Positions 1 through 64,000 are shown, counted from the stretch's first letter. The stretch: DNA of 64,000 nt from an uncultured virus (IMG/VR IMGVR_UViG_3300043777_000372) (IMGVR_UViG_3300043777_000372); one strand, 5' to 3'. Made by a program: numbers and translations. Notes: generated from the letters alone by a model not told the origin.

Positions 1-2
1 CG

Positions 3-329
3 TCACAGGCGCAGCTCAACGATGCTCGGGCGGTTTTCCAGAATGCACGAACGAAAGCGAGCGCCGCCAGGGCCGCCGCCTGGGACGCCGCCTGGGAAGC
101 CGCCGGGTACGCCGCCTGGGACGCCGCCTGGGAAGCCGCCGGGTACGCCGCCAGGGCCGTCGCCGGGGACGCCGCCTGGGACGCCGCCTGGGAAGCCGCC
201 TGGGCCGCCGCCGGGGCCGCCGCCTGGGACGCCGCCTGGGCCGCCGCCCGCGATCGGCTCACGCCCACCGTCGAGGCGATGCAGGCCAGCGCGAAGCAGC
301 TCGTCGTGCGCATGTGCGCCGAGAAGTAG
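3..329 (+). CDS. 5'-truncated phage protein with AAWDAA/AAWEAA repeats
   Basis: Frame 3 is open from the window edge and reads ...[20 protein letters not shown]...LVVRMCAEK*; the Ala/Trp repeat is a common phage protein type. Confidence 0.7.
63..248 (+). repeat. 12-nt tandem repeat (GCCGCCNGGGNC-like, about 15 copies)
   Basis: Visible directly; encodes the AAW(D/E/A) repeats. Confidence 0.85.
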
Positions 330-359
330 ACTCCCATCCGTGCGCGCGAGGAGAAAACG

Positions 360-956
360 ATGAAGTACACGACTGTCATGGCCGACCCGCCTTGGCCCTA
401 CGCGACTCCCGGCAAGGGTCCGTTGGCGGCGGGCACACCGTCGAACCCCGAGGCGTGGAAGGGGAACCTGACCGGGAGCAACATGCGGACGCGCTACCCG
501 CCGCTGGCGATGGACAAGATCAAGTCGATGCCGGTCGCTGACTTCGTTGACGCAAACGCTCATCTGTATCTCTGGACTACGAATGGGTTCATCTGCGAGG
601 CGCACGACGTCGCACGAGCTTGGGGCTTTCGACCAATCACGCTCATCACTTGGACGAAAGTGATGAAGGACGATCCCGAGACCGCCTCGATGAAGACCGG
701 CTACTACTTCCGTGGCGCTACCGAGCACGTTGTGTTCGCGGTGCGAGGGTCTCTCAAGCTCACGTCCACGCGAGGGGTGAGCACCGCCTTCCTGCATCCT
801 CGGACGCCGCACTCAGTCAAGCCGGACGCGTTCTACTCGCTCATCGAGGAGTGCAGTCCCGGCCCTTACCTGGAGCTGTTCGCCCGACGTACTCGTCCAG
901 GGTGGTCGGTGTGGGGCAATCAGGTCGAGTCGGATATCGCCCTGAAAGTCGGCTGA
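360..956 (+). CDS. MT-A70 family adenine methyltransferase
   Basis: ADPPW catalytic motif, [34 protein letters not shown]. Confidence 0.92.
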
Positions 957-993
957 AGGACAAACCCAGAAATTTGCGCGCGAGGAGAAAACG

Positions 994-1260
994 ATGACCG
1001 ACAGCAAGGCTCCGCACCTGTGGGAGATGGACCACCCATACTACTGTAGTGAGGGGAACTACTTCAACAACGAGTGCCACGCCGAGTTCGCCACGTGGTC
1101 CGACTTCTTGAAGGTCTTCGAGTTCTTGTGCGAACTGTGCGCCTCAAGTCGCATAGGGTCTGCACACTCCTACCCAAGCCAGTACAGCAATGCCGACCTC
1201 GCGCAGTCGATCGGGTACGCGACGAACGAGATCCTCAAGGCCATTCGGGCCGAGAAGTAA
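994..1260 (+). CDS. hypothetical phage protein
   Basis: GAGGAG RBS after the junction motif; HLWEMDHPYYCSEGNY. Confidence 0.75.
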   Translation: MTDSKAPHLWEMDHPYYCSEGNYFNNECHAEFATWSDFLKVFEFLCELCASSRIGSAHSYPSQYSNADLAQSIGYATNEILKAIRAEK

Positions 1261-1288
1261 GTACCCATAAATGCGCGCGAGGTGATTC

Positions 1289-1504
1289 ATGGACGAGATC
1301 ACGATCAAGCTGACGACCAACCACCTACCTGGGTTCCGGTGTCCCCACTGCGGGGGCTTGGGTCGCATGGCTGACGGCAGTTTCAGCATCGGACCCGACG
1401 AGGTGCGCATCAAGGCGGCGACCCAGTGCGGGGTCTGCATGGGCAAGGGACGCGTCCGGTGCGTGCCCATCACCGACGAAGAAGACCGGGCGGCACAAAC
1501 ATGA
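1289..1504 (+). CDS. small Zn-finger protein (CxxCxGxG x2)
   Basis: CPHCGGLG ... CGVCMGKG; GAGGTG RBS. Confidence 0.7.
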   Translation: MDEITIKLTTNHLPGFRCPHCGGLGRMADGSFSIGPDEVRIKAATQCGVCMGKGRVRCVPITDEEDRAAQT

Positions 1505-1536
1505 AAATGCGCGCGGGACAAGAGAGGACGGGGATC

Positions 1537-1755
1537 ATGAGCGGAACAGAAGGACTCGGACGCGGAGGAGAGCAGGCAGGTTCCGACTTCGCCGCGCCTG
1601 CGGACCACAAGCCGTACAGCACGGCTCCATGTGCGAAGTGCGGGGCGTACAAGGTGAAGTGCAGCCTGGAGGACGAGTACGACCACGGTACCTACTACGA
1701 CATCACATGCGAGGCGTGTGGCGACCACTACCGGACAGATGGGCCGGACTCGTGA
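1537..1755 (+). CDS. small Zn-ribbon protein
   Basis: CAKC ... CEAC; start chosen after the junction motif and RBS. Confidence 0.65.
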   Translation: MSGTEGLGRGGEQAGSDFAAPADHKPYSTAPCAKCGAYKVKCSLEDEYDHGTYYDITCEACGDHYRTDGPDS

Positions 1756-1793
1756 GCGCCACCGTGCGCGCGATTCATGGGAGGTAGCAGGAG

Positions 1794-2045
1794 ATGCGGT
1801 GCAAGTGGTGTGGAGTCGAGAGAGGCGCGCCGGCCGTAGGGGCGCATGCGTGCGACCCGGCGAACGTGCGGTACCTGGCTCTCTACGACGCGGCCGAGCT
1901 TGCGAAGTCGATGCGCGTTCATGGAGTCGCGAAACGATTGGGCGCCATAGCTAGCCTGGCTCGGAGCGGAGAGGTATGCGGGTGCGCGAACGGTGGATTC
2001 CATGCGCACACGTGCTCCGCGGGGAACTCGAAAGCCGGCGCGTGA
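1794..2045 (+). CDS. small Cys-rich hypothetical protein
   Basis: AGGAG RBS; CKWC. Confidence 0.6.
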   Translation: MRCKWCGVERGAPAVGAHACDPANVRYLALYDAAELAKSMRVHGVAKRLGAIASLARSGEVCGCANGGFHAHTCSAGNSKAGA

Positions 2046-2087
2046 CCATGCGCGCTTTGGAAGCCTGGACGGAGGAAGGGTGACGAG

Positions 2088-2324
2088 ATGCAAGAGCCCA
2101 TCTGCCATTGCGTGAGAGAGGAAGACGAGGGCGACTGGGATGCCGACTACACGCGCATCCGCGCCGTGTGTGGGGCCGAGTGCCTACTCGACCCCGAAGG
2201 TGAGCCGATACCGGCCGACTTCGACTTCGTGCTCGCTCCTGACCCCAAAGGCTACACCGATTGCTGGCCGTGCCTGGAGAAACTTGCCGAGCCTCTTGCG
2301 CTCGCCCGGACGGTGCGCGCATGA
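2088..2324 (+). CDS. small Cys-rich hypothetical protein
   Basis: GGAGGAAGG upstream; CHC...C...CWPC. Confidence 0.6.
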   Translation: MQEPICHCVREEDEGDWDADYTRIRAVCGAECLLDPEGEPIPADFDFVLAPDPKGYTDCWPCLEKLAEPLALARTVRA

Positions 2325-2530
2325 CCAGTCGCTCGACGGAGACGAAGAACGCTCGCAAGCTGGAGAGGCTCTACCGGACGAAGGAGCACGGCACGAAGCA
2401 CACGACCGTGCTCAACCTGATCCGAGATCACGGACTCGATGGTGCAATGGCGCAGCTCGAAGCGTGGGGCACGGTGGCAGAGACGACATGCGGCGTCTGC
2501 CACTACATTCACTGCGTGTGCCCGAGGTAG
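2321..2530 (+). CDS. hypothetical protein
   Basis: ATGA overlap with the previous gene; C-terminal CGVCHYIHCVC. Confidence 0.6.
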   Translation: MTSRSTETKNARKLERLYRTKEHGTKHTTVLNLIRDHGLDGAMAQLEAWGTVAETTCGVCHYIHCVCPR

Positions 2531-2566
2531 AATCGTGCGCGCGATTGAAGCCTGGACGAAGGAACC

Positions 2567-2716
2567 ATGAGCTACCCGTGTCCGAGGTGCGGAATCGACC
2601 TCGTAGAGAACCCAGACGACGAGGTGAACGACTACGAGCTTGAAGGTGACCAGGTGCGCCACACCATCAAGCGCTGTCGTGAGATTGAGGAGAACACCAC
2701 GCCCGAGGGGATGTGA
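2567..2716 (+). CDS. small hypothetical protein (MSYPCPRCG...), not in the ORF track
   Basis: AAGGA RBS after the junction motif; 49 codons. Confidence 0.6.
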   Translation: MSYPCPRCGIDLVENPDDEVNDYELEGDQVRHTIKRCREIEENTTPEGM

Positions 2717-2751
2717 TGTGCGTGCGCGCGGGACAAGAGGAGCCGGAGGCG

Positions 2752-2949
2752 ATGACGGACAATGAACTAGCTGTGAACTTCGTGCGCGCAAGAGGGTTGC
2801 TCCGCACACTCGTCGCGTGGGTGAACGCGCTGAGCCCCGACCGTGTGAGCACGTACCAGGCCTGCCCGCTCTGTAAGCACGCGCGCGACAACTGCGCATC
2901 GTACTGTCGCGGTCCTAGCGTCCGACAGTTTCTTGCAGAGACGGAGTGA
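2752..2949 (+). CDS. hypothetical protein
   Basis: GGAGG RBS; CPLC. Confidence 0.6.
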   Translation: MTDNELAVNFVRARGLLRTLVAWVNALSPDRVSTYQACPLCKHARDNCASYCRGPSVRQFLAETE

Positions 2950-3000
2950 CCGTGCGCGCGAAGGAGGGCTAGATGCGGGCGAAAGGCGAAAGACGAAGAC

Positions 3001-3165
3001 GTGATCTGCGATAGGTGCAAGCGTGACCCAGGCGCCACGGAGGACGGTGTGGCGTACTGCTACCACTGCTCGCACGAGTGTACGTTCACGATGGCAGAAC
3101 TGCGCGAGCCGGACGTGAGTGACTTCATGCCGACACGAGACGCGTTGTGGCGAGGACTGCGGTAG
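3001..3165 (+). CDS. small Zn-ribbon protein (start uncertain)
   Basis: VICDRC...YCYHC; the RBS-led ATG at 2973 is out of frame by one base. Confidence 0.45.
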   Translation: MICDRCKRDPGATEDGVAYCYHCSHECTFTMAELREPDVSDFMPTRDALWRGLR

Positions 3166-3187
3166 CGTGCGCGCGATTGGAGACGGG

Positions 3188-3397
3188 ATGATTCGAGACT
3201 ACCACCCCAACCTCTTCGTAGCCGATGAGGCGGCATGTCAGTGCCTCAACGAGATCTACTCCGCGAGTGCCCACCTTGCTTGGGGTCGAGAGGGGTCGGT
3301 CTCGTGGCCCTCTGGCTCGCTCCGTAGCTTCGGCGTGCTTTTGGAGTGGCACGAGTACGTGAGGCGGTGCGGACTCGAAGAGTTGCCGTTGCGATGA
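3188..3397 (+). CDS. hypothetical protein
   Basis: GGAG RBS after the junction motif. Confidence 0.55.
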   Translation: MIRDYHPNLFVADEAACQCLNEIYSASAHLAWGREGSVSWPSGSLRSFGVLLEWHEYVRRCGLEELPLR

Positions 3398-3420
3398 CCG
3401 TGCGCGCTAAGGAGGAGAAG

Positions 3421-3675
3421 ATGAGCAAGACGTGTTCAATCTGCGGAGGAGCTATCCCGAATGGCGAGAAGTCAGTCGGTCATACGGCATTGTGCGCTCA
3501 GGTCGTGAGTGACTCCAAGACCGATGCAATCGACGACGCGTGGGGCATCATCGCGAACGCCTTCGGTGGGAATTGGGACCAGGCTTCACCTGAGTGGCGT
3601 CAGGCCGCTGAGAGGTGGAGAGACAAGCACATCGCTTGCCGGTCGGCGTCAGCTACACCAAAGTCCGAAGGCTAG
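3421..3675 (+). CDS. hypothetical phage protein
   Basis: AAGGAGG RBS; DAWGIIANAFGGNWDQASPEWRQAAERWRD. Confidence 0.75.
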   Translation: MSKTCSICGGAIPNGEKSVGHTALCAQVVSDSKTDAIDDAWGIIANAFGGNWDQASPEWRQAAERWRDKHIACRSASATPKSEG

Positions 3676-3811
3676 ACCGTGCGCGCGATGAAAGGGTGGC
3701 CGAAGTGGCTCAGCTAGGATTGCAACAGGCATCGCCCACGCCCCCTCACCGTTCCTCGTCCGCGTACTCGCGCGCCTGTCTCGGGTTGAGCGCGAGCTGC
3801 GCGAGGCGCGC

Positions 3812-4078
3812 GTGATCCAAGAGTGGGCCGACTACACAGCAAACGATGGTCTCACCGGCGCAGAGCTCGTAATGGCATTCGAAGACGAGAAGCAAAAGGT
3901 GCTGAGCTCGTGCGTTTTATGGTTTGCGGAAACCGACCGTGCGATTCGATGTGGCGAACTCGCGTGGGGCGATATGAGCGAAGCGGAGGTGCACCTGTAC
4001 CGGATGGTCCGCGCGTGGCGTGTGAAGGTCGAAGGTGGACGTAGCGCGGTTCGAAAGATCGTCGACGGCAAGCGATGA
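3812..4078 (+). CDS. hypothetical protein
   Basis: Coupled ORF, ATGA overlap with the next gene. Confidence 0.6.
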   Translation: MIQEWADYTANDGLTGAELVMAFEDEKQKVLSSCVLWFAETDRAIRCGELAWGDMSEAEVHLYRMVRAWRVKVEGGRSAVRKIVDGKR

Positions 4079-4299
4079 GCGCGATCAAAGATCTCTGCCG
4101 TGAGTTCCCCGAACGAGGGACGAAGATCATCCACGACGCGCTCGTCGCGCATTCGTGGAACTACGAGCGGACCGCCGAGGCATTCGCCCTCGACCCGACG
4201 CACTTCCGCCGGATCGTCGAGGAGCTCGGGTGCAAGGACCGATTCGCCGTCGAGCAGGACGCGTTCCGGAAGCGATTCCGGGACCCATTCGGAAAATGA
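4075..4299 (+). CDS. Fis-type HTH protein
   Basis: IHDALVAHSWNYERTAEAFALDPTHFRRIVEELG fits the Fis/HTH_8 pattern. Confidence 0.7.
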   Translation: MSAIKDLCREFPERGTKIIHDALVAHSWNYERTAEAFALDPTHFRRIVEELGCKDRFAVEQDAFRKRFRDPFGK

Positions 4300-4314
4300 G
4301 GTCGACCTCACTTT
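4293..4314. promoter_or_regulatory. 22-bp palindrome copy 1 (1 mismatch)
   Basis: AAAATGAGGTCGACCTCACTTT; supplies the stop of 4075..4299. Confidence 0.85.
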
Positions 4315-4318
4315 CACG

Positions 4319-4348
4319 GTGGACCCATTAGGGCGCGTGCGGCATGAT
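4319..4348 (+). promoter_or_regulatory. GTGGACCCATTAGGGC operator-like site plus GCGGCATGAT -10 element
   Basis: Matches sites at 5007 and 25253; CATGAT lies 7 nt before ATG 4356. Confidence 0.6.
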
Positions 4349-4355
4349 GTAGAGC

Positions 4356-4616
4356 ATGCCGAAGGGAATCGCGAGCAAGGTGAGTCGATTGGCGCGGGTC
4401 GCTCCCGAGGATGCGATCGCGATGATCGAGGATGCCTACGAGCGCGCGGGCGGGTTCCCCGACGGCGCCGCTCGACTTCTCGGCTACACAACGCGGCGTG
4501 GACGCGATGCCCTTCACCGGTTGAATCGAAAGCTCGGCATCGTGCATCGGGTGCGGCGCGTGACGGGGCATTACCCCGGGTGGCTCGGTGGAAGCTGGCA
4601 ACAGGTGGGACGGTGA
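4356..4616 (+). CDS. Fis-type HTH protein
   Basis: IEDAYERAGGFPDGAARLLG...LHRLNRKLGI. Confidence 0.7.
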   Translation: MPKGIASKVSRLARVAPEDAIAMIEDAYERAGGFPDGAARLLGYTTRRGRDALHRLNRKLGIVHRVRRVTGHYPGWLGGSWQQVGR

Positions 4617-4957
4617 GCGAGGAGGCGAAAGATCTGCAGGCGATTCGGCGGACGAACCCGCCCGAGTACGTGCGACTCATCACCGCGGCGTTCGAGGAGG
4701 CGGATGGGAAGATCGCCGACGCAGCGGAGAAGCTCGGGGTGAGCAAGACGGCGCTGAAGCGGTGGCTGCGCGAGGATTCCGCGTTGCGGTCCGTGCGCCG
4801 GCGGCGCACGCCCGGGCGTCCGTGCACGAAGGTCGACCCGAAGGATCAGGCGAAGATCGTCGCGTTGCGCCGGCGCGGCGTTCCTCGTCGCGAGGTAGCC
4901 GCGAAGTTCAACGTGGGGGAGCGGTACGTGACGAAGCTCGTCGAACGAGCCGGATAA
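4613..4957 (+). CDS. double-HTH DNA-binding protein
   Basis: GKIADAAEKLGVSKTALKRWL and GVPRREVAAKFNVGERYVTKLV; GTGA overlap. Confidence 0.75.
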   Translation: MSEEAKDLQAIRRTNPPEYVRLITAAFEEADGKIADAAEKLGVSKTALKRWLREDSALRSVRRRRTPGRPCTKVDPKDQAKIVALRRRGVPRREVAAKFNVGERYVTKLVERAG

Positions 4958-4970
4958 TTCCGGGGTTTTC

Positions 4971-5030
4971 GAGAATCGACACCATACGGGCGAAAAAGGG
5001 TTGCACGTGGACCTATTAGGGCCCATGTTA
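4971..5030 (+). promoter_or_regulatory. sigma70-like early promoter with operator in the spacer
   Basis: A-tract, TTGCAC (5001), 17-nt spacer, CATGTT; homologous to 25218-25276. Confidence 0.65.
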
Positions 5031-5080
5031 TCTATCGACGGCGACGACGGGTCGCCAAACACCACCCCTCAAAACAGGAG

Positions 5081-5374
5081 ATGAGGACCATGCGAAAGAA
5101 TCTGCAAGACCTGACGCCAGCGGACGTGCAAAGCGCGTACGTGGGCCGCGTGCACACGTGTTGCTGCGGATGCGCGGGCACTCACTACGATTCGAGCGAG
5201 CCGGGATTCGGCGATTCCGACCGGGCGATGCTGTTGAAGATCTTGCGCACGGTCCAGGCCAACGAGGAGAACCTGAACAGCGACGGCCCCCGGGTGTGGT
5301 CCGCGAATGTCGGCAAGAAGGTGTTCATCGTGTACCTCCGCGAGGACGCGGATGCGCCGGCGGTGGCGTCGTGA
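5081..5374 (+). CDS. hypothetical phage protein
   Basis: CAGGAG RBS; YVGRVHTCCCGCAGTH. Confidence 0.75.
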   Translation: MRTMRKNLQDLTPADVQSAYVGRVHTCCCGCAGTHYDSSEPGFGDSDRAMLLKILRTVQANEENLNSDGPRVWSANVGKKVFIVYLREDADAPAVAS

Positions 5375-7635
5375 ACTGGTCCGACCGGCAGCAAGCTGTG
5401 TTCGCCGACGTTGCCACCGGCACCGGGCACACAATGGTCAATGCCGTTGCAGGCGGGGGCAAGACCTCGACCATTCTCGAATCGATGAAGTCGGTCCCGA
5501 AGGGGGCGTCGGTCCTGTTCGTCGCGTTCAACAAGTCGATCGCGATCGAGCTCGCCAAACGCGCCCCCGCGGGCGTCACCGTGTCGACGTTGCACTCGCT
5601 CGGATTGCGAGCCTGCACGCAGGCCTTGAACCGATCGCGTGTGGACGGCGATAAGGCCAAGGACATCGCTCGAAAGATCACGGGCGCCGAGGACCACTTC
5701 GAGAGGCGCGAGTGGTGCGCGTCGGTCATCAAGGCCACGTCGCTCGCAAAGTCGTGCCTCGCCGTCACCGACGACGACATCGATGCCGTGATCGATCAGT
5801 ACGGGATCAATCCCCCGGAGAAGGAGTCCGAGCGGGTGGCGTTCATCGCCGACGTCCAGGCTGTGCTCAAGGCGTGCCGGGAGATCACCGAGGAGGTCGA
5901 CTTCGACGACATGGTGTGGTTGCCGATTGTGCTCGACTTGGCGGTCCCGCAGTACGACTACGTGTTCGTCGACGAAACGCAGGATCTGAACGCCAGCCAG
6001 ATCGCGCTCGTCCTCAAAGCCGTGAAGCCGAACGGGAACGGCGGCGCCGGTGGACGCGTCATCGCCGTCGGTGACCCTCGGCAGTGCCACCCGGCGGGAA
6101 CCATGGTTTCGATCACAGGAGGAGCGCGGAAGCCGATCGAGCAGGTCGTACCGGGAGACTCTGTCGTGAGCTACCACGACTGCTTCCGCGGAATCGCTTT
6201 GCAGGGGCGGCGAGTTCTCCGGACGGCGCACCGCCCGTATGTCGGCGAGATGCTGAGGCTCCGAGCAGAGGACGGCGAGTCGGTTCGCGTCACGCCGAAT
6301 CACAAGATCCCGACTCGGCTACGCGCGCGAGGGGCAGCTCGGTGGGCTCTCTACCTCATGGAGAGCGGGAGCACGTCGCGGATCGGGTGCTGCAAGTTGA
6401 TGTACAAGCAGGGCTTTGGCCCGGCGATGCGTGCCCGGCAGGAGCGCGCGGATCGGCTTTGGGTGCTCGAAACCTTTCTGGACGAGGATGAGGCGCGGAT
6501 CGCGGAGACTGTAGCGGCGACGACGTTCGGGCTGCCGGAGGGGATCTTCTACGAGAAGGGCGCGCTCAAGAAGCGCCTCTTCGAAGCGCTCGGCGACAAC
6601 CGCGCGAAGCGGGACGCGTGCCTGCGAGCCTACCATCGAGATCCGGAGTTCCCTCTCTACACGAAGGCGGACGGAAAGCACCTGAGCCGGTACGTCTACG
6701 TTACGCAGGCGTGCAATCTAATCGAAGGCGTGAACGAGGTTCGGACATTCGATGGGACGCGTGACGGTGGAGGATGGCACGTCGTCGAGATCTCGCGTGT
6801 GGTGGAGGCGTGTACCGTTTATTCCCTATCGGTCGAACCGACAGAGGGCGGGCATCGCCTGTACGTGGCGGACAACGTCCTCGTGCACAACTGCATTTAC
6901 AGTTTTCGTGGTGCATTACCGGACGCGTTCGACAAGGTCCGCACCGCCCTCGGGGCGAAGGTGTTGCCATTGTCGGTCACCTACCGGTGCGCACGTGCGG
7001 TCGTCCGGGAAGCGGCGACCCTCGTGCCCCACCTCGAGCACGCCCCGGACGCGGAGGAGGGCGCCGTCGCCATGGTGAGCGAAGCGCGGATGCTCGCCGA
7101 GGCGAAGGCGGGTGACTTCGTCCTGTCCCGAATCAACGCGCCGCTCCTCAAGCTTTGCCTGGCGTTCCTTCGCAACGGGCAGCGCGCGGCGATTCAGGGG
7201 CGCGACGTCGGCACGAAGCTCGCCGCGGTCGTACGCCGGGCGAAGACGGACGACGTCGACGTGATGCTCGAGTATGTCGCGAAGTGGGCGAGCCTGGAGA
7301 TCGCGCGCCTGGAGAAGCGCGGCCGCGACGCCACAGGCGTCGAGGACATGCGCGAGTGCGTCTTCGCTCTATCCGAGGGGGAGACGAACGTGTCGGCGGT
7401 CACCGCGAAGATCGAGCGCCTGTTCGCCGACGGCGACGAGACGACCCGCATCACCCTGTCGTCGACCCACAAGGCCAAAGGCATGGAGCGCGACCGGGTG
7501 TGGATGCTTCACACGACGTATCTCCGACGCCGGCGCGGCGCAAAGGGCCCCAGTATCGAGGAGCAGAACCTTGCGTACGTCGCCATGACTCGCGCGCGGC
7601 GGGAGCTGTTCCTCGTCGGGAGCATCGAGTCGTGA
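5371..7635 (+). CDS. UvrD/Rep-family SF1 helicase with intein
   Basis: AVAGGGKT, FVDETQD, VGDPRQ|intein|CIYSFRGA, YRC, STHKAKGME, YVAMTRAR. Confidence 0.93.
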   Translation: MNWSDRQQAVFADVATGTGHTMVNAVAGGGKTSTILESMKSVPKGASVLFVAFNKSIAIELAKRAPAGVTVSTLHSLGLRACTQALNRSRVDGDKAKDIARKITGAEDHFERREWCASVIKATSLAKSCLAVTDDDIDAVIDQYGINPPEKESERVAFIADVQAVLKACREITEEVDFDDMVWLPIVLDLAVPQYDYVFVDETQDLNASQIALVLKAVKPNGNGGAGGRVIAVGDPRQCHPAGTMVSITGGARKPIEQVVPGDSVVSYHDCFRGIALQGRRVLRTAHRPYVGEMLRLRAEDGESVRVTPNHKIPTRLRARGAARWALYLMESGSTSRIGCCKLMYKQGFGPAMRARQERADRLWVLETFLDEDEARIAETVAATTFGLPEGIFYEKGALKKRLFEALGDNRAKRDACLRAYHRDPEFPLYTKADGKHLSRYVYVTQACNLIEGVNEVRTFDGTRDGGGWHVVEISRVVEACTVYSLSVEPTEGGHRLYVADNVLVHNCIYSFRGALPDAFDKVRTALGAKVLPLSVTYRCARAVVREAATLVPHLEHAPDAEEGAVAMVSEARMLAEAKAGDFVLSRINAPLLKLCLAFLRNGQRAAIQGRDVGTKLAAVVRRAKTDDVDVMLEYVAKWASLEIARLEKRGRDATGVEDMRECVFALSEGETNVSAVTAKIERLFADGDETTRITLSSTHKAKGMERDRVWMLHTTYLRRRRGAKGPSIEEQNLAYVAMTRARRELFLVGSIES
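6085..6891 (+). mobile_element. intein (269 aa) in the helicase
   Basis: Starts CHPAGT, block B VTPNHK, ends VLVHN followed by Cys; splits motif III GDxxQ/xIYxFRGA. Confidence 0.9.
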
Positions 7636-8006
7636 GCATGTTCGTCGAGGTCCCCGCGGGCGCGCTTCATGGCGCGCTCACGGGTGCGGGGTTCGCACTG
7701 GATGCGCACGAGCGCCGCGAGGAGGTGTTCTTCCGCGCGCACGCCAAAGACCCGCGGTACGCGGTACGGGTCTACACGTCGTTGTCGTTGGGAGCGCGTG
7801 GCGCCCGTGGGTGCGGTCGGGATGCGATCCGGGTCGTGGTCACATTCGACGGTCCGAACGGACGGCGGGGCGTCTGGAAGGGCAAGAGGGTGTTCCGAGC
7901 GGGCACCGTCGATGCGGTCGTTGCGCGGATGCTGGAGCGGATGCGCGACGGGTACGCGCACATCAATGGGATCTTGAAGCACCCGAGCTACAGGAGGGCA
8001 TCGTGA
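7632..8006 (+). CDS. hypothetical protein
   Basis: Coupled ORF; VRVYTSL...RGCGRDAIRV. Confidence 0.7.
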   Translation: MSMFVEVPAGALHGALTGAGFALDAHERREEVFFRAHAKDPRYAVRVYTSLSLGARGARGCGRDAIRVVVTFDGPNGRRGVWKGKRVFRAGTVDAVVARMLERMRDGYAHINGILKHPSYRRAS

Positions 8007-8191
8007 AGAACATGAAGCACGTGGACATGATCGCGATCTACGAGAAGGCGCTGCGGAAGATTGCTGCGTACAACGACACGGCGGCCAAACCGGACGCGCT
8101 CGATTACCCTGGTGTCGCGGGGCTCGATGAACCCGATTCAGCGCTCGTTGCACGCAAAGCGCTCAAGGAAACGGGTGCGAATCCGCGTTAG
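8003..8191 (+). CDS. hypothetical protein
   Basis: GGAGG RBS, GTGA overlap. Confidence 0.6.
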   Translation: MKNMKHVDMIAIYEKALRKIAAYNDTAAKPDALDYPGVAGLDEPDSALVARKALKETGANPR

Positions 8192-8290
8192 GAAGTTCAC
8201 CGATTCCCATCGGGCAGTGCTTCGGAGTAGGACGGATGGATCCCTTCGGCGGTGGCCCACGCCGTCGAAGGACCGAGGAGGTTTCCCACC

Positions 8291-8956
8291 ATGAGCCACG
8301 TGTTGGCAGCGTCGTTGCGCGTGCTGCATTCCAAGACGATCACGTTCCAACAGTTTTACAGACTCACGAAGCCCGAGTGGTCGCGCATGGCCACCTCGCT
8401 CCACAAGCAGTGGAAGCTCCCGCCGGCGGTGAGCGCCGACGACGTCGAACAAGAGATGCTCAAGGCCGCGTGGCGGGCGCTTCCCCGGTGGAACCCGCGC
8501 AAGGCGCCCCTCGTGCGGTTCGTCGTGTTCGAGGCCCACGACAAGGCCGTGAAGTGGATTCACAAGCAGCGGGGCTGCAACCTTCACACGCGGAAGGGTC
8601 CGAGCCAGTACGCGTGGTGCATCGCGACGCTCGCGCGCGACGGCGAGGACGGTGGCAGCCGCGTCCTCGAGAATGCCACCGACGGCGCGCCGTCCAGCGA
8701 GCGGGTCATCGACTACGAGCGGTTTCTCGACGAGCTCCCCGACGCGGCGAGCTCGGAGGCGGGGCGGGTCGCCCTCCAGCGGTTCATCGAGCATGCCGGC
8801 GACGAGGAGAAAGCCGCGCGCGCGATGCACGCCGACAAGCGGCATCGGTTCCTTTTCAGCATCGAGAGCCCAGCGCACGCGAAGCAGATCATCAGGCAAG
8901 AGTTACGGAGCGTGCGTCGCACGCTCCTCGACGAGGACACCACCGAAGGAGGATGA
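8291..8956 (+). CDS. sigma-70 region 2-like transcription factor
   Basis: DDVEQEMLKAAWRALPRWNPRKAPLVRFVVFEAHDKAVKWIHKQR; GAGGAGG RBS. Confidence 0.65.
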   Translation: MSHVLAASLRVLHSKTITFQQFYRLTKPEWSRMATSLHKQWKLPPAVSADDVEQEMLKAAWRALPRWNPRKAPLVRFVVFEAHDKAVKWIHKQRGCNLHTRKGPSQYAWCIATLARDGEDGGSRVLENATDGAPSSERVIDYERFLDELPDAASSEAGRVALQRFIEHAGDEEKAARAMHADKRHRFLFSIESPAHAKQIIRQELRSVRRTLLDEDTTEGG

Positions 8957-10128
8957 GGACCATGAGCAAGAGCGACGTCGAATCGGAGAGCGCGCGAAGC
9001 AATGCTAACGGAGCTGCGAGCGCGCCGGACAGCGACGAGGAGGTGTGCGGGGTGAAGATCGACCTCGTCGACAAAGGCCGGCTTATCCGGTGCGCGAAGG
9101 AGCACAAGATCGCGATCCCGAAGGGGGCGGCGTTGCCTGCGCTCGTCGAGGCGGTGGCGGTGCACTTCACGAAGGAGCGCAAGGCCGGCAAGGAGATGCT
9201 CCAGTGCGACCGGTGCGGCGGCGTCGCTCCCGAGTCGATCGAGGTCTGCCCGTTCTGCGGTGAAGTCAGTGGCGAGACGGAGGAGAGCTCGGTCATCGGC
9301 GGTGTGTCGGTGGACGCGCCCAGCGAGCGGGTACGCGCGGCGAAGACCGAGACGGCGCTCGCGACGGTGGACCGGTCGACGCTCACGACGACGGCGCCGG
9401 TCGTGGTCGTTCCGAAGAAGCACGTGCCGCAGACCGAGCATCAGCTCGAGGTCGTCATCGGGCGCATTCAAGAACTGAAGCGCGACTTCTCCCGGAACAC
9501 GTGGGAGATCGGCCAGCAGGTCATCCTCCTCACGAAAGAGACCAAGGATCAGCCGGCGCTGTGGCGCATGCGGAAGGAGGACGACGGGGTCACGCCGAAG
9601 TACAAGGACTTCAAGGCGTTCCTCCGCGCCGAGGTCGGCTTCTCGTACCGCATGGCCGAGAACTGCAAGTACCTCGTCGAGAACTACACGATGGAAAAGC
9701 TCCAGCTCGTGTCGACGAGCAAGATGGAGATCGTTCTCAACGCGCCACCGGGGGAACGGAAGAAGCTCATCCGCGGTGCGGCGACGATGCCGGTGCGCCA
9801 GCTGCGAGAGAAGGTCCGCGACTTGAACATCGCGGCGGGCAAGCACGACAAGCGACGAGCAGCGCGGCAGGAACGGGCGAAGAAGGAGCTCGCTGCGAAG
9901 GACGACAAGAAGGGCGTCGTGACGTTCACTCTGCCCGGGAAGAAGGGGAAGATCTGGCTGTACCGGGAGCACGCTGATGCCAAGGGCAAGTTCATCAAGG
10001 CGAACAGCCTCACGGACAACTACGGGTGGATCGAGGGGGTGAACGGTGTGCGCCTGGTCCTCAAGGTCGTGAAGGACGTGAACGGGATGCGCGTGCTGTA
10101 CGAGGCGCGGCGCGAAGAGGAAGGGTGA
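8953..10128 (+). CDS. hypothetical protein with Zn ribbon and basic C-terminus
   Basis: CDRC...CPFC; YKDFKAFLRAEVGFSYRMA is possibly HTH-like. Confidence 0.75.
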   Translation: MRTMSKSDVESESARSNANGAASAPDSDEEVCGVKIDLVDKGRLIRCAKEHKIAIPKGAALPALVEAVAVHFTKERKAGKEMLQCDRCGGVAPESIEVCPFCGEVSGETEESSVIGGVSVDAPSERVRAAKTETALATVDRSTLTTTAPVVVVPKKHVPQTEHQLEVVIGRIQELKRDFSRNTWEIGQQVILLTKETKDQPALWRMRKEDDGVTPKYKDFKAFLRAEVGFSYRMAENCKYLVENYTMEKLQLVSTSKMEIVLNAPPGERKKLIRGAATMPVRQLREKVRDLNIAAGKHDKRRAARQERAKKELAAKDDKKGVVTFTLPGKKGKIWLYREHADAKGKFIKANSLTDNYGWIEGVNGVRLVLKVVKDVNGMRVLYEARREEEG

Positions 10129-10131
10129 GCC

Positions 10132-10944
10132 TTGGAATGCACCGATGATGCGGCGGGCGTCATCGTCGGGGAACGGCGATGGGCAATCGTCCTAGGGGAC
10201 GCGCGGCTCGAGCTCCCGAAGTTCGGCTCGCGCGTCGTCGACCACGTCATCTGCGATCCGCCTTACTCGGCGCACGTGCATGCGAACGTGCGGTCGGGAT
10301 CGCAGAAGGGCAACGAGAAGCGCGATGCGACGTCGCGCAACGCGGTGAGCCGGGGAGTCGAGCTCGGCTTCGAACGACTCGACCGGGCGACGCGTCTAAT
10401 GCTCGCGCAGCAGAGCGCGCGCATCGCGAAACGGTGGTGCATGTTCTTCACCGACGCGGAGAGCGTCGGACGGTGGCGTCGCGCGATTCTCGATGCAGGG
10501 CTCGAATACGTGCGCACGGGAGCATGGGTGCGTTTGAATCCGGCGCCGCAGTTCTCGGGCGACCGACCCGCCGCGGGCTTCGATGCCGTCGTCATCGGGC
10601 ATCCGAAGGGGAGGAAGCGCTGGAACGGGGGCGGGCTGCCGGCGGTGTGGAGTCACGCGGTGGTCATGAACCGCGGCAAGACGGTCCGGGTGCACGCGAC
10701 CGAGAAGCCCGTCTCGCTCATGATCGATCTCGTGGCGATGTTCACGGATCCGCGCGACATCGTGATCGATCCGATGTGCGGCAGCGGTAGCACGGGAGTC
10801 GCTTGCTTGAACATCGGTCGGCGGTTCATCGGCATCGAGCGCGATGCGAAGTCGGCGGCGATTGCGCGCGAGCGGTTGGACGCCGCGGCGAGGATGACGA
10901 CGACGGACGCCGCAGGTCGAGGACAAGTCGCGTTGTTCGGTTGA
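10132..10944 (+). CDS. N4/N6 DNA methyltransferase (beta class)
   Basis: ICDPPY ... HATEKP ... DPMCGSGSTG ... FIGIE. Confidence 0.9.
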   Translation: MECTDDAAGVIVGERRWAIVLGDARLELPKFGSRVVDHVICDPPYSAHVHANVRSGSQKGNEKRDATSRNAVSRGVELGFERLDRATRLMLAQQSARIAKRWCMFFTDAESVGRWRRAILDAGLEYVRTGAWVRLNPAPQFSGDRPAAGFDAVVIGHPKGRKRWNGGGLPAVWSHAVVMNRGKTVRVHATEKPVSLMIDLVAMFTDPRDIVIDPMCGSGSTGVACLNIGRRFIGIERDAKSAAIARERLDAAARMTTTDAAGRGQVALFG

Positions 10945-10959
10945 GGTCGACCTCATTTT
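10938..10959. promoter_or_regulatory. palindrome copy 2 (14-bp core)
   Basis: TGAGGTCGACCTCA; supplies the MTase stop. Confidence 0.75.
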
Positions 10960-10981
10960 CGTTCGCGGCATGATGATCGGC

Positions 10982-11182
10982 ATGCCCAGCACGCCTCGCC
11001 ACGATCGGCTCATCCCCTACGTCAGCGAACGCGATCGTCGGATCGCCGAATCGTACCGCAAGGGCGAGAAGACCCCCGCCGAGCTCGCCCTCGAGCACGG
11101 GGTGTCCCGCCGGATGATCTGGAAGATCACCGACCGGGTGCGGAGCGTCGAGGCGATCGAGCGGCTCAAGAAAACCGCATGA
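10982..11182 (+). CDS. Mor/C-like HTH transcription regulator
   Basis: RDRRIAESYRKGEKTPAELALEHGVSRRMIWKI; leaderless start 7 nt after CATGAT. Confidence 0.65.
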   Translation: MPSTPRHDRLIPYVSERDRRIAESYRKGEKTPAELALEHGVSRRMIWKITDRVRSVEAIERLKKTA

Positions 11183-13539
11183 GCGCAATCGTCAATGCGT
11201 TCACCGAGGCCGACGAGGAGCACGTCATCCTCCTGCACCGCGCCGACGACGGGCGGTTGCTCACTCACCGGGTCCCCGCCGATTACGCGATCTACTTCCA
11301 GAAGGAGGACGTCGCAGACGCGCTTCGGAGGACGTGGAGGAAGGACCCGCTCTGTCGTGGGTACCGGGACGAAGGGGAGTGGATCCGGACGCGGTGGCGG
11401 GGCTACCACGCGCGACGCGAGGTCGTCCGGCGCATGGTCGACCTCGGCATCAACACGTTCGAGGGCGACTGCTCGCCGGTCAAGCGGTGGATGGCCGACC
11501 ATCCCGACGTCGCGATTCAACGACCGCGTCGGTGCTACCTCGACCTCGAGACCGACAGCCGGGTGCCGTTCGGCATCGCGAAGAAGGACGGCGCGCGCAT
11601 TCTCGTGTGGTGCGTCGTCGACGAGGAGGGCGTGTACGACGTCGGATGCTTGGAGGACGACACCGACGCGGCCGAACGGCGCCTTCTGCAGGACCTCTAT
11701 CGCGCGCTCGCGCCCCACGACCAGGTGGCCGCGTGGAACGGTGACTACTTCGACTTCGAGGTGCTGAAGAATCGCACGCGCGACCGCCGGATCGATTCCA
11801 ACATTCGCCGGCGGTGGTTGTGGATGGATCACGAGGAGCTCTACAAGCGGCTCAACCTGCAGGTCGCGGAATCGGGCGAGGAGAAGCAAAGCTTCGCGCT
11901 CCAGGCAGTCGCGATGGCGCAGCTCGGCGAGGGGAAGGACGACTTCGACTCGCGGTTCACCTACGAGGAGTGGGCCGCGGGCGGCGACCGGCGCGATCGG
12001 CTCGTCCGGTACTGCATCCGGGACACCGACCTCCTCCGTCGCATCGAGGCGAAGACGGGCTACCTGAAGATGCATCAGACGGTGGCCGAGGTGTGCGGGT
12101 TGTTCGCCGACTCGTGGGCGCTTCTTCCGACGGCGCAGATGGACGCGTTCATCCTGCGCCTGGGGCATCGCCGCGGCGTGCACTTCCCGACCGTGCTGCG
12201 CGACGAGGAGCGATTACCGCGCGAGCAGTACAAAGGCAGCTACAACAAGGACCCGCCGGAGAACGCGGGCATCCTGCACACGGTTCACGTCGTGGACTTC
12301 AGCTCGATGTACCCGAGCATCGTGGTCAGCTGGAACATGTCGTGGGAGACGAAGTGCAGCGGTCCCGTGAATGGTCCCGTCCCCGAGGGCATGTGTCGCG
12401 CGCCGAAGACGGGCATCTGTTTCGACACGACGCGGCTGGGGCTCATCCCCGAGGCGCTCGAGCACTTCCTCGCCAAGCGCAAGGAGATGGCCGCGCGTCG
12501 CGCGAGCCTGCCCCCGGGTACACCCGAGGCGCACGATGCCGAGCGGTGGACGAACGCTTACAAGGTCGTGCCGAATAGCTTCTACGGCGCACAGGGGAGC
12601 CCGGGCTCACGCTTCCACAATCGACACGTCGCTGAGTCCGTATCGCAGACGGGCGCGTGGCTCGCGGAGAAGACCGAGACGGCGCTCGCGGAGCGGTACG
12701 GGGCGAAGGTCATCTACGTCGATACCGACGGCTTGTGGATCGTTGGCGTCGAACGTCCGGTCATCGAGGAAGCCGTGAAGTGGCTGAACGAGGTGCACTA
12801 TCCGAAGCTCCTCGCCGATTGTGGGTGCGCGAAGAACATCGTGAAGCTCGCCTACGAGAAGGAATTCCAAAGCGTCGTCTTCTGTGGAGCGAAGAATTAT
12901 GTCGGCCGTTTCTCGCACTATAAGGGAACGGCCGCAGTCGAGGGGTCCAAGCCTGAGATCAAGGGGGTTGCATACAAGCGGGGCGATCAGACGAAGCTCA
13001 CTCGTGAGTTCCAGGCTGAGATCATCGACCTCCTCATGGGCGGGATGAAGATTTCGGCGACTCCGGGACCGACCGAGGATCTCGCGTTGTACGAGGAGGC
13101 AATCGTGCGGTGGCGCACGCGCGTCCTCGAGGGCGAGCTCCGCGTGGAGGAGATTCAGACGGTGAAAGGGCTCGGCAAAGATCTCGCCGACTACGCCGCG
13201 CGAAAAAGCACGAAGGGCAACGACGTCGCGCAGCCACCACACGTGCGCGTTGCGAAGATGCTCCGCGATCGCGGTGAGTTCGTCGGCGAGGGAACGAAGA
13301 TCGCGTTCATCGTGAGCGACGGCGACGCGAAGCCGCAGGGGGTCATTCCCGCGTGCGACTTCGACGGTACGTGCGACAGGCGGCATCTTTGGGGCGACGT
13401 CGTGTTCCCGCCGACGCAGCTACTCCTCGAGAACGCGTTCCCCTCGCACCCGTGGCGAAAGCTGTTCGGGCCACCACCGAAGCCGAGGAAGGGCGCGCCC
13501 GCGGCGAACACGGCCGAACAGAAAGGGCTTTTCGTATGA
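11179..13539 (+). CDS. polB: family B DNA polymerase
   Basis: Exonuclease DLETD, WNGDYFD, YCIRD; polymerase DFSSMYPS, KVVPNSFYG, YVDTDG, KNY. Confidence 0.95.
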   Translation: MSAIVNAFTEADEEHVILLHRADDGRLLTHRVPADYAIYFQKEDVADALRRTWRKDPLCRGYRDEGEWIRTRWRGYHARREVVRRMVDLGINTFEGDCSPVKRWMADHPDVAIQRPRRCYLDLETDSRVPFGIAKKDGARILVWCVVDEEGVYDVGCLEDDTDAAERRLLQDLYRALAPHDQVAAWNGDYFDFEVLKNRTRDRRIDSNIRRRWLWMDHEELYKRLNLQVAESGEEKQSFALQAVAMAQLGEGKDDFDSRFTYEEWAAGGDRRDRLVRYCIRDTDLLRRIEAKTGYLKMHQTVAEVCGLFADSWALLPTAQMDAFILRLGHRRGVHFPTVLRDEERLPREQYKGSYNKDPPENAGILHTVHVVDFSSMYPSIVVSWNMSWETKCSGPVNGPVPEGMCRAPKTGICFDTTRLGLIPEALEHFLAKRKEMAARRASLPPGTPEAHDAERWTNAYKVVPNSFYGAQGSPGSRFHNRHVAESVSQTGAWLAEKTETALAERYGAKVIYVDTDGLWIVGVERPVIEEAVKWLNEVHYPKLLADCGCAKNIVKLAYEKEFQSVVFCGAKNYVGRFSHYKGTAAVEGSKPEIKGVAYKRGDQTKLTREFQAEIIDLLMGGMKISATPGPTEDLALYEEAIVRWRTRVLEGELRVEEIQTVKGLGKDLADYAARKSTKGNDVAQPPHVRVAKMLRDRGEFVGEGTKIAFIVSDGDAKPQGVIPACDFDGTCDRRHLWGDVVFPPTQLLLENAFPSHPWRKLFGPPPKPRKGAPAANTAEQKGLFV

Positions 13540-13784
13540 AGTGGATCTTCGAGGTGAGCACGCAGAAACTCGTCGACGAGATCGGCGGTCCGCAACGCGT
13601 GACGCTCGTAGGGCAGAACGGATCGCAGCACCGTCGCGACGAGCCCAGTTTCATTACGGTCGAAATGGACGGATGGGACGGGTACCTGTCCCCCTCGATC
13701 TTCGTCGATGAGCGAATCGTCGACGACTTCCCTCCGCGACGTCCTCGGAAGCGATTCCGGGTGACCATCGAGAGCATCGATTGA
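13536..13784 (+). CDS. hypothetical protein
   Basis: ATGA-coupled ORF. Confidence 0.6.
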   Translation: MKWIFEVSTQKLVDEIGGPQRVTLVGQNGSQHRRDEPSFITVEMDGWDGYLSPSIFVDERIVDDFPPRRPRKRFRVTIESID

Positions 13785-14092
13785 TGAGCGATCCGTCGCA
13801 GCACGAGGGCGACCTCAGGCTCCTGAACGCGCTTCTCGCGTCCGATCTCTCCGATCTCGAAGCGGAAGCGTTCGAGGACATGGCCGATCGTATCGCGGGC
13901 GACTACGGCGGGGTCCTGACGCCGCGGCAGCGTGCATGGGCGAACAACGTCGCCGACCGGGTCGACGTTGAACCGAGCGAAGGGCCCGAAGCGATCAAGG
14001 ACACGCGGTTCACCGACGGGCCTATCCCGCGCGGGCGCGAAGTGCCGCTCCTCGTGAAGGACCGCCCGTTGAGGCCACCCGGACGAAAGTGA
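13784..14092 (+). CDS. hypothetical protein
   Basis: TGATG-coupled ORF; LTPRQRAWA. Confidence 0.65.
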   Translation: MSDPSQHEGDLRLLNALLASDLSDLEAEAFEDMADRIAGDYGGVLTPRQRAWANNVADRVDVEPSEGPEAIKDTRFTDGPIPRGREVPLLVKDRPLRPPGRK

Positions 14093-14107
14093 GGTCGACC
14101 TCACTTT
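14086..14107. promoter_or_regulatory. palindrome copy 3 (perfect)
   Basis: Exact 22-mer; supplies the stop of the upstream gene. Confidence 0.9.
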
Positions 14108-14128
14108 TACGGCGGCATCATCGGGGGC

Positions 14129-15445
14129 ATGAGTGACAACCAGACCCCCGCGCTTCCCCCGCTCCGGAAGCGGAGCGAAGTAGGCCGGAAACCTCAGCAA
14201 CAGACGATCGCGGAAGTGGTGGCGAATCCACCTGCGCCACCGGTCGAAGTTGAACCGGCGAAGCCCAACGCCGTCGGTGCTGATGGGATGGAGAAGATCT
14301 CCGAGTTCGTCGGCGCGGTGCGAAAGGCGGGCTTTGACCTTTCGCTCATCGTTGCCGCGCAGTGGGGCGTTGAGATCCGCAACGCGATCCGCACGTGGCT
14401 CGTCACGAAGAACCCCGCGACCATCCCGGCGCAGCTGGTCACGATGAAAGCAAAGGCGTCCGACGCGACCGCAGCGCCTTTGCCCGCGCGTGTCGGCGCC
14501 GAGGTGAACCTCGACAACCTGCGCGCGAGGCTCAATCGATTCGGGATCCATCCGAGCATCGCCGAGATGCAGGAGTGGAGCCTCGTCGCGCTCGGTGTCG
14601 CGACCACGTGGGTCGACGGCGACGGGAAGCCCGACGAACTCGTGCCATGGCTCGCGAAGTACGCGGCGACACAGCTCCCCGCGGGCGTCCGCGTGGCAAA
14701 CGATGACGAGGCCTCGAAGATCTTGAAGGACGCGGGTGAGGAGCCTTCGAAACGCGCGAAGAAGCCGATCCCTCCGCCCGATCCCGATGTTGTGCGACAG
14801 GTCCCGCGCGAAGGAAACGAGAGCGGATCGAAAACGGACTTCCCCGGGACGACGCGTGCACCCGCACCGAGTGCGGCGGTTCCGTCGCCCCCGCCGGCGA
14901 TGAGGAAGGAAGACCTTCCCGAAGCGTGGGGCGGGCCCCCGGAGCACCCCAAACCCCCGCATGTGGTCCCGGTTGTGTCGGAATCTCCCGACTTCGACCG
15001 GCTCGTTTCGACCATCTTGGCCGAGATGCAGATTGACCAGGAGTACGACGAGCTCGAGGCGGCGCTCGAGATCGGCGAGGACCGGCGCGATTACACGACG
15101 CTGAACTCCGAGGTCGACAAGGCCGACCGTCGCGCGTGGCGCGCGAACGGGCTGTGGGCGCAGGCGCGGCTCGTGTACGAGCGGATGAAGATCGATCAGG
15201 AGGAAGTCGACGCCGACCTCTGGCGGCAAGCGCTCACCGCACTCGAGGAGGACGAGAAGAAACCGAAGACGCGCATCGAGGACGTGAAGGCGAAGATCGC
15301 CGAGATGTTTCCCGACGAGTTCCGAGGGGGGAAGATTCGGCTGAAGACGGCCGAGATCGCCGTCGATCGGTGCGAGTCGTTCAGCAAGCGCTGGTCCGAG
15401 CGTGCGCAGGCATTGCGGGTCATGCTCCAGGCTTGCAGGAAATAG
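14129..15445 (+). CDS. hypothetical protein with helical C-terminus, possibly a UvsY-like recombination mediator
   Basis: Pro-rich linker and coiled C-terminus; lies before SSB and RecA (function inferred). Confidence 0.6.
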   Translation: MSDNQTPALPPLRKRSEVGRKPQQQTIAEVVANPPAPPVEVEPAKPNAVGADGMEKISEFVGAVRKAGFDLSLIVAAQWGVEIRNAIRTWLVTKNPATIPAQLVTMKAKASDATAAPLPARVGAEVNLDNLRARLNRFGIHPSIAEMQEWSLVALGVATTWVDGDGKPDELVPWLAKYAATQLPAGVRVANDDEASKILKDAGEEPSKRAKKPIPPPDPDVVRQVPREGNESGSKTDFPGTTRAPAPSAAVPSPPPAMRKEDLPEAWGGPPEHPKPPHVVPVVSESPDFDRLVSTILAEMQIDQEYDELEAALEIGEDRRDYTTLNSEVDKADRRAWRANGLWAQARLVYERMKIDQEEVDADLWRQALTALEEDEKKPKTRIEDVKAKIAEMFPDEFRGGKIRLKTAEIAVDRCESFSKRWSERAQALRVMLQACRK

Positions 15446-15492
15446 GCGGCATCATCGGGGGATGCGACTTCGAATCAACGAAAGGCGGCGCG

Positions 15493-17025
15493 ATGGGCGG
15501 CATGCGAGAGTTTTCAGTTGACGAATTCCTGGCCTACGAGACGCGAGGGAGGGGCACCTACCTTGGCGCGGAATGGAAGAAGCGCGGGTGGCTCCAGTTC
15601 TTCCTCCACCGGCGCCGTCCGTTCGCCGCCGGATGGCAGCACCAGATCCCGCGCATCGACATCCGCGACGACCCGCAGACGGGGCAACCGAAGCGGGTCA
15701 TCTACGGGGGTAGCTACCGGTGCATCGAGTCCGACGACGTCCTCGAGAACCAGTTCAAACGCGACCGCGACACGGGCGTGCGCACGCACCCGCCCGCGAT
15801 CTGCCCGATCGACTTGATGGTCGATTACATTCGCGAGCTCGTGGACTCCGGACAACTGCACTGGCTGGAGCCCGTGTTCGACTTCGACGTCGGCAACGCG
15901 GAGAGCCGCGTGGTCATCCGTGCGTCGGGACTGTGGGGATACGGCAAATGGTCCAAGTTCAGCGATCAGCAGAAGGCCGAGCTCGCCGACGCGGGTGTGT
16001 ATGAGCAACACGCGTGGAAGGAACGATTCGACGCCGGCGTGAAGTACGTCGTGTGCATCGTCGACGCGGAGAACCCCGCGAAGGGGGTCCAGATCTGGAA
16101 GGAGAACCAGGCCGTCGGCGACGCGATCAAGCTCGCGATCGCGAAAGAGATGAAGCGCAACCCGCGCGACAAGAGCCTCGGGGACCCCGTCCAGCACCCG
16201 TACGCGATGTGCATGGAGTACCACAAGGACGAAAGCCCTCAGAAAAAGTATCAGGCCTATCGCGTGGAAGTGCCGCTCGATCAGCACATCCTCGACCTCA
16301 TCGACTCGCCGGCGCCCGACATCAGCTCGCAGGCGGGCAACTACATGCCCGAGACGCTCCAGTCGCAGCTCGAAAAAGCCGCCCTGTTCGAGTTGCCGTG
16401 GGATCGGTTTTTCACGAAGGAGGCGATTGCGGCGCTCAAGGTGGACGACGACGAGCCCGCCCCCACCCAGGCGGCGCCGCGGACGACCGTTGCGGTGCCC
16501 CCAGGCGCCCCCACAAGGCCGCGACCCCCTACCCCCCAGGCAACGCACGCCTTGCCCCCCGGAAGGCCCGCCGCGACCGCCCCACGGGCGCCCGGAGCCC
16601 ATCCCCCGCGAGTGCCGGGACCCCCGCCCCCGCGTCCGGCTCCACCCCCGGTTCAAGCCGCCCCCGCGGCCGAGGACATGGTTGCGTGTGACGGGTGCGG
16701 GGTGGCGATGCCCGCGTCGGCCGCGCGATGTCCGTCGTGCGGGATGCAGTACGAGGTGGACGCCCCCGAGCCGCCTCCGCCTCAGGCGATGCCACCGCTC
16801 CGGAAGCGGAGCGAGGCACGACGGTCCGCCGCGTCCCCCGCCCCGGCGCAGCGCCCGCCTCCGCGACCCATCGGAGGCCCGCCGCAAGTGGCCGCTCGCC
16901 CACCACGACCTCAAGCCGCACAACCACCGGCTCCACCCCCGCCTACGGACGAAACCGCGCCACCGGAATCGGGTAACGAGGGCCCGAGCTGGGGTGAGTT
17001 TGGCGACGATCCCCTCCCATTCTGA
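15493..17025 (+). CDS. putative single-stranded DNA-binding protein
   Basis: Acidic SSB-like tail EFGDDPLPF, Pro-rich linker, Zn ribbon; adjacent to RecA. Confidence 0.6.
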   Translation: MGGMREFSVDEFLAYETRGRGTYLGAEWKKRGWLQFFLHRRRPFAAGWQHQIPRIDIRDDPQTGQPKRVIYGGSYRCIESDDVLENQFKRDRDTGVRTHPPAICPIDLMVDYIRELVDSGQLHWLEPVFDFDVGNAESRVVIRASGLWGYGKWSKFSDQQKAELADAGVYEQHAWKERFDAGVKYVVCIVDAENPAKGVQIWKENQAVGDAIKLAIAKEMKRNPRDKSLGDPVQHPYAMCMEYHKDESPQKKYQAYRVEVPLDQHILDLIDSPAPDISSQAGNYMPETLQSQLEKAALFELPWDRFFTKEAIAALKVDDDEPAPTQAAPRTTVAVPPGAPTRPRPPTPQATHALPPGRPAATAPRAPGAHPPRVPGPPPPRPAPPPVQAAPAAEDMVACDGCGVAMPASAARCPSCGMQYEVDAPEPPPPQAMPPLRKRSEARRSAASPAPAQRPPPRPIGGPPQVAARPPRPQAAQPPAPPPPTDETAPPESGNEGPSWGEFGDDPLPF

Positions 17026-17028
17026 CCT

Positions 17029-19248
17029 ATGCCCCGTCGCAAACTTCCACCGGTAGCGCCGTCGTCTTCGGCGCTACCCGAATTGCCGAAGAGCAAGCAG
17101 CAAGCGTTCGCGCGGGTCGCTGGGCGGATGAAGATCTGGCGACCCGCTCGGCAGGTGCTCCGGTGCGTGCGTTCCGTTCCGACGATCTTCCCGTACTACG
17201 ACTACGCTACGAAGATCGGCGGGCATCCGATCGATCGGTTCGGAGTGGTGCACGGTCCGTCGAGCGAAGGGAAGACGAAGTTCGCCCTCGGACTCGGGTT
17301 GTCGTTTCTGAAGCGGCAGCACTTCTTCGGGCTCGTCGATGCTGAGATGTGTTACGACGCCGACACCGAGGTCCTAACGCGTGAGCGAGGCTTCGTGCGC
17401 TGGGAATCGCTTCGGCCGGATGAGCACGTCGGGTGCTGGGATTCGGAGAAGGACTCGCTCGTCTACGAGAAGCCGTTCGCGGTCACGCGACAACTGCACG
17501 ACGGTCCGATGTATCGAGTCCAGCACGGAGGCGTAGACCTTCTCGTCACGCCTCAGCACAAGATGTTCGTGAAGACGCAGATCGATAAAGGTCGAAGCGT
17601 CGGAGCACGCGAGGTGAGCTGGGGTGACTGGAGGCTCGTAGCTGCGGAGGACCTGAACGAGCGTCGCCGCGTACGGTACAGGAAGCACGCGCCGTTTCGA
17701 GAGGCGGATCCGATCGATCTTTGCGATGGGAAACGCGCTCCGATATTCCCGCAGCACGACGACTCGCGCTCCTTACTCCGTCTCATCGGGTTCTTCATCG
17801 GCGATGGCTGGGTTGGAACGAAGCGAGGACGGACGAATGGGATCTCCTTCAGTCTAAAGAAGGCGCGGAAGATCGCTTTTCTGCGAGAGGTCTGTGAGGA
17901 GGTCGGCTGGACAGTCGATGAGATGACGACACAAGCGAACGGCGTACGGATTTTCGTTGTCCGCTCCGAGGGAGCCGGGCGCTTCTTTCGATCGCAGTTC
18001 TATGACGAGCAAGGCGAGAAGATGGTGCCGGGTTATCTTCTCGATCTGAACGTCGAGGATGCCGAGGCTGTGCTGGAAGGTCTTCGTGCATCCGACGGGA
18101 CCGCGAAGAGGGGAGCGTGGGAGTTCTCCACATCATCGGATCAAGTAGCCGAGGCGGTACAGCGCTTGGTCCTCCATGCTGGTGGCGCTGCTCACATCGG
18201 GAAGAATGAAGTCGTGAGTCGCGTGATGGTTCTCTCCCGGATGGTGGAGCCCATCATCAACAACACGGCAGCGGGGAACATTCGAAAGTGCTTGAACACA
18301 TCCTGGCAGGAGTACAAGGGTGACGTCTTCTGCGCGCACACTCGCACTGGCGTCCTGGTCGTTCGTCGGAATGGAAAGCCCGTGCTGAGCGGAAACACGA
18401 CGCCCATCGAATGGCTCGAGCGGAGCCTGATGGTCGGGCACGCGGACAATCCGATGTTCATGGCGCTGCGCCCCAAGAGCTACGAGCAGGTCGTGAACGC
18501 CGTGCGCGAGATGCTGAAGGGCATTATCGCGGCGAAGCGAGCCAAGGAGATCCCGGAGGAGACGAGCGCGCTCATCGTCGTCGATTCGATCCGGAAGCTC
18601 GTCCCCGAAAACTTCCTCGCGAAGATTGCTCGGTTTGGTGCCGAAGGGAAGCAAGGATCGGTCGACGGGATGAACGGCATGGGCGCGGCGATCAAGGCGA
18701 AGATGAACGCCGACTGGCTCGACGAGGTCACGCCCATGCTCCACGAGGCCGGTGCAGCGATGCTCGTCATCGGGCGAGAGAGCGAGAACCGCGACAAGGG
18801 CAAGGACGGCGTCGAGTGGAAGCTCACCGGGGGTAAGAGCCTGGTGTTCGAATCGTCGATGCTCATCCGGATCGAGCGCGACTGGATTCGCGAGGACGAA
18901 GGGGACGACATGGTCGTCGTCGGCGAACGGCACGACTGCGCGATCTACAAGAGCAAGGTTGCTGGCAAGGACAGCGACATCGACTACTTCACGTTCCACA
19001 CGTCGAACGGGTATCTGACGCCGGCGGGGTTCGAACCCGCGCGCGATCTCCTCGAGCTCGGCATCCAGCTCGGGACCATCAAGCAGGCGGGGAGCTGGTT
19101 TTCATTCGCCGGCAAGCGATTCCAGGGCAAGGGTCGCATGGTGAAACGACTGGCGGCCGACGTCGGGTTGAGGGAAGAACTCGACGGGGCGATTCGGAGG
19201 CAGTCCGTGAAAAGTGAGGTCGACCTCACTTTTGGAGTCCGCCCGTGA
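17029..19248 (+). CDS. recA: RecA/UvsX-like recombinase with intein
   Basis: HGPSSEGKT, LVDAE, IVVDSI, TGGKSLVF, IKQAGSWFSF..KRFQG. Confidence 0.9.
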   Translation: MPRRKLPPVAPSSSALPELPKSKQQAFARVAGRMKIWRPARQVLRCVRSVPTIFPYYDYATKIGGHPIDRFGVVHGPSSEGKTKFALGLGLSFLKRQHFFGLVDAEMCYDADTEVLTRERGFVRWESLRPDEHVGCWDSEKDSLVYEKPFAVTRQLHDGPMYRVQHGGVDLLVTPQHKMFVKTQIDKGRSVGAREVSWGDWRLVAAEDLNERRRVRYRKHAPFREADPIDLCDGKRAPIFPQHDDSRSLLRLIGFFIGDGWVGTKRGRTNGISFSLKKARKIAFLREVCEEVGWTVDEMTTQANGVRIFVVRSEGAGRFFRSQFYDEQGEKMVPGYLLDLNVEDAEAVLEGLRASDGTAKRGAWEFSTSSDQVAEAVQRLVLHAGGAAHIGKNEVVSRVMVLSRMVEPIINNTAAGNIRKCLNTSWQEYKGDVFCAHTRTGVLVVRRNGKPVLSGNTTPIEWLERSLMVGHADNPMFMALRPKSYEQVVNAVREMLKGIIAAKRAKEIPEETSALIVVDSIRKLVPENFLAKIARFGAEGKQGSVDGMNGMGAAIKAKMNADWLDEVTPMLHEAGAAMLVIGRESENRDKGKDGVEWKLTGGKSLVFESSMLIRIERDWIREDEGDDMVVVGERHDCAIYKSKVAGKDSDIDYFTFHTSNGYLTPAGFEPARDLLELGIQLGTIKQAGSWFSFAGKRFQGKGRMVKRLAADVGLREELDGAIRRQSVKSEVDLTFGVRP
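17350..18396 (+). mobile_element. LAGLIDADG intein (349 aa) in RecA
   Basis: CYDADTEVLT, VTPQHKM, LIGFFIGDG, LEGLRASDG, ends VLSGN followed by Thr. Confidence 0.9.
19211..19232. promoter_or_regulatory. palindrome copy 4 (perfect, inside the recA 3' end)
   Basis: Reads KSEVDLTF in frame. Confidence 0.9.
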
Positions 19249-19544
19249 GCGAGCGTCCCACCTTGGATTGGCGTCCCACCGACGAGATGATCCTGAAGCT
19301 GCGGATGCGGTGGAAGGACGACGCCGGCGTCGCGGCGAAGGATGTCATGCGCGTACTCGAATGGGTCGACGCGTGCCTTCAGTCCGAGGCGACGTGGAAG
19401 GACATCGCTCGCATGGCGATGCGCGACGAGGAACTCATGCGCACGACGCTCGGCATCGTCCAGGCGCGGTGCACCGAGCTCCTCGAGGAAAACCGGAAGC
19501 TCCTCATCGCCATGCGCGACGAGCTCGTCGAGGGGAAGACGTGA
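19245..19544 (+). CDS. hypothetical coiled-coil protein
   Basis: Coupled ORF. Confidence 0.65.
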   Translation: MSERPTLDWRPTDEMILKLRMRWKDDAGVAAKDVMRVLEWVDACLQSEATWKDIARMAMRDEELMRTTLGIVQARCTELLEENRKLLIAMRDELVEGKT

Positions 19545-20293
19545 GAATCGTCGCTTGCTCTGATGCCCATCTCGACTGGCGAACCGCCGGGGTCGAACGG
19601 TACGGCGAGATCGTCGAGAGCTTCGAGCACGCGGTGGAGTTCGCGATGGGAGCGAACCCCGAGAAGAAAAAGGCGAACGTGTTTGCGTTCACCGGGGACC
19701 TTTGCGATTCGGACGATGGACGCGACGTGCTACGTGCGACGAGCTACGCGGTGAGCGTGGCCGACCGGCTCTGTCAGCACGGCATCGTATCGATCTGGGT
19801 CGCGGGCAACCACGACGTATGCGGCGACGACGCGACGACCACGCTGGACCCGGTCAAAGCGCTCACGTCGAAGGACGTCATCGCCGCGACGAGCGGTCCG
19901 GTGTCCGTCGTGATGGGAACGACGAAAGCGTTCCTGCGCATCCTCGCTCTTCCGTATTCGCCCAAGCCGTACAATCCGAGCGTGGCGCTCACCGAAGCGG
20001 CGCTTCTCGCGCGCGAGCGCGATTACCCCTTGCTCGTCTTTTCGCACCTGATGTTGCCCGGGATGCACCTCGGCTCGGAGAGCGCCGAGCTCGCGAGGGG
20101 CAAGGACCGGATGTTTCCGCTCGACGTGATGCGCGAGGTGAAGCCCAAGCTCGTCATCTCGGGTCATTATCACCGGGCGCAGACGACGGAGGACGGGATC
20201 AAGATTCCGGGCTCACTCGCGCGGCTCACGTTCGACGAGCAGGACCACGCGCCGAGCTTCCTCGTCATCGACAGCGAGACGGACTTCCGATGA
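19541..20293 (+). CDS. SbcD/Mre11-like metallophosphoesterase nuclease
   Basis: SDAH, GDLCD, AGNHD, SH, GHYH, PGSL. Confidence 0.88.
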   Translation: MRIVACSDAHLDWRTAGVERYGEIVESFEHAVEFAMGANPEKKKANVFAFTGDLCDSDDGRDVLRATSYAVSVADRLCQHGIVSIWVAGNHDVCGDDATTTLDPVKALTSKDVIAATSGPVSVVMGTTKAFLRILALPYSPKPYNPSVALTEAALLARERDYPLLVFSHLMLPGMHLGSESAELARGKDRMFPLDVMREVKPKLVISGHYHRAQTTEDGIKIPGSLARLTFDEQDHAPSFLVIDSETDFR

Positions 20294-20682
20294 CGCGCCC
20301 CATGAAAGCCGGCGACCACGTGAAGCGAGTCGACGTCGACGCGGCGGAGCTGGTCACGATCGGGCCCGACCATCCGGCGTGGACCGACCCGATGAAGCTC
20401 GCAGGGGTCGACGGTGCGTTCGTACGGCTCGATCCGCCTGCGAACATCGACGACGAGGACGTGAAGCGGCTTCATGCGATGGTCGTCGAGGAGGGGGCGG
20501 TCGCGGTGAAGGTGCTGCCGACTCGGCGCAACGCCGTGGCGGCCGAGTATGCTGCGCCGAAGCAGGTCGCGCACACGTCCGCGCGCGGGCTCATCGAGGG
20601 AATGGTGGCGGAAGCACGGAGTCACGATCGGGAGGCGTTGGCGGCCGTCGTCGACGACGCGATGAAAGAAGCGGGGCTCTGA
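20290..20682 (+). CDS. hypothetical protein (possibly a separated SbcD C-terminal domain)
   Basis: Between the SbcD-like and SbcC-like genes, coupled to both. Confidence 0.6.
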   Translation: MTRPMKAGDHVKRVDVDAAELVTIGPDHPAWTDPMKLAGVDGAFVRLDPPANIDDEDVKRLHAMVVEEGAVAVKVLPTRRNAVAAEYAAPKQVAHTSARGLIEGMVAEARSHDREALAAVVDDAMKEAGL

Positions 20683-22559
20683 TGCACATCGCGTCGATCC
20701 GTTTCCGGAACTGGCTCTGCTACCGCGGCGACCACGAGGTGAAGCTCGCGCCGATTCCGTACGCGGTGACGGCGACGCGGTTGGGAGACGCAGAGCGTTC
20801 GAATTGGGGCGGCAAGACCGCGTTCATCGAGGCGCCGCGGTTCGCGCTCACGGGCGAGCATCGGCACCGGCTCGAGGAGGGGTGGATCTCGGAGGGGGAA
20901 ACCGAAGGTGAGGTCGACCTCACTTTGGACAACGGGGCCAAGATCCGCCGGTGGCGAAAGCCCGGTGCCGGCACGCAGCTCGAGTACATCACGGCCGACG
21001 GAGTGCTGTTCACCAAGGACGAGGCGCAGCGGCAGATCGACGCGCTCATCGGGTTCGGAGCGGAGGACTTGCCGACGGTGTTTCTGGCACAAGGGGAGAC
21101 GGCCGCCTTCGTGAAGGCCGATCCGGGCGTGCGCACGGCGATGGTCGTCCGGTGGTTGAAGCTGGAGAAGGTCGAACGATGCGCCGAGATCGTTCGGAAG
21201 CGAGCGACGGCGGCCGACAGGGAAGCGGCCGCGGTGCGGGCGCGCATCGATGCGGCAAACGAGCGGTTCCAGTCGTCGCTCGCCGGCGCCGACTCGATTG
21301 GGGTCCTCGAGGAGGAGCTCGCGCAGCAAACGTCGATGCTCGCGGAATGGGACGACCTCGTTCGCAACGCGAACGAAGACGAGGCCAACGCGCGGCTCCT
21401 CGCCGAGCGCGACCGCATCGTGGAGGAGGGTAAGGCGTTGCGCGTGGTGCACGATGCCGAGAACGGCGAGGCGATCGCCGCGACGCTGGCCGATGCCGAT
21501 GCCGAGCTCGATCGGGCGCGGCGCGCGTTGGAGTCGGCACGGGTGAAACGGGCAAACCGGACCAGCGTGGCGTCGGGAACGTTCAACGGACGCTGTCCTG
21601 TCGCGGGAATCGACTGCCCGGTGGCGAGCGAGATCAACAACATCGGTGAAGCGGCGCGGGTTGAAGCCTGCGCCGCGCTTGAGGAGGAGCACGCGGCGCA
21701 TGCGCGCGTGACGAAGGCTCAGCTCGCGTGGAGGGACGCCAACGAGAAAGCGGTCGCGCGTCATGCGCGCGCGGAGCGGTTGCAGACGTTGCGCGAGCGG
21801 GCGGTCAGCATTGCGGCACTGCCGACGTCGAAAGCCGGTGGGCTTGCGCTGGAGGCGATCCGACGCGAGCGCGACGCGGCCGCGGCCGCCGTCGTCAGCC
21901 TGAAGAACCGGTGCGAGTGGGTGGTCGCGGCGCAGAGCGAAGTCGCGGCGCGATTGAAGGAAGAGCGCGTGCACCTTCGGGTCATGGCCGCATGCCGTGA
22001 GGCGACCGTGTTGTTCACCCGTGCCAAGCGGCAGATGGCCGAAGGGGCGATCGCGAACATCGTCGTCCAGGCGAACCGCGCGCTCGCGCAGGCGGGCATA
22101 GAGCTCGGGGTGGATTGCACGTGGGAGCGCGACACGGACAAGGCGGCCGAGGCATGCGACGCGTGCGGTGCGGCGTTTCCCGCGTCTACGCGGGTGAAGA
22201 AGTGCGACGTGTGCGGCGCAGACCGGGGCAAGAAGCGCATCCAGAAGTTTGAGGTCGACCTCACATCGCGTTCGGGTGCTGCGGAAGACCTTGCCGGATT
22301 CGTCCTGTGGCTCGCCGCAGGCGTGTGGCTACGTGGGGACAGGGGAAGCACGTGGGCCGTGTTTCTGGCCGACGAACCGTGGGCTCAGTTAGACCGCGCG
22401 CACCGGCGTGCAGCCAGTGCGTACGTGCCCGCGTTGCTCGCCGCGGCGCGCATCGAGCAGGCGATGATCATCAGCCACGACCCGGTCAGCGTGTCGTCGC
22501 TGCCCGGTCGCATCGAGATTGTGAGCGACGGACGGTGGGCTCGCGTCACCGCGGCATGA
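20682..22559 (+). CDS. SbcC/Rad50-like ATPase
   Basis: RSNWGGKT Walker A, FLAQG Q-loop, coiled coil with CPVAGIDC hook, RSGAAE, FLADEP, ISH. Confidence 0.88.
   Translation: MHIASIRFRNWLCYRGDHEVKLAPIPYAVTATRLGDAERSNWGGKTAFIEAPRFALTGEHRHRLEEGWISEGETEGEVDLTLDNGAKIRRWRKPGAGTQLEYITADGVLFTKDEAQRQIDALIGFGAEDLPTVFLAQGETAAFVKADPGVRTAMVVRWLKLEKVERCAEIVRKRATAADREAAAVRARIDAANERFQSSLAGADSIGVLEEELAQQTSMLAEWDDLVRNANEDEANARLLAERDRIVEEGKALRVVHDAENGEAIAATLADADAELDRARRALESARVKRANRTSVASGTFNGRCPVAGIDCPVASEINNIGEAARVEACAALEEEHAAHARVTKAQLAWRDANEKAVARHARAERLQTLRERAVSIAALPTSKAGGLALEAIRRERDAAAAAVVSLKNRCEWVVAAQSEVAARLKEERVHLRVMAACREATVLFTRAKRQMAEGAIANIVVQANRALAQAGIELGVDCTWERDTDKAAEACDACGAAFPASTRVKKCDVCGADRGKKRIQKFEVDLTSRSGAAEDLAGFVLWLAAGVWLRGDRGSTWAVFLADEPWAQLDRAHRRAASAYVPALLAAARIEQAMIISHDPVSVSSLPGRIEIVSDGRWARVTAA
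20905..20926. promoter_or_regulatory. palindrome copy 5 (1 mismatch, in CDS)
   Basis: AAGGTGAGGTCGACCTCACTTT reads GEVDLTL. Confidence 0.8.
22246..22267. promoter_or_regulatory. palindrome copy 6 (15-bp core, in CDS)
   Basis: TGAGGTCGACCTCAC reads FEVDLT. Confidence 0.65.
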
Positions 22560-22566
22560 TCCGTAG

Positions 22567-23136
22567 ATGAGGCGTCGCGTTCGGGTCCCCCCGCGTATCG
22601 TTGTCGGGCTGGACCTCAGCCTCGCCGGCGCCGGCGTCGCCGTGCTGCCGTCGGACTGGAAGCCGGGCTTCTGGAACCAAGTCGCGTGGGAGTGGCTCGG
22701 CGAGGAGGGAAAGCTCCACGGGCCCGAGCGGGTGGAGGCGATCGTCAAGAAGGTCGTCGACATCGTCGTGCGATCGCATGTGCTTGTCGGCGAGGAGAAC
22801 CCTCAGCACCCGCCGTGGGTCGGGGTGGAGGAGCACGCCTTCAGCAAGTTCGCGCAGAAGCACGCGTTCGCCCGCGCCGAGCTCGTGGGGGCGGTGAAGT
22901 ACGCGTTGCACGCGAAGGGGGTGTTCGTGGCGCCGATCGTCGCGACGCACGCGCGCAAGGTGTTTCTCGGTCCGTTGCCGCGCATGGCGCGAAAAGAGAT
23001 CAAGGAGCACCTGGCGTACGTGTTGGGGCAGATGGATGCGCCGGCGGAGCAGTGGGGCGAAGACGTGATCGACGCGTTCGTCATCGCGAACTGTTTGCGA
23101 GGGGAACGTGGAATGACATGCTTGGCGTGCGCATGA
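22567..23136 (+). CDS. RuvC-like Holliday junction resolvase
   Basis: VVGLDLSLAGAGVAV, VEEH, AELVGAVK, DVIDAFVIA. Confidence 0.8.
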   Translation: MRRRVRVPPRIVVGLDLSLAGAGVAVLPSDWKPGFWNQVAWEWLGEEGKLHGPERVEAIVKKVVDIVVRSHVLVGEENPQHPPWVGVEEHAFSKFAQKHAFARAELVGAVKYALHAKGVFVAPIVATHARKVFLGPLPRMARKEIKEHLAYVLGQMDAPAEQWGEDVIDAFVIANCLRGERGMTCLACA

Positions 23137-23336
23137 ACATCATCTCGCAGGCGAAGTGGGACGTGATGATGTGGCTTCTCACGATCGGCGAGACGCAACG
23201 GGAGATTGCGAGGGTGGTCGGGGTGAATCGGGAGACCGTGATGATCGCGGCAAGGGAAAGCGGCGAGCGCAGGAGCCGATCGGATGGGATGCGCCGGTAT
23301 CACGCGCGGCGCCGGCATCGGGCGGAGGTTGGATGA
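23133..23336 (+). CDS. small HTH protein
   Basis: TQREIARVVGVNRETVMIAARE. Confidence 0.7.
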   Translation: MNIISQAKWDVMMWLLTIGETQREIARVVGVNRETVMIAARESGERRSRSDGMRRYHARRRHRAEVG

Positions 23337-23371
23337 CGTGCATCGCGACGGTGTGAGGTAGTCTCTCGGTC

Positions 23372-24073
23372 GTGGAGGAAGCACATGCAGTCGCCCGAGT
23401 GGCGGGCGCCGAGCTACCCGCTCGGCAGGGCGTTCGACCCGACCCGACTGCTCCGTTTTTCATGGCTCCGTGTCCGCGTTCGCACGCGTGCGCTGCGGTG
23501 AAGTACTGGCACTATTCGCGACGGATGCCGTCGGGGAAGCTGTGGACCTACGGGCTGTGGGAGCACGGACGGTTCAAGGGAGCCGTCATGTTCGGCGCGG
23601 GAGCGACCCCGAACATCGGGAGCCCGTACGGGCTGAAGTACGACGAGGTCCTCGAGCTCGTGCGCGTTGCGCTTGGCGGGGACCACGCGACGCCGACGAG
23701 CAAGGTCGTGATGATGGCCGTGCGGTTCCTGCGGAGGCAGATGCCGAAGATGCGTCTCCTCGTGTCGTACGCCGATCCGCGCCAGGGGCACGCGGGCGTG
23801 CTGTACCAGGCGTGCGGGTGGACGTTCGTGGGCGAGATGGAAGTCACGCGGTATATCTTCTGCGAGGGGAAGATCCAGCATCCACGATCGCTGGGCGCGC
23901 GGTTCGGCAAGAACGGGCAAAGCCTTCCGAGCCTGCGCGCGCACGTGGATCCGCACGCGCGGTCGGTCGTGATGCCGCGGAAGTTGAAGTACTTGTGTCC
24001 GCTCGAGCCGGCGATGAGCGCGATGGTCGCGAAGCTGAAGCAACCGTATCCGAAGGCGGAGGAGAAAAAGTGA
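23372..24073 (+). CDS. mom: Mom-like (GNAT-fold) DNA base-modification protein; start uncertain (23372 or 23462)
   Basis: WHYS, GAVMFG, ELVRV, VSYADPRQGHAGVLYQACGWTFVG. Confidence 0.85.
   Translation: MEEAHAVARVAGAELPARQGVRPDPTAPFFMAPCPRSHACAAVKYWHYSRRMPSGKLWTYGLWEHGRFKGAVMFGAGATPNIGSPYGLKYDEVLELVRVALGGDHATPTSKVVMMAVRFLRRQMPKMRLLVSYADPRQGHAGVLYQACGWTFVGEMEVTRYIFCEGKIQHPRSLGARFGKNGQSLPSLRAHVDPHARSVVMPRKLKYLCPLEPAMSAMVAKLKQPYPKAEEKK
23387..23454 (+). ncRNA. tRNA-like cloverleaf at the 5' end of mom (not a canonical tRNA)
   Basis: GCAGTCG/CGACTGC stem, CCCG/CGGG arm, GCCGAGC/GCTCGGC arm, TTCGACC T-loop, ends TCC. Confidence 0.55.
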
Positions 24074-24780
24074 AACCGAAGACCGGCATCGCGGTGCCGC
24101 AGCAGGTGCGTCTCGCGCTCAAGGACGTGAACCTTGCGCCGTACAACCCTCGAACGATCTCCGCGGAGAAGATGACCGCGCTGAAGGCATCTCTCGTGAA
24201 GCACGGGTTCGTGCTCAACCTGGTCGTCCAGAAAAAGGGGATGGTCCTCATCGGTGGTCACCAGCGAGTGCGCGCGATGCGCGAGCTTTGCAAGGAGCAC
24301 GCGTGGACCGAACCGACCGAGCTGCCAGCGACCGTGCTCGACGTCGACGACGCCACCGCCAAGCAGTTGAACATCGCGTTGAACAACGTCGAGGGGGAGT
24401 TCGACCCGTACAAGCTCGGCGAGCTGTTCGTGGAGCTTCGTCCGGTGATGACGGGCGAGGACGTCGTCGCCACCGGATTCGAGGAGGAGAACATCGCCGA
24501 ACTGATGTCGCTGCTCCAGGCGCCCGACGAAGCCGCGGCCGCCGCGGATGCCGAGGCGGGGGAGATTGGCGGGTTCGGCAATTCGGTGACCCTGTCGATC
24601 GAGTTCGCGAACGTCGAGGAGCGCGACGCGGCGAAGGTGTTGCTCAAGGCGGCGAGCGCGAGCACGGGCAAGTCGCCGGCGACGATTCTGATGCAGGCGT
24701 TGCGGGCGGCGAAGGCGTCGGGTCGCCACGCGAGCAACGGCAAGGTCGTCCCATTGAAAAAGCGATCGGCGCGCGCGTGA
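24070..24780 (+). CDS. ParB/Srx N-terminal domain protein
   Basis: APYNPRTI, SLVKHGF, LIGGHQRVRA, LNIALN. Confidence 0.85.
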   Translation: MKPKTGIAVPQQVRLALKDVNLAPYNPRTISAEKMTALKASLVKHGFVLNLVVQKKGMVLIGGHQRVRAMRELCKEHAWTEPTELPATVLDVDDATAKQLNIALNNVEGEFDPYKLGELFVELRPVMTGEDVVATGFEEENIAELMSLLQAPDEAAAAADAEAGEIGGFGNSVTLSIEFANVEERDAAKVLLKAASASTGKSPATILMQALRAAKASGRHASNGKVVPLKKRSARA

Positions 24781-25202
24781 CTCCGCTGATGAAGTTCCTA
24801 CGCAATACGAGCGAGAAGATGCTCGGTACATTCGCGGAGGGACCCGAAGCACCGCCGCGCATTCGCGAGCTCGTCGAGGTGTTCGCGAAAGCCAACCCGC
24901 GCGCGACCGTCGGTGAGTGGGTCGAGTTTGCCGTCAAGCACGCGGAGGGTGCGTACCAGCAAGGCTACGTGCGTGGGTTCGAACGAACCGAACGGCTCGG
25001 GCCCGACTGGGAGGACCCCGACGAAGCGGCGAAGGTCATGGAGCAGATCGAGGACATCGCCGCCGGCAACGACCAGGGATTCGACGCGTCGGCGGTCGTG
25101 CCCATCGACGGGGTTCCGAAAGAACACGCGGCACGGGCGGCGCTGGCGATGAACGATCTGGTCGTCGAACAGGGGTTTCGAAGGGGCCCGCCCAGGCGGT
25201 AA
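24777..25202 (+). CDS. hypothetical protein
   Basis: GTGA-coupled ORF. Confidence 0.65.
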   Translation: MTPLMKFLRNTSEKMLGTFAEGPEAPPRIRELVEVFAKANPRATVGEWVEFAVKHAEGAYQQGYVRGFERTERLGPDWEDPDEAAKVMEQIEDIAAGNDQGFDASAVVPIDGVPKEHAARAALAMNDLVVEQGFRRGPPRR

Positions 25203-25217
25203 AACCACGGGCTTATT

Positions 25218-25276
25218 GAGAATCGACGGGGGTAGGTAAAAAGGGGTTGCGCGTGGACCCATTAGGGCCCATATTC
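25218..25276 (+). promoter_or_regulatory. sigma70-like early promoter (second copy)
   Basis: GAGAATCGAC, A-tract, TTGCGC (25247), 17-nt spacer, CATATT, then ATG 6 nt later. Confidence 0.65.
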
Positions 25277-25281
25277 GACCC

Positions 25282-25389
25282 ATGACAACGACGACGCAAA
25301 CGACGGCGATGTCCTACAACGGGCGCGTGTGGGAAGGCGTCGACGACGGCAAGGCCCACCGCGAGATCGTCATCGGGGGCGCGTCGTGA
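25282..25389 (+). CDS. small leaderless hypothetical protein (35 aa)
   Basis: MTTTTQTTAMSYNGRVWEG...; GTGA-coupled to the next gene. Confidence 0.5.
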   Translation: MTTTTQTTAMSYNGRVWEGVDDGKAHREIVIGGAS

Positions 25390-25586
25390 AGCTCATTGTC
25401 GACGGGTGCTTCATCGGGTTCGCCGACTTCCCGCCGGCGGATGCGCGGGTGGGTAATCACGTCATCATCGATCGGAACACGTGTCTCGGTGCGTACCGTT
25501 GGCGGGGAACGGGTGAAGTCGTGTCGGTCGACGAGCGCGAGATGCGCGTCAACCTCATCGGTGAATGGGAGGAGGTCGGGTCATGA
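25386..25586 (+). CDS. hypothetical protein
   Basis: Coupled ORF. Confidence 0.55.
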   Translation: MKLIVDGCFIGFADFPPADARVGNHVIIDRNTCLGAYRWRGTGEVVSVDEREMRVNLIGEWEEVGS

Positions 25587-25933
25587 GCGAGCACGAGAAG
25601 CAGGTGGCTGGAACGATCTTGAATCAGCTCGGGGGCAATCGCTTCATCGTCATGACCGGTGCGAAGCACCTCATCTACCACATGCACGAGGGCAACCCGT
25701 GCCTGTCGTTCCAGCTCCCGAAGCGGTTCGCGAAGGACGGTATCGATGCGGTGCGCATCGCGCTTCTTCCGTCGGACACCTATGGGGTCGTGTTCATGAA
25801 GATGGCCCGCAACGGGTCGTCGCTTACCACCGTCCGCGAATTCGACGACGTGTACTGCGATCAGCTCCGCGAGATCTTCACCCGAACCACCGGGCTCGAG
25901 ACGAGCCTCGGCACCCTGCGAGGCGTGCGATGA
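25583..25933 (+). CDS. conserved-looking phage early protein
   Basis: TILNQLGGNRFIVMTGAK...DVYCDQLREIFTRTTGL; GGAGG RBS. Confidence 0.8.
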   Translation: MSEHEKQVAGTILNQLGGNRFIVMTGAKHLIYHMHEGNPCLSFQLPKRFAKDGIDAVRIALLPSDTYGVVFMKMARNGSSLTTVREFDDVYCDQLREIFTRTTGLETSLGTLRGVR

Positions 25934-26489
25934 ATATCGGCGAGACCATCGAGCGCGACACCGTCCGCATTCATCGGTTCGACGGGTCCTTCCGCATCAC
26001 GGACCTGACGAACGCCGGCAAGCGCGGAAAGAAGTGCCACGTCCGCGCGGTGCTTTACGGGTACGGCCCGAATCGACTGTCGGATCTCGCGTGGGAGGAA
26101 TTCGCGACGGCGTTGGACGCCGTGGATAGCTACGAGGCGTCCGCGTACGTCTGCGGGGTCGTCGCCGACGCCCACCCCGGCGGCATTCACATCGAGGAAC
26201 ACAACTTGCGTGGAGTCGACGTGGAGCCCGCGGGGTTCCGAGAGCTCGTCATTGAAAGCCCGTGCTTCCGCCTTGAGGTCGGGTGGAAGTCGTTCACGTT
26301 GCGCGACGCGCGCGACCGGATCAACGACCCACGGTCATCCCCCGCGGCAAGGGCGTTCGGAAGATCCCCGCGTTCCGCGCGTGGCTCGAGAAGCACTCCG
26401 CGACGGTGGGGTTTATGACGTTCGGCAACGTCCACGAGGCAATCGAAAACTTCGGCATCGAGTGCCACTACTTTTGCGCGGTCGACTGA
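25930..26489 (+). pseudogene. hypothetical gene with a frameshift near 26330
   Basis: MNIGETIERD...RDRIND continues in another frame as PTVIPRGKGVRKIPAF...CAVD*. Confidence 0.55.
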
Positions 26490-26499
26490 GGAATCCTCC

Positions 26500-26916
26500 A
26501 TGAGCAAGATCCGTCCGTGCGGCGCGTGCGGCCGCAAGTGCATCGACGTCCGATTCGCCCTCGTGCCCGGGCAGCTCGGCAAGCTCTCCCGGAAGAAGGT
26601 CTGCCGGAAGTGCTGGAGCCATGCCGAGCGCATCGTGACGACGGCGACGAATGCCGAATGCCGGTTCCCGTCGTGCACCGACGCCGCGGCGATCTGCAAT
26701 CATCACCACGCGGCCGAGGTCATCCGGGTCCGCAAACACGCCTTGTCCCACGCGCGTGACGAGCTCGCCGGGAAGCTGGCGGCGTACGCGATGACCGTAC
26801 CTCTGGAGGGCAGCGAGGACCGCCGGGAGGGCATCGTCCAGGGGCTCCAGATGTCCTTGGATGTGATCGATCGGCCGGGACCGGTGACATCACGAATCGA
26901 GGAGGCGACGTCATGA
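26500..26916 (+). CDS. Cys-rich hypothetical protein
   Basis: GAGGA RBS; CGAC, CRKC. Confidence 0.7.
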   Translation: MSKIRPCGACGRKCIDVRFALVPGQLGKLSRKKVCRKCWSHAERIVTTATNAECRFPSCTDAAAICNHHHAAEVIRVRKHALSHARDELAGKLAAYAMTVPLEGSEDRREGIVQGLQMSLDVIDRPGPVTSRIEEATS

Positions 26917-27294
26917 CGTACGTGGAATCGGGGATCGAAGAGCTGCACCGCGGAGGAATGCATCCGCCTCATCCGAGCGTGCTGGAAGTCCAAGTGGGAC
27001 ATCCTTCCGGACTCGTTGACCCCCGAGGAGCGCCAGGAAGCGGCCGCGAACGGGGAGCTGTCGCGGTTACGCCGAGTCACGCCTCGATGCGCTGTTCGGG
27101 GACGGCATCCGGGAGACGCGCCCGCACACGTGCGTGAAGTGCCATGCGCCCACGGGGCCCGAGTACTTCGCGCCGTCGTGGGGCGACGTCGGCGGGCACG
27201 TGTGCTTCTGCGAATCGTGCTGTACCGAGCTCGAGGCGACCGGGTCTAAGGTCGAGGCGGAGGCCATGATGTCGGCCGCGGCATCATCCCCCGC

Positions 27295-27693
27295 ATGAAG
27301 ATCGACGACGTGGAGGTAGGGCAGATCGTGTGCGACGTACGGCGAAACGTCGCCGGCATGATCAAGGCGATCCACGAGCCCGGGACATACATCTCGCCGG
27401 TGAACCGGAAGCCCGTGCTCGCCCGGGTCGTCGAATTTGATACGGGCGAAACGTTCGTCGCCGATGCCGCCGCGATCGAGCACTTCGAGCTCATCGAGGG
27501 ACCCGCCGAGCAGTTCTACCGGGACGTCCAAACGGCCGTGACGACCATGACGAAGGCGATCTGCGGCGGCGCTGCGAAGCTGAAGATCCCGCCGAAGACG
27601 GCGTTCCTCATCCTCGGCCGGGCGTTCCAGGTGCAAGGGGGGATCCTCATCAGGCCCGAGGAGGGGGAGCCCGACGGATGGGACGCGCCATGA
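27295..27693 (+). CDS. hypothetical protein
   Basis: Leaderless start 7 nt after GCGGCATCAT. Confidence 0.7.
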   Translation: MKIDDVEVGQIVCDVRRNVAGMIKAIHEPGTYISPVNRKPVLARVVEFDTGETFVADAAAIEHFELIEGPAEQFYRDVQTAVTTMTKAICGGAAKLKIPPKTAFLILGRAFQVQGGILIRPEEGEPDGWDAP

Positions 27694-27989
27694 GCGACCT
27701 GGAGCTCGCGAAGGCCGTTACGAACGCGCTCGCCGCGCACGCCCAGGCGCACGCCATGGCCAGCGAGGCACACGCGCGCATCCTCCTTGCCGCCAACGAG
27801 CGCGAAGCGCAGCTCGCCCGGGCGCTCGCGCAGAGCGAGTCGAAGTGCGCCGAGCTTGCGAAGGAGCTTGGCATCGAGAAGGACGCCCACGCCCGGTGCA
27901 AGGACGACCTCGTGGCGACGCGGGAGGCGCGCGATGCGCTCCTCGAGCATGTCGAGAAGTTCACGCCGCGGCGAGAACAATCGGTATAG
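27690..27989 (+). CDS. coiled-coil hypothetical protein
   Basis: ATGA-coupled ORF. Confidence 0.65.
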   Translation: MSDLELAKAVTNALAAHAQAHAMASEAHARILLAANEREAQLARALAQSESKCAELAKELGIEKDAHARCKDDLVATREARDALLEHVEKFTPRREQSV

Positions 27990-27998
27990 CGTGCCCCC

Positions 27999-28211
27999 AT
28001 GGCGACGCCGCACCCGGTGAAATGGGTCCCGCATTGGGCCGCGAAGAAGATCGAAGCCAGCCACACCCCGTGGACGAACGGCGACCTGCAGCGCATCCAC
28101 GCGAGGTGCATGGACTGCGGTGACGAGTTGAACCGCACGTGCGATTCGGGCAACGCCCGACACTGGATCACCACCTTTGCCGTGACCCATCGGCGACTGC
28201 ATCCGTACTGA
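27999..28211 (+). CDS. small hypothetical protein
   Basis: CMDC; TAGCGT 7 nt before the ATG. Confidence 0.55.
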   Translation: MATPHPVKWVPHWAAKKIEASHTPWTNGDLQRIHARCMDCGDELNRTCDSGNARHWITTFAVTHRRLHPY

Positions 28212-28253
28212 AGACCCTTTACAGCGCGTCCTTGTCTGCTACGGATTGAGATC

Positions 28254-28778
28254 GTGAGGGTCGCTGTGGAGGAGGCGGTCGGCTTGCTCGCTCTCGTGGG
28301 AGCGTTCATCGCGGATCGTTGCGTGTGGACCCGGCACGCGCGCGCGGCGCAGGGGTACCGGCATCGCCGGGAGAAGGTTTACCCCAACGGCTTCGTGAGG
28401 GAGGAGCGGTGGGACCTGGACACGATGGCCCCCACCGACCCGCGCGCGTGCCGGTGGTCCGTCCTGGGCGCCCTCGAGCTCGCCGCGGAGGACCCGGACG
28501 GACTCGACGTCGTGTTCGCCCTGGAACTCCTTCGTAGGGCAGGCCGGGGGTGGGCAATCAGCCGTGTCGAGGAGGAGGAGGGTCACACGGGGGCGGTATG
28601 GGTGCTCGCCGTGGCGGTCGCCAAGCGACCCGGCGTACGACTCGCCCCCCGCCTCCCGAAAAGTGAGGTCGACCTCACTTTGGTCCAACGTGCCGAGAAA
28701 GACGCCGACGCGTCGGCGCCCGCCACGATGAGGAGCTCGGAGTTGCGGTTGCGATCCCGTCGCCGGCGAGCGGCATAG
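28254..28778 (+). CDS. hypothetical phage protein
   Basis: WTRHARA...ACRWSVLGAL. Confidence 0.55.
   Translation: MRVAVEEAVGLLALVGAFIADRCVWTRHARAAQGYRHRREKVYPNGFVREERWDLDTMAPTDPRACRWSVLGALELAAEDPDGLDVVFALELLRRAGRGWAISRVEEEEGHTGAVWVLAVAVAKRPGVRLAPRLPKSEVDLTLVQRAEKDADASAPATMRSSELRLRSRRRRAA
28660..28681. promoter_or_regulatory. palindrome copy 7 (perfect, in CDS)
   Basis: Exact 22-mer. Confidence 0.9.
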
Positions 28779-28871
28779 GTACTCGCATGACCGAAGTGGT
28801 GGCAGGCGTCATCGCGCGCACCGCTCCGGCGAATGCGCGTGCGATCGATGTCGTTCGTCGTGTGGTGTTCG

Positions 28872-29507
28872 ATGCCGCGTAGGAAACTGCCGCCCTTGCC
28901 GCCGCGCGATCGAGGCTCGAACGGACACAAGCCGCCTTCCGAGCACGCGGCCGCGCGGCAGGCGACCGTCGAACGGATCGCGATGACGGGACTGCTCAGC
29001 GGGGTCGCGTTCAACGGCCTGGTCCGGCAGCTGATGCTTCCCCCGCACAAGGACGACAAGGGCAACGAGGTCGGGGGCGCCAGCTGCACGCGCAGGGAGG
29101 CCGAGGAGGCGCTGCGGAAGACCGAGGCCGAGATCCGCGAGTCGATGACCGCGGACGCGCAGCGGGACATGGCGCTTTCGTTCCGCCGGGTCAAGAAGGC
29201 GGCCGAGAAGGCGTGGCGCGCCCAGCAAGCGGCGAGCGATCCGCGCATCGTTGCTCGGCTCACGACGGTCGTAGGGCAGATCGAGGAGCGGCTCGCGAAG
29301 ATGCGCGGGTGGGACGAGCCCGAACGGATGCACGTCGTCGTCACGACCCCCAACGACCAGCTGCGCAAGGTCCTCGAGGAGTTCGACGACGATCTCTTTG
29401 CGCGGATCGCGGCCGAGGAGCTCGAGCGCGAGCGGACCTTCACCGCGGCCAAGCAGGTCGTGCATCTTCTTCCCCAACGCGATCCCGACGATCCGCTCGA
29501 CTCGTGA
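28872..29507 (+). CDS. possible terminase small subunit
   Basis: Helical, with IEERLAKMRGWDEPER resembling a TerS C-terminus; upstream of TerL. Confidence 0.5.
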   Translation: MPRRKLPPLPPRDRGSNGHKPPSEHAAARQATVERIAMTGLLSGVAFNGLVRQLMLPPHKDDKGNEVGGASCTRREAEEALRKTEAEIRESMTADAQRDMALSFRRVKKAAEKAWRAQQAASDPRIVARLTTVVGQIEERLAKMRGWDEPERMHVVVTTPNDQLRKVLEEFDDDLFARIAAEELERERTFTAAKQVVHLLPQRDPDDPLDS

Positions 29508-29722
29508 CCACCCTGTTCGACCTCGATCATGAGCCCAGCCCCGAGGGTTCTCATCGGCTCGCCCGCATCGGGCGATCAGGCGGATTCGATGCGGGCGGAC
29601 TCCGTCGAGAGAAACCGTGTGCATCGTGCGGCGGGAAGGGGTACACGGACCCGATCGTAGGCGAGGAGTGTCCGGAGGAATGTTCGACATGCTGCGGGAC
29701 TGGTTGGAACCGGGCACCGTGA
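29504..29722 (+). CDS. small CxxCxGxG Zn-finger protein
   Basis: CASCGGKG...CSTCCGTG. Confidence 0.55.
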   Translation: MTTLFDLDHEPSPEGSHRLARIGRSGGFDAGGLRREKPCASCGGKGYTDPIVGEECPEECSTCCGTGWNRAP

Positions 29723-29913
29723 CGCGGGTGGTGCCGTCGTCGGTGTTCGCGGGCAAGTACCTCGTGTGCGTGCGCGAGCAGGCCGTCGTCGCGAGCTTGG
29801 CGGACCTGCGCCAGCTGCAGGCGGCTCTCGACGAGATGCTCGCCGTGCTGCCGCTGCCGACGTTCGAGGAGTTCGATTCGAAGGTGGACTTGTCGACGCT
29901 GGACGGGGAGTGA
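29719..29913 (+). CDS. hypothetical protein
   Basis: Coupled ORF. Confidence 0.55.
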   Translation: MTRVVPSSVFAGKYLVCVREQAVVASLADLRQLQAALDEMLAVLPLPTFEEFDSKVDLSTLDGE

Positions 29914-29917
29914 CGCC

Positions 29918-30304
29918 ATGGGACGGTTGCAGAAGCTCGCTGCGAAGGAGCGGCTCGAAGCGGGGGTCATCCCGATCCGCATCGGGCGAGAACGTGCACG
30001 CGACCGCAAGGCCCGCGAGCGCAAGCAAGGGATCCTCATTCCCGTGAAGAAGGGCGACAAGCCCGTCGGCAAGGGCGAGCTCCAGGCGGCGCTCGACCAG
30101 GCCCGAACCATCAAGCAGGAAGTCGAGATGGGCCTCCGCGCTCCGGTGCCCGTCGACCTCGAGGCCGAGCAGCTCGAGCCGCTGGGCGACGAGACCTTCG
30201 CCGCGCTGAAGGACGCGGCGCGTTCGGTCATGAACACGCGCTCGCGCGGGTTCGTCGATGCCCTATCGCTCGCGGCATCATCGGGGGATGACGAAACGAC
30301 GTGA
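29918..30304 (+). CDS. hypothetical protein
   Basis: GGGGAG RBS. Confidence 0.65.
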   Translation: MGRLQKLAAKERLEAGVIPIRIGRERARDRKARERKQGILIPVKKGDKPVGKGELQAALDQARTIKQEVEMGLRAPVPVDLEAEQLEPLGDETFAALKDAARSVMNTRSRGFVDALSLAASSGDDETT

Positions 30305-30310
30305 GCCCCG

Positions 30311-30853
30311 ATGAGCAGCATCGAGTTCACCGAGCACGACCTGGTCGTCACGGCGCTCGGCCATGAGGCGCTGTCGGGGGGCAACGAGCTCGCCGCGGCG
30401 ATCGCGAAGAGGCACCGAGTCGATCTGCGCGCGATGATGGGACCGAGCCGCCTTCACATCTACGCCGTCGCGAGAGCGGACCTGTACCACGAGCTCCGCG
30501 CCCGAGGCTGGAGCTACCCGGCGATCGGCCGGTTCGTCGGACACCGCGACCACACGACGATCATGGCGGCCGTCGGCGCCCTTCGCCGGAAGAACAGCAC
30601 GACAGAGCCCGACGTCTTCGAGCCGACGTGCCGCCATTGCCGCAGGACGGAGTCGGCCCACGTCCGGAAGGCGCTCAGCTCGGGAGTGTTCACCCAGGCG
30701 ATGTGCATCATCGGAGGACACTCGTTCGAAGCCGGAGGCCCCCGCGTGCGCATGCCGACCATCGCGCGCGCCCTGGAGATCACCCGGCGCAACATCCAGC
30801 AATCCAAGAAAGATGCGAGGGATCGAGATGGGACGAATCGGCGCGAAGCCTGA
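30311..30853 (+). CDS. DnaA C-terminal-like HTH protein
   Basis: ARADLYHELRARGWSYPAIGRFVGHRDHTTIMAAV. Confidence 0.8.
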   Translation: MSSIEFTEHDLVVTALGHEALSGGNELAAAIAKRHRVDLRAMMGPSRLHIYAVARADLYHELRARGWSYPAIGRFVGHRDHTTIMAAVGALRRKNSTTEPDVFEPTCRHCRRTESAHVRKALSSGVFTQAMCIIGGHSFEAGGPRVRMPTIARALEITRRNIQQSKKDARDRDGTNRREA

Positions 30854-31451
30854 GCCCCGCACGAAGGTGCACGTGTGCGGGTTGTGCAATGCGATCTGGG
30901 AAGGACCGCGGCCGCCCCCGATGTGCCCGGGATGCAAGGCCACGGGGCAATGGGCCCCCGCGGAAGTCGGAAAGCAGGAAGGATTCGTGGGAGGACGCAT
31001 GTTCGTGCCCGGGACCGACAAGCCGATGACTCGCATCTTCCTGTGCAACGCGTGCACGAAGATGCACACGACCCGCCAAGGAGCCGATCCCCCCAGCGAG
31101 TGCCCGCACTGCCACGTGACCCAGGAGTCGCTCGACGAAGGAGCCGAGCTCTGGATCGAGTCCAAACCCCAACCGAAGAAGCCCGCCCCCCCGCCGGCGC
31201 CGCCCGCCCTCCCTCAGTTCATCCGAAAGACCGAACGAGCCCCCGTCCAAAGTGAGGTCGACCTCATCCCGCAAACCCCTCCCGACGACCCCTTCAGCCG
31301 GGTGCAATCGGACGACGACTACCGGCACGAATGGATCGCCGCTCGGGTGGCGGCGATGGTCGACGCGGGCAAACCCCTACCCGGCGCGGCGATGTGGGAG
31401 GACGTCGAGAATCTCTACGACGAAGGCAAACGACGCGGACACCTCCCGTGA
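30828..31451 (+). CDS. double Zn-ribbon protein
   Basis: CGLC..CPGC, CNAC..CPHC. Confidence 0.65.
   Translation: MGRIGAKPEPRTKVHVCGLCNAIWEGPRPPPMCPGCKATGQWAPAEVGKQEGFVGGRMFVPGTDKPMTRIFLCNACTKMHTTRQGADPPSECPHCHVTQESLDEGAELWIESKPQPKKPAPPPAPPALPQFIRKTERAPVQSEVDLIPQTPPDDPFSRVQSDDDYRHEWIAARVAAMVDAGKPLPGAAMWEDVENLYDEGKRRGHLP
31249..31270. promoter_or_regulatory. palindrome copy 8 (18-bp match, in CDS)
   Basis: AAAGTGAGGTCGACCTCA reads SEVDLI. Confidence 0.75.
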
Positions 31452-31657
31452 CCCTCCGACGCCCCGGCTCCAAGCGGAAGCGCCCGCCGAACGTCGCATG
31501 GCTCGACTACGCTCGATTCACGTTCATCGAGGACGAACGCCAACGCAACGACCCGTTCGAACGCATGAAGAGGACCGTACAAGCGATCGTCAACACCCAA
31601 CGATGCACGCGAAGCTTCCACGACGTGCTCTTTCCGAATCTCCCCTATCGCCCGTGA
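31448..31657 (+). CDS. hypothetical protein
   Basis: GTGA-coupled ORF. Confidence 0.5.
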   Translation: MTLRRPGSKRKRPPNVAWLDYARFTFIEDERQRNDPFERMKRTVQAIVNTQRCTRSFHDVLFPNLPYRP

Positions 31658-32241
31658 CCCTCCTGAAGATTCTCGCGATGCTCCAAGAACCCATCACCCT
31701 CGCCCTCGTCCGGCGAACCGACCACCGACTCCTCACGCTGCAAGGAATTCAGAAAGTCGATCTGCCCGCAGCGCGACCCCTTTTTGGCGATGATCCGCGC
31801 GTCTCTTTGAGCGCAAAACTCGCGACGCTGAACGTCCACGCACACGCCGCTCGGCTCCAGCTTCGGTGGCAAGGAGCGACGCAATGGCTCGGAGCGATCC
31901 GACCCATCACCGCGTACGAAGCGGTCGTATGGTCGGGCACTCCGACCGACGAGTGTTCGTGGTCGACGGAGGAGGAGATCGGTCGCGGTCAGCGGGCGGA
32001 GGTGTACCGGAGGATCTTCCAGCGCATCCGGGAACGAGCGGCGGTCGTCGACGAGGGGGCGGGCGACGCGCGCGAGCTCGCTCTGGTGAAGCCCGCGGCG
32101 GCGCAGTGTCCTCGATGCAAAGGGACGCTCAAGCTGCGGGTGCGGAAGCCGGGGCAGGAGCCGAGGTTTGATTGTCGGTTGTGCGTGACGTCGTGGGCGC
32201 TTCGTCAGGGGACGTTGCAGCGGATAGCCTCGCTGCCATGA
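31654..32241 (+). CDS. hypothetical protein with C-terminal Zn ribbon
   Basis: CPRC...CRLC. Confidence 0.6.
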   Translation: MTLLKILAMLQEPITLALVRRTDHRLLTLQGIQKVDLPAARPLFGDDPRVSLSAKLATLNVHAHAARLQLRWQGATQWLGAIRPITAYEAVVWSGTPTDECSWSTEEEIGRGQRAEVYRRIFQRIRERAAVVDEGAGDARELALVKPAAAQCPRCKGTLKLRVRKPGQEPRFDCRLCVTSWALRQGTLQRIASLP

Positions 32242-32510
32242 GGGTTGGTCTACACGCCTCGATGTACGCGTTCGCCGGTGGGGTCGTGCCGGCCGGACCG
32301 ATGACCGAGCAGGAGCTCGGGATCGCGAACGCCTTGTCGGTTCACTTCGGGATGCCGCTTGAGGAACTGCACGTGGTGACGGACGGTGGGGAGGCGCGGG
32401 CGTGGTGGTGGAGCGCGCGAGGACGAGTGCACGTGCTGTACGCGTACGGTCGCGCGCTGCGGGGCGGTGGAGCCGACCTGCGATCGCCCGAGTCGGCCGC
32501 GGCATCCTGA
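32238..32510 (+). CDS. hypothetical protein
   Basis: ATGA-coupled ORF. Confidence 0.55.
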   Translation: MRVGLHASMYAFAGGVVPAGPMTEQELGIANALSVHFGMPLEELHVVTDGGEARAWWWSARGRVHVLYAYGRALRGGGADLRSPESAAAS

Positions 32511-32568
32511 AGGCATGCCGACGAAGGAATTGAATCAGGATGACATGGACAAGGACGTGCGCGCGACG

Positions 32569-32590
32569 AAAGTGAGGTCGACCTCACTTT
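32569..32590. promoter_or_regulatory. palindrome copy 9 (perfect, extends to 28 bp)
   Basis: ACG-22mer-CGT, upstream of TerL. Confidence 0.9.
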
Positions 32591-32622
32591 CGTGACACCC
32601 TCCGGGATCGGAGGAAGGACGA

Positions 32623-34434
32623 TTGCAACGAGAGGCCCGGTGCAAGGGCTGCGGGGGACCTTTATCGGTCCTCGATGCGGGGTGGTGTGCGAAGCGCGCG
32701 TGCCGCGACCAAGCCGCCAACCTGGCGTTGGCGAAGGTGCGCGCGATGTCCCCGGACGAGCGGGCCAACCTCGCCGCGAAGGCGCTCGTCGCCAAGGCCA
32801 AGCGCGCCTACGACGACCCGGTGCCGTTCTTCGAGCTCGTCCTGCGCGACGAGTCGACGCAGAAACCCGTCAAGGTCCCCGCTCACCAGAAGGTCATCCT
32901 GTCGTTCGTCAACCATCCGGCGCACGACAAGAGCGTCCTCATCCTCGCGGTCGGTCACGGCAAGACCACCACGTGCACCGGGCTCGGCCTTTGGATGCTC
33001 GGGCGCAATCCGCGCATGCGCGGGCTGTTCGTGAGCGCGACCCAACAACAAGCGAAGAAGCCGCTCGTCCTTTTGCGGCAGCTCATCGAGTCCAGCGAGG
33101 CGCTGCGCTTGGTGATGCCGAAGCTCATCCCGTCTCGGCGTCCGGGCGAGCCGTGGAGCGACACGGCGATCACCGTCGACCGTCCGCTCGGAATCCGCGA
33201 CCCGTCCTTCGTGGCCATGGGCATCGACAGCGAGTCGATGCCCGGGTCCCGCATCGACTACGTGATCGTGGACGACCTTTTGAACCTCGAGAACACGTCA
33301 ACTCCCGAGCAGCGGCAGGCGACGTACGACAAGTTCTTCGGGCAGGTGACGAACCGGCTCGAGCCGAAGAAGTCGAGCCGGCTCATCGTCATCAACACGA
33401 CGTGGCATCCGCAGGACTACGTGAACCGCATCGCGAAGTTCATGCCCACCTTGCGCATGAGCGCCGCCGGCGACGTGTGGGTCGCGAACGAGGACAAGCA
33501 CTGGGAGTGCCCCGAGCTCGTGAGCACGGGGGTCATCGAGAACGACGGGTCGATGAAGTGCCGGCTCGTCGAGCGCGACGAGGGCGAGACGCTGTGGCCG
33601 GACCGCTACGACAAGGAGCAGCTCGAAAAGGAACGGACGAACTACCAGCACGCACCGGGCATGTTCAATCGGCTGTTTCTGTCCGATCCGAACGACGACA
33701 CGACCGCCCTTTGCAAAAAGGAGTTCGTCGAGCGGTGCAAGAAGCAGGCGATCGAGCTCAAGGTCTTCGGACTCGTGCCGATGTTCGACGAGCAGTCGAT
33801 GGGCGGGTGGTGGACGTTCACGGGGGTGGACCTCGCGGTCACTCCGGACAAGAAGGGCGGGCAGACGGCGTTCTTTACGTTCGCGGTGCGGGGCGAGGAC
33901 TGGGTGACCCGCATGCAGATGCAGGCGATCGGGCCACCGAAGCCGGAGAAGGTGCGGGTCGAGGGGTTGTGCCAGATCCTCGACATCGACATCGGCAACT
34001 GGGACGCGATGACGATCATCACGAAGCTGCTCGACAAGATCCGCTTGTACAAGTCGTTCGCCGCGGTCGAGAACAACGCGACCCAGGAGTTTCTCATCCA
34101 GATCGCTCGCTCCATGGCGAAGGACCTTCCCATCCGGTCGCACAACACGACGGCGCAGGGGAAGGCGCACCCGTGGCAAGGGGTCATCGGAATCTTCTAC
34201 GAGATGGCCGAAGGGCGGTGGCTCATCCCGACGACCCAGGAGGGGCGCGTGCACCGGAACGTGGATCGGTTCGCCGAGGCGTGCACGGGCTACTCGCCGA
34301 CCCGGCACACGGCGGATGTGCTCATGGCGTCGTTCATCGCTCGCTCGTTGGCGATGAAGCTCGGCGCCTTGTCGATGGGACCGTCGAGCATGGCGGGCGA
34401 GCTTTCGGTCGGGCAGCGCGTGATGCGGAGGTGA
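32623..34434 (+). CDS. terL: terminase large subunit
   Basis: VGHGKTT, YVIVDDL, INTTWHPQD, LWPDRY, TGVDLAV, VENN, HTADVLMA. Confidence 0.9.
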   Translation: MQREARCKGCGGPLSVLDAGWCAKRACRDQAANLALAKVRAMSPDERANLAAKALVAKAKRAYDDPVPFFELVLRDESTQKPVKVPAHQKVILSFVNHPAHDKSVLILAVGHGKTTTCTGLGLWMLGRNPRMRGLFVSATQQQAKKPLVLLRQLIESSEALRLVMPKLIPSRRPGEPWSDTAITVDRPLGIRDPSFVAMGIDSESMPGSRIDYVIVDDLLNLENTSTPEQRQATYDKFFGQVTNRLEPKKSSRLIVINTTWHPQDYVNRIAKFMPTLRMSAAGDVWVANEDKHWECPELVSTGVIENDGSMKCRLVERDEGETLWPDRYDKEQLEKERTNYQHAPGMFNRLFLSDPNDDTTALCKKEFVERCKKQAIELKVFGLVPMFDEQSMGGWWTFTGVDLAVTPDKKGGQTAFFTFAVRGEDWVTRMQMQAIGPPKPEKVRVEGLCQILDIDIGNWDAMTIITKLLDKIRLYKSFAAVENNATQEFLIQIARSMAKDLPIRSHNTTAQGKAHPWQGVIGIFYEMAEGRWLIPTTQEGRVHRNVDRFAEACTGYSPTRHTADVLMASFIARSLAMKLGALSMGPSSMAGELSVGQRVMRR

Positions 34435-34437
34435 TCG

Positions 34438-34623
34438 ATGCCTGAGGACGACAAGAGCCCGCAGGAGCTCATCGAGGAACTGCGCAAGCGAGTGGACGCG
34501 CTCGAGCGCAAGGACCGCACGGCGAGCCATGCGTGGGCCCAGCGGAAGCTCGACGAGGCGGTCGAGGTCGAGGCGACCCTGAAGCGGCTGTACGGCAAAG
34601 GCCGGCGACGGCTGATGTTCTGA
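34438..34623 (+). CDS. small hypothetical protein
   Basis: GGAGGT RBS. Confidence 0.6.
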   Translation: MPEDDKSPQELIEELRKRVDALERKDRTASHAWAQRKLDEAVEVEATLKRLYGKGRRRLMF

Positions 34624-34644
34624 AAGTGAGGTCGACCTCACTTT
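34623..34644. promoter_or_regulatory. palindrome copy 10 (perfect)
   Basis: Exact 22-mer overlapping the stop codon. Confidence 0.9.
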
Positions 34645-34678
34645 GCTCGGGCGCCATGTACGCGCGTAGGTTCCCCAC

Positions 34679-35410
34679 GTGGCCAAGTGGATCCTGCTGA
34701 ACGAAGTCTTCGTCGGTGTCACCCGGTTTTTCCCCGGTACGATCATCGACGACGCCGTCCAACCCCTTGCGCCGATCCAAGCCGTCGGCGGGCAGTTCTG
34801 GCCGGGCAGCGACCCGGTCGTCCTCGCCGCGGCGCAGCTCGCCCAACAGCTGAAGGCGCGAGGCCAGGGGCAGGCGTCGCCGCTCAGCGACATGGTGCAC
34901 GCCGGCGCGCTCGCGTCGCTCCTCGACACTGACCAGCCTCTTTCGAATCCGACAGTCGACGGGCTGTCGTCGTTTCTGCCCGGGACCGTGGCTCCTGCTC
35001 AGGAGGCGCGCACCAAGACGGCGATCTACACCGCGCAGACGACGGCCGCGTCGCACACGAGCATCCAGGTCGGTCCGAACATCCCGCTTCCGGGCACCGC
35101 CGGCGCTCCGTGCACGCAGGGGCAGTTCGACCTCGACGTCGAGCTCTCGATGGTCTCGACGACCACGGCGGTCGGTGCTCGGTTCAAGATGTCGTGGAGC
35201 TGGGCGGTCGTGACCCCAGGCTCGCCGGTCGCGATGGGTGCGTTGCTCACGTCGTTGCAGATCGGGACGAACGCGGGGGCGCCGCCTTCGGGGTGGTCGG
35301 CCGCGTTGCAGCTCGACGGGACGAGCAAGTTCGCCCAGGTCATTGTGACGGGCGATGCGAGCCTCACGGTCGACGTGAAGGCGCTGACGCAGTGGGGCTA
35401 CCTGTTCTGA
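34679..35410 (+). CDS. putative virion protein (N-terminus paralogous to 55328)
   Basis: MAKWILLNEV...; TAGGTT 6 nt before the GTG. Confidence 0.75.
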   Translation: MAKWILLNEVFVGVTRFFPGTIIDDAVQPLAPIQAVGGQFWPGSDPVVLAAAQLAQQLKARGQGQASPLSDMVHAGALASLLDTDQPLSNPTVDGLSSFLPGTVAPAQEARTKTAIYTAQTTAASHTSIQVGPNIPLPGTAGAPCTQGQFDLDVELSMVSTTTAVGARFKMSWSWAVVTPGSPVAMGALLTSLQIGTNAGAPPSGWSAALQLDGTSKFAQVIVTGDASLTVDVKALTQWGYLF

Positions 35411-35411
35411 G

Positions 35412-36173
35412 ATGGCTCCCCCTGTAGGACTCGGCTCACGGCTCATCGGTCCGGACGCGATTCCGTTCGTCCCGACCGACCTGGCCACGCTCGCGTGGTG
35501 GTTGCGCGCTGACCTCGGGCAGACGCCGTCGGGTGGACCGCTTTCGGGGTGGGCGGACCAGAGCGGCGTCGGCGACGTCAACGAGAACGCCTCACAGGCG
35601 ACGTCGGGCAGCCGCCCAACGGTCATCGCCAGCGACAGTGCGTGGAACCATCGGACGTCGCTGGCTCTCGCGAGCGCGAGCAATCAGTTCATGTCGACGG
35701 GCTTCTTCCACACGGCCCCTCCGGTCACGACTTCGGGCATCACGGTGTTCGTCGTCGGCAACACGGACGGCACCAGCTCCGCGCAGGTGTTCATCGATGA
35801 CTTCAACGCGTTCGCGACAATGATGCTGAGCAACGGATCGAGCGCGTCGGAGATCAGCCTCAACTGCGGGGCTGCGTTGTCGGCGACCATCGGCGCGGGC
35901 GCCCTCGCGGGCCCGAGCATCATGGCGTTCCAGTACAAAGCGGGCGCGTCGACGAACAAGCTGTACTGGAACGCGAAGACCCCCGTAGCGACTGGCTCGT
36001 GCGGCAGCGGGCAGCCGTCGTCGTTTGCGATCGGGTCGACGACGGGCGGCGCGCAATCGTTGAACGGCAAGGTGCTCGAGTACGCGATGTTCAAGGCGCT
36101 GCTCGACAGCGCCGACATGAACTCGATGTGGGGCTACCTCGGGTCCCGGTACAACGTGTCGATCGGCGCGTGA
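35412..36173 (+). CDS. LamG/concanavalin-like virion protein
   Basis: LAWWLRAD, WADQSG, LNGKVLEYAMF, YLGSRYN. Confidence 0.75.
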   Translation: MAPPVGLGSRLIGPDAIPFVPTDLATLAWWLRADLGQTPSGGPLSGWADQSGVGDVNENASQATSGSRPTVIASDSAWNHRTSLALASASNQFMSTGFFHTAPPVTTSGITVFVVGNTDGTSSAQVFIDDFNAFATMMLSNGSSASEISLNCGAALSATIGAGALAGPSIMAFQYKAGASTNKLYWNAKTPVATGSCGSGQPSSFAIGSTTGGAQSLNGKVLEYAMFKALLDSADMNSMWGYLGSRYNVSIGA

Positions 36174-36176
36174 CCG

Positions 36177-36198
36177 AAAGTGAGGTCGACCTCACTTT
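36177..36198. promoter_or_regulatory. palindrome copy 11 (perfect), then TAGGCT -10
   Basis: Gap of 5 nt, TAGGCT, 7 nt, ATG. Confidence 0.9.
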
Positions 36199-36216
36199 CC
36201 GCGTAGGCTCTTCGCC

Positions 36217-36720
36217 ATGGGCTTCCGCGACGACGATGACGAGTTGTGCCGGCCGGAGATCGTTCGGCGCAAAGGCTTCCGCGGTGACACGCTCGTCTTC
36301 CAGGTGCAGTTCTTCCAGCCGGGGGTGCAAACGCTCGCGCCGTTCCTCCAGCGCTACCGGCGGGACGGCGCGCCTTCGACCGTGGCGATGCAGGCGGCGA
36401 CGCCGTCGGGCAACCCGCAGAACATCACGGGATGGTTCATCGCGTGTTTGCTCAAGTACCAAACGGCCGACCAGGACAATCAGGCGGTCGCGACCAGCAA
36501 GACGACCGGAGTGGCGCCGAACATCATCACGATCGTGAACGCGGCCGCGGGCATCGCCCAGGTGCAGTTCGGTCCGTTGAACACGATCGCGCTCGCGGAC
36601 GGCCCGATCCGGCTCGTGTACGACGTCCAGGGCATCGACCCGTCGGGCAACGTGTACACGGGGGAGCACGGTGAGTACCTGGTGTTCCCCGACGTGACGC
36701 GGGCCACCGCGCCCTTTTGA
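36217..36720 (+). CDS. BppU-like beta-sandwich virion protein
   Basis: RGDT, NITGW, AAGIAQV, YDVQ, PDVTR. Confidence 0.65.
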   Translation: MGFRDDDDELCRPEIVRRKGFRGDTLVFQVQFFQPGVQTLAPFLQRYRRDGAPSTVAMQAATPSGNPQNITGWFIACLLKYQTADQDNQAVATSKTTGVAPNIITIVNAAAGIAQVQFGPLNTIALADGPIRLVYDVQGIDPSGNVYTGEHGEYLVFPDVTRATAPF

Positions 36721-36810
36721 CCCTCCCGCGGGGGATTGGACCCCCTCGGGGTGAAAACGCGTCCACGGGGCGCGTGGACCAGGCGTTAGGGTCTGCCGTA
36801 CCGTCGCCCC

Positions 36811-37416
36811 ATGGTGTTCACGACGGTCGGCAGGGAGCTTTCGGTAGGGGCGGATCCCGAGCCCGCGGCATGTGCGTCGTTCGGGCTCGTCGTGCTTGCG
36901 GCCAAGGAGCACCAGCACGTCGGCGAGCGGTTCCCGGACGGCGTCACCGTGAAGCGGGTCCCGCTGACCGACGACTACGAGGAGCCGAGCATCGACGACA
37001 TCAAGCGGGCGACGGCGGCCGCCGAGTTCATCGCGTACACGATGAGTCCGTTCACCGTGTCGTTCGACATCTGGAAGAAGTACGCGCCGAAGCCATTGTT
37101 CGGGGGGAGTCCAGACGCCGACCCGCTCGAGCGCATCAAGCCGCAGAAGGTCCTCGTGACGTGCGAGGCGGGGGAGAACCGTTCGCTCTGGCTCGCAGGC
37201 ATGGCGCTCGTCCTCGCCGGCGAGTGCGACGACGGCGAGTGCTGCCGCAAGTACTTGCAGGACCTCCGGGGAGATCGCGCATTCGCGAACGTTCACATGC
37301 GCAAATTGCTTGACCGGTTCATGCCGAAGGAGCTCAAGGCGCTGCGTAGTCCGTCGGTGTCCTTGATGAAGGCCGACACGTCCGGCACGACCGAGGGTGG
37401 ATTCTCGGTGAAGTGA
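36811..37416 (+). CDS. dual-specificity/tyrosine phosphatase-like protein
   Basis: PLTDD loop and KVLVTCEAGENRS (CX5R-S). Confidence 0.75.
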   Translation: MVFTTVGRELSVGADPEPAACASFGLVVLAAKEHQHVGERFPDGVTVKRVPLTDDYEEPSIDDIKRATAAAEFIAYTMSPFTVSFDIWKKYAPKPLFGGSPDADPLERIKPQKVLVTCEAGENRSLWLAGMALVLAGECDDGECCRKYLQDLRGDRAFANVHMRKLLDRFMPKELKALRSPSVSLMKADTSGTTEGGFSVK

Positions 37417-37742
37417 GCAAGCTCAACCACATCACGACGCACGACGGGGTGCACTACGGCTACGGGTTCTGGTGCCCGGGCTGCAAGGACGTCCACGTCA
37501 TCACGACGCAACCGTACCCGGGCGGATGGACGTTCAACGGCAACGAGGAGAGCCCGACGTTTGGACCGAGCATCCACGTGCACCAAGTGAAACGGGAAGA
37601 CGGCACGGTGTTCTCGCCGGCGTGTCATTCGTTCGTGGAGAACGGGCGCATCCGGTATCTCGGCGACTGCGGACACGAGCTCGCGAATCAGGTGGTAGAC
37701 CTTCTCGACTGGAAGGGTTGGAACGCGGAGGATTACGCATGA
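37413..37742 (+). CDS. DUF6527-like Zn-binding protein
   Basis: WCPGC..H, WTFNG..PTF.PSI, CHSFVENGRI.YLGDC.H. Confidence 0.65.
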   Translation: MSKLNHITTHDGVHYGYGFWCPGCKDVHVITTQPYPGGWTFNGNEESPTFGPSIHVHQVKREDGTVFSPACHSFVENGRIRYLGDCGHELANQVVDLLDWKGWNAEDYA

Positions 37743-38131
37743 TCACCCAGGCCGACCTTGTCGCTCGCGCGGACGGCGGGCAGTTCGTGCTGACTCAGGC
37801 CGTGAACACGTCGATGACGACGGGGCCGCAGTTCCCGGGCGGGACGCATCCGCTGCAGCGGCTCGTTCCGCACGGCAGCGCGAACCGCACGGCGATCACG
37901 TGGAGCGCGGTGTATCGGCAGTGGCAGCTCCGGGGCAACACGCTCGTCGTGGACACCGCCGTCGCGGCGAGCTTCCTCCAGCTCGTGCTGAACGAGGCGA
38001 GCTCGCAGATGGATTGCGTCGACCTGCGGCTCAACCTCGTGAACGTTCCGCCGAACGCGACGCGCGCGTCATCGCCGACGGTCGGGATGCCCCAGTTCAT
38101 TCCGGGGCTTACGCCGTCGGGCGGCACGTGA
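37739..38131 (+). CDS. hypothetical protein
   Basis: GGAGG RBS, ATGA overlap. Confidence 0.65.
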   Translation: MITQADLVARADGGQFVLTQAVNTSMTTGPQFPGGTHPLQRLVPHGSANRTAITWSAVYRQWQLRGNTLVVDTAVAASFLQLVLNEASSQMDCVDLRLNLVNVPPNATRASSPTVGMPQFIPGLTPSGGT

Positions 38132-38193
38132 GCTAACGCAGCGCAAACGTTGCACTTGACCCGAGCTCAACCGGTCCGCGCATACTGCGCGGC

Positions 38194-38856
38194 ATGGGGA
38201 CCATCATCCTCGACCCGGGAACGACTCCGGGCGCACTCGCTCTCGCGTAGGTCATCTGGAACTCGCTCACGGGGGTGTCGATTCAGACGGGAGGGCAGGC
38301 GGCGACGTGGCCGTTTGCGCCCGACTCCTACGACTTCTCGACGCAGGGCGCGTGCACGATCACGATCACGGGGGACACCGGCGTCGCGATGTTCAAGTTC
38401 GCCGGTCCGAAGTCACCGACGATTCGTGGAACGATCGACCTCACTGCGTTGGAGGCTCAATTGAGTGGCTCACCGAATTACCTGGACTACGACAGCCCGA
38501 GCCAGCTCGGACCCGCCACCTCGGTCATGCTCACCAGCCCGAACTTCACGCGGCAGAAGAGCGGCATCGTGTTCTTGACGGCCCAGTTCGACGGCACGCT
38601 CGCATCGCAGGCGAATTTCCAGGCGGCGCTCTACCGCGACTACGGGACGCCGGGGCAGGTGAACCTGAACCAGCTGGCCAACACGCCTGGCGGCCTGGGC
38701 GGGACGCCCTACGCCTCGGGGCACATCCACGACACCGACGTCCTGCCCGACAACAACCCGCACACCTACACCATCATCGTGTCGAGCACGGCCGACCTCA
38801 CGATCGCCGCGGGTGCCGCCAACATCATCGTGTTCGAGCAGGGCGGACCGGGCTGA
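38194..38856 (+). CDS. putative virion protein with an in-frame TAG at 38248-38250
   Basis: CATACT, 7 nt, ATG 38194, in frame with ORF 38275..38856 across a single TAG. Confidence 0.55.
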
Positions 38857-38881
38857 CGCGCTTTCGCGGTATCATCCGTCG

Positions 38882-40093
38882 GTGGCGTTCGAGGAATCTG
38901 CCGCGGCGAGCTCCCCGCCGTCGGCTGAATCCCATGAGGAGTTGAGCCGGGAAGCCAAGCGCAGTCGCCGTCATCGGGACGTGCGCGCGTCGACGGTATC
39001 GCTCCGACGAATGCCGAAGCGCGATCGGCTTCTCGCGCGGATGATGTTTCCGCAGGAGGAGATCGACGCGAACCAGGCCGAGCGACCTCGCACGCGCGCC
39101 GATTGCTCGGCCGTCGAACGCCCGTGTCCATGGGTCGGGTGCCGGTACCACCTATATCTCGACGTCTCGCCGCGCACGGGCGCAATCAAGATGAACTTCC
39201 CCGACCTCGAGCCGGACGAGCTTCAGCACACGTGCGTGCTCGACATCGCGGACCAGGGCGGCGCGACATTGGATGCGACGGGGTTGCTCATGAACGTCAC
39301 TCGCGAACGAGTTCGGCAGCTCGAGATCATGGCGTTGACGAAGACCGAGGAAAGGCATCTGCCCATGCTGCAGGAGATGAACGGCGAGGAGGTCGACCCG
39401 CTGGATCGGCGCCCGGTGAGAGGGGTGTCTGAGGGCATCAATGTGCTCGAGCTCGAGCAAGAACGCGCGCGCGTGGCGGAGAATGAAACGACCGCCGAGC
39501 CCGATCCGGAGAATGAAACGACCGCCGAGCCCGATCCGGAGGACGAAGCCCCCGACGAGGATGACGCGGCGGTGCTGCACTCGGGCCCGTTTCTCCGGTG
39601 GTTCGGCATTCCGCGCGAAGACGACATCGCGGAAGGCGGCATCCTGGCTCCGGAGGAGTCGAAGCCCATGCCCGCGAAGATCACGAAGACCCAGAAGATC
39701 GTCGAAACTGTTGGAGAGCACCCGGGTTGGAACGCGAATGAGATCGCCGACTACATCGAAGACAAGCCCGGTCCGACGTCGGCGACGTTGTCTCAGCTCG
39801 TCGCCCGCGGCTTCGTTACGGCCGGGGGCAACCCTCGGAAGTACTTTCCGACGGCGAAGCAGTACGTCGCCCGCGGCACGGCGGGCATCAATCGTACTGC
39901 GCCGGCGCGAAAGCCGAAGTCGAAGCCAACGATGACGAAGAGCAAGACGCGTCCGTCCCGCGCGAGCGCTGAGAAGATCGTTGCGACGATGACGCCGATC
40001 GCCGGCGTGGAAGCGATGCTTGTCGAGTGCCTCGCGAATGCGAAGCGCGAAGTCGACCGCATCGAGGCGGCGCTGGCGGCGATCCGGGGATAG
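38882..40093 (+). CDS. Cys-rich plus sigma-70 region 4 protein fused to a winged-HTH domain
   Basis: [38 protein letters not shown]-terminal [11 protein letters not shown]...LSQLVARG. Confidence 0.75.
39481..39540 (+). repeat. 30-bp perfect tandem duplication ([10 protein letters not shown] x2)
   Basis: Visible directly. Confidence 0.9.
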
Positions 40094-40115
40094 GCTCCGG
40101 GTCGGAGGTCCGATC

Positions 40116-40739
40116 ATGAAAGCAGCGGTCGCGAACGTCTTCTTCCGATTCTCGACGTCCTTCGAGGGACATTGCTCGTGGATGTACTGCGATGTGAAGG
40201 GGTACGTGACCACGGGCATCGGAAACCTCATCGACCCGATCGAAGCGGCGCTCGCCCTGCCGTGGTGCATCCAGGGGGACCCGACGCAGCCCGCGGACGT
40301 CGACAGCATTGCGGTCGCATGGCACGCGGTGAAGGCGCGCACCGACCTGTACCTCGCCGGCGGGGGTGCGTTCGCGCCGCTCACGAACCTACGCCTGACC
40401 GAATCGGCGATCGACAACCTCGTGCAGGGCAAGGCGACCGACAACGAGATCGAGCTGCGGAAGCACTTCCCGGACTACGATGACCTTCCCGCGGACGCGC
40501 AGCTTGGCGTGCTCTCCATGGCGTGGGCGATGGGAGCGGACTTCGCTCCCGGGTATCCGAAGTTCACTGCCGCGGTGAACGCGTGCGACTTCGTCGAGTG
40601 CGCCGCGCAGTGCTCCATGGACGCGACGGGTAATCCCGGGCTTCGCCCCAGAAACACGGCCGACGTAAAGTTGTTCACCGCCGCGGCCGCCGTCGTGTCG
40701 AACCACGGGGATCCCGACGTGCTAACCGGTTGGCCGTGA
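40116..40739 (+). CDS. phage lysozyme (endolysin)
   Basis: FEG...MYCDVKGYVTTGIG (E-x8-D-x5-T pattern). Confidence 0.85.
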   Translation: MKAAVANVFFRFSTSFEGHCSWMYCDVKGYVTTGIGNLIDPIEAALALPWCIQGDPTQPADVDSIAVAWHAVKARTDLYLAGGGAFAPLTNLRLTESAIDNLVQGKATDNEIELRKHFPDYDDLPADAQLGVLSMAWAMGADFAPGYPKFTAAVNACDFVECAAQCSMDATGNPGLRPRNTADVKLFTAAAAVVSNHGDPDVLTGWP

Positions 40740-41086
40740 GCACGAAGGAGATCATCGACAAGCTTCAGGAGGTCCGCACCGAAGGGCTCGCGAGTCCGCG
40801 GACCTTCGAGCTCCTCGAGCTCATCGTCGCTCGGCTCGAAGGTCCGTGGGCGGTGCAGGAGGTACCGACGGCGAAGCAGCACAAGAGCTCGGGGTCGATG
40901 CCCGCGACGGGCGCGCGTCCGGGGGACGTCATTCGCGGAAGCGCGTGCCCCGTGTGCGGGCGGCGCCGGCGGGAGCGCGGCGAGTGCAAGGCGGACTTCC
41001 ACACGCTCGGGGATTCGCAATCGCTCGCCGGGCAGGCGAAAGAGCTGTTCGCGTCGTCGGTGGAAAAGCTCGACGAGAAAAAGTGA
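40736..41086 (+). CDS. hypothetical protein
   Basis: Coupled ORF; CPVC. Confidence 0.6.
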   Translation: MSTKEIIDKLQEVRTEGLASPRTFELLELIVARLEGPWAVQEVPTAKQHKSSGSMPATGARPGDVIRGSACPVCGRRRRERGECKADFHTLGDSQSLAGQAKELFASSVEKLDEKK

Positions 41087-41101
41087 GGTCGACCTCACTT
41101 T
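41080..41101. promoter_or_regulatory. palindrome copy 12 (perfect)
   Basis: Supplies the stop codon. Confidence 0.9.
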
Positions 41102-41148
41102 CGATTCCGGCTACTTTCCTGCGCAGGTTCCCGGTGGGACCGTGGGCA

Positions 41149-41192
41149 GGGCGCCCACCGGATTGAGAGCATCTCCGGTGGGCGTTCTTTTT
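41149..41192 (+). terminator. intrinsic terminator-like hairpin
   Basis: CGCCCACCGGA/TCCGGTGGGCG stem followed by TTCTTTTT. Confidence 0.6.
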
Positions 41193-41207
41193 CCTGGGAG
41201 GAATCGA

Positions 41208-42101
41208 ATGAGCGTCATCGTGCTTCCGTCGGGTGCCAAGGTCGGTCGCGGTCTGAAGCAGAAGGACCCCGCGACGGCGCTCGTCTCGCTCGCGCTCACC
41301 CCCGTGACCGAGCACGCGCCCATCATGAAGGCGTTGAAGGCGCTGAGCGGACAGGCCGACCTCACGGCCTTCGTGAAGCGGATCCTCAACCAGGGGCTCA
41401 GCGAAACATGCTGGGCGCACTCGGCGACCGCGTTGAAGTTCGTCGTCGACATGATCCGCAGCGGCAAGGCGGACATGGTGAGCCCGCTGTTCTTCGCGAA
41501 GATCATGTACGCGCTCTATCGCGACGCGCAGACGCCCGCGGGCATGCCTCTCCCCGGACCCGGGCTCGAAGACCAGGGAGCGCAGCTGGACGACGCGCGC
41601 GATGCGTTTGCTCGATTCGGTTCCGTGCCGTTCGGCAAACCCGAGCAGGACGGCAACACCGACGTGCCGGCGACGCAGGACGATGACGGCGATCCGATCC
41701 TTCTGCCCGAGCTCACCGTTCCCGAGGCGGAGACGGGCATCACCGTCCCATTCGGCGGCAGCTACGACATCGCCACGGGGGCGGGCGCGGGAGACCTCGT
41801 CGCGGCCTCGCTCGAGGCGAAGAGGCCCGTGTGGTTCGGCACGCTCGTCGGGCAGGCGTTCCAGGCGCTCGTCGCGGGCGACATCGCGCAGCCTTGCGAC
41901 CCGAGCGACCCGACTGCCGGCGGGCACGCGATGGGTTATCTCGCGTACAAGACCGTTTCGGTGAACGGCACGAAGAAGCGCCAGTACAAGGTGCTGAACA
42001 GCTGGGGCGCGGACTGGTGCGAGGGGGGATACGTGTGGGCCTCGGAGGAGTTCGTCGAGGCGAATTGGTCGGCACTTCCGTTTGAGGACAACGCGCCATG
42101 A
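41208..42101 (+). CDS. papain-like (C1) cysteine peptidase
   Basis: NQGLSETCWAHS, GGHAM, VLNSWGADWCEGGY. Confidence 0.88.
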   Translation: MSVIVLPSGAKVGRGLKQKDPATALVSLALTPVTEHAPIMKALKALSGQADLTAFVKRILNQGLSETCWAHSATALKFVVDMIRSGKADMVSPLFFAKIMYALYRDAQTPAGMPLPGPGLEDQGAQLDDARDAFARFGSVPFGKPEQDGNTDVPATQDDDGDPILLPELTVPEAETGITVPFGGSYDIATGAGAGDLVAASLEAKRPVWFGTLVGQAFQALVAGDIAQPCDPSDPTAGGHAMGYLAYKTVSVNGTKKRQYKVLNSWGADWCEGGYVWASEEFVEANWSALPFEDNAP

Positions 42102-42373
42102 ACATCCAGCTCCCTGTCATCCATCTCCTCGTCATGCGTCTCGGAATGCTCGCCCTCGTGTTGGGCGGACTCGTCGTCGGCCAGATCATCCTGTCGTGCA
42201 CTCCGTCCGCGCCCGGGTCTCCGGCGCCGGCGGACGTGACGATCACGGTGACCGACGCCGGCACTGTCGTGCTCGTCGACGCGGGCAACCCGTGCGCGGC
42301 AGCGCAGACGATCACCGACGCTCGCCTCATCTGGGCGGAGGGCGGGTCGCTCGCGGTTCCGTGTCCGAAGTAG
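42098..42373 (+). CDS. small membrane protein or lipoprotein
   Basis: Hydrophobic N-terminus ending ILSC. Confidence 0.6.
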   Translation: MNIQLPVIHLLVMRLGMLALVLGGLVVGQIILSCTPSAPGSPAPADVTITVTDAGTVVLVDAGNPCAAAQTITDARLIWAEGGSLAVPCPK

Positions 42374-42389
42374 CGGCATCATCACCCGC

Positions 42390-42926
42390 ATGAGGCACGA
42401 GATCGTTGTGTTCGACCCGGAGGGAGCGATCCCCGAGGGCAAGGTATTCCGCCAAGACGCCGAGCTCGCCGCGATGAAGCGGAACGCGGTGGTGACCATC
42501 CCGACCATTCAGCCGAGCGCGCGGCGGCTCCTTTCGTTCTCCAAGTCGCTCTTCGGCGACGGGCTCGAGGTGAGCGAGACCATCCCGAACTACGTGGGAA
42601 GCGCCGGGCTGCTCCTTCAGCCGCGCGTGCAAGCCGATCGCGTGAGCTGGGCGGCGATGCTCCGGCATGCGCCCGGAGTGGCCCGCGGTGGCGAGGTGCG
42701 GCTCGTCGGAGACCCGCGCTGCGCGCCGTTCGGGCAAGGGCCTGTTTCTGACGATCCGGGCAATCGGGCGAGCGTGGTGAGCGGTGTGCAGATGAGCTCG
42801 TCGCTCGCGGTCGTGACGGGCGTGGTGCCGTGTCAGGTACCCGCCGAAGGCTTCTACGCGTTCGCGCTACACGGGTGGGCCCGCGGGTGCCGGCTGGTAT
42901 GGTTGGCCGTGTCGCAAGCGGAGTAG
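42390..42926 (+). CDS. hypothetical protein
   Basis: Leaderless start 7 nt after GCGGCATCAT. Confidence 0.7.
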   Translation: MRHEIVVFDPEGAIPEGKVFRQDAELAAMKRNAVVTIPTIQPSARRLLSFSKSLFGDGLEVSETIPNYVGSAGLLLQPRVQADRVSWAAMLRHAPGVARGGEVRLVGDPRCAPFGQGPVSDDPGNRASVVSGVQMSSSLAVVTGVVPCQVPAEGFYAFALHGWARGCRLVWLAVSQAE

Positions 42927-43525
42927 CGCTCGGGCTCGCTCTCGTCGGCTGCGGTGGCTACTTCACCGACGCCGGCCGGAGCTCGGCGATCGGTGCCGTC
43001 CAAGGAGCGACCGACGACGCGTCGCGGAAGCTCATCGACCAGGCTGCCGTGCAGGCGGCCGCGGCTGCACGTGACGAAGCGCTGGGCCCGGCGACCGAAG
43101 CCGCGCTGCAGAAGCTCATCGCCGGCGCTGGCGAGTCCGTGCGCGTGCAGATCCTTTCGATCGTGACCGCGCAGCTCCAGAACCAGATGCGCCGGCTCGT
43201 GCGAGTGGTCATCGACGAAGCGTTCGGACCGGTCACGCTCGCCGAGCTCGACGCTGCGCGCGAGCGGGTCGTGGGGGCGTCGCTGCAAGCCGACATGGAC
43301 GCGATCGTCGGGGCGGAGATCCCGAAGGTCGTGGTCGCGTTTCAAACGTCGATGCTGACCGCGCTTGCGCCCTTGCAGCATGCGGCGGATGCCGAAGCGG
43401 CGAAGTGGCGACCCATCGCGATCGCGTTTGCCGTGGGGGCGGTCTTTCTGTTCGTGGCGCTGGTGTTCACGTGGCACGTGCTCCAGACCCATCGGAAGCT
43501 CCTCGATCGGTTCCTCCCAAAGTGA
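42899..43525 (+). CDS. lipoprotein with C-terminal TM helix (spanin-like topology)
   Basis: LGLALVGC lipobox; IAIAFAVGAVFLFVALVFTW TM segment. Confidence 0.6.
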   Translation: MVGRVASGVALGLALVGCGGYFTDAGRSSAIGAVQGATDDASRKLIDQAAVQAAAAARDEALGPATEAALQKLIAGAGESVRVQILSIVTAQLQNQMRRLVRVVIDEAFGPVTLAELDAARERVVGASLQADMDAIVGAEIPKVVVAFQTSMLTALAPLQHAADAEAAKWRPIAIAFAVGAVFLFVALVFTWHVLQTHRKLLDRFLPK

Positions 43526-43540
43526 GGTCGACCTCACTTT
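43519..43540. promoter_or_regulatory. palindrome copy 13 (perfect)
   Basis: Supplies the stop; gap of 5 nt, then TAAGGCT. Confidence 0.9.
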
Positions 43541-43557
43541 CGCGGTAAGGCTCACCC

Positions 43558-44073
43558 ATGCACTTCCAACGGGTGTTCTACCGGTATGTGACGACCCCAG
43601 CGGGACCCGCGACCGTTGCGATGGGAGCCGACAGCGCGCCGACGACGGCGTACGGGACGCCCGGGACGGCGCCGGTACCTCAGCCTCCCGCCAAGAGCGC
43701 GGCGAACGTGGACAACGTGATCTCGTGCCGCAACTGGGGATCGGCGGCGCCGGCGCCCGTGAACCAGATCGCGGTGGCGATGTGCGGTCCTTCGGGAGCG
43801 ACCGCTCCCACGGCGAACCTGTACGTGTGGGACGACAACACCCAGCACTGGTACCTGCTCACGGCGACGGCGGTGACGCTCACGGACAACGAGGTGATCC
43901 TCATCCCGGTCGCGGCGCTCGCGGAGAATCTCGCGCAGGGCGGTCCGCAGTCGGCGAGCCAGACATCGAACAACGGGGCTGACTACATGCTCGTGGTCGT
44001 TGCCCCGGGGAGCCCGACGGCGGGACAGTACTCGTTCGCGATGAGCGCCGTTCTTTCCGCCCCTGCGGCGTGA
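43558..44073 (+). CDS. putative virion protein
   Basis: Beta-rich A/T/P composition; in the structural module. Confidence 0.7.
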   Translation: MHFQRVFYRYVTTPAGPATVAMGADSAPTTAYGTPGTAPVPQPPAKSAANVDNVISCRNWGSAAPAPVNQIAVAMCGPSGATAPTANLYVWDDNTQHWYLLTATAVTLTDNEVILIPVAALAENLAQGGPQSASQTSNNGADYMLVVVAPGSPTAGQYSFAMSAVLSAPAA

Positions 44074-44082
44074 CGGTTCCCC

Positions 44083-44104
44083 AAAGTGAGGTCGACCTCA
44101 CTTC
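44083..44104. promoter_or_regulatory. palindrome copy 14 (1 mismatch), then TAGCTT
   Basis: Gap of 5 nt, TAGCTT, 7 nt, ATG. Confidence 0.85.
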
Positions 44105-44122
44105 CAAGGTAGCTTCCGGCTC

Positions 44123-46516
44123 ATGACCGTCGCCGCTTTGGTGAAGTTCCAGCAGGGAGCAAGCGTCGGCACGCCGGGCGTCGCGCTCATCGGTTCTGCG
44201 GGCACGAGCGTCCAAGTCTCCAACGGGGCGAGCAACGCGGGGGTCGTCACGTGGACGTTCACCGTCGTCTCCGTGCCGTTCAGCAGCTCGGTCCCGGTGG
44301 GGGTCGCGCAGACGGGCAGCACTCCGACGTGGTCGTTCACTCCGGACGTGTCGGGCTGCTTCATCATCCAGCTCACCGTATCGGACGGAGCGACCCCTCC
44401 GAGCACGGCGTCGGACGCGCGCGCGTTCGGCATCTACGAGACCCTGGGATCGCCGTACCTCATCCCGAGCTTCACGGGGGACAACAACAGCCTGAACTTC
44501 GGAGGGCAAACGACGGGCTGGGACTTCTACATGGAGAAGTGGCTCAAGCTCGTCACCACGCTCGCGGCGGGCAGCGGCATCACCCAGCTGACGGGCGACG
44601 TTCTCGCGGGGCCAGGGACGGGCTCGCAGGTGGCCACGGTTGTGGCGCTCCAGGGCAACCCGGTCGCGAACACGAGCCCGACGAACACGTACGTCCTCAC
44701 TTGGAACGGCACGCACTGGGCGCCGGCGCCGGGCGGAGGAGGTGGTTCGTCGGTGACGGGCACGGGGCTCTGGTACTCCGCGTCGGGCGTCCTGAACGCG
44801 GCCGCGGTCACGCTCACGGGCGATCTCACGCCGAGCGTGCTGTCGGGCAGCAATCTCCCGGTGACGGTGAGCAGTCTGCAAGGGACCTCGTTGACGATCT
44901 CGTCTCCGTCGCTCGACCAGGTGCTCACGTGGAACGGGTCGGCGTGGGCGAACGTGGCGCTCCCCAACGCGACCGGGGGCGGCTCGGGGCTCATCCAGCT
45001 CAACACCGACCTCGGGGGCACCTACAACGCGCCCCAGGTGGTGGGCATCCTCGACCACTCGCTCCCCTCGTTCTCGGTGGGGTTCCTCTACTCGAACGGC
45101 ACGACGTGGTCCTTCACGCAGAGCGGCGACACGACCATCTCCGCCGGAGCGGTGCATGTGACCGGGCTCCTATCGAACGCGCTCCCGTCGCTCTCGACGG
45201 GATACCTGGAGTGGACCGGGTCGGCCTGGGCGTTCGGATCGGGAGGCGGCTCGGGGGCGATCACCTCGCTCACGGGGGCGGTGACGGGCACGGGACCGGG
45301 GGCGACGGCGACGACAATCACGCCCGGCACGAGCGCGCAGGTGCTCATGAGCAACGCCACGCCGACGACGACGTGGACCACCATCTCGGGAGACATCAGC
45401 CTCGGTGCGACGGGCTCGGTTTCGGTGGTGGCGCTCCGGGGCAACGCCGTGTCGAACACGAACCCGACGAGCGCTCATCCGATCCTCATCTGGAACGGGA
45501 GCACGTGGGCGCCGAGCGTCATCACCGGGGATCTCTCGATCGGGACCTACAGCGGGAGCGCGCAGCCGTACGAGGTGACGGGGCTCTTGAACAACGCGCT
45601 GCCCTCGTTGACGACGGGCTACCTCAACTGGACAGGGTCGGCGTGGGCGCTCACGGCGGTGACGAGCGGGATCAACCAGCTCACGGGAGACGTCACCGCA
45701 GGCCCGGGGACGGGTTCGCAGGCGGCGACGGTGGTGCAAGCGCAGGCTGGCGAGTACGTCTTCGGTTCGGGTGGCACCATGACCTGGGCGACGGGGGCGA
45801 CGCCGCTCATCACACAGGCGTCGACGACGAGCGCTACTCCGGCGACATTTACGATCACGCCGCAGACGAGCACGGCTGGGGCAACGGCGAGCGGAAGCAT
45901 TCTGAGCGTTTCACTCTCGGCTCCGGGAGCGAGTGGGAGCTTCGGGTACTTCGAGATCTCGCAAGGCGGCAGTGTGGTCGCTTACTTCACGGCGTTTCCG
46001 TTGAACACTTCGTATGGCGCGATGTACCTGACCGGCAACGCTCCCAATTCTCAGCCCAGCAGTCCGGCCGTTCTTGGCGATGCGACTTACACGTATTTCA
46101 ATGGTCCTGTGTCAGGGCAAGGCATCATGTCGGCGGGGCTTGGAATTGTCTCCACGTGGAACCTGAACAGCATTCAGTTCTTCAGCAGCATCAATCTCGA
46201 CTTGGGGGGTGGCGCCGGAGTGATGGGAATTGGTAACGCTTCGACAGTTCCGACTTCCACACCCTCGGGGGGCGGAGTCCTTTGGGCTGCCGGTGGAGCG
46301 TTGAAGTGGATCGGATCGTCGGGCACGACGACCACGATGGCGCCGGCCGACCTCGAAGGCTTCCTCGAAACCTCGGGCCATGGACACTGTCCGGTGTGCG
46401 GCACCGACTTCGGCTGCGAGTGGAAGAACGAGAAGTACGGCTCGCTCACGATCTGCATGAGCTGCCTCGCCGACAAGATGGGCGAGAACGACTGGATCGT
46501 GCGGAAGGTCGCTTGA
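44123..46516 (+). CDS. tail fibre-like protein
   Basis: Ig/PKD-like N-terminus; repeated ITQLTGDV..GPGTGSQ.ATVV and LTWNG.AW units. Confidence 0.8.
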   Translation: MTVAALVKFQQGASVGTPGVALIGSAGTSVQVSNGASNAGVVTWTFTVVSVPFSSSVPVGVAQTGSTPTWSFTPDVSGCFIIQLTVSDGATPPSTASDARAFGIYETLGSPYLIPSFTGDNNSLNFGGQTTGWDFYMEKWLKLVTTLAAGSGITQLTGDVLAGPGTGSQVATVVALQGNPVANTSPTNTYVLTWNGTHWAPAPGGGGGSSVTGTGLWYSASGVLNAAAVTLTGDLTPSVLSGSNLPVTVSSLQGTSLTISSPSLDQVLTWNGSAWANVALPNATGGGSGLIQLNTDLGGTYNAPQVVGILDHSLPSFSVGFLYSNGTTWSFTQSGDTTISAGAVHVTGLLSNALPSLSTGYLEWTGSAWAFGSGGGSGAITSLTGAVTGTGPGATATTITPGTSAQVLMSNATPTTTWTTISGDISLGATGSVSVVALRGNAVSNTNPTSAHPILIWNGSTWAPSVITGDLSIGTYSGSAQPYEVTGLLNNALPSLTTGYLNWTGSAWALTAVTSGINQLTGDVTAGPGTGSQAATVVQAQAGEYVFGSGGTMTWATGATPLITQASTTSATPATFTITPQTSTAGATASGSILSVSLSAPGASGSFGYFEISQGGSVVAYFTAFPLNTSYGAMYLTGNAPNSQPSSPAVLGDATYTYFNGPVSGQGIMSAGLGIVSTWNLNSIQFFSSINLDLGGGAGVMGIGNASTVPTSTPSGGGVLWAAGGALKWIGSSGTTTTMAPADLEGFLETSGHGHCPVCGTDFGCEWKNEKYGSLTICMSCLADKMGENDWIVRKVA

Positions 46517-46987
46517 ATGAGCGGCCAGTCCGGCATCACGTTCGATCGGCAGGTCTTCCAGTTCTCGAACGTCGCGGCATCGGGCGGCACCGCCGTCGTC
46601 ACCATTCCGACGAACGCGGCGCCGTACACCGACAAGGTCATCCGGCTGATGGCGCGCGTCTACACGACGTCGGCGGCGAGCAGCCACCTCGTCAACGCGT
46701 TCGCGGGGATTGTGGAGTACGTCGTCGAGAACAAGAACAACACAACGACCGCGGCGCCCGCGCTCTCGACGTCGTCCAACCCGATCAACTCGAACACGAC
46801 CGGCTTCGCGCTGACGTCGCGCGTGGAGACGGGGGACACGCCGGTGTCGACGTCCACGGCGGTGTGGACTCTCGTGAGCAGTGAGGCGACGCTCACGGTC
46901 ACCAACAACGCCGCGTCGGGCTCGGTCGCCGTCAACGTCACGGTCGTGGTCGACATCGAGTACGTCGGAAGCGTCTCGGTTCCGTAA
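46517..46987 (+). CDS. putative tail-associated protein
   Basis: Beta-rich, directly after the fibre gene. Confidence 0.7.
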   Translation: MSGQSGITFDRQVFQFSNVAASGGTAVVTIPTNAAPYTDKVIRLMARVYTTSAASSHLVNAFAGIVEYVVENKNNTTTAAPALSTSSNPINSNTTGFALTSRVETGDTPVSTSTAVWTLVSSEATLTVTNNAASGSVAVNVTVVVDIEYVGSVSVP

Positions 46988-46999
46988 GGACGAACTCCC

Positions 47000-47902
47000 A
47001 TGGCGAACCCTAATCCGGCTGGAAGATCGCAGGTTCTTCTGGCGCCGAGTTTCGGCGATTGGAGTGACGGCGCCTTCACCGTCTCGTCGACGCAGACGCT
47101 CACGCGCGACATGTTCTACACGACGCTCACCGTGAACGTCTCGCAGACGCTCCACACGGCCGGCTACCGCATCTACGCCGACGTCATCATCAACAACGGC
47201 ACGATCGATTGCAGTGGCGGGAATGCCTCGGGGGCGACGGGCGGAGGCGCTGCGTCGGGAGGGACGCTCTTTGGGGGGACGGCGGGAGCGAATGGGGTGA
47301 CGGGGACCTCGGGGGGCCCTGTCGCGGGCGCCTCGAGCACCTCGCAACCTGCAGGGAGCTTCGGGGGAACGTCGCTCAGCGGCAACGGTCCTGGGGTAGG
47401 CGGCACCGGAGGCACCGGACCGAGCGCTGCGGGAGGCGTCGCCGGAATCGTGAACGGGCTGGGCGCGAATTACGGCCAGATCCGCGCTCAGCCCTTCGCG
47501 CTCATGGGCGCGGTCATCGGGGTGGGGAGCGGGACTCCAGCGGTGCTCGTCCTCAGTGGCGCTACGGGCGGTGGCTCGGGCGGCGCGGGCGTCGGCACGG
47601 GCAATACCTCGGGCGGGGGTGGAGGCGGCGGTGGAGCGATGGTCGTGTGCTGCCGCTCGCTCCAGGGCAGCGGCGTGTTCAAGGCGACTGGCGGGAACGG
47701 TGCCGCGGGGGTCTCGGGCAACGCGGGAGGCGGCGCGGGAGGCGGAGGCGGCTGCATCATCCTTGTCGTGGGGGATTGGTCGCAGTGGACGGGCTCGACG
47801 AACGTGGCGGTGGGGAGCGGTGGCGCGGGCATCGGTTCGGGCACGGCCGGTGGTAGCGTAACCGCTCCGATCGTAGGACAAGTCATCCAGATTCAGGCGT
47901 GA
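47000..47902 (+). CDS. glycine-rich virion/tail protein
   Basis: FGDWSDG start; GGGGGGGG tracts. Confidence 0.75.
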   Translation: MANPNPAGRSQVLLAPSFGDWSDGAFTVSSTQTLTRDMFYTTLTVNVSQTLHTAGYRIYADVIINNGTIDCSGGNASGATGGGAASGGTLFGGTAGANGVTGTSGGPVAGASSTSQPAGSFGGTSLSGNGPGVGGTGGTGPSAAGGVAGIVNGLGANYGQIRAQPFALMGAVIGVGSGTPAVLVLSGATGGGSGGAGVGTGNTSGGGGGGGGAMVVCCRSLQGSGVFKATGGNGAAGVSGNAGGGAGGGGGCIILVVGDWSQWTGSTNVAVGSGGAGIGSGTAGGSVTAPIVGQVIQIQA

Positions 47903-48300
47903 GGGAGGACATCGTGAGCAAGTTTTTCCAGGTTCCGCAGGACATCGAGGTGAGGCCGTGGAAGGCGATGGACGTGACCGTCACGGGGGAGAAGGTCTCG
48001 TTCCTGAAGTACGCGACCTTCTCGTGGCTCGACGATCCGCGCGCGTACACGGACGGGCAACAGGGGTCGATCGTGAAGATGAAGCGGTGGCAGAAGGTCA
48101 TCGAGAAGTTCGAGGCGGCCAAGCCGGGCGACTTCCTCGAGCTCGAGGACCAGGACTGGACCACGCTCAAGAAGCTCGTGGAGGCGCCCGGGCGCTTCTT
48201 CCCCACGCCGGTGGTCATGGCGTGCATGGCGTTTTCGGACGCCGTGCTCAACGCGAAGGACGAGAAGCCCGCCCTCCTCGCGGAGTCGCAACCGAGCTGA
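47899..48300 (+). CDS. hypothetical protein (possible tail-fibre chaperone)
   Basis: LELEDQDWTTLKK; follows the fibre genes. Confidence 0.6.
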   Translation: MREDIVSKFFQVPQDIEVRPWKAMDVTVTGEKVSFLKYATFSWLDDPRAYTDGQQGSIVKMKRWQKVIEKFEAAKPGDFLELEDQDWTTLKKLVEAPGRFFPTPVVMACMAFSDAVLNAKDEKPALLAESQPS

Positions 48301-48518
48301 TGAACGGAGGCCGGCGCTTCACGGTCGGCCTCCTCATCGTCGCGCTCTCACTCGTCGTGGCGTGTGCCACGTGGTCGAAGACGGGAAGCGTGTATCGCTC
48401 GCGATGCATTCACGTAGGCATTCGCCCAGCATCAGACGGGATCGGCGACTACGCGATGACGCTGCAGGTATCGACGGAGTGGGGCCCGTGCTTGAATGAC
48501 GCCGGAGCCAACCCGTGA
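48300..48518 (+). CDS. small putative lipoprotein
   Basis: LLIVALSLVVAC. Confidence 0.5.
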   Translation: MNGGRRFTVGLLIVALSLVVACATWSKTGSVYRSRCIHVGIRPASDGIGDYAMTLQVSTEWGPCLNDAGANP

Positions 48519-48970
48519 GAGTCCTTCTGGTCGAAGACGACGAGCCGACCCGCCGCGTCGAGATCCGGATCTTGGAGAACGCGGGGCACGTGGTGTCGTG
48601 GGCGGCCACGGGGGACCGTGCGCTCGAGCAGCTGCGCTACTCGGCGATCGACTTCGACGTCGTCATCCTCGACCTCGGATTGCCCGGCAAGAGCGGCGAG
48701 GAGATCGCGGGCATCATGCGATGCGACCCGATCCTCAGCACGATCCCGATCGTGGTCGTGACGGGGAAGTCATCCGAGGAGCTCGCGGCGGGCACCGTGA
48801 ACCCGCTTCAGGGGGTGACGGTCGTGCTCGGTAAGCCTGTCGACGGCGATCATCTTCTGGCTGTGCTCCGGCATCTGGAGACCACCGAAGGGAGCGCGGC
48901 CGTCACGACGCCCGAAGATGCGCATGCACCTGAAACCGAAGAGGAAGCAACACCCGAAAGCGAATCATGA
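48515..48970 (+). CDS. stand-alone CheY-like response regulator receiver
   Basis: VLLVEDD, VILDLGLPGKSG, VVTG, GKPVD. Confidence 0.9.
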   Translation: MRVLLVEDDEPTRRVEIRILENAGHVVSWAATGDRALEQLRYSAIDFDVVILDLGLPGKSGEEIAGIMRCDPILSTIPIVVVTGKSSEELAAGTVNPLQGVTVVLGKPVDGDHLLAVLRHLETTEGSAAVTTPEDAHAPETEEEATPESES

Positions 48971-49677
48971 GTGCCGTCGCGCTTGCGCACTTCGTACCTC
49001 GTAGGAGACTTTTCGCCGTGGCCGAACTTCCGCGACCGCCCAAGCCGCCCCCGCCGGCGCCCGAGACGATGCAAGGCATCGGCAACGGCATCCGCGAGAT
49101 TCTCATCAAGGTCGACAAGCTCGGCACGGGGCACAAAGAGCTGACCGACGCGATCGGTCGTGTCGAGTACCAGCAGAACGAGCAGGGCTTCGACATCCGC
49201 GGGATCAAGCGCGACCAGACCGAGATGAAGCAAACACTCGAGGAGCACGGCGACCGGCTCGTCGACCTCGAGCGCAGGCCGACTCCCGTGTCGATGCCCA
49301 TGGTCGTCGCCCAGGCGTCGATTCCCCCGATCGCGAGCCTGGGCCGCGCGTCCAAGAGCGGATCGTTTCCCGCCGACGTCGTCCACGAGGCGTGGGGCGA
49401 GGTGGAAAAGAGCGTCGCAGCGATGAACGGCCAGCTCGCCGACCTGACCGCGAAGATGGCCGTGCTCGAGGAGGAGAAGAAAGAGGCCGAGCGGCAGCGC
49501 GAGCTCGAGAAGGCGCGCGCGAAGGGCGCGGAGGAGGAGCGGGACCTCCAGGCGCAGAAAAACCTCGACGACATCAAGGCGTGGGACCGCCGGCTTCGGT
49601 GGGCGAAGATCGCCGGCGGTGGCTTCTCGGCGATCATGGCGGCGATCGCGGCGCTCTCGCACTTCTTGCACTGGTGA
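48967..49677 (+). CDS. coiled-coil protein with C-terminal TM helix
   Basis: Heptad-rich; C-terminal IAGGGFSAIMAAIAALSHFLHW. Confidence 0.65.
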   Translation: MSAVALAHFVPRRRLFAVAELPRPPKPPPPAPETMQGIGNGIREILIKVDKLGTGHKELTDAIGRVEYQQNEQGFDIRGIKRDQTEMKQTLEEHGDRLVDLERRPTPVSMPMVVAQASIPPIASLGRASKSGSFPADVVHEAWGEVEKSVAAMNGQLADLTAKMAVLEEEKKEAERQRELEKARAKGAEEERDLQAQKNLDDIKAWDRRLRWAKIAGGGFSAIMAAIAALSHFLHW

Positions 49678-49684
49678 TTCGTCC

Positions 49685-49706
49685 GAGGTGAGGTCGACCT
49701 CACTTC
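49685..49706. promoter_or_regulatory. palindrome copy 15 (3 mismatches), then TAGGTT
   Basis: Gap of 5 nt, then TAGGTT; upstream of the portal gene. Confidence 0.8.
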
Positions 49707-49727
49707 GAAGGTAGGTTGCCGGGGAGC

Positions 49728-52145
49728 ATGGCGAGCGCGGTCACCCTGGGCCCTCAATTCGCCGTCGACCCTCACTCGTCGATGGGCAAGGAGCAGCCGA
49801 TGACCTTCGGGTCGGGCTTCTCTGCGCGCACCCTCATCTCGAGCGATCGCTACCAGCTGCTCGCGCGGCGCGAGTCGTACGGGGAGTGCTGCCAGCACCA
49901 GCACAAGCTCGTCGACTTCGACGGCAATCTGCGTCAGCCAGGTTCGCCGACCAGCTATCCGACGTTCGCGAGCTCGCCGGCGCCGTGGTTCGCCCCGCTC
50001 GCGCAACGGTACCCGCGCGCGCAGTACCCGCTCGCCAAGCTCATCAACAGCGCGTTCAGCGCTCTTCTGTTCGGCGAGGAGCGCACGCCGTCGTTCTCGT
50101 TCCCCGGGGACGACGACGCGACCGACTACGCAAACGCGCTCGCCTCGGCGAGTGAGCTCTGGACGAAGTTCCACCAAGCGCGAAACTGGGGCGGCAACTG
50201 CGGCACGGTCGGCATGTCGTGGTGCTTCCACGCGGGCAAGCCGCGGGTCGAGGTTCACCGCGCGAAGCATCTGTTCGCCCACGAGTGGGCCGATCGACAG
50301 GAGCTCATCCCGAAGGCGGTGAGCGAGGTCTACGTCTATCCGTGGCAGGACTGGGACGACCGCAAGAACAAGTTCGTCCGGAACTGGTACTGGTATCACC
50401 GCTATTGGGACGAGACGCAGGACGTCCTGTTCGAGCCCGTGCCCGTGCGCGACGATTCTGGACGCGTCGTCGAGCCCGTGTGGACCCCCGCGGAGCGGGT
50501 CGTTCACAACGACGGCGAGGCGCACTTCGCTTGGATCCAGAACATCCCGAGCGACGACATCGACGGGCTCCCTGACTACGAAGGGCAGACCGACGACTTC
50601 GACGACCTCGACGTCGTGTACTCGGTGCTCACCCGCGGCACGACGCTGAACCTCGACCCCACACTGGTCCTGAAGATGGATCCGGCGATTCTGGCGATGA
50701 GCCGGAGTATCTCGAAGGGATCGGACAACGCGCTCAAGGTCGGCTCCGACGGCGATGCGAAGTACCTCGAGCTCGCCGGCACGTCGGTCACGGCGGGGCT
50801 CGCCCTATTCGAAGCGAAGAAGCGCGCAATCCTTGAGGTCGCTCAGTGCATCCTTGCCGACCCGAACGAGGTTGCGGCCGCCGGCGTGTCCAGCGTCGCG
50901 CTGAAGCTCATCTACGCGCCCATGCTCTCCGCGGGGAACGTGCTGCGCGCGACGTACGGCAAGGCGGCGAAGCGTCTCGTTCTGGCGATGATGCGCGTCG
51001 CGCGGACTCGCGAGGACGAGGAGGTTGTCGTCCTGCCGCCGCGGGTCATCAACGAGCCCGACCCAACGACCGGTGAGAAGACCGAGAAGCTGCAGGATCG
51101 GAATCCGGGAACGAGCGAGGACATCGACGCGAAGTGGCCCCCGTACTTCCAGACGACCCCGGACGACCGGCAGAAGGACATGACGACGCTGAGCGCGGCG
51201 ACGGGCAACAAGCAGGTGCTCTCTGTCCGCACCGCGAACGAGGAAGCGGCCAAGGCGCTCGGCAAGGACCCCGACGACGAGTGGAAACGGCTGCAGAGCG
51301 AGCAGCAGGCGGACCATGAAACGGCCGCCAACGCGTTCGCGGATGCCGACGCAGGCGGGCGTACGACGGAGCTCACGAAGCCTTTGCCGGGCGACGGGGA
51401 GCTCAAGATCTCGAGCACGGGGGAGGACGACAAGCCTGAACCCCCGAAGATGCTCCCGGGCGGCGCCCCCGGTGGGGTCCCTGGCGCGCCCGGAGCTCCA
51501 GGGGGAGTGCCGGGGCAGCCCGGGAAGCCGGGCGTTCCTGGTGGCGCTGGGAAGCCGGGCGCCCCCGGTGTGTTGCCGGCGCTGCCCAAGCTCAAGGGCC
51601 CGAAGCTCCCGCCGGCGGGAGGGAAGAAGGATTCGGGCGGCGACCTCGACTTCGAGGACGTTCCGGTCGTCAAGCAGCGCACGACGTACACGTGCGGCGT
51701 CGCGTGCTTGCGTTCGGCGCTCACGTTCTTCGACTTGCCGACACCCGGCGAAGCCGAGATCGTCGAGTCGATCGGAGTCGACCCGAAGATCGGCGCCGAA
51801 CCGAGTGAGCTCATCGCCGCAGGCGAGGCACTGGGCCTCGAAGCGCAGGTGCTCAAGAAGTCGTCGGTCGAGCAGATCGCCGATGCCAAGGAGCACGGCG
51901 CGTTCATCGTCTTGCTCATCCAGTTCTTCGACGATCCGGCGGAGGATTACGACGAGGGCCACTACGTCGCGTTTCAGGAAGCGAACGACGACGGGGTGTC
52001 CGTCATGGATCCCGCGCGCGGGGAGGCGGGCATGCGCACGCTGTCCGAGGAGGAGTTCGTCGCTCGGTGGCACGGCGTCTGGGAGGACGGGGAGAAGGTG
52101 AACCGTGGCGCGATCGTGTTCCGCAAAGCCAAGGACGCCGAGTAG
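49728..52145 (+). CDS. portal protein fused to a C-terminal C39-like peptidase
   Basis: SPP1-gp6-like region (LAKLINSAFSALLFG, SSVALKLIYAPM, WPPYF), then GP-rich linker, then KQRTTYTCGVACL...GHYV...VMDPA. Confidence 0.8.
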   Translation: MASAVTLGPQFAVDPHSSMGKEQPMTFGSGFSARTLISSDRYQLLARRESYGECCQHQHKLVDFDGNLRQPGSPTSYPTFASSPAPWFAPLAQRYPRAQYPLAKLINSAFSALLFGEERTPSFSFPGDDDATDYANALASASELWTKFHQARNWGGNCGTVGMSWCFHAGKPRVEVHRAKHLFAHEWADRQELIPKAVSEVYVYPWQDWDDRKNKFVRNWYWYHRYWDETQDVLFEPVPVRDDSGRVVEPVWTPAERVVHNDGEAHFAWIQNIPSDDIDGLPDYEGQTDDFDDLDVVYSVLTRGTTLNLDPTLVLKMDPAILAMSRSISKGSDNALKVGSDGDAKYLELAGTSVTAGLALFEAKKRAILEVAQCILADPNEVAAAGVSSVALKLIYAPMLSAGNVLRATYGKAAKRLVLAMMRVARTREDEEVVVLPPRVINEPDPTTGEKTEKLQDRNPGTSEDIDAKWPPYFQTTPDDRQKDMTTLSAATGNKQVLSVRTANEEAAKALGKDPDDEWKRLQSEQQADHETAANAFADADAGGRTTELTKPLPGDGELKISSTGEDDKPEPPKMLPGGAPGGVPGAPGAPGGVPGQPGKPGVPGGAGKPGAPGVLPALPKLKGPKLPPAGGKKDSGGDLDFEDVPVVKQRTTYTCGVACLRSALTFFDLPTPGEAEIVESIGVDPKIGAEPSELIAAGEALGLEAQVLKKSSVEQIADAKEHGAFIVLLIQFFDDPAEDYDEGHYVAFQEANDDGVSVMDPARGEAGMRTLSEEEFVARWHGVWEDGEKVNRGAIVFRKAKDAE

Positions 52146-52320
52146 CGAACAGCACGCCTACCACGTGCTCCACGTGCACGCGGCGAAGCGGTTCCGCGCG
52201 ATCGCGTGGGAGTCCGTCTGCGCGTGCGACCTTTGCGTTGCCGCGGAGAAGCTCCTTCGCAGGGCAGGATTACCGCGCGCGCATCTCGCGAAGTGCCCGG
52301 TGTAGCGGCATCATCGATGG

Positions 52321-52593
52321 GTGATTCCCGAGCCGACGAGAGAGGCCGTCGCGGAAGTGTTCCTCGAGACGCTCCACACCGCGCTCAAGGAATTCGTCGG
52401 GGCGAAGAACACGGAGGAGACCCAAAAGAAGATTCACGGCGCGATCGTGAAAGCGCTTCGCGCGACCTTCGGTGCACCGCGCGCGGTGCCGCAGTACGGG
52501 ACGGGGATGGCTCCTGCGGTTTGGACTCGCGACGAATGCGAGATGGTCGCGCGCACCATCGTCTCTCGGTTTCTCGCGTCGTCGGAAAAGTGA
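52321..52593 (+). CDS. hypothetical protein
   Basis: GTG 6 nt after GCGGCATCAT. Confidence 0.65.
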   Translation: MIPEPTREAVAEVFLETLHTALKEFVGAKNTEETQKKIHGAIVKALRATFGAPRAVPQYGTGMAPAVWTRDECEMVARTIVSRFLASSEK

Positions 52594-52608
52594 GGTCGAC
52601 CTCACTTT
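52587..52608. promoter_or_regulatory. palindrome copy 16 (perfect); stop codon for both convergent genes
   Basis: TGA at 52591-93 (+) and 52604-02 (-). Confidence 0.92.
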
Positions 52609-53609
52609 CCTAGCGGCAACCGAACGGTGCTCATCGGGTGGGGACGCCCGTGGTAGTCCTGCTTGGCTTTCTTGTAGGCGCGCTCGACCTCCCCGTCGCT
52701 CTTGGGACGGAAGCTCGCAGGGATGGGCCACCGGGCCATGTGCGCCACGACGGTCTCCCTGTCGTTGGGCCTGTTCGGCGGAGTCATGAACGACTCGTGG
52801 TCGCCGTCGTAGTTCACGTAGTCGAACGGCTCGTTCATCCTGCGGATCTGCCCGTGGACGTTCACCGAGTCAGGGCCCGTGCGATTGTCGAACGTCGCGA
52901 CGAGGATGCGAAGCATCGGTCCGATGTCGGCTTCGGCGCGTTGCATGGCTTGATGGGAACCGCGGTTGTACGCCCCGTGAAGCTCCGTTCTCGTTAGCCT
53001 CTCGGCCCATGAACGAGGTGCTCCTTGGAGGAACGGCGACTTCTCGACGAGCGCCTCGCGCACCTCGTCGAACGGCTTCTTCGTGACGACGGCGATCGAC
53101 AGCTCCTTTTCGAACTTGCGGGTGACCTCGAAGCCGTAGCGCTGCAGGATCCCCCCTCCGCGACCGTCGGGGTGCTCGACCATCAAGCGGCGGACGACCG
53201 AGGCTTTTGTCCCTGCGATCGCCGCGTCGGTCATCGCCGCTTCGTCGAGAGCGAGCCCCGTCGTGATGCCGGTGAACTTCGCCTCGGCTGCGGTGAGGTA
53301 ATCGGCGACCCCTTCGGATGCGGCGCCCGCGGCGTCGACCGCGGCATCGGCGATCTGCGGTCCCATGCGGCGCACGAGGAGCTTCATCACGTCGCGAATT
53401 TGGCGGATCGTGATCTCCATCTGTTCGCGGGTGAAGGTCCCTTCTCCGAGCGGGCGGAGCCGCTTGTGCCGGGTGATGCGGTACGCGAGATCGTCCTCGG
53501 CATCGCGCAAGAGGCGGTAGAGCGCTCGTCCCGACGCCTTGTCGCTGATCGCGATGGCTTCGGCGCGAGCTCGGCGAAGGACCGCCACCGGATCGGTCGT
53601 TTCGGGCAC
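52602..53609 (-). CDS. Mu gpF/SPP1 gp7-like minor head protein
   Basis: WAERLTRTELHGAYN, DNRT..DS..VHGQ, PPNRPNDR. Confidence 0.85.
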   Translation of the reverse strand: MPETTDPVAVLRRARAEAIAISDKASGRALYRLLRDAEDDLAYRITRHKRLRPLGEGTFTREQMEITIRQIRDVMKLLVRRMGPQIADAAVDAAGAASEGVADYLTAAEAKFTGITTGLALDEAAMTDAAIAGTKASVVRRLMVEHPDGRGGGILQRYGFEVTRKFEKELSIAVVTKKPFDEVREALVEKSPFLQGAPRSWAERLTRTELHGAYNRGSHQAMQRAEADIGPMLRILVATFDNRTGPDSVNVHGQIRRMNEPFDYVNYDGDHESFMTPPNRPNDRETVVAHMARWPIPASFRPKSDGEVERAYKKAKQDYHGRPHPMSTVRLPLGK

Positions 53610-53626
53610 GGGAAGACCCTACGCGG

Positions 53627-53648
53627 AAAGTGAGGTCGACCTCACTTT
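53627..53648. promoter_or_regulatory. palindrome copy 17 (perfect), between divergent promoters
   Basis: Minus strand: gap of 5 nt, TAGGGT, 6 nt, GTG; plus strand: GCGGCATGAT at 53657. Confidence 0.92.
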
Positions 53649-53673
53649 CACAGGGGGCGGCATGATCTTCGGC

Positions 53674-53760
53674 ATTGGAACGGAGAGGACGGGACTGGAA
53701 TGGAACGGACTGGCAGGAAGTGAAAACGCCGTAGGCCTTGCCGGGCCTACGGCGTCGTTT
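53674..53760 (+). ncRNA. putative guide-like RNA A: (GGA-NN)x7, GGCAG, 12-bp hairpin
   Basis: TT GGA AC GGA GA GGA CG GGA CT GGA AT GGA AC GGA CT GGCAG; stem 53726-37/53744-55; starts 7 nt after CATGAT. Confidence 0.7.
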
Positions 53761-53789
53761 GAAACGAAAACCTAAACGGAGAACGAACC

Positions 53790-54569
53790 GTGGATATCAC
53801 GACGCAGAGCAACGGACACGCGACGAAGGGACGACACGAGGGGGTGCTGCAGATCAAAGCGGCGACGAGGACCCCTCAACCCAAGGAGATGGAGATCGAC
53901 GACATCGAGGTCGTCACCATGCATGTGATGATCGTCGGAACGAGCCAGCTCATCGTGAACAACTTCGGGTGGAAGGGCGCCCAGCAGATGGAGGACACGC
54001 GGGCGCTCACGGCTGAGGAAAAACGCGCGCTAAAGAAGGGCGGCAAGCCGGCGATCACCCCAGACGAGATCGAACGGCGCTTTCAGAATGCGCGACTCCT
54101 CGACAGCAAGGGACGCGACTGCGTGCGCGCCGACTGGATCAAGGGCGCTCTCGTGACGGCCGTGAAGTACAAGGAGATCGGGATCCCATCGACGACGCTT
54201 CGCGGCGTCGTCTACGTGAATGGCGACCTTCTCCCGATCGAGTTCAAGCCGCGTCCGGCAAAGGACAGCGACGAAACGATCACCTACTACGGCAAGGGAC
54301 CGGGCATGCGGCGCGACACTGTCCGGGTGAAGAACTCGTTCGGGGCGAAGCAGCCGGACATCCGTTACCGCCCTTGCTACGACGACTGGTCGGTGAAGTT
54401 CGCCCTCTCTTTCGAGCCGAAGCTCATCCCTCAGACGTCGCTGTACCACCTGATCCGCCGTGCGGGGATGAGTGTGGGCCTCTGCGAATGGCGTCCGGAA
54501 GGACCGGGAGGTGGCAAAGGTGGCCAGTTCGGACGCTTCGACATCGCGGTGAAAGGGCTCGACAAGTGA
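53790..54569 (+). CDS. RAMP/Cas7-like RNA-binding protein (Vipr-like)
   Basis: IVGTSQLIVNNF, VRADWIKGALVTA, RYRPCYDDWSVKF, and G-rich loop AGMSVGLCEWRPEGPGGGKGGQFGRF. Confidence 0.75.
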   Translation: MDITTQSNGHATKGRHEGVLQIKAATRTPQPKEMEIDDIEVVTMHVMIVGTSQLIVNNFGWKGAQQMEDTRALTAEEKRALKKGGKPAITPDEIERRFQNARLLDSKGRDCVRADWIKGALVTAVKYKEIGIPSTTLRGVVYVNGDLLPIEFKPRPAKDSDETITYYGKGPGMRRDTVRVKNSFGAKQPDIRYRPCYDDWSVKFALSFEPKLIPQTSLYHLIRRAGMSVGLCEWRPEGPGGGKGGQFGRFDIAVKGLDK

Positions 54570-55075
54570 GCGCCGCGCTTTCACGTTCGGCGCCCGTCTC
54601 GTTTGAATACCTGGGAGGCCCGAAGCTCGCCGATCGGGACGCGCCGATCGTCATCGCGATGTGCGAGCAGATCGTCGAGGACCGAGGACGCCTCGACTCG
54701 AGTGAGCTCTGGGACGAGTTCGTCAAGCGCTCGCGCCCGAAGAACAGTCCGACGCACCATCTGTTCGAATGGGACCCCGCGAAACAGTCGGCGATCTACC
54801 TTCGCGACCGCGCGCGGGACATCATCACCCAGGTTCGCATCGTTTGGGAGGATGCTCCGGATGAGAAGGTGCGAGCGCTGCCCACGGTCATCGTGGAAGG
54901 GAAGCGCGGGCCGTACCCGATGCAACGCGTGCTTACCGATCGCGACATGATGAAGGGGCTCATCGAGCAGGCGAAGCTGGAGGCCGATCAGTGGGCGCGG
55001 CGTTACCAGCAGTTGTGCCATGTGGCGGAGCTGCGCGGGGTCTTCGCTGCGATTCGTCGTATGACGAAGAAGTAG
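54566..55075 (+). CDS. accessory protein coupled to the RAMP-like gene
   Basis: GTGA overlap; GRLD...FVKRSRPKNSPTHHLFEWD...YLRDRARDII. Confidence 0.75.
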   Translation: MSAALSRSAPVSFEYLGGPKLADRDAPIVIAMCEQIVEDRGRLDSSELWDEFVKRSRPKNSPTHHLFEWDPAKQSAIYLRDRARDIITQVRIVWEDAPDEKVRALPTVIVEGKRGPYPMQRVLTDRDMMKGLIEQAKLEADQWARRYQQLCHVAELRGVFAAIRRMTKK

Positions 55076-55207
55076 GATCGGAAAGAACAGGAAGGGAAAG
55101 GAACGGACCGGCAGTAGCGGAAGGGAGCGGCGCTGATCGGATCGGAGGGGAGTGGAGGGGACCGGAAAGGATAGGATCGGCAGTAGCGGAAGGGAGTGGA
55201 GTGGGAG
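55073..55207 (+). repeat. GGA-NN pentamer array, units ending in GGCAG (putative guide RNAs B and C)
   Basis: About 25 pentamers; CGGCAGTAGCGGAAGGGAG occurs twice (55109, 55178). Confidence 0.85.
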
Positions 55208-55237
55208 AAAGGGCGCCAACGGCGCCCTTTCGGTTTT
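55208..55237 (+). terminator. intrinsic terminator closing the array
   Basis: AAAGGGCGCC AAC GGCGCCCTTT CGGTTTT. Confidence 0.8.
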
Positions 55238-55327
55238 GCGCGGGCTTGCGGCGGGCGAACGGTAGGGGGTACCCGTGGAGGCAGAGACGGCAAGGAAAAA
55301 GCCGCCTCGTCACCCCGGAGGCCGACC

Positions 55328-56050
55328 ATGGCGAAGTGGATCCTGCTCAACGAAGTTCTTCTCGGCGCGCAGCCGGGCGGTTCGGTCCAAAAGCTTTTTC
55401 CAGGTGAGACGATCAACGACGCGATGGTCAGCACCGCGCAGATCGTCGCCGGCGGAGGCATCCTATGGCCCGCGACAGACCCCGTCGTTGCCGCGGCCGC
55501 CGCGAGCGCGATGGGCCTCCTGAAGCAGCGCGGGCAGGGCCAGAGCCCGAAGCTGTCGAATGCGCTGCTCGCCGCGGCGCTCTACAGCATCCTCGGCGGG
55601 CAGGACGGCCCTGCACTCGGTCCTGCGTACTCGGGTGGTGTGGGGGGCATCGCGCAGAAGGTATCGCTCGCGCTAGGGTTCGCGCAGTGCACGGCGGCCG
55701 CGCTCACGCAGACGTTCAACATCGGCGCCGCGCTCCCCGCAGACAGCCGCATCGTTTCGGCCAACCTTCGAATCGCGACGGATTTCTCGGGTGGCTCTGT
55801 TGCGAGCGCTACGCTCAGCGTCGGTGTTGCGGGCAGCACGACGGACATTTTCAACGCGGCGAACATCTTCACGGGAGCCACCGTGTTGAACGTGTCGAGC
55901 ACGGATGCCACGGGCGGAGGAGTGAATCCGCAGGCGTACTACGCGGCGTCGTCGCAGCTCGTCGCGACGCTCACCACGACCGTGGCAGACGTCAACGCGC
56001 TCACCGCGGGCGCGCTCGTCGTCGACGTGTTGTACGTGCCGGGTCTCTAG
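55328..56050 (+). CDS. putative virion (head decoration-like) protein
   Basis: GGAGG RBS; MAKWILLNEV N-terminus; beta-sandwich-like C-terminus. Confidence 0.75.
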   Translation: MAKWILLNEVLLGAQPGGSVQKLFPGETINDAMVSTAQIVAGGGILWPATDPVVAAAAASAMGLLKQRGQGQSPKLSNALLAAALYSILGGQDGPALGPAYSGGVGGIAQKVSLALGFAQCTAAALTQTFNIGAALPADSRIVSANLRIATDFSGGSVASATLSVGVAGSTTDIFNAANIFTGATVLNVSSTDATGGGVNPQAYYAASSQLVATLTTTVADVNALTAGALVVDVLYVPGL

Positions 56051-56059
56051 GAGGTCGTC

Positions 56060-56293
56060 GTGGACAAGCCGTTCAAGATCAAGCCGACCCCGTCGCCCGA
56101 ACCGGGACCGAAGCCCATCCCTCCGGGGTACTCGGGTCAGGTCCCGATGGGCGACGACGTTCGAAAAATCACGTCCCCCGACGGACCTCGCAAGGGCTAC
56201 TCGACGGAGAAGGACGGCGCGCGCGTGTTCAAGGAGGAGAAGCCGTGGCCCCCAGCGGCTCCCCCCGCGAACAAGCCATTCAAGGTGCAGTAG
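56060..56293 (+). CDS. small Pro/Lys-rich protein
   Basis: GGAGG RBS; KPFK at both ends. Confidence 0.65.
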   Translation: MDKPFKIKPTPSPEPGPKPIPPGYSGQVPMGDDVRKITSPDGPRKGYSTEKDGARVFKEEKPWPPAAPPANKPFKVQ

Positions 56294-56309
56294 TAACCGC
56301 GTCGTCGTA

Positions 56310-56331
56310 AAAGTGAGGTCGACCTCACTTT
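56310..56331. promoter_or_regulatory. palindrome copy 18 (perfect)
   Basis: Exact 22-mer, intergenic. Confidence 0.9.
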
Positions 56332-56344
56332 CAGGAGACTCCCC

Positions 56345-56746
56345 ATGGCGGACAACGGAAGCAAGAGCGGCGACGGCAAGACCTCCCCCTTCGGACCCGC
56401 GCAGGGCGAAGGTTCCAAGGGCGGTGGCGTGAACCTGATCAAAAACCCTGGCGGCAACCCGCCCCCGGGCAAGGGGCACGACTTCATCACCGAGCCCGAC
56501 GGCAACAACGCGAAGGGGTCGGGCAACGACTTCGTGAAGAACCCAGGAGGCAGCATGGCCGAAGTACCGAAGCAGAAGACGGGCACGTACCGGAACGAGT
56601 CGAGCGTCCCCAAGGGCGGGCCCACTCCGTTCGTGCAGGGCGGCGCCGAGCCGGCTCCCGGGCGCAAGGGCAACAAGGAAGGCTTCAACGCCGGCGGTGG
56701 CCCGTCCGGTCCGATGCACAAGCCGTTCAAGGTCAGCTCGAAGTAA
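56345..56746 (+). CDS. Gly/Pro/Lys-rich disordered protein
   Basis: AGGAG RBS; ends KPFKVSSK. Confidence 0.7.
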   Translation: MADNGSKSGDGKTSPFGPAQGEGSKGGGVNLIKNPGGNPPPGKGHDFITEPDGNNAKGSGNDFVKNPGGSMAEVPKQKTGTYRNESSVPKGGPTPFVQGGAEPAPGRKGNKEGFNAGGGPSGPMHKPFKVSSK

Positions 56747-56755
56747 CGGCGCAAC

Positions 56756-57199
56756 GTGGGACTCGCTCAGGTTCTCGTTTCGGGCTCGCTCACGGTGAGC
56801 CCGCCCACCGTGGTGGGCACCGTGTTGTCCTCGAGCCCGCTCGGGACGGTGCCCGCCGGCGTGAGCCAGGTGCCGCTCGTGCTCTCGACGAGCCCGAAGC
56901 AGTCGGCGGTGAACACGGGGTTGCGGCACAAGGCGTTGAACTCGCCGTCGAGCTTCGTCACGTTGAGCGGGCTCGGGGCGAGCGACGACGTGACGACGGC
57001 CGACACGCTGTACCTCAAGAGCGACTCGGCGATTCAGATCCGGTTGACGATGCAAGATCCGGCGGGCGGTTCGCCCATCGTGAGCATCGAGACGCTGATC
57101 GGGTTGAAGGTGCAGGAGTTCCCGCAGGCGGGTTACCTCACCCTCCTCGAGGCGATGGGCATCGCCAACCTGGAGCTGATGATCTCGGGCCCCGCGTAG
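56756..57199 (+). CDS. putative virion protein
   Basis: Beta-rich; in the head module. Confidence 0.7.
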   Translation: MGLAQVLVSGSLTVSPPTVVGTVLSSSPLGTVPAGVSQVPLVLSTSPKQSAVNTGLRHKALNSPSSFVTLSGLGASDDVTTADTLYLKSDSAIQIRLTMQDPAGGSPIVSIETLIGLKVQEFPQAGYLTLLEAMGIANLELMISGPA

Positions 57200-57220
57200 A
57201 AGTGAGGTCGACCTCACTTT
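57199..57220. promoter_or_regulatory. palindrome copy 19 (1 mismatch)
   Basis: GAAGTGAGGTCGACCTCACTTT. Confidence 0.88.
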
Positions 57221-57292
57221 CCGAATTGCAGCGCGCGCCCCCGCGCTGATACCGAAGAGGGCAACCCAGGCACCCGAGAGGATGACGCGATC

Positions 57293-58063
57293 ATGAGCGG
57301 ATACCTTCCCCCCACGAACAGCCAGTACGAGTCCGTCCGCGAGGCGCTCGATCGCGCGGACCCGAACAGCCTCGCGGACCTCAATCGCATCCTTGCGATG
57401 GGCGACGTCGTGCGTTCGGTGCCCGTGCACTTGCAGGGCGTCGCGGCGAACACGGCAGCGAACAGCTCGCCCCCGCAGCTGTCCACGCTCGGCGCGGTCC
57501 CTCTGCCCGAGGACGCGAAGTGCGCGTACATCCTGCGTTGCACCGTCAAGAAGACGGGCAGCGGCGGTGCGGCGCTCGGCGAGTTCACGGTGGAGCCGTA
57601 CGGCACGACGCCGGCGACCACGCAGGTCGCCCCCGCGCCGAACGGCGACATCGTGTTCCTCGGCACGGACCTCGTGCAGGAGGCCGACATCCTGTACGTG
57701 CCCCACAAGGGCGACGTGTTCGGTCAGCTCGCGAACAGCAAGTACGGGATCACGTCGCTCACGCTCAGCGTGAACGCGTCCGGCTTCGCGGCGCTGCCGA
57801 CGAACCTGTCGGGCAAGGCGATCCTGCTCATGTACGCGAACGTCACCGTCGGTTCGGTGACCGGGCAGAAGATCATCCTCGTGCCGTCGACCACGGTGGT
57901 CGCGACGACCGAGGCGGCGCTGTCGAAGGACGGCACCGGCATCTGGTTCAACCTGGCGACCGATGCGCCCACCCAGTGCGTGGTCGACGTGCTCTGCTAC
58001 AGCGGCACGGGGCCCGGCGTGGACGTGAACGCGGTGCTCGAGGGGACGTCGACCTCCACCTGA
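57293..58063 (+). CDS. putative virion protein
   Basis: GAGGA RBS; in the head module. Confidence 0.75.
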   Translation: MSGYLPPTNSQYESVREALDRADPNSLADLNRILAMGDVVRSVPVHLQGVAANTAANSSPPQLSTLGAVPLPEDAKCAYILRCTVKKTGSGGAALGEFTVEPYGTTPATTQVAPAPNGDIVFLGTDLVQEADILYVPHKGDVFGQLANSKYGITSLTLSVNASGFAALPTNLSGKAILLMYANVTVGSVTGQKIILVPSTTVVATTEAALSKDGTGIWFNLATDAPTQCVVDVLCYSGTGPGVDVNAVLEGTSTST

Positions 58064-58082
58064 TCGAGGCGGCAGCGGATTG

Positions 58083-58115
58083 AAGCGCACGGGCGACGAG
58101 GGCCCGTGCGCTTTT
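58083..58115 (+). terminator. intrinsic terminator
   Basis: AAGCGCACGGGC/GCCCGTGCGCTT stem followed by TT. Confidence 0.7.
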
Positions 58116-58147
58116 GCGTGTGACGAGGACAACGAGGAGGAATTCCC

Positions 58148-59092
58148 ATGGCGGAAGCAGCACCGGCGGTCGATCCGAACGCATCAGGCGTCACCACACC
58201 GGGCGGCGCGCCCCCGGACACGAAGACGCCTCCCACGAAGGTCGAAGGCGGCAAGCCCGACGCGAAGACCGAAGTGAAGGTCGACGCGAAGCCCGAGATC
58301 AAAACGGACCCGAAGCCGGGCGAAGCGCCCGAGCCGGATGACGATGCCGATCTCCGCGTCACGGAGAAGAACGGCAAGAAGTTCATCCAGCTGTCGCAGG
58401 ACAAGTTCAAAGATCGGCTCCAGAAGCACACGAAGAAGGAGCTCAAGGAACTGTTCGGGACGTCCGACCGCAACGAGATCATGCGGTGGAAAAAGAAGTA
58501 CGACGAGTTCGAAGCCGACGCCGAGAAGCGCAAGCGCGAGGAGATGACCGAGCGGCAGAAGATCGAAGCCGACCGGGATGCCGCGCTGAGTGCGAAGGAA
58601 GTGGCCGAGCGCCGCGCCGCGCGAGCGACCGACTACGTCGACCGGCAGAAGACGCAGCGGAAGGTCGCGGCCGTCGCACGTGATCACGTGCACCCGGACA
58701 AGCTCGACATGGCGCTCGGGCTTTTTCGTCTGCATCTTTCCAGCCTCTCGAGGAAGAAGCTCGACGCACTCGTCAAGGACAAGACGGCGTGGGGCGAGTG
58801 GTTCAAGGACCTCGCGGTGAAAAACCCCGAGATGTCGAAGGCTGGCGCGGTGAAGGTCGACGAACCGGTCGAGACGAAGACCGAGAAGAAACCGGCGGGC
58901 AACGGGCTTTCGCCGAAGGACAAGCCGCAGCCCGACAAGGGCGGTTCGAACGGCAAGAGCGTGAAGGAGATGACCCCTGCCGAGCTCAAGGCATTCGCCG
59001 CGAGCAAGGGCATCAAGCTGTCGGGCGATATGCAGTTCGTCGATCCGACCGGGGGCGGGATGCCGCGCCCGCAGCAGATGCTCGGGAAGTGA
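58148..59092 (+). CDS. capsid scaffolding protein
   Basis: Charged coiled coil (KRKREEMTERQK) immediately before the capsid gene. Confidence 0.75.
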   Translation: MAEAAPAVDPNASGVTTPGGAPPDTKTPPTKVEGGKPDAKTEVKVDAKPEIKTDPKPGEAPEPDDDADLRVTEKNGKKFIQLSQDKFKDRLQKHTKKELKELFGTSDRNEIMRWKKKYDEFEADAEKRKREEMTERQKIEADRDAALSAKEVAERRAARATDYVDRQKTQRKVAAVARDHVHPDKLDMALGLFRLHLSSLSRKKLDALVKDKTAWGEWFKDLAVKNPEMSKAGAVKVDEPVETKTEKKPAGNGLSPKDKPQPDKGGSNGKSVKEMTPAELKAFAASKGIKLSGDMQFVDPTGGGMPRPQQMLGK

Positions 59093-59270
59093 CTTTCACG
59101 CAGCGGGCTTGACTCGCGGAGGCTCGCTCCGAAAGGATGGGCCCCAAGCGACGAACCCTGATCCACCGAACCGGCGCGGGTAAAACAGCCGGGAGCCTTG
59201 CAGGGGAAGAAGCGGCGCATCGCATGGGCGAGCGCGGTCTCATCCAACTCTTCGAAAGAGGTCCCCTCAC

Positions 59271-60680
59271 ATGGCTGGTCCCACGGGCATCGTCCTCGGC
59301 ATCCCGCCGGCAATTCTGAACCTCATCCAGACGGGCTTGCTGGAGAGGGCCTTCCACGACGCGCTGCTCCCGACGTTCATCTACCGGCAGGAAGCGCTGT
59401 TCGAAGAGTGGGTCGCGAACGTCGGCACGCAGGTCGTCATGACCCGCGCCGGTCTGCTCGCGCCGAACATCGTGCCCCAGGTTCCTGGGACCGACCCGGT
59501 GCCGCAGACGCTCACCTACGAGCAGTGGATCGTCACGATGCAGCGGTGGACCGGATCCATCGACACGCACATGCCGACCTCGGTGCTCTCGCAGGCCGAC
59601 CAGTTCATGCGCAACATCCAGCAGCTCGGCATCCAGGCTGCGCAGTCGATCAACCGCGTCTCGCGTAACGCGCTCTTCGTTCCCTACCTGTCGGGGCAGA
59701 CGATGAGCACGGTCGCGGGCCTGTCGACCGACACGCAGATCCAGGTGGCGAGCGTGAACGGGTTCCAGACCATCGTGCAGCCGGCGACGAACGTTCGTCC
59801 GGTCGCGGTGAGCTCGGCGAACCCGTTGCCCATCACGATCCCACTGTCGAGCGGGACGACCCTCACGAACACGGTCGTCGGGATCATCCTGAACAACCCG
59901 AACGATCCGAACAGCCCGGGCGTGCTTCTCCTCGGGTCCACACTCGGCACGGCGGTCCCCCAGAGGACGCCGGTGTTGTCGGTGTACGCGCCGACGGTGG
60001 TGCGCGCGGGCGGTGGGTACGGCGTCGACGCGATCAGCGCGGCCGACACCTTCACCCTCACCGACATCAACAACGCGGTCGCCGCGCTGCGCGGCAACAA
60101 CGTGTTCCCGCACGACGACGGCTGGTACCACGGCCACCTGCCGAGCAACATGAACGCGGAGATCTTCAACGACCCCGCGTGGCAGCGCCTCAACACGGCC
60201 TTGCCCGACCACCCGAACTACAAGCAGGGGTGGTTGAACCCGGCGCTCGGGGTCATGTTCCTCATGAACAACGAATCGCCGTCGCTCACGACGACCTCGG
60301 GTCAGGTGAACGACAGCGCTGGCCAGAGCTCGGTCTACGCCTTCGACATCGGCGGCGAGGTCGTGAACGCGGCGGGAGTGCCCATCAACCGCACGCTCAT
60401 CACCGGCAAGGGCGCGCTCATCGAGCGCGGCTTCGACGAGATGCAGTACATCTCGGAGGCCGGCGTGACCGGCAAGGTCGGCGAGTTCGACACGGCGAAC
60501 CAGGGCATGAGCGTTTCGACGGACCGGTTTCGGCTCGTCATCCGTTCGCCGCTCGATCGGCTGCAGGACGTCGTGTCGAGCACCTACTCGATCTCGACCG
60601 CCTTCGCGGCGCCGACCGACATCACGGCCACGTCCAGCGGCGCGCTCTACAAGCGCGCGGTCATCATCGAGTCGGCCTAG
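59271..60680 (+). CDS. major capsid protein
   Basis: IQTGLLERAFHDALLP, LGIQAAQSINRVSRN, IRSPLDRLQDVVS, YKRAVIIE; follows the scaffold. Confidence 0.85.
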   Translation: MAGPTGIVLGIPPAILNLIQTGLLERAFHDALLPTFIYRQEALFEEWVANVGTQVVMTRAGLLAPNIVPQVPGTDPVPQTLTYEQWIVTMQRWTGSIDTHMPTSVLSQADQFMRNIQQLGIQAAQSINRVSRNALFVPYLSGQTMSTVAGLSTDTQIQVASVNGFQTIVQPATNVRPVAVSSANPLPITIPLSSGTTLTNTVVGIILNNPNDPNSPGVLLLGSTLGTAVPQRTPVLSVYAPTVVRAGGGYGVDAISAADTFTLTDINNAVAALRGNNVFPHDDGWYHGHLPSNMNAEIFNDPAWQRLNTALPDHPNYKQGWLNPALGVMFLMNNESPSLTTTSGQVNDSAGQSSVYAFDIGGEVVNAAGVPINRTLITGKGALIERGFDEMQYISEAGVTGKVGEFDTANQGMSVSTDRFRLVIRSPLDRLQDVVSSTYSISTAFAAPTDITATSSGALYKRAVIIESA

Positions 60681-60759
60681 TCGACTCGGCTTTCGAGGGA
60701 GTGCGTCCCTGCCTGGGGTGAGGTAGCTTCCAGGCGGGGAAGCGAAGGAGGAGAGGAAC

Positions 60760-61260
60760 ATGCGACGACCGGTACCCGACATGCCCGAGGCGGCTCCCGC
60801 AGAGCCGGCTCAGAACGCGATCCCCGTATTCGCCAGCCAGCGAGAGGCGGACGAGGCCCCCGGCGGCACACCGGCGGTGTACGAGATTCGCGACCCCGCG
60901 GTGGAGGCCTTGCAGAAGACGGCCGCGGCGATGCTGCCCGCGAAGCTCGACGATGCGCATGCCGAGATCCTTCGGTTGCGCGAGCAGCTCTCCCGCGCTC
61001 GTCCGGCGCTCCTGTCGAAGGAAGAGGACGAGGCGGCACGCAAGGCCGTCCCGCCCGCGCGTCGGTTCAAGAACATGGAGCGCGAGACGCGCACCTTCAT
61101 CGACGCGAACGGGCGCATCTGCCGGATGCTGCCCAACAAGATTCTGGACGAGCGGTACTTCCCGATCGAGTTCATCGCGCAGCAGGGCTTCGACCTGAAG
61201 GAGGTCGGTCCTGAGGTGCGGCAGATCGGTCGGTTCTCGTTCCAGTCCCCGGTGCACTGA
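60760..61260 (+). CDS. hypothetical protein
   Basis: GAGGA RBS; after the capsid gene. Confidence 0.7.
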   Translation: MRRPVPDMPEAAPAEPAQNAIPVFASQREADEAPGGTPAVYEIRDPAVEALQKTAAAMLPAKLDDAHAEILRLREQLSRARPALLSKEEDEAARKAVPPARRFKNMERETRTFIDANGRICRMLPNKILDERYFPIEFIAQQGFDLKEVGPEVRQIGRFSFQSPVH

Positions 61261-61280
61261 GGAGCGGAACGGAGCGAGCG

Positions 61281-61628
61281 ATGCCCGACGAAGACGTCAC
61301 CCCGAAGAAGGATCCCCCCGTCTCGAAGAAGACGGGGGCGTCGGCATCGCCCACCCTTCCTGCTCCCGTGGAGCTCAGCGACCACGATCGGGCGAAGGGG
61401 TTCCGCGTCCCGTTGCGCGATGCCGTCGTCCACGTGCGCGTGGCGGCGAGCGCGGACGGCAAGACGGCGGAGCAGAGGTGCCCGGTGACCATCCTGCCGC
61501 GGGACCACGCCGAGATGCATGCGAAGAACCCGGGCCTCCTCGTGAGCATGAAGTGCTCGGCGTGCAAGCAGGTCGCTCCGACGAAGAACTTCGTGTGGCA
61601 CGGGACGAAAGAGCCGGTCGGGATCTGA
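61281..61628 (+). CDS. hypothetical protein with Zn-binding motif
   Basis: C...H...CSAC. Confidence 0.65.
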   Translation: MPDEDVTPKKDPPVSKKTGASASPTLPAPVELSDHDRAKGFRVPLRDAVVHVRVAASADGKTAEQRCPVTILPRDHAEMHAKNPGLLVSMKCSACKQVAPTKNFVWHGTKEPVGI

Positions 61629-61649
61629 AAGTGAGGTCGACCTCACTTT
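61628..61649. promoter_or_regulatory. palindrome copy 20 (perfect), then TAGGCT
   Basis: Gap of 5 nt, TAGGCT, 6 nt, ATG. Confidence 0.9.
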
Positions 61650-61666
61650 TCGCGTAGGCTTGATCC

Positions 61667-62074
61667 ATGGCGCTCACGCCTGAGGAACGCGTCTCGATCA
61701 AGCACCACCTGGGCTACCCGAACGCCCAGATGATCGAGACGTTCGTGCTGGGCGTCCCTGCGGCCATGGAGTCGTTGTTCATGCTCGAGGGGGCGATGAA
61801 CGCGGTCGCCCCTGCGGCCGAGGAGCGAGTGCGCCAGTCGCTCGAGCGGCTCGAGAGCGTCGATCGGCAGATCCACGACAACCAGGACGCGCTCGTTCTT
61901 TCGAAGGCGGACGAGGTGGAGTTCCGCGAGAACGAGCTCGAGCTTCTGCAGCGGCGCTACACGCGGTGGCAGGGGGAGTTGTGCAACCTTCTCGGGGTCC
62001 CGGGGCCCAACCCGTTCGACGCGCGTTTCTCGGCGGCATCGGGTCAGGGTATCAACGTCAGCGTATCCCACTGA
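61667..62074 (+). CDS. putative head-tail adaptor
   Basis: MALTPEERVSIKHHLGYP; helical; position in the neck module. Confidence 0.65.
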   Translation: MALTPEERVSIKHHLGYPNAQMIETFVLGVPAAMESLFMLEGAMNAVAPAAEERVRQSLERLESVDRQIHDNQDALVLSKADEVEFRENELELLQRRYTRWQGELCNLLGVPGPNPFDARFSAASGQGINVSVSH

Positions 62075-62086
62075 GGAGGGTTCCCC

Positions 62087-62518
62087 ATGAATCGAATCGT
62101 CGCGATGGTGTTTGCGGGCTTGCTCGTCGTCTACGGGGTCGTGTTCTTCGGTCACGAGTTCCCGAAGACGAGCGGCGAGTTCGAGGTCGCGCAGGCGACG
62201 GTCGGGTGTGCGAATCCGAACGCCGTGAGTCCCGCGCCGCTCATCAATGCGAGCGAGCAGCTCGGCATGTGCATCCTCCAGGCGAGCGTCGCCGACCTGG
62301 TCGACGCGATCGCGGCTCCCGCGACGCTCATCCCGGCGATCATCGGGTCGTGCATCCAGTACGGCGAAGCGACGGCCGCGCAGGTGGTGCAGCTCATCGA
62401 GGAGTACTTCGCGTCGGCGCCGGCGGTGGACGGAGGGCTCGCGTTGTCGTCGACGCAGGCGGCGCGCCTCAAAAAGGTCCACGACGCCGCGAAAACGCTC
62501 GTCGCAGCCGCCAAGTAG
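62087..62518 (+). CDS. membrane or secreted hypothetical protein
   Basis: N-terminal TM/signal segment; GAGGAGG RBS. Confidence 0.65.
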   Translation: MNRIVAMVFAGLLVVYGVVFFGHEFPKTSGEFEVAQATVGCANPNAVSPAPLINASEQLGMCILQASVADLVDAIAAPATLIPAIIGSCIQYGEATAAQVVQLIEEYFASAPAVDGGLALSSTQAARLKKVHDAAKTLVAAAK

Positions 62519-62587
62519 GGGCCCCCAACGCCCCGCCCACGCGCCCCGTGGGCGTGCTTTCGGGTGGGGGCGGGGTAATCTGCCCCC

Positions 62588-63187
62588 ATGTCCCGAGTCC
62601 GCCCTCTTGGGCCCCGCCACGCGCGGGAAAGCATCCTTCAGCGCGTCGCGCCGATCGTCGACAAGGCCCGGCAGATCGGGGTCCGTTCCGGGCTCCGGTC
62701 GCGCCGGGTCTTTCTCGTGTGGACGACGTGGGACGGCGCGGAGCGGGGGGAGGGCAACGAGGTCGAGCTCTCGCGCATGGAGCTTCTACCCACGCCGCGG
62801 GTGACGGGCCTTGACGCGGTGGCGATGCAGTCGTTCTCCGCGGGCGTGCTACCCGAGGGATCGATCCGCGTCGAGCTCGTGAGCGTGCTTTACACCGAGG
62901 CTCAGCTCAACGGGTTCATCGTGCCCCCGAGCGAGCGGTGCCTCGCGCCGCTCGTGTGGAACCCGCCTCCGCCGAACGGGTCGTTCTTCTACGAGGTCGT
63001 GGAGGACGGCCGCGGCGACGTTCTTCCGACCCGGCAGAAGTACCGCCTCGCCTCGCAGGTGTGGCGGCGCGAGGGGCGCGTGTCGTGGAGCTTCGTATTG
63101 GAGCGAATCTCGGAGGACTCGACTACGGCGGGTCCTTCTCGGTTCGCTCCTGGTGGCGGGCCTCCGCGCGGCGACGCGTACGGGTGA
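62588..63187 (+). CDS. putative head-closure/neck protein
   Basis: VFLVWTTW.G.ERGEG, ELLPTPRV; position in the neck module. Confidence 0.6.
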   Translation: MSRVRPLGPRHARESILQRVAPIVDKARQIGVRSGLRSRRVFLVWTTWDGAERGEGNEVELSRMELLPTPRVTGLDAVAMQSFSAGVLPEGSIRVELVSVLYTEAQLNGFIVPPSERCLAPLVWNPPPPNGSFFYEVVEDGRGDVLPTRQKYRLASQVWRREGRVSWSFVLERISEDSTTAGPSRFAPGGGPPRGDAYG

Positions 63188-63190
63188 TGC

Positions 63191-63733
63191 GTGGCGAAGG
63201 TTTGGAAGCTCGCGGATGCGGGTTTGATGATCGACGCGATCAAGAAGGACGTGCACAAGGCGGCCATGGAAGGCTTGCTCGCTGCGGCATACCGGGTCGT
63301 CGCGCACATCGTCTCGACCGTCATCCCGTCTCGGCCGCATCCGCCGGTCGACCGCGGGGCGTACCGCGCGGGGTGGCGCGCGAGAAAGGACCGCGAGGGG
63401 GCGATCGTGGAGAACGTCGCCCCGCACGCCGCGGTCGTCGAGTACGGAGCTCGCGCGGCGAACATCAAGATCGGTCGAGCGATGATCACGGCGCTGGCCG
63501 CGTGGGTGAAGCGCAAGGGGATCGGCGGTCGGATCGTGACGAGCAAGGACGGGAGCACTCGTCACATCAAGGCGACGAACACCGAAGCGACGAGCATCGC
63601 GTGGGCGATCGCGATGTCGATGAAGAAGAAAGGCATCTTCCCGCCGAAAGGGCTGCGCGTGCTCGAGGAGGCGTCGAAAGAGATCCCGAAGTACATGCGC
63701 GAGGAGATCGGCCGTCGGCTCGAGAAGATCTAG
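63191..63733 (+). CDS. HK97 gp10-like neck/tail-completion protein
   Basis: PVDRGAYRAGW, NVAPHAAVVEYG, WVKRKG, IAWAIA.SMKKKG. Confidence 0.7.
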   Translation: MAKVWKLADAGLMIDAIKKDVHKAAMEGLLAAAYRVVAHIVSTVIPSRPHPPVDRGAYRAGWRARKDREGAIVENVAPHAAVVEYGARAANIKIGRAMITALAAWVKRKGIGGRIVTSKDGSTRHIKATNTEATSIAWAIAMSMKKKGIFPPKGLRVLEEASKEIPKYMREEIGRRLEKI

Positions 63734-63972
63734 TCGTCGGCCTTGCGCTTCTTGGGCGGTGGGTCTTCGACGATGCGCGCGCGGGGTTGGGCGCGGACGC
63801 ATGACGGGCAGATGCGCGGCATGCGGCCGCCACCGGCGATGCGAAACACGCGCCTGCGGTCCTTGTACGTCGGGTGCGCGCCGCACTCGTACCGTAGCTC
63901 GCTCAGCGACTTGTTGTTGTCCTCGTAGCCCTTGACCGCGAGGAGGTGGTTTTGGTCGCCCCAGATCGTCAC
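63730..63972 (-). CDS. Cys-containing hypothetical protein (may extend upstream)
   Basis: Open minus-strand frame with CGAH, CPSC; convergent with the neck gene. Confidence 0.45.
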   Translation of the reverse strand: MTIWGDQNHLLAVKGYEDNNKSLSELRYECGAHPTYKDRRRVFRIAGGGRMPRICPSCVRAQPRARIVEDPPPKKRKADD

Positions 63973-64000
63973 GTCGACGAACGGCCTCGGCTCGGTCTTC

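Follow-up and report, generated by a model that had tools for sequence, protein, structure and literature searches.

The heptamer TGCGCGC, hereafter the box, lies on the coding strand at 13 of 13 consecutive gene boundaries between positions 329 and 3690 of the window, the whole stretch of 64,000 nucleotides analysed. The source is an uncultured soil phage with a genome of about 97 kb. The array (positions 329 to 3700) contains 12 co-oriented genes, an MT-A70 methylase and 11 small unrelated genes, in one apparent transcription unit; the spacers measure 22 to 51 nt, and one gene pair overlaps instead. Our preferred interpretation, drawn from sequence comparison and tentative, is that the box is a linker resembling the promoter-early stem-loop (PeSL), at which genes would be turned over by short-homology recombination and which a role in cis would keep invariant. 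The array would then be a variable accessory ("hyperplastic") early region of the phage. The features, all on the + strand, are as follows.

3–329, +: 3' portion of the Trp/Ala-repeat gene preceding the array (full protein P0147, 242 aa, start upstream of the window)
341–347, +: box 1, opens the 23-nt direct repeat 341–363
360–956, +: MT-A70 family DNA methyltransferase, 23-nt repeat on both sides (Pfam PF05063, 3.9e-26; phrog_359, 3.9e-53)
975–981, +: box 2, opens the second 23-nt repeat copy, 975–997
994–1260, +: 88-aa protein, 4 Cys (phrog_7880, unknown function, 1.7e-13)
1272–1278, +: box 3, left flank 1249–1259 equal to 318–328 left of box 1
1289–1504, +: 71-aa protein, two CxxCxGxG motifs, likeness to the DnaJ zinc finger by eye
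1508–1514, +: box 4, opens the 17-nt direct repeat 1508–1524
1537–1755, +: 72-aa Cys-rich protein
1765–1771, +: box 5
1794–2045, +: 83-aa Cys-rich protein
2049–2055, +: box 6, then the 18-nt repeat 2060–2077
2088–2324, +: 78-aa Cys-rich protein, last residues encoded by box 7
2314–2320, +: box 7, overlaps the ATGA stop/start overlap and abuts the ATG, no spacer
2321–2530, +: 69-aa protein (homologue in locus L154, 58% identity over 50 aa)
2536–2542, +: box 8, then the second 18-nt repeat copy, 2547–2564 (one mismatch)
2567–2716, +: 49-aa protein, 3 Cys
2723–2729, +: box 9, opens the second 17-nt repeat copy, 2723–2739
2752–2949, +: 65-aa protein, internal lower-scoring TGCGCGC at 2783–2789
2953–2959, +: box 10, strong ribosome site downstream, then a mini-ORF of 13 codons, 2973–3014
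3001–3165, +: 54-aa Cys-rich protein, GTG start
3168–3174, +: box 11
3188–3397, +: 69-aa protein
3401–3407, +: box 12
3421–3675, +: 84-aa protein, final array gene
3680–3686, +: box 13, top matrix score

The box array and its cargo

The + strand copies of TGCGCGC begin at 341, 975, 1272, 1508, 1765, 2049, 2314, 2536, 2723, 2783, 2953, 3168, 3401 and 3680. These 3.4 kb contain 14 of them, compared with 20 in the other 60 kb of the window. Over the whole window and both strands the heptamer is not over-represented (58 copies versus 48.06 ± 7.25 in shuffles); the signal is therefore a local cluster. A 7-mer cluster scan counted 13 spaced copies in 4 kb, where 1.51 were expected (Poisson P = 8e-9). 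The copy at 2783, within gene 2752–2949, is the sole local copy off the boundaries; the remaining 13 of 14 are at boundaries, 12 of these in spacers.

The box is placed between the stop codon and the ribosome-binding site, and its consensus is A-c-C-G-TGCGCGC-G-A. The 7-nt core is invariant and the flanks drift, with a bias to A at −4 (10/13), C at −2 (9/13), G at −1 (9/13), G at +7 (10/13), and A at +8 (9/13). The box is 3' of the preceding gene's stop codon in 12 of 13 junctions, at a distance of 2–6 nt in eight and 9–18 nt in four. This distance is tighter than that between box and start codon, which is 10–41 nt in 11 junctions and 0–41 nt overall. When 90,358 bases of the phage were scanned with a matrix, all 13 boxes were in the top 16 + strand scores, and the only comparable score elsewhere in these 90 kb was at 32738, inside the terminase gene. 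The sequence-only reading had reported about 13 consecutive boundaries with the motif between stop and ribosome-binding site, and an end of the pattern after 3690. Both statements were confirmed, the latter by the finding of no high-scoring box in any spacer beyond 3690 in the 90 kb examined. Box 13 is followed only by a 9-codon mini-ORF (3688–3717) and then by about 90 nt without a called gene; the earlier mini-ORF at 2973–3014 overlaps the GTG start of gene 3001–3165. Immediately 3' of the array, positions 4075–4957 encode three small helix-turn-helix proteins, one with Pfam support (4640–4957) and the other two recognized by eye. The rest of the genome has another recurring element instead, a 22-bp palindrome with 20 copies of its core.

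The cargo had been described as short, unrelated and often Cys-rich, plus an MT-A70 methylase, and this description held. No mutual relationship between the array genes was detectable (best pairwise blastp E-value 0.025). Paired CxxC/CxC motifs were found by eye in 6 of the 11 small proteins, and each of the 11 contains 3–6 Cys. The sequence-only reading had also named the cargo a candidate pool of anti-defence genes; searches against Pfam, PHROGs, and NCBIfam spoke neither for nor against this, being blank except for the methylase and a single match to a PHROG without assigned function. The only array gene with a Pfam family is 360–956 (MT-A70, 3.9e-26). The 71-aa protein (1289–1504) has relatives at 90% identity or more, including P0245. 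Mean GC of the cargo is 0.619 and GC3 is 0.766, versus 0.662 (sd 0.02) and 0.846 in 21 core genes. When the proteins of the region were compared to 210 related loci, only 3 of 16 had any match, and among the small cargo proteins a homologue turned up for the product of 2321–2530 alone. The lower GC and the near-absence of homologues make the cargo look accessory.

Some junctions share identity beyond the box. The three pairs given in the sequence-only reading (341/975, 1508/2723, and about 2060/2547) proved exact, with lengths of 23, 17, and 18 nt, the last with one mismatch. The 23-nt direct repeat (341–363 and 975–997) flanks the methylase alone, and the 17-nt repeat (1508–1524 and 2723–2739) flanks five genes; nested inside the latter pair, the 18-nt repeat (2060–2077 and 2547–2564, one mismatch) flanks two genes. 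The junction at box 1 is a mosaic: its right side is common to box 2, and its left side (GCCGAGAAGTA) is common to box 3. Flank alignments scored 16, 15.5, and 11, compared to shuffle maxima of 12 for right flanks and 10 for left flanks; the right flank of the 17-nt pair scored 10, below the 99% null of 10.5.

Related phages and comparable arrays

Contigs from four other soil runs were identical to the window across the array, with gene order unchanged. No deletion or excision joints within 329–3700 were present in these contigs, which is weak evidence since contigs drop rare variants. Single-letter variants in the array cluster only at 1626–1740, in gene 1537–1755; three more variants are in repeats at 176–194.

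The helicase P0002, the closest homologue of the window helicase among the matches listed, was used as query. In the closest loci obtained (L086 and L246), the helicase is 61–63% identical to P0002; a primase occupies the place of the array, and no box array is present. Locus L171 contains a homologue of the Trp-rich gene, with 76% DNA identity over window positions 62–348; downstream of this gene are small Cys genes whose junctions overlap and lack the box.

Junction elements between small genes do occur in more distant loci. One group of low-GC relatives (helicase 37–39% identical) has its own lineage-specific elements, as do the single loci L157 (43%) and L348. In L157 and at several low-GC junctions these elements adjoin terminator-like hairpins and resemble promoter or operator modules. 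For eight genome pairs of the low-GC group we determined how many homology-block ends fall within 30 bp of a junction element. The fractions were 10/10, 11/14, 8/9, 7/13, 4/6, 3/4, 1/4, and 1/2, where about 0.14 was expected. L222 contains one extra cassette of 438 bp relative to L217, and L228, L235, L220, and L232 keep anchor cassettes while the intervening cassettes differ. These genome alignments show cassette gain, loss, and replacement ending at the junction elements of the low-GC group. Part of the breakpoint signal could stem simply from conserved elements situated between diverged genes. The comparable arrays are distant, and their elements are longer and partly palindromic; we regard them as analogies and not as homologues of the window's box array.

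Possible roles of the box

In the preferred reading, the box and the longer leaders common to some junctions would provide small patches of identity on which the phage's own general recombination (RecA/UvsX-like and RuvC-like genes) could act. The window contains a RecA-like gene at 17029–19248 and a RuvC-like gene at 22567–23136. Whole genes would be inserted, deleted, or replaced at these patches, and their neighbours would be left intact. The box would also have a cis role in the expression of a polycistronic early transcript, suggested by a 7-nt core that is invariant while the flanks drift; a site read on RNA or by a monomeric DNA-binding protein is favoured. For this phage, we infer both turnover at the box and its regulatory role from sequence patterns. 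A gene-shuffling array had also been proposed in the sequence-only reading, and that part gains indirect support from the nested direct repeats, the mosaic junction, the low-GC cargo nearly free of homologues, and the distant comparable arrays. The integron-like part is not supported: there are no attC-like hairpins, and no site-specific recombinase domain was found in 110 ORFs covering about 90 of about 97 kb. Against turnover, the 7-nt invariant core, and identities of 12–23 nt at best, offer little length for homologous exchange of the RecA type, and local duplication or gene conversion, instead of insertion, could account for the shared leaders. The lack of a box array in L086, L246, and L171 and, more weakly, the unchanged order in the contigs of four runs also count against the reading, and the failure to find a promoter, terminator, hairpin, or Rfam family counts against its regulatory half.

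Somewhat less likely, in our assessment, is a purely cis-regulatory box that plays no part in turnover, with one factor controlling the whole block through a site before each early cistron. The factor could be a DNA roadblock or repressor, as with stoperators, or the box could be an mRNA binding or cleavage site, and the leaders would come from local duplication. Known mRNA sites of this kind are those of T4 RegA and RegB and the RNase III sites between T7 early genes. The sequence-only reading's second proposal, a repeated RNA-processing or translation signal, likewise stays a candidate. The invariant core amid drifting flanks fits this explanation, as does the placement on the sense strand only, from stop to ribosome site, in 13/13 junctions. 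The limitation of the box to one block, with the 22-bp palindrome (20 core copies) elsewhere, the three helix-turn-helix proteins right after the array (one with Pfam support), and the identical gene order in four other soil runs point in the same direction. However, a cognate factor for the box was not identified, and with 0–41 nt between box and start, not every ribosome site can be occluded. The nested direct repeats, the mosaic junction, and the lower cargo GC are left unexplained. Folding of the 13 junctions gave no hairpin common to them (RNA-fold z-scores −1.79 to +1.82), and the junction spacers had no Rfam match. Only one of nine inverted-repeat pairs in 250–3800 spans a junction, the one at 2314. 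Promoters and terminators were likewise absent, as detailed below.

A dedicated gene-capture system, integron-like but free of attC hairpins, might operate in this virulent-looking soil phage with the box as its crossover core. From the sequence we judge this improbable as a whole. Such a system would use the 7-nt core together with a recombinase or a helper of the RecA machinery, encoded in the other approximately 7 kb or among the unannotated genes. If true, the junction elements of the related group and the two loci would be lineage-specific variants of a single, general mechanism by which phages acquire small accessory genes. Still less probable is the stricter version in which the box is the core site of integron-like site-specific recombination and the recombinase lies outside the sequence seen. 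Its appeal is the cassette-like layout, with one gene per unit, one direction, and a box near each 3' end, together with the 23-nt repeat on both sides of a single gene; of the approximately 97-kb genome, about 7 kb lies outside the sequence scanned. However, the junctions contain neither attC-like imperfect inverted repeats nor shared hairpins, and excision joints were not seen in the contigs of four runs. No integrase, resolvase, transposase, or other site-specific recombinase domain was found in 110 ORFs (82 in the window and 28 in a 26-kb extension) covering about 90 of about 97 kb, with DNA upstream of the window outside the scan and a threshold of E ≤ 0.001, relaxed to 0.01 for 18 ORFs of the array region.

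There is little to recommend the box as part of a promoter that makes each small gene its own transcription unit, as in PeSLs. The promoter- or operator-like modules next to terminator-like hairpins in L157 and several low-GC junctions speak for it; however, positions 1–5400 contained no + strand terminators and no sigma-70-type promoters (0 versus 0.6 in shuffles, in a scan that assumes the sigma-70 type, which may not be the host's). No conserved second element was found at a fixed distance from the box, nor was a phage RNA polymerase or sigma factor found in the genes annotated. The box ends 10–12 nt before the ATG in three junctions and abuts it in one, so that a transcript starting from such a box would be without a ribosome site. 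A DNA-level role, as a Chi-like signal against host exonuclease near a genome end, a Z-DNA-prone alternating CG tract, or a GCGCGC restriction decoy or target, is equally doubtful: all copies have a single orientation, the array is no more than about 7–11 kb from an end of the longest contig, and the CGTGCGCGCG stretch of the box, read from the sequence, is perfectly alternating pyrimidine-purine, but none of these roles needs a box in each spacer and hardly any within coding sequence, the boundaries account for 13 of 14 local copies (12 in spacers, a small part of the 3.4 kb), and TGCGCGC is not avoided elsewhere (58 versus 48 expected).

Likeness to known systems

The junction spacers have no shared hairpin, sigma-70 promoter, terminator, or Rfam match, and no integrase was found in the approximately 90 of 97 kb scanned; by the features that define integrons, PeSLs, stoperator sets, and SAS, the array therefore belongs to none of them. 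PeSLs are mobile regulatory cassettes of T4-type phages (PMC2839356; PMC4122927), with about 100 bp conserved that contain a sigma-70-like promoter and a terminator stem-loop (PMC2839356). PeSL-mediated shuffling and mini-circles in T4-type phages provide a precedent (PMC2839356). The likeness consists in a conserved element that occupies the gap from stop to ATG where small ORFan genes adjoin in a variable early region, in direct repeats of the element that flank single genes or blocks, as found here, and in turnover proposed to proceed via the phage's own homologous recombination without an integrase. In the low-GC arrays the likeness extends to gene insertion, deletion, and replacement with ends at the element. 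In contrast to the approximately 100 bp given for PeSLs, the box array conserves 7–13 nt (17–23 nt in some pairs). A promoter, stem-loop, or terminator was not found in it, and its genes appear to share one transcript.

In integron cassette arrays and CALINs (integrase-less attC clusters), the attC site is much longer than 7 nt. The box array is similar in having a short unrelated gene per unit, co-oriented genes, and a recurring site near the gene 3' end. It differs in that it is phage-borne, has a 7-nt core and no attC hairpin, and is accompanied by no IntI or attI/Pc in the sequence scanned.

Stoperators are spread genome-wide, and the immunity repressor of temperate phages binds them. Those of Cluster A mycobacteriophages (PMC9283540) resemble the box: both are short, asymmetric, and present in many copies, occupy narrow intergenic gaps, and keep a single orientation with respect to transcription. 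The boxes, however, are confined to 3.4 kb and not genome-wide, and no repressor or integrase was identified in the sequence scanned.

The start-associated sequence of Cluster K mycobacteriophages (SAS/ESAS) is a 13-bp motif that includes the Shine-Dalgarno core, 3–7 bp from the start codon (PMC3203893). Both the SAS and the box are asymmetric motifs, in one orientation before unrelated non-structural genes; however, the box and the ribosome site are distinct elements, and the box lies 0–41 nt from the start, with a tighter spacing to the preceding stop. The junction of L348 is closer to the SAS than the window's box is.

Placement and context of the TGCGCGC box

The word TGCGCGC is present in 14 copies on the + strand between 341 and 3686, versus 20 in the other 60 kb of the window. 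Its count over the whole window is not raised (58 versus 48.06 +/- 7.25); the signal therefore lies in a local cluster. Scanning for such clusters detected 13 spaced copies in 4 kb where 1.51 were expected, and the box lies at 13 of 13 successive gene boundaries (the remaining copy, at 2783, is intragenic), as the sequence-only reading had held for about 13 consecutive boundaries. These placement statistics exclude a chance origin of the cluster.

The consensus over the 13 boxes is A(10/13)-n-C(9/13)-G(9/13)-TGCGCGC-G(10/13)-A(9/13). Its position is tied more tightly to the preceding stop codon (gaps of 2-6 nt at eight junctions and 9-18 nt at four) than to the following start (0-41 nt); at junction 2314, the box overlaps an ATGA stop/start overlap. 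When 90,358 bases were scored with a position matrix derived from the 13 boxes, all 13 were among the top 16 + strand scores, and the sole comparable score elsewhere was at 32738, within the terminase gene. The box is asymmetric, with an invariant 5' T and a preferred 3' G, and TGCGCGCA is found in only one of the 13 copies; this asymmetry argues against a symmetric dimer site.

The 13 junctions have no common hairpin (fold z-scores from -1.79 to +1.82); five fold worse than their own shuffles by more than 1 sd, and one of the nine inverted-repeat pairs in the region, that at 2314, spans a junction. The lack of attC hairpins claimed from the sequence is thus confirmed. A scan of 1-5400 returned neither sigma-70-type promoters nor + strand terminators, Rfam gave no match at E <= 1 in 1-6000, and no integrase, resolvase, RNA polymerase, or clear sigma factor was recognized among the 82 window ORFs and 28 extension ORFs. 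Only 10-12 nt separate the box from the ATG in three junctions, too few for a transcript begun at the box to include the ribosome site. On these grounds, the array reads as one transcription unit of translated cistrons that have individual Shine-Dalgarno sequences.

Two further candidates were rejected. A sigma-54 -24/-12 pattern, compared by eye with the junction alignment, does not fit. The box core and its flanks are self-complementary when G-U pairs are included; however, the minimum-energy fold of 300-3760 pairs only the boxes at 1765/2536 and 3168/3401, and the others pair with assorted GC-rich stretches, so that long-range pairing between boxes has no support.

Two mini-ORFs adjoin boxes. 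The first (2973-3014, 13 codons) has a strong ribosome site directly behind a box and overlaps, in another frame, the GTG start of gene 3001-3165. The second (3688-3717, nine codons) abuts the last box, has no gene downstream, and may be left over from a cassette that has been lost.

Shared junction flanks, cargo, and soil-run contigs

The longer identities that had been noticed at three pairs of junctions were recovered. Junctions 341 and 975 have 23 nt in common, through the ribosome site to ATGA, and form a direct repeat around the methylase gene. Junctions 1508 and 2723 share 17 nt and enclose five genes; nested in this block, two genes are enclosed by an 18-nt repeat (2060 and 2547) that has one mismatch. 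Flank similarity was above every shuffled control for three of the four pairs (16, 15.5, and 11 versus maxima of 12 and 10), and the right flank of 1508/2723 scored 10, just below the 99% null of 10.5. Junction 341 is a mosaic: on the left it matches junction 1272 in GCCGAGAAGTA, which ends the upstream gene, and on the right it matches junction 975. Direct repeats around a gene would match the expected trace of an inserted circle with one junction copy; equally, they could be the substrate for deletion of the enclosed gene.

The array genes are poorer in G+C than 21 core genes ( 0.619 versus 0.662, sd 0.02; GC3 0.766 versus 0.846). Paralogy of the cargo proteins was rejected, with a best pairwise E-value of only 0.025; no kinship is detectable among genes that had been called unrelated. 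A search of 210 related loci gave homologues for only three of the 16 region proteins (the methylase and the products of genes 2321-2530 and 4356-4616). Pfam, PHROGs, and NCBIfam were blank as to cargo function except for the methylase and phrog_7880.

Contigs from four other soil metagenome runs matched the window, with zero differences over the pieces bridging boxes and in the same order. These contigs are of the same strain, and contigs hide rare forms; they contain no joints at boxes or elsewhere within 329-3700, some bins of runs X7 and X8 being without cover. Single-letter variants inside the array are confined to a cluster at 1626-1740, and three more lie in repeats at 176-194.

The phage, its relatives, and comparable junction arrays

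The 64-kb window has a G+C content of 65%, and nearly every gene is on the + strand. Recognized genes include:

5374-7635: UvrD-type helicase with a Hint/intein insert
10970-11182: Mor-like activator
17029-19248: RecA-like protein with a LAGLIDADG insert
Window, replication and modification: family B DNA polymerase, RuvC-like resolvase, Mom-like modification enzyme, two DNA methylases
Window, packaging and head: large terminase, portal, major head protein

The intein is absent from many helicase homologues of about 480 aa. Given its LAGLIDADG domain, the RecA-like gene probably holds an intein too.

A blastn search of window 1-8000 against 50,697 phage records gave no match to cultured relatives, and tblastn with the polymerase and terminase gave no identity reaching 60% (listed matches, 23-26%). 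Three IMG/VR records (G001, G002, and G003) are fragments of the same phage, 100% or 99.99% identical; one of them runs 26,358 bases past the window end, and window 1-19187 is in none of the three. About 90 kb of the phage genome was examined; the helicase protein is recorded from a contig of 97,425 bases, whose remaining ~7 kb fall outside this scope. Phage DNA is present in 11 soil metagenome runs, with no RNA run among those listed. Myxococcota isolate genomes contain helicase relatives at 36-38% identity, which we take as a clue to the type of host, not as a finding.

The closest listed helicase homologues (P0002 at 77%, P0005 and P0013 at 71%) are on contigs of 71-100 kb, and a near-identical copy of gene 1289-1504, encoding P0245 at 90% identity or more, is on a 25-kb contig. 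No further TGCGCGC array was found among the matches listed for the helicase query in IMG/VR, metagenome, and genome collections, nor among those listed for P0245 and for P0147, the full Trp-rich protein preceding the array. Scanning IMG/VR for three copies of GTGCGCGC with gaps of 200-230 nt gave 19 loci; the densest six were inspected and rejected (five tandem or coding repeats and one scattered cluster), and the other 13 were assessed from copy counts alone. K-mer cluster scans covered 23 chosen helicase loci plus most loci from L086 on, and most of their matches were coding repeats, tandem repeats, or tRNA genes.

In the nearest retrieved loci, L086 and L246, the helicase is 61-63% identical to the query P0002; both keep the genes at 4075 and 4356 with the palindrome described below between them, and have a primase in the array's place. 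The gene preceding the array (window 1-329 and upstream) encodes a protein with Ala/Trp-rich repeats, from a large unannotated family. At E <= 1e-5 the family counts 2,461 proteins, and Xanthobacter, Sphingobium, and Burkholderia genomes encode some of them; in many of the phage contigs returned, mostly shorter than 50 kb, at most a few hundred bases separate the gene from a contig end. In locus L171, the Trp-rich gene (76% DNA identity) precedes small Cys-rich genes, the junctions of which overlap and lack the box. In runs X5 and X8, contigs with a depth of about 3 connect sequence that stops at 7945 with sequence that begins at 270, through 28 other letters. Their source may be a relative whose Trp-rich gene follows the helicase, as it does in L171, or the GC-rich repeats may have produced an artefact.

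The k-mer survey of most fetched loci found three other junction systems:

Low-GC helicase relatives: twelve loci (L215, L216, L217, L220, L222, L228, L232, L235, L242, L243, L256, L272), e.g., L235:3393-7970
L157:6768-12700: array in a locus with helicase identity of 43%
L348:9192-12300: array of eleven small genes plus a DNA methylase

Helicase identity is 37-39% in the ten low-GC loci compared, and one locus is in an Altibacter MAG. Small genes lying 2-6.6 kb upstream of the helicase in the low-GC loci, roughly where the window's array sits, are separated by 6-12 copies of CAAAG-N6-ACCATATGGT-N6-CTTTG; in several junctions a terminator-like hairpin precedes the element. Between genomes, an element lay no more than 30 bp from the end of a homology block in 10/10, 11/14, 8/9, 7/13, 4/6, 3/4, 1/4, and 1/2 cases, with an expected fraction of about 0.14, and some of these ends may merely reflect conserved elements between diverged genes. 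Cassettes gained, lost, or replaced between these genomes have their limits at the elements: L222 has one additional 438-bp cassette relative to L217, and L228, L235, L220, and L232 have anchor cassettes in common with differing cassettes between. Apparent reordering is partly paralogy, because one cassette family occurs twice per genome. As judged from its sequence, the low-GC array is a PeSL-like system (promoter-early stem-loop) outside the T4 group.

In L157, the palindrome CCGAGCAATTYTGCTC precedes seven of 11 GAGGCTA junctions, with an ATG after; a hairpin adjoins five of these seven, and six of the seven lie upstream of or up to the helicase start, with one beyond. L348 is a different kind of phage that has the Trp-rich gene in common at 35% identity; the DNA methylase is the second gene of its array, as in the window. 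Nine of the 11 CCAGGAG junctions in L348 include CCAGGAGTCGGACGC, and TGA-CCAGGAGTCGGACGC-ATGA is the reading in most cases. The junction is mostly translated as the last six residues of the upstream protein, DQESDA, and the ribosome site and start of the next gene lie inside the tail encoding them.

Readings of the box and a second repeat family

Many functions of host takeover and counter-defence are encoded among the small early genes of phages; how such genes are gained and lost is, to our knowledge, poorly understood in phages other than the T4 group. Short lineage-specific junction elements recur between small early genes of these phages and, in the low-GC group, the sole group with enough genomes to compare, they mark sites of gene gain and loss. 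The window's box is the most reduced junction element among those found. Because junction elements recur and mark turnover in one group, we tentatively favor, with slightly less than even confidence, the reading of the box as a recombination linker with a cis role. Such a PeSL-like box would permit gene turnover via recombination at short homologies, carried out by the RecA-like and RuvC-like machinery of the phage itself, and the cis role, exerted at the DNA or the RNA level, would keep its 7-nt core invariant.

A purely regulatory box, for which the invariant core and the sense-strand placement between stop codon and ribosome site would speak, and in which the shared junction flanks would stem from local duplication, is possible but on the unlikely side. 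A dedicated site-specific system would suit the direct repeats, and is improbable beside the negative searches for an integrase and a resolvase in the roughly 90 kb examined and for a common hairpin at the junctions. Very improbable are a promoter, for which three junctions leave no room, and some other DNA-level role.

The linker reading likens the box to PeSLs (PMC2839356) in gene turnover; the box shares with them the place between small ORFan genes of a variable region, and has neither their promoter nor their terminator stem-loop. The testable defining features of integrons, of the stoperators of Cluster A mycobacteriophages, and of start-associated sequences (SAS) are absent. The box is therefore placed in none of these classes, and is a variant of this general kind. 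The array adds a minimal GC-rich junction linker, with a 7-nt invariant core and without promoter or hairpin. Lineage-specific junction elements exist in other phages, upstream of the helicase in one group of its relatives and in L157, and an unrelated phage group (L348) has one adjoining the same Trp-rich gene. If turnover does occur at linkers, then linker-joined cassette arrays would be general in phage accessory regions and no T4 peculiarity, and the linkers could serve to mark out and retrieve accessory genes in metagenomic data.

A second repeat, unrelated to the box, is a near-perfect 22-bp palindrome, AAAGTGAGGTCGACCTCACTTT, at 4294-4314 and 17 further sites. Its core, GAGGTCGACCTC, is found at 20 window sites from 4298 to 61633, spread over the replication and structural regions and never within the box array. 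Where inspected (4294, 19212, and 32570), the palindrome is at gene boundaries, and one copy overlaps a gene end. In L246, the core is unchanged and the arms carry symmetric changes (CCTTGAGGTCGACCTCAAGG), as would suit a hairpin or a dimer-binding site; the palindrome may be a bidirectional terminator or a middle/late promoter-operator.

Three consecutive small-protein genes lie right after the array, at 4075-4957:

4075-4299: similar to helix-turn-helix by eye; no Pfam match
4356-4616: similar to helix-turn-helix by eye; no Pfam match
4640-4957: Fis-type/homeodomain-like helix-turn-helix (Pfam HTH_23, HTH_8)

These proteins and the Mor-like activator (10970-11182) are candidate readers of either repeat family. 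In three of the four soil runs (X5, X7, and X8), one contig each leaves the window at 4262 and continues with the same unrelated 30 letters, and therefore would represent a variant or relative whose sequence departs from the window within the end of gene 4075-4299, shortly ahead of the first palindrome.
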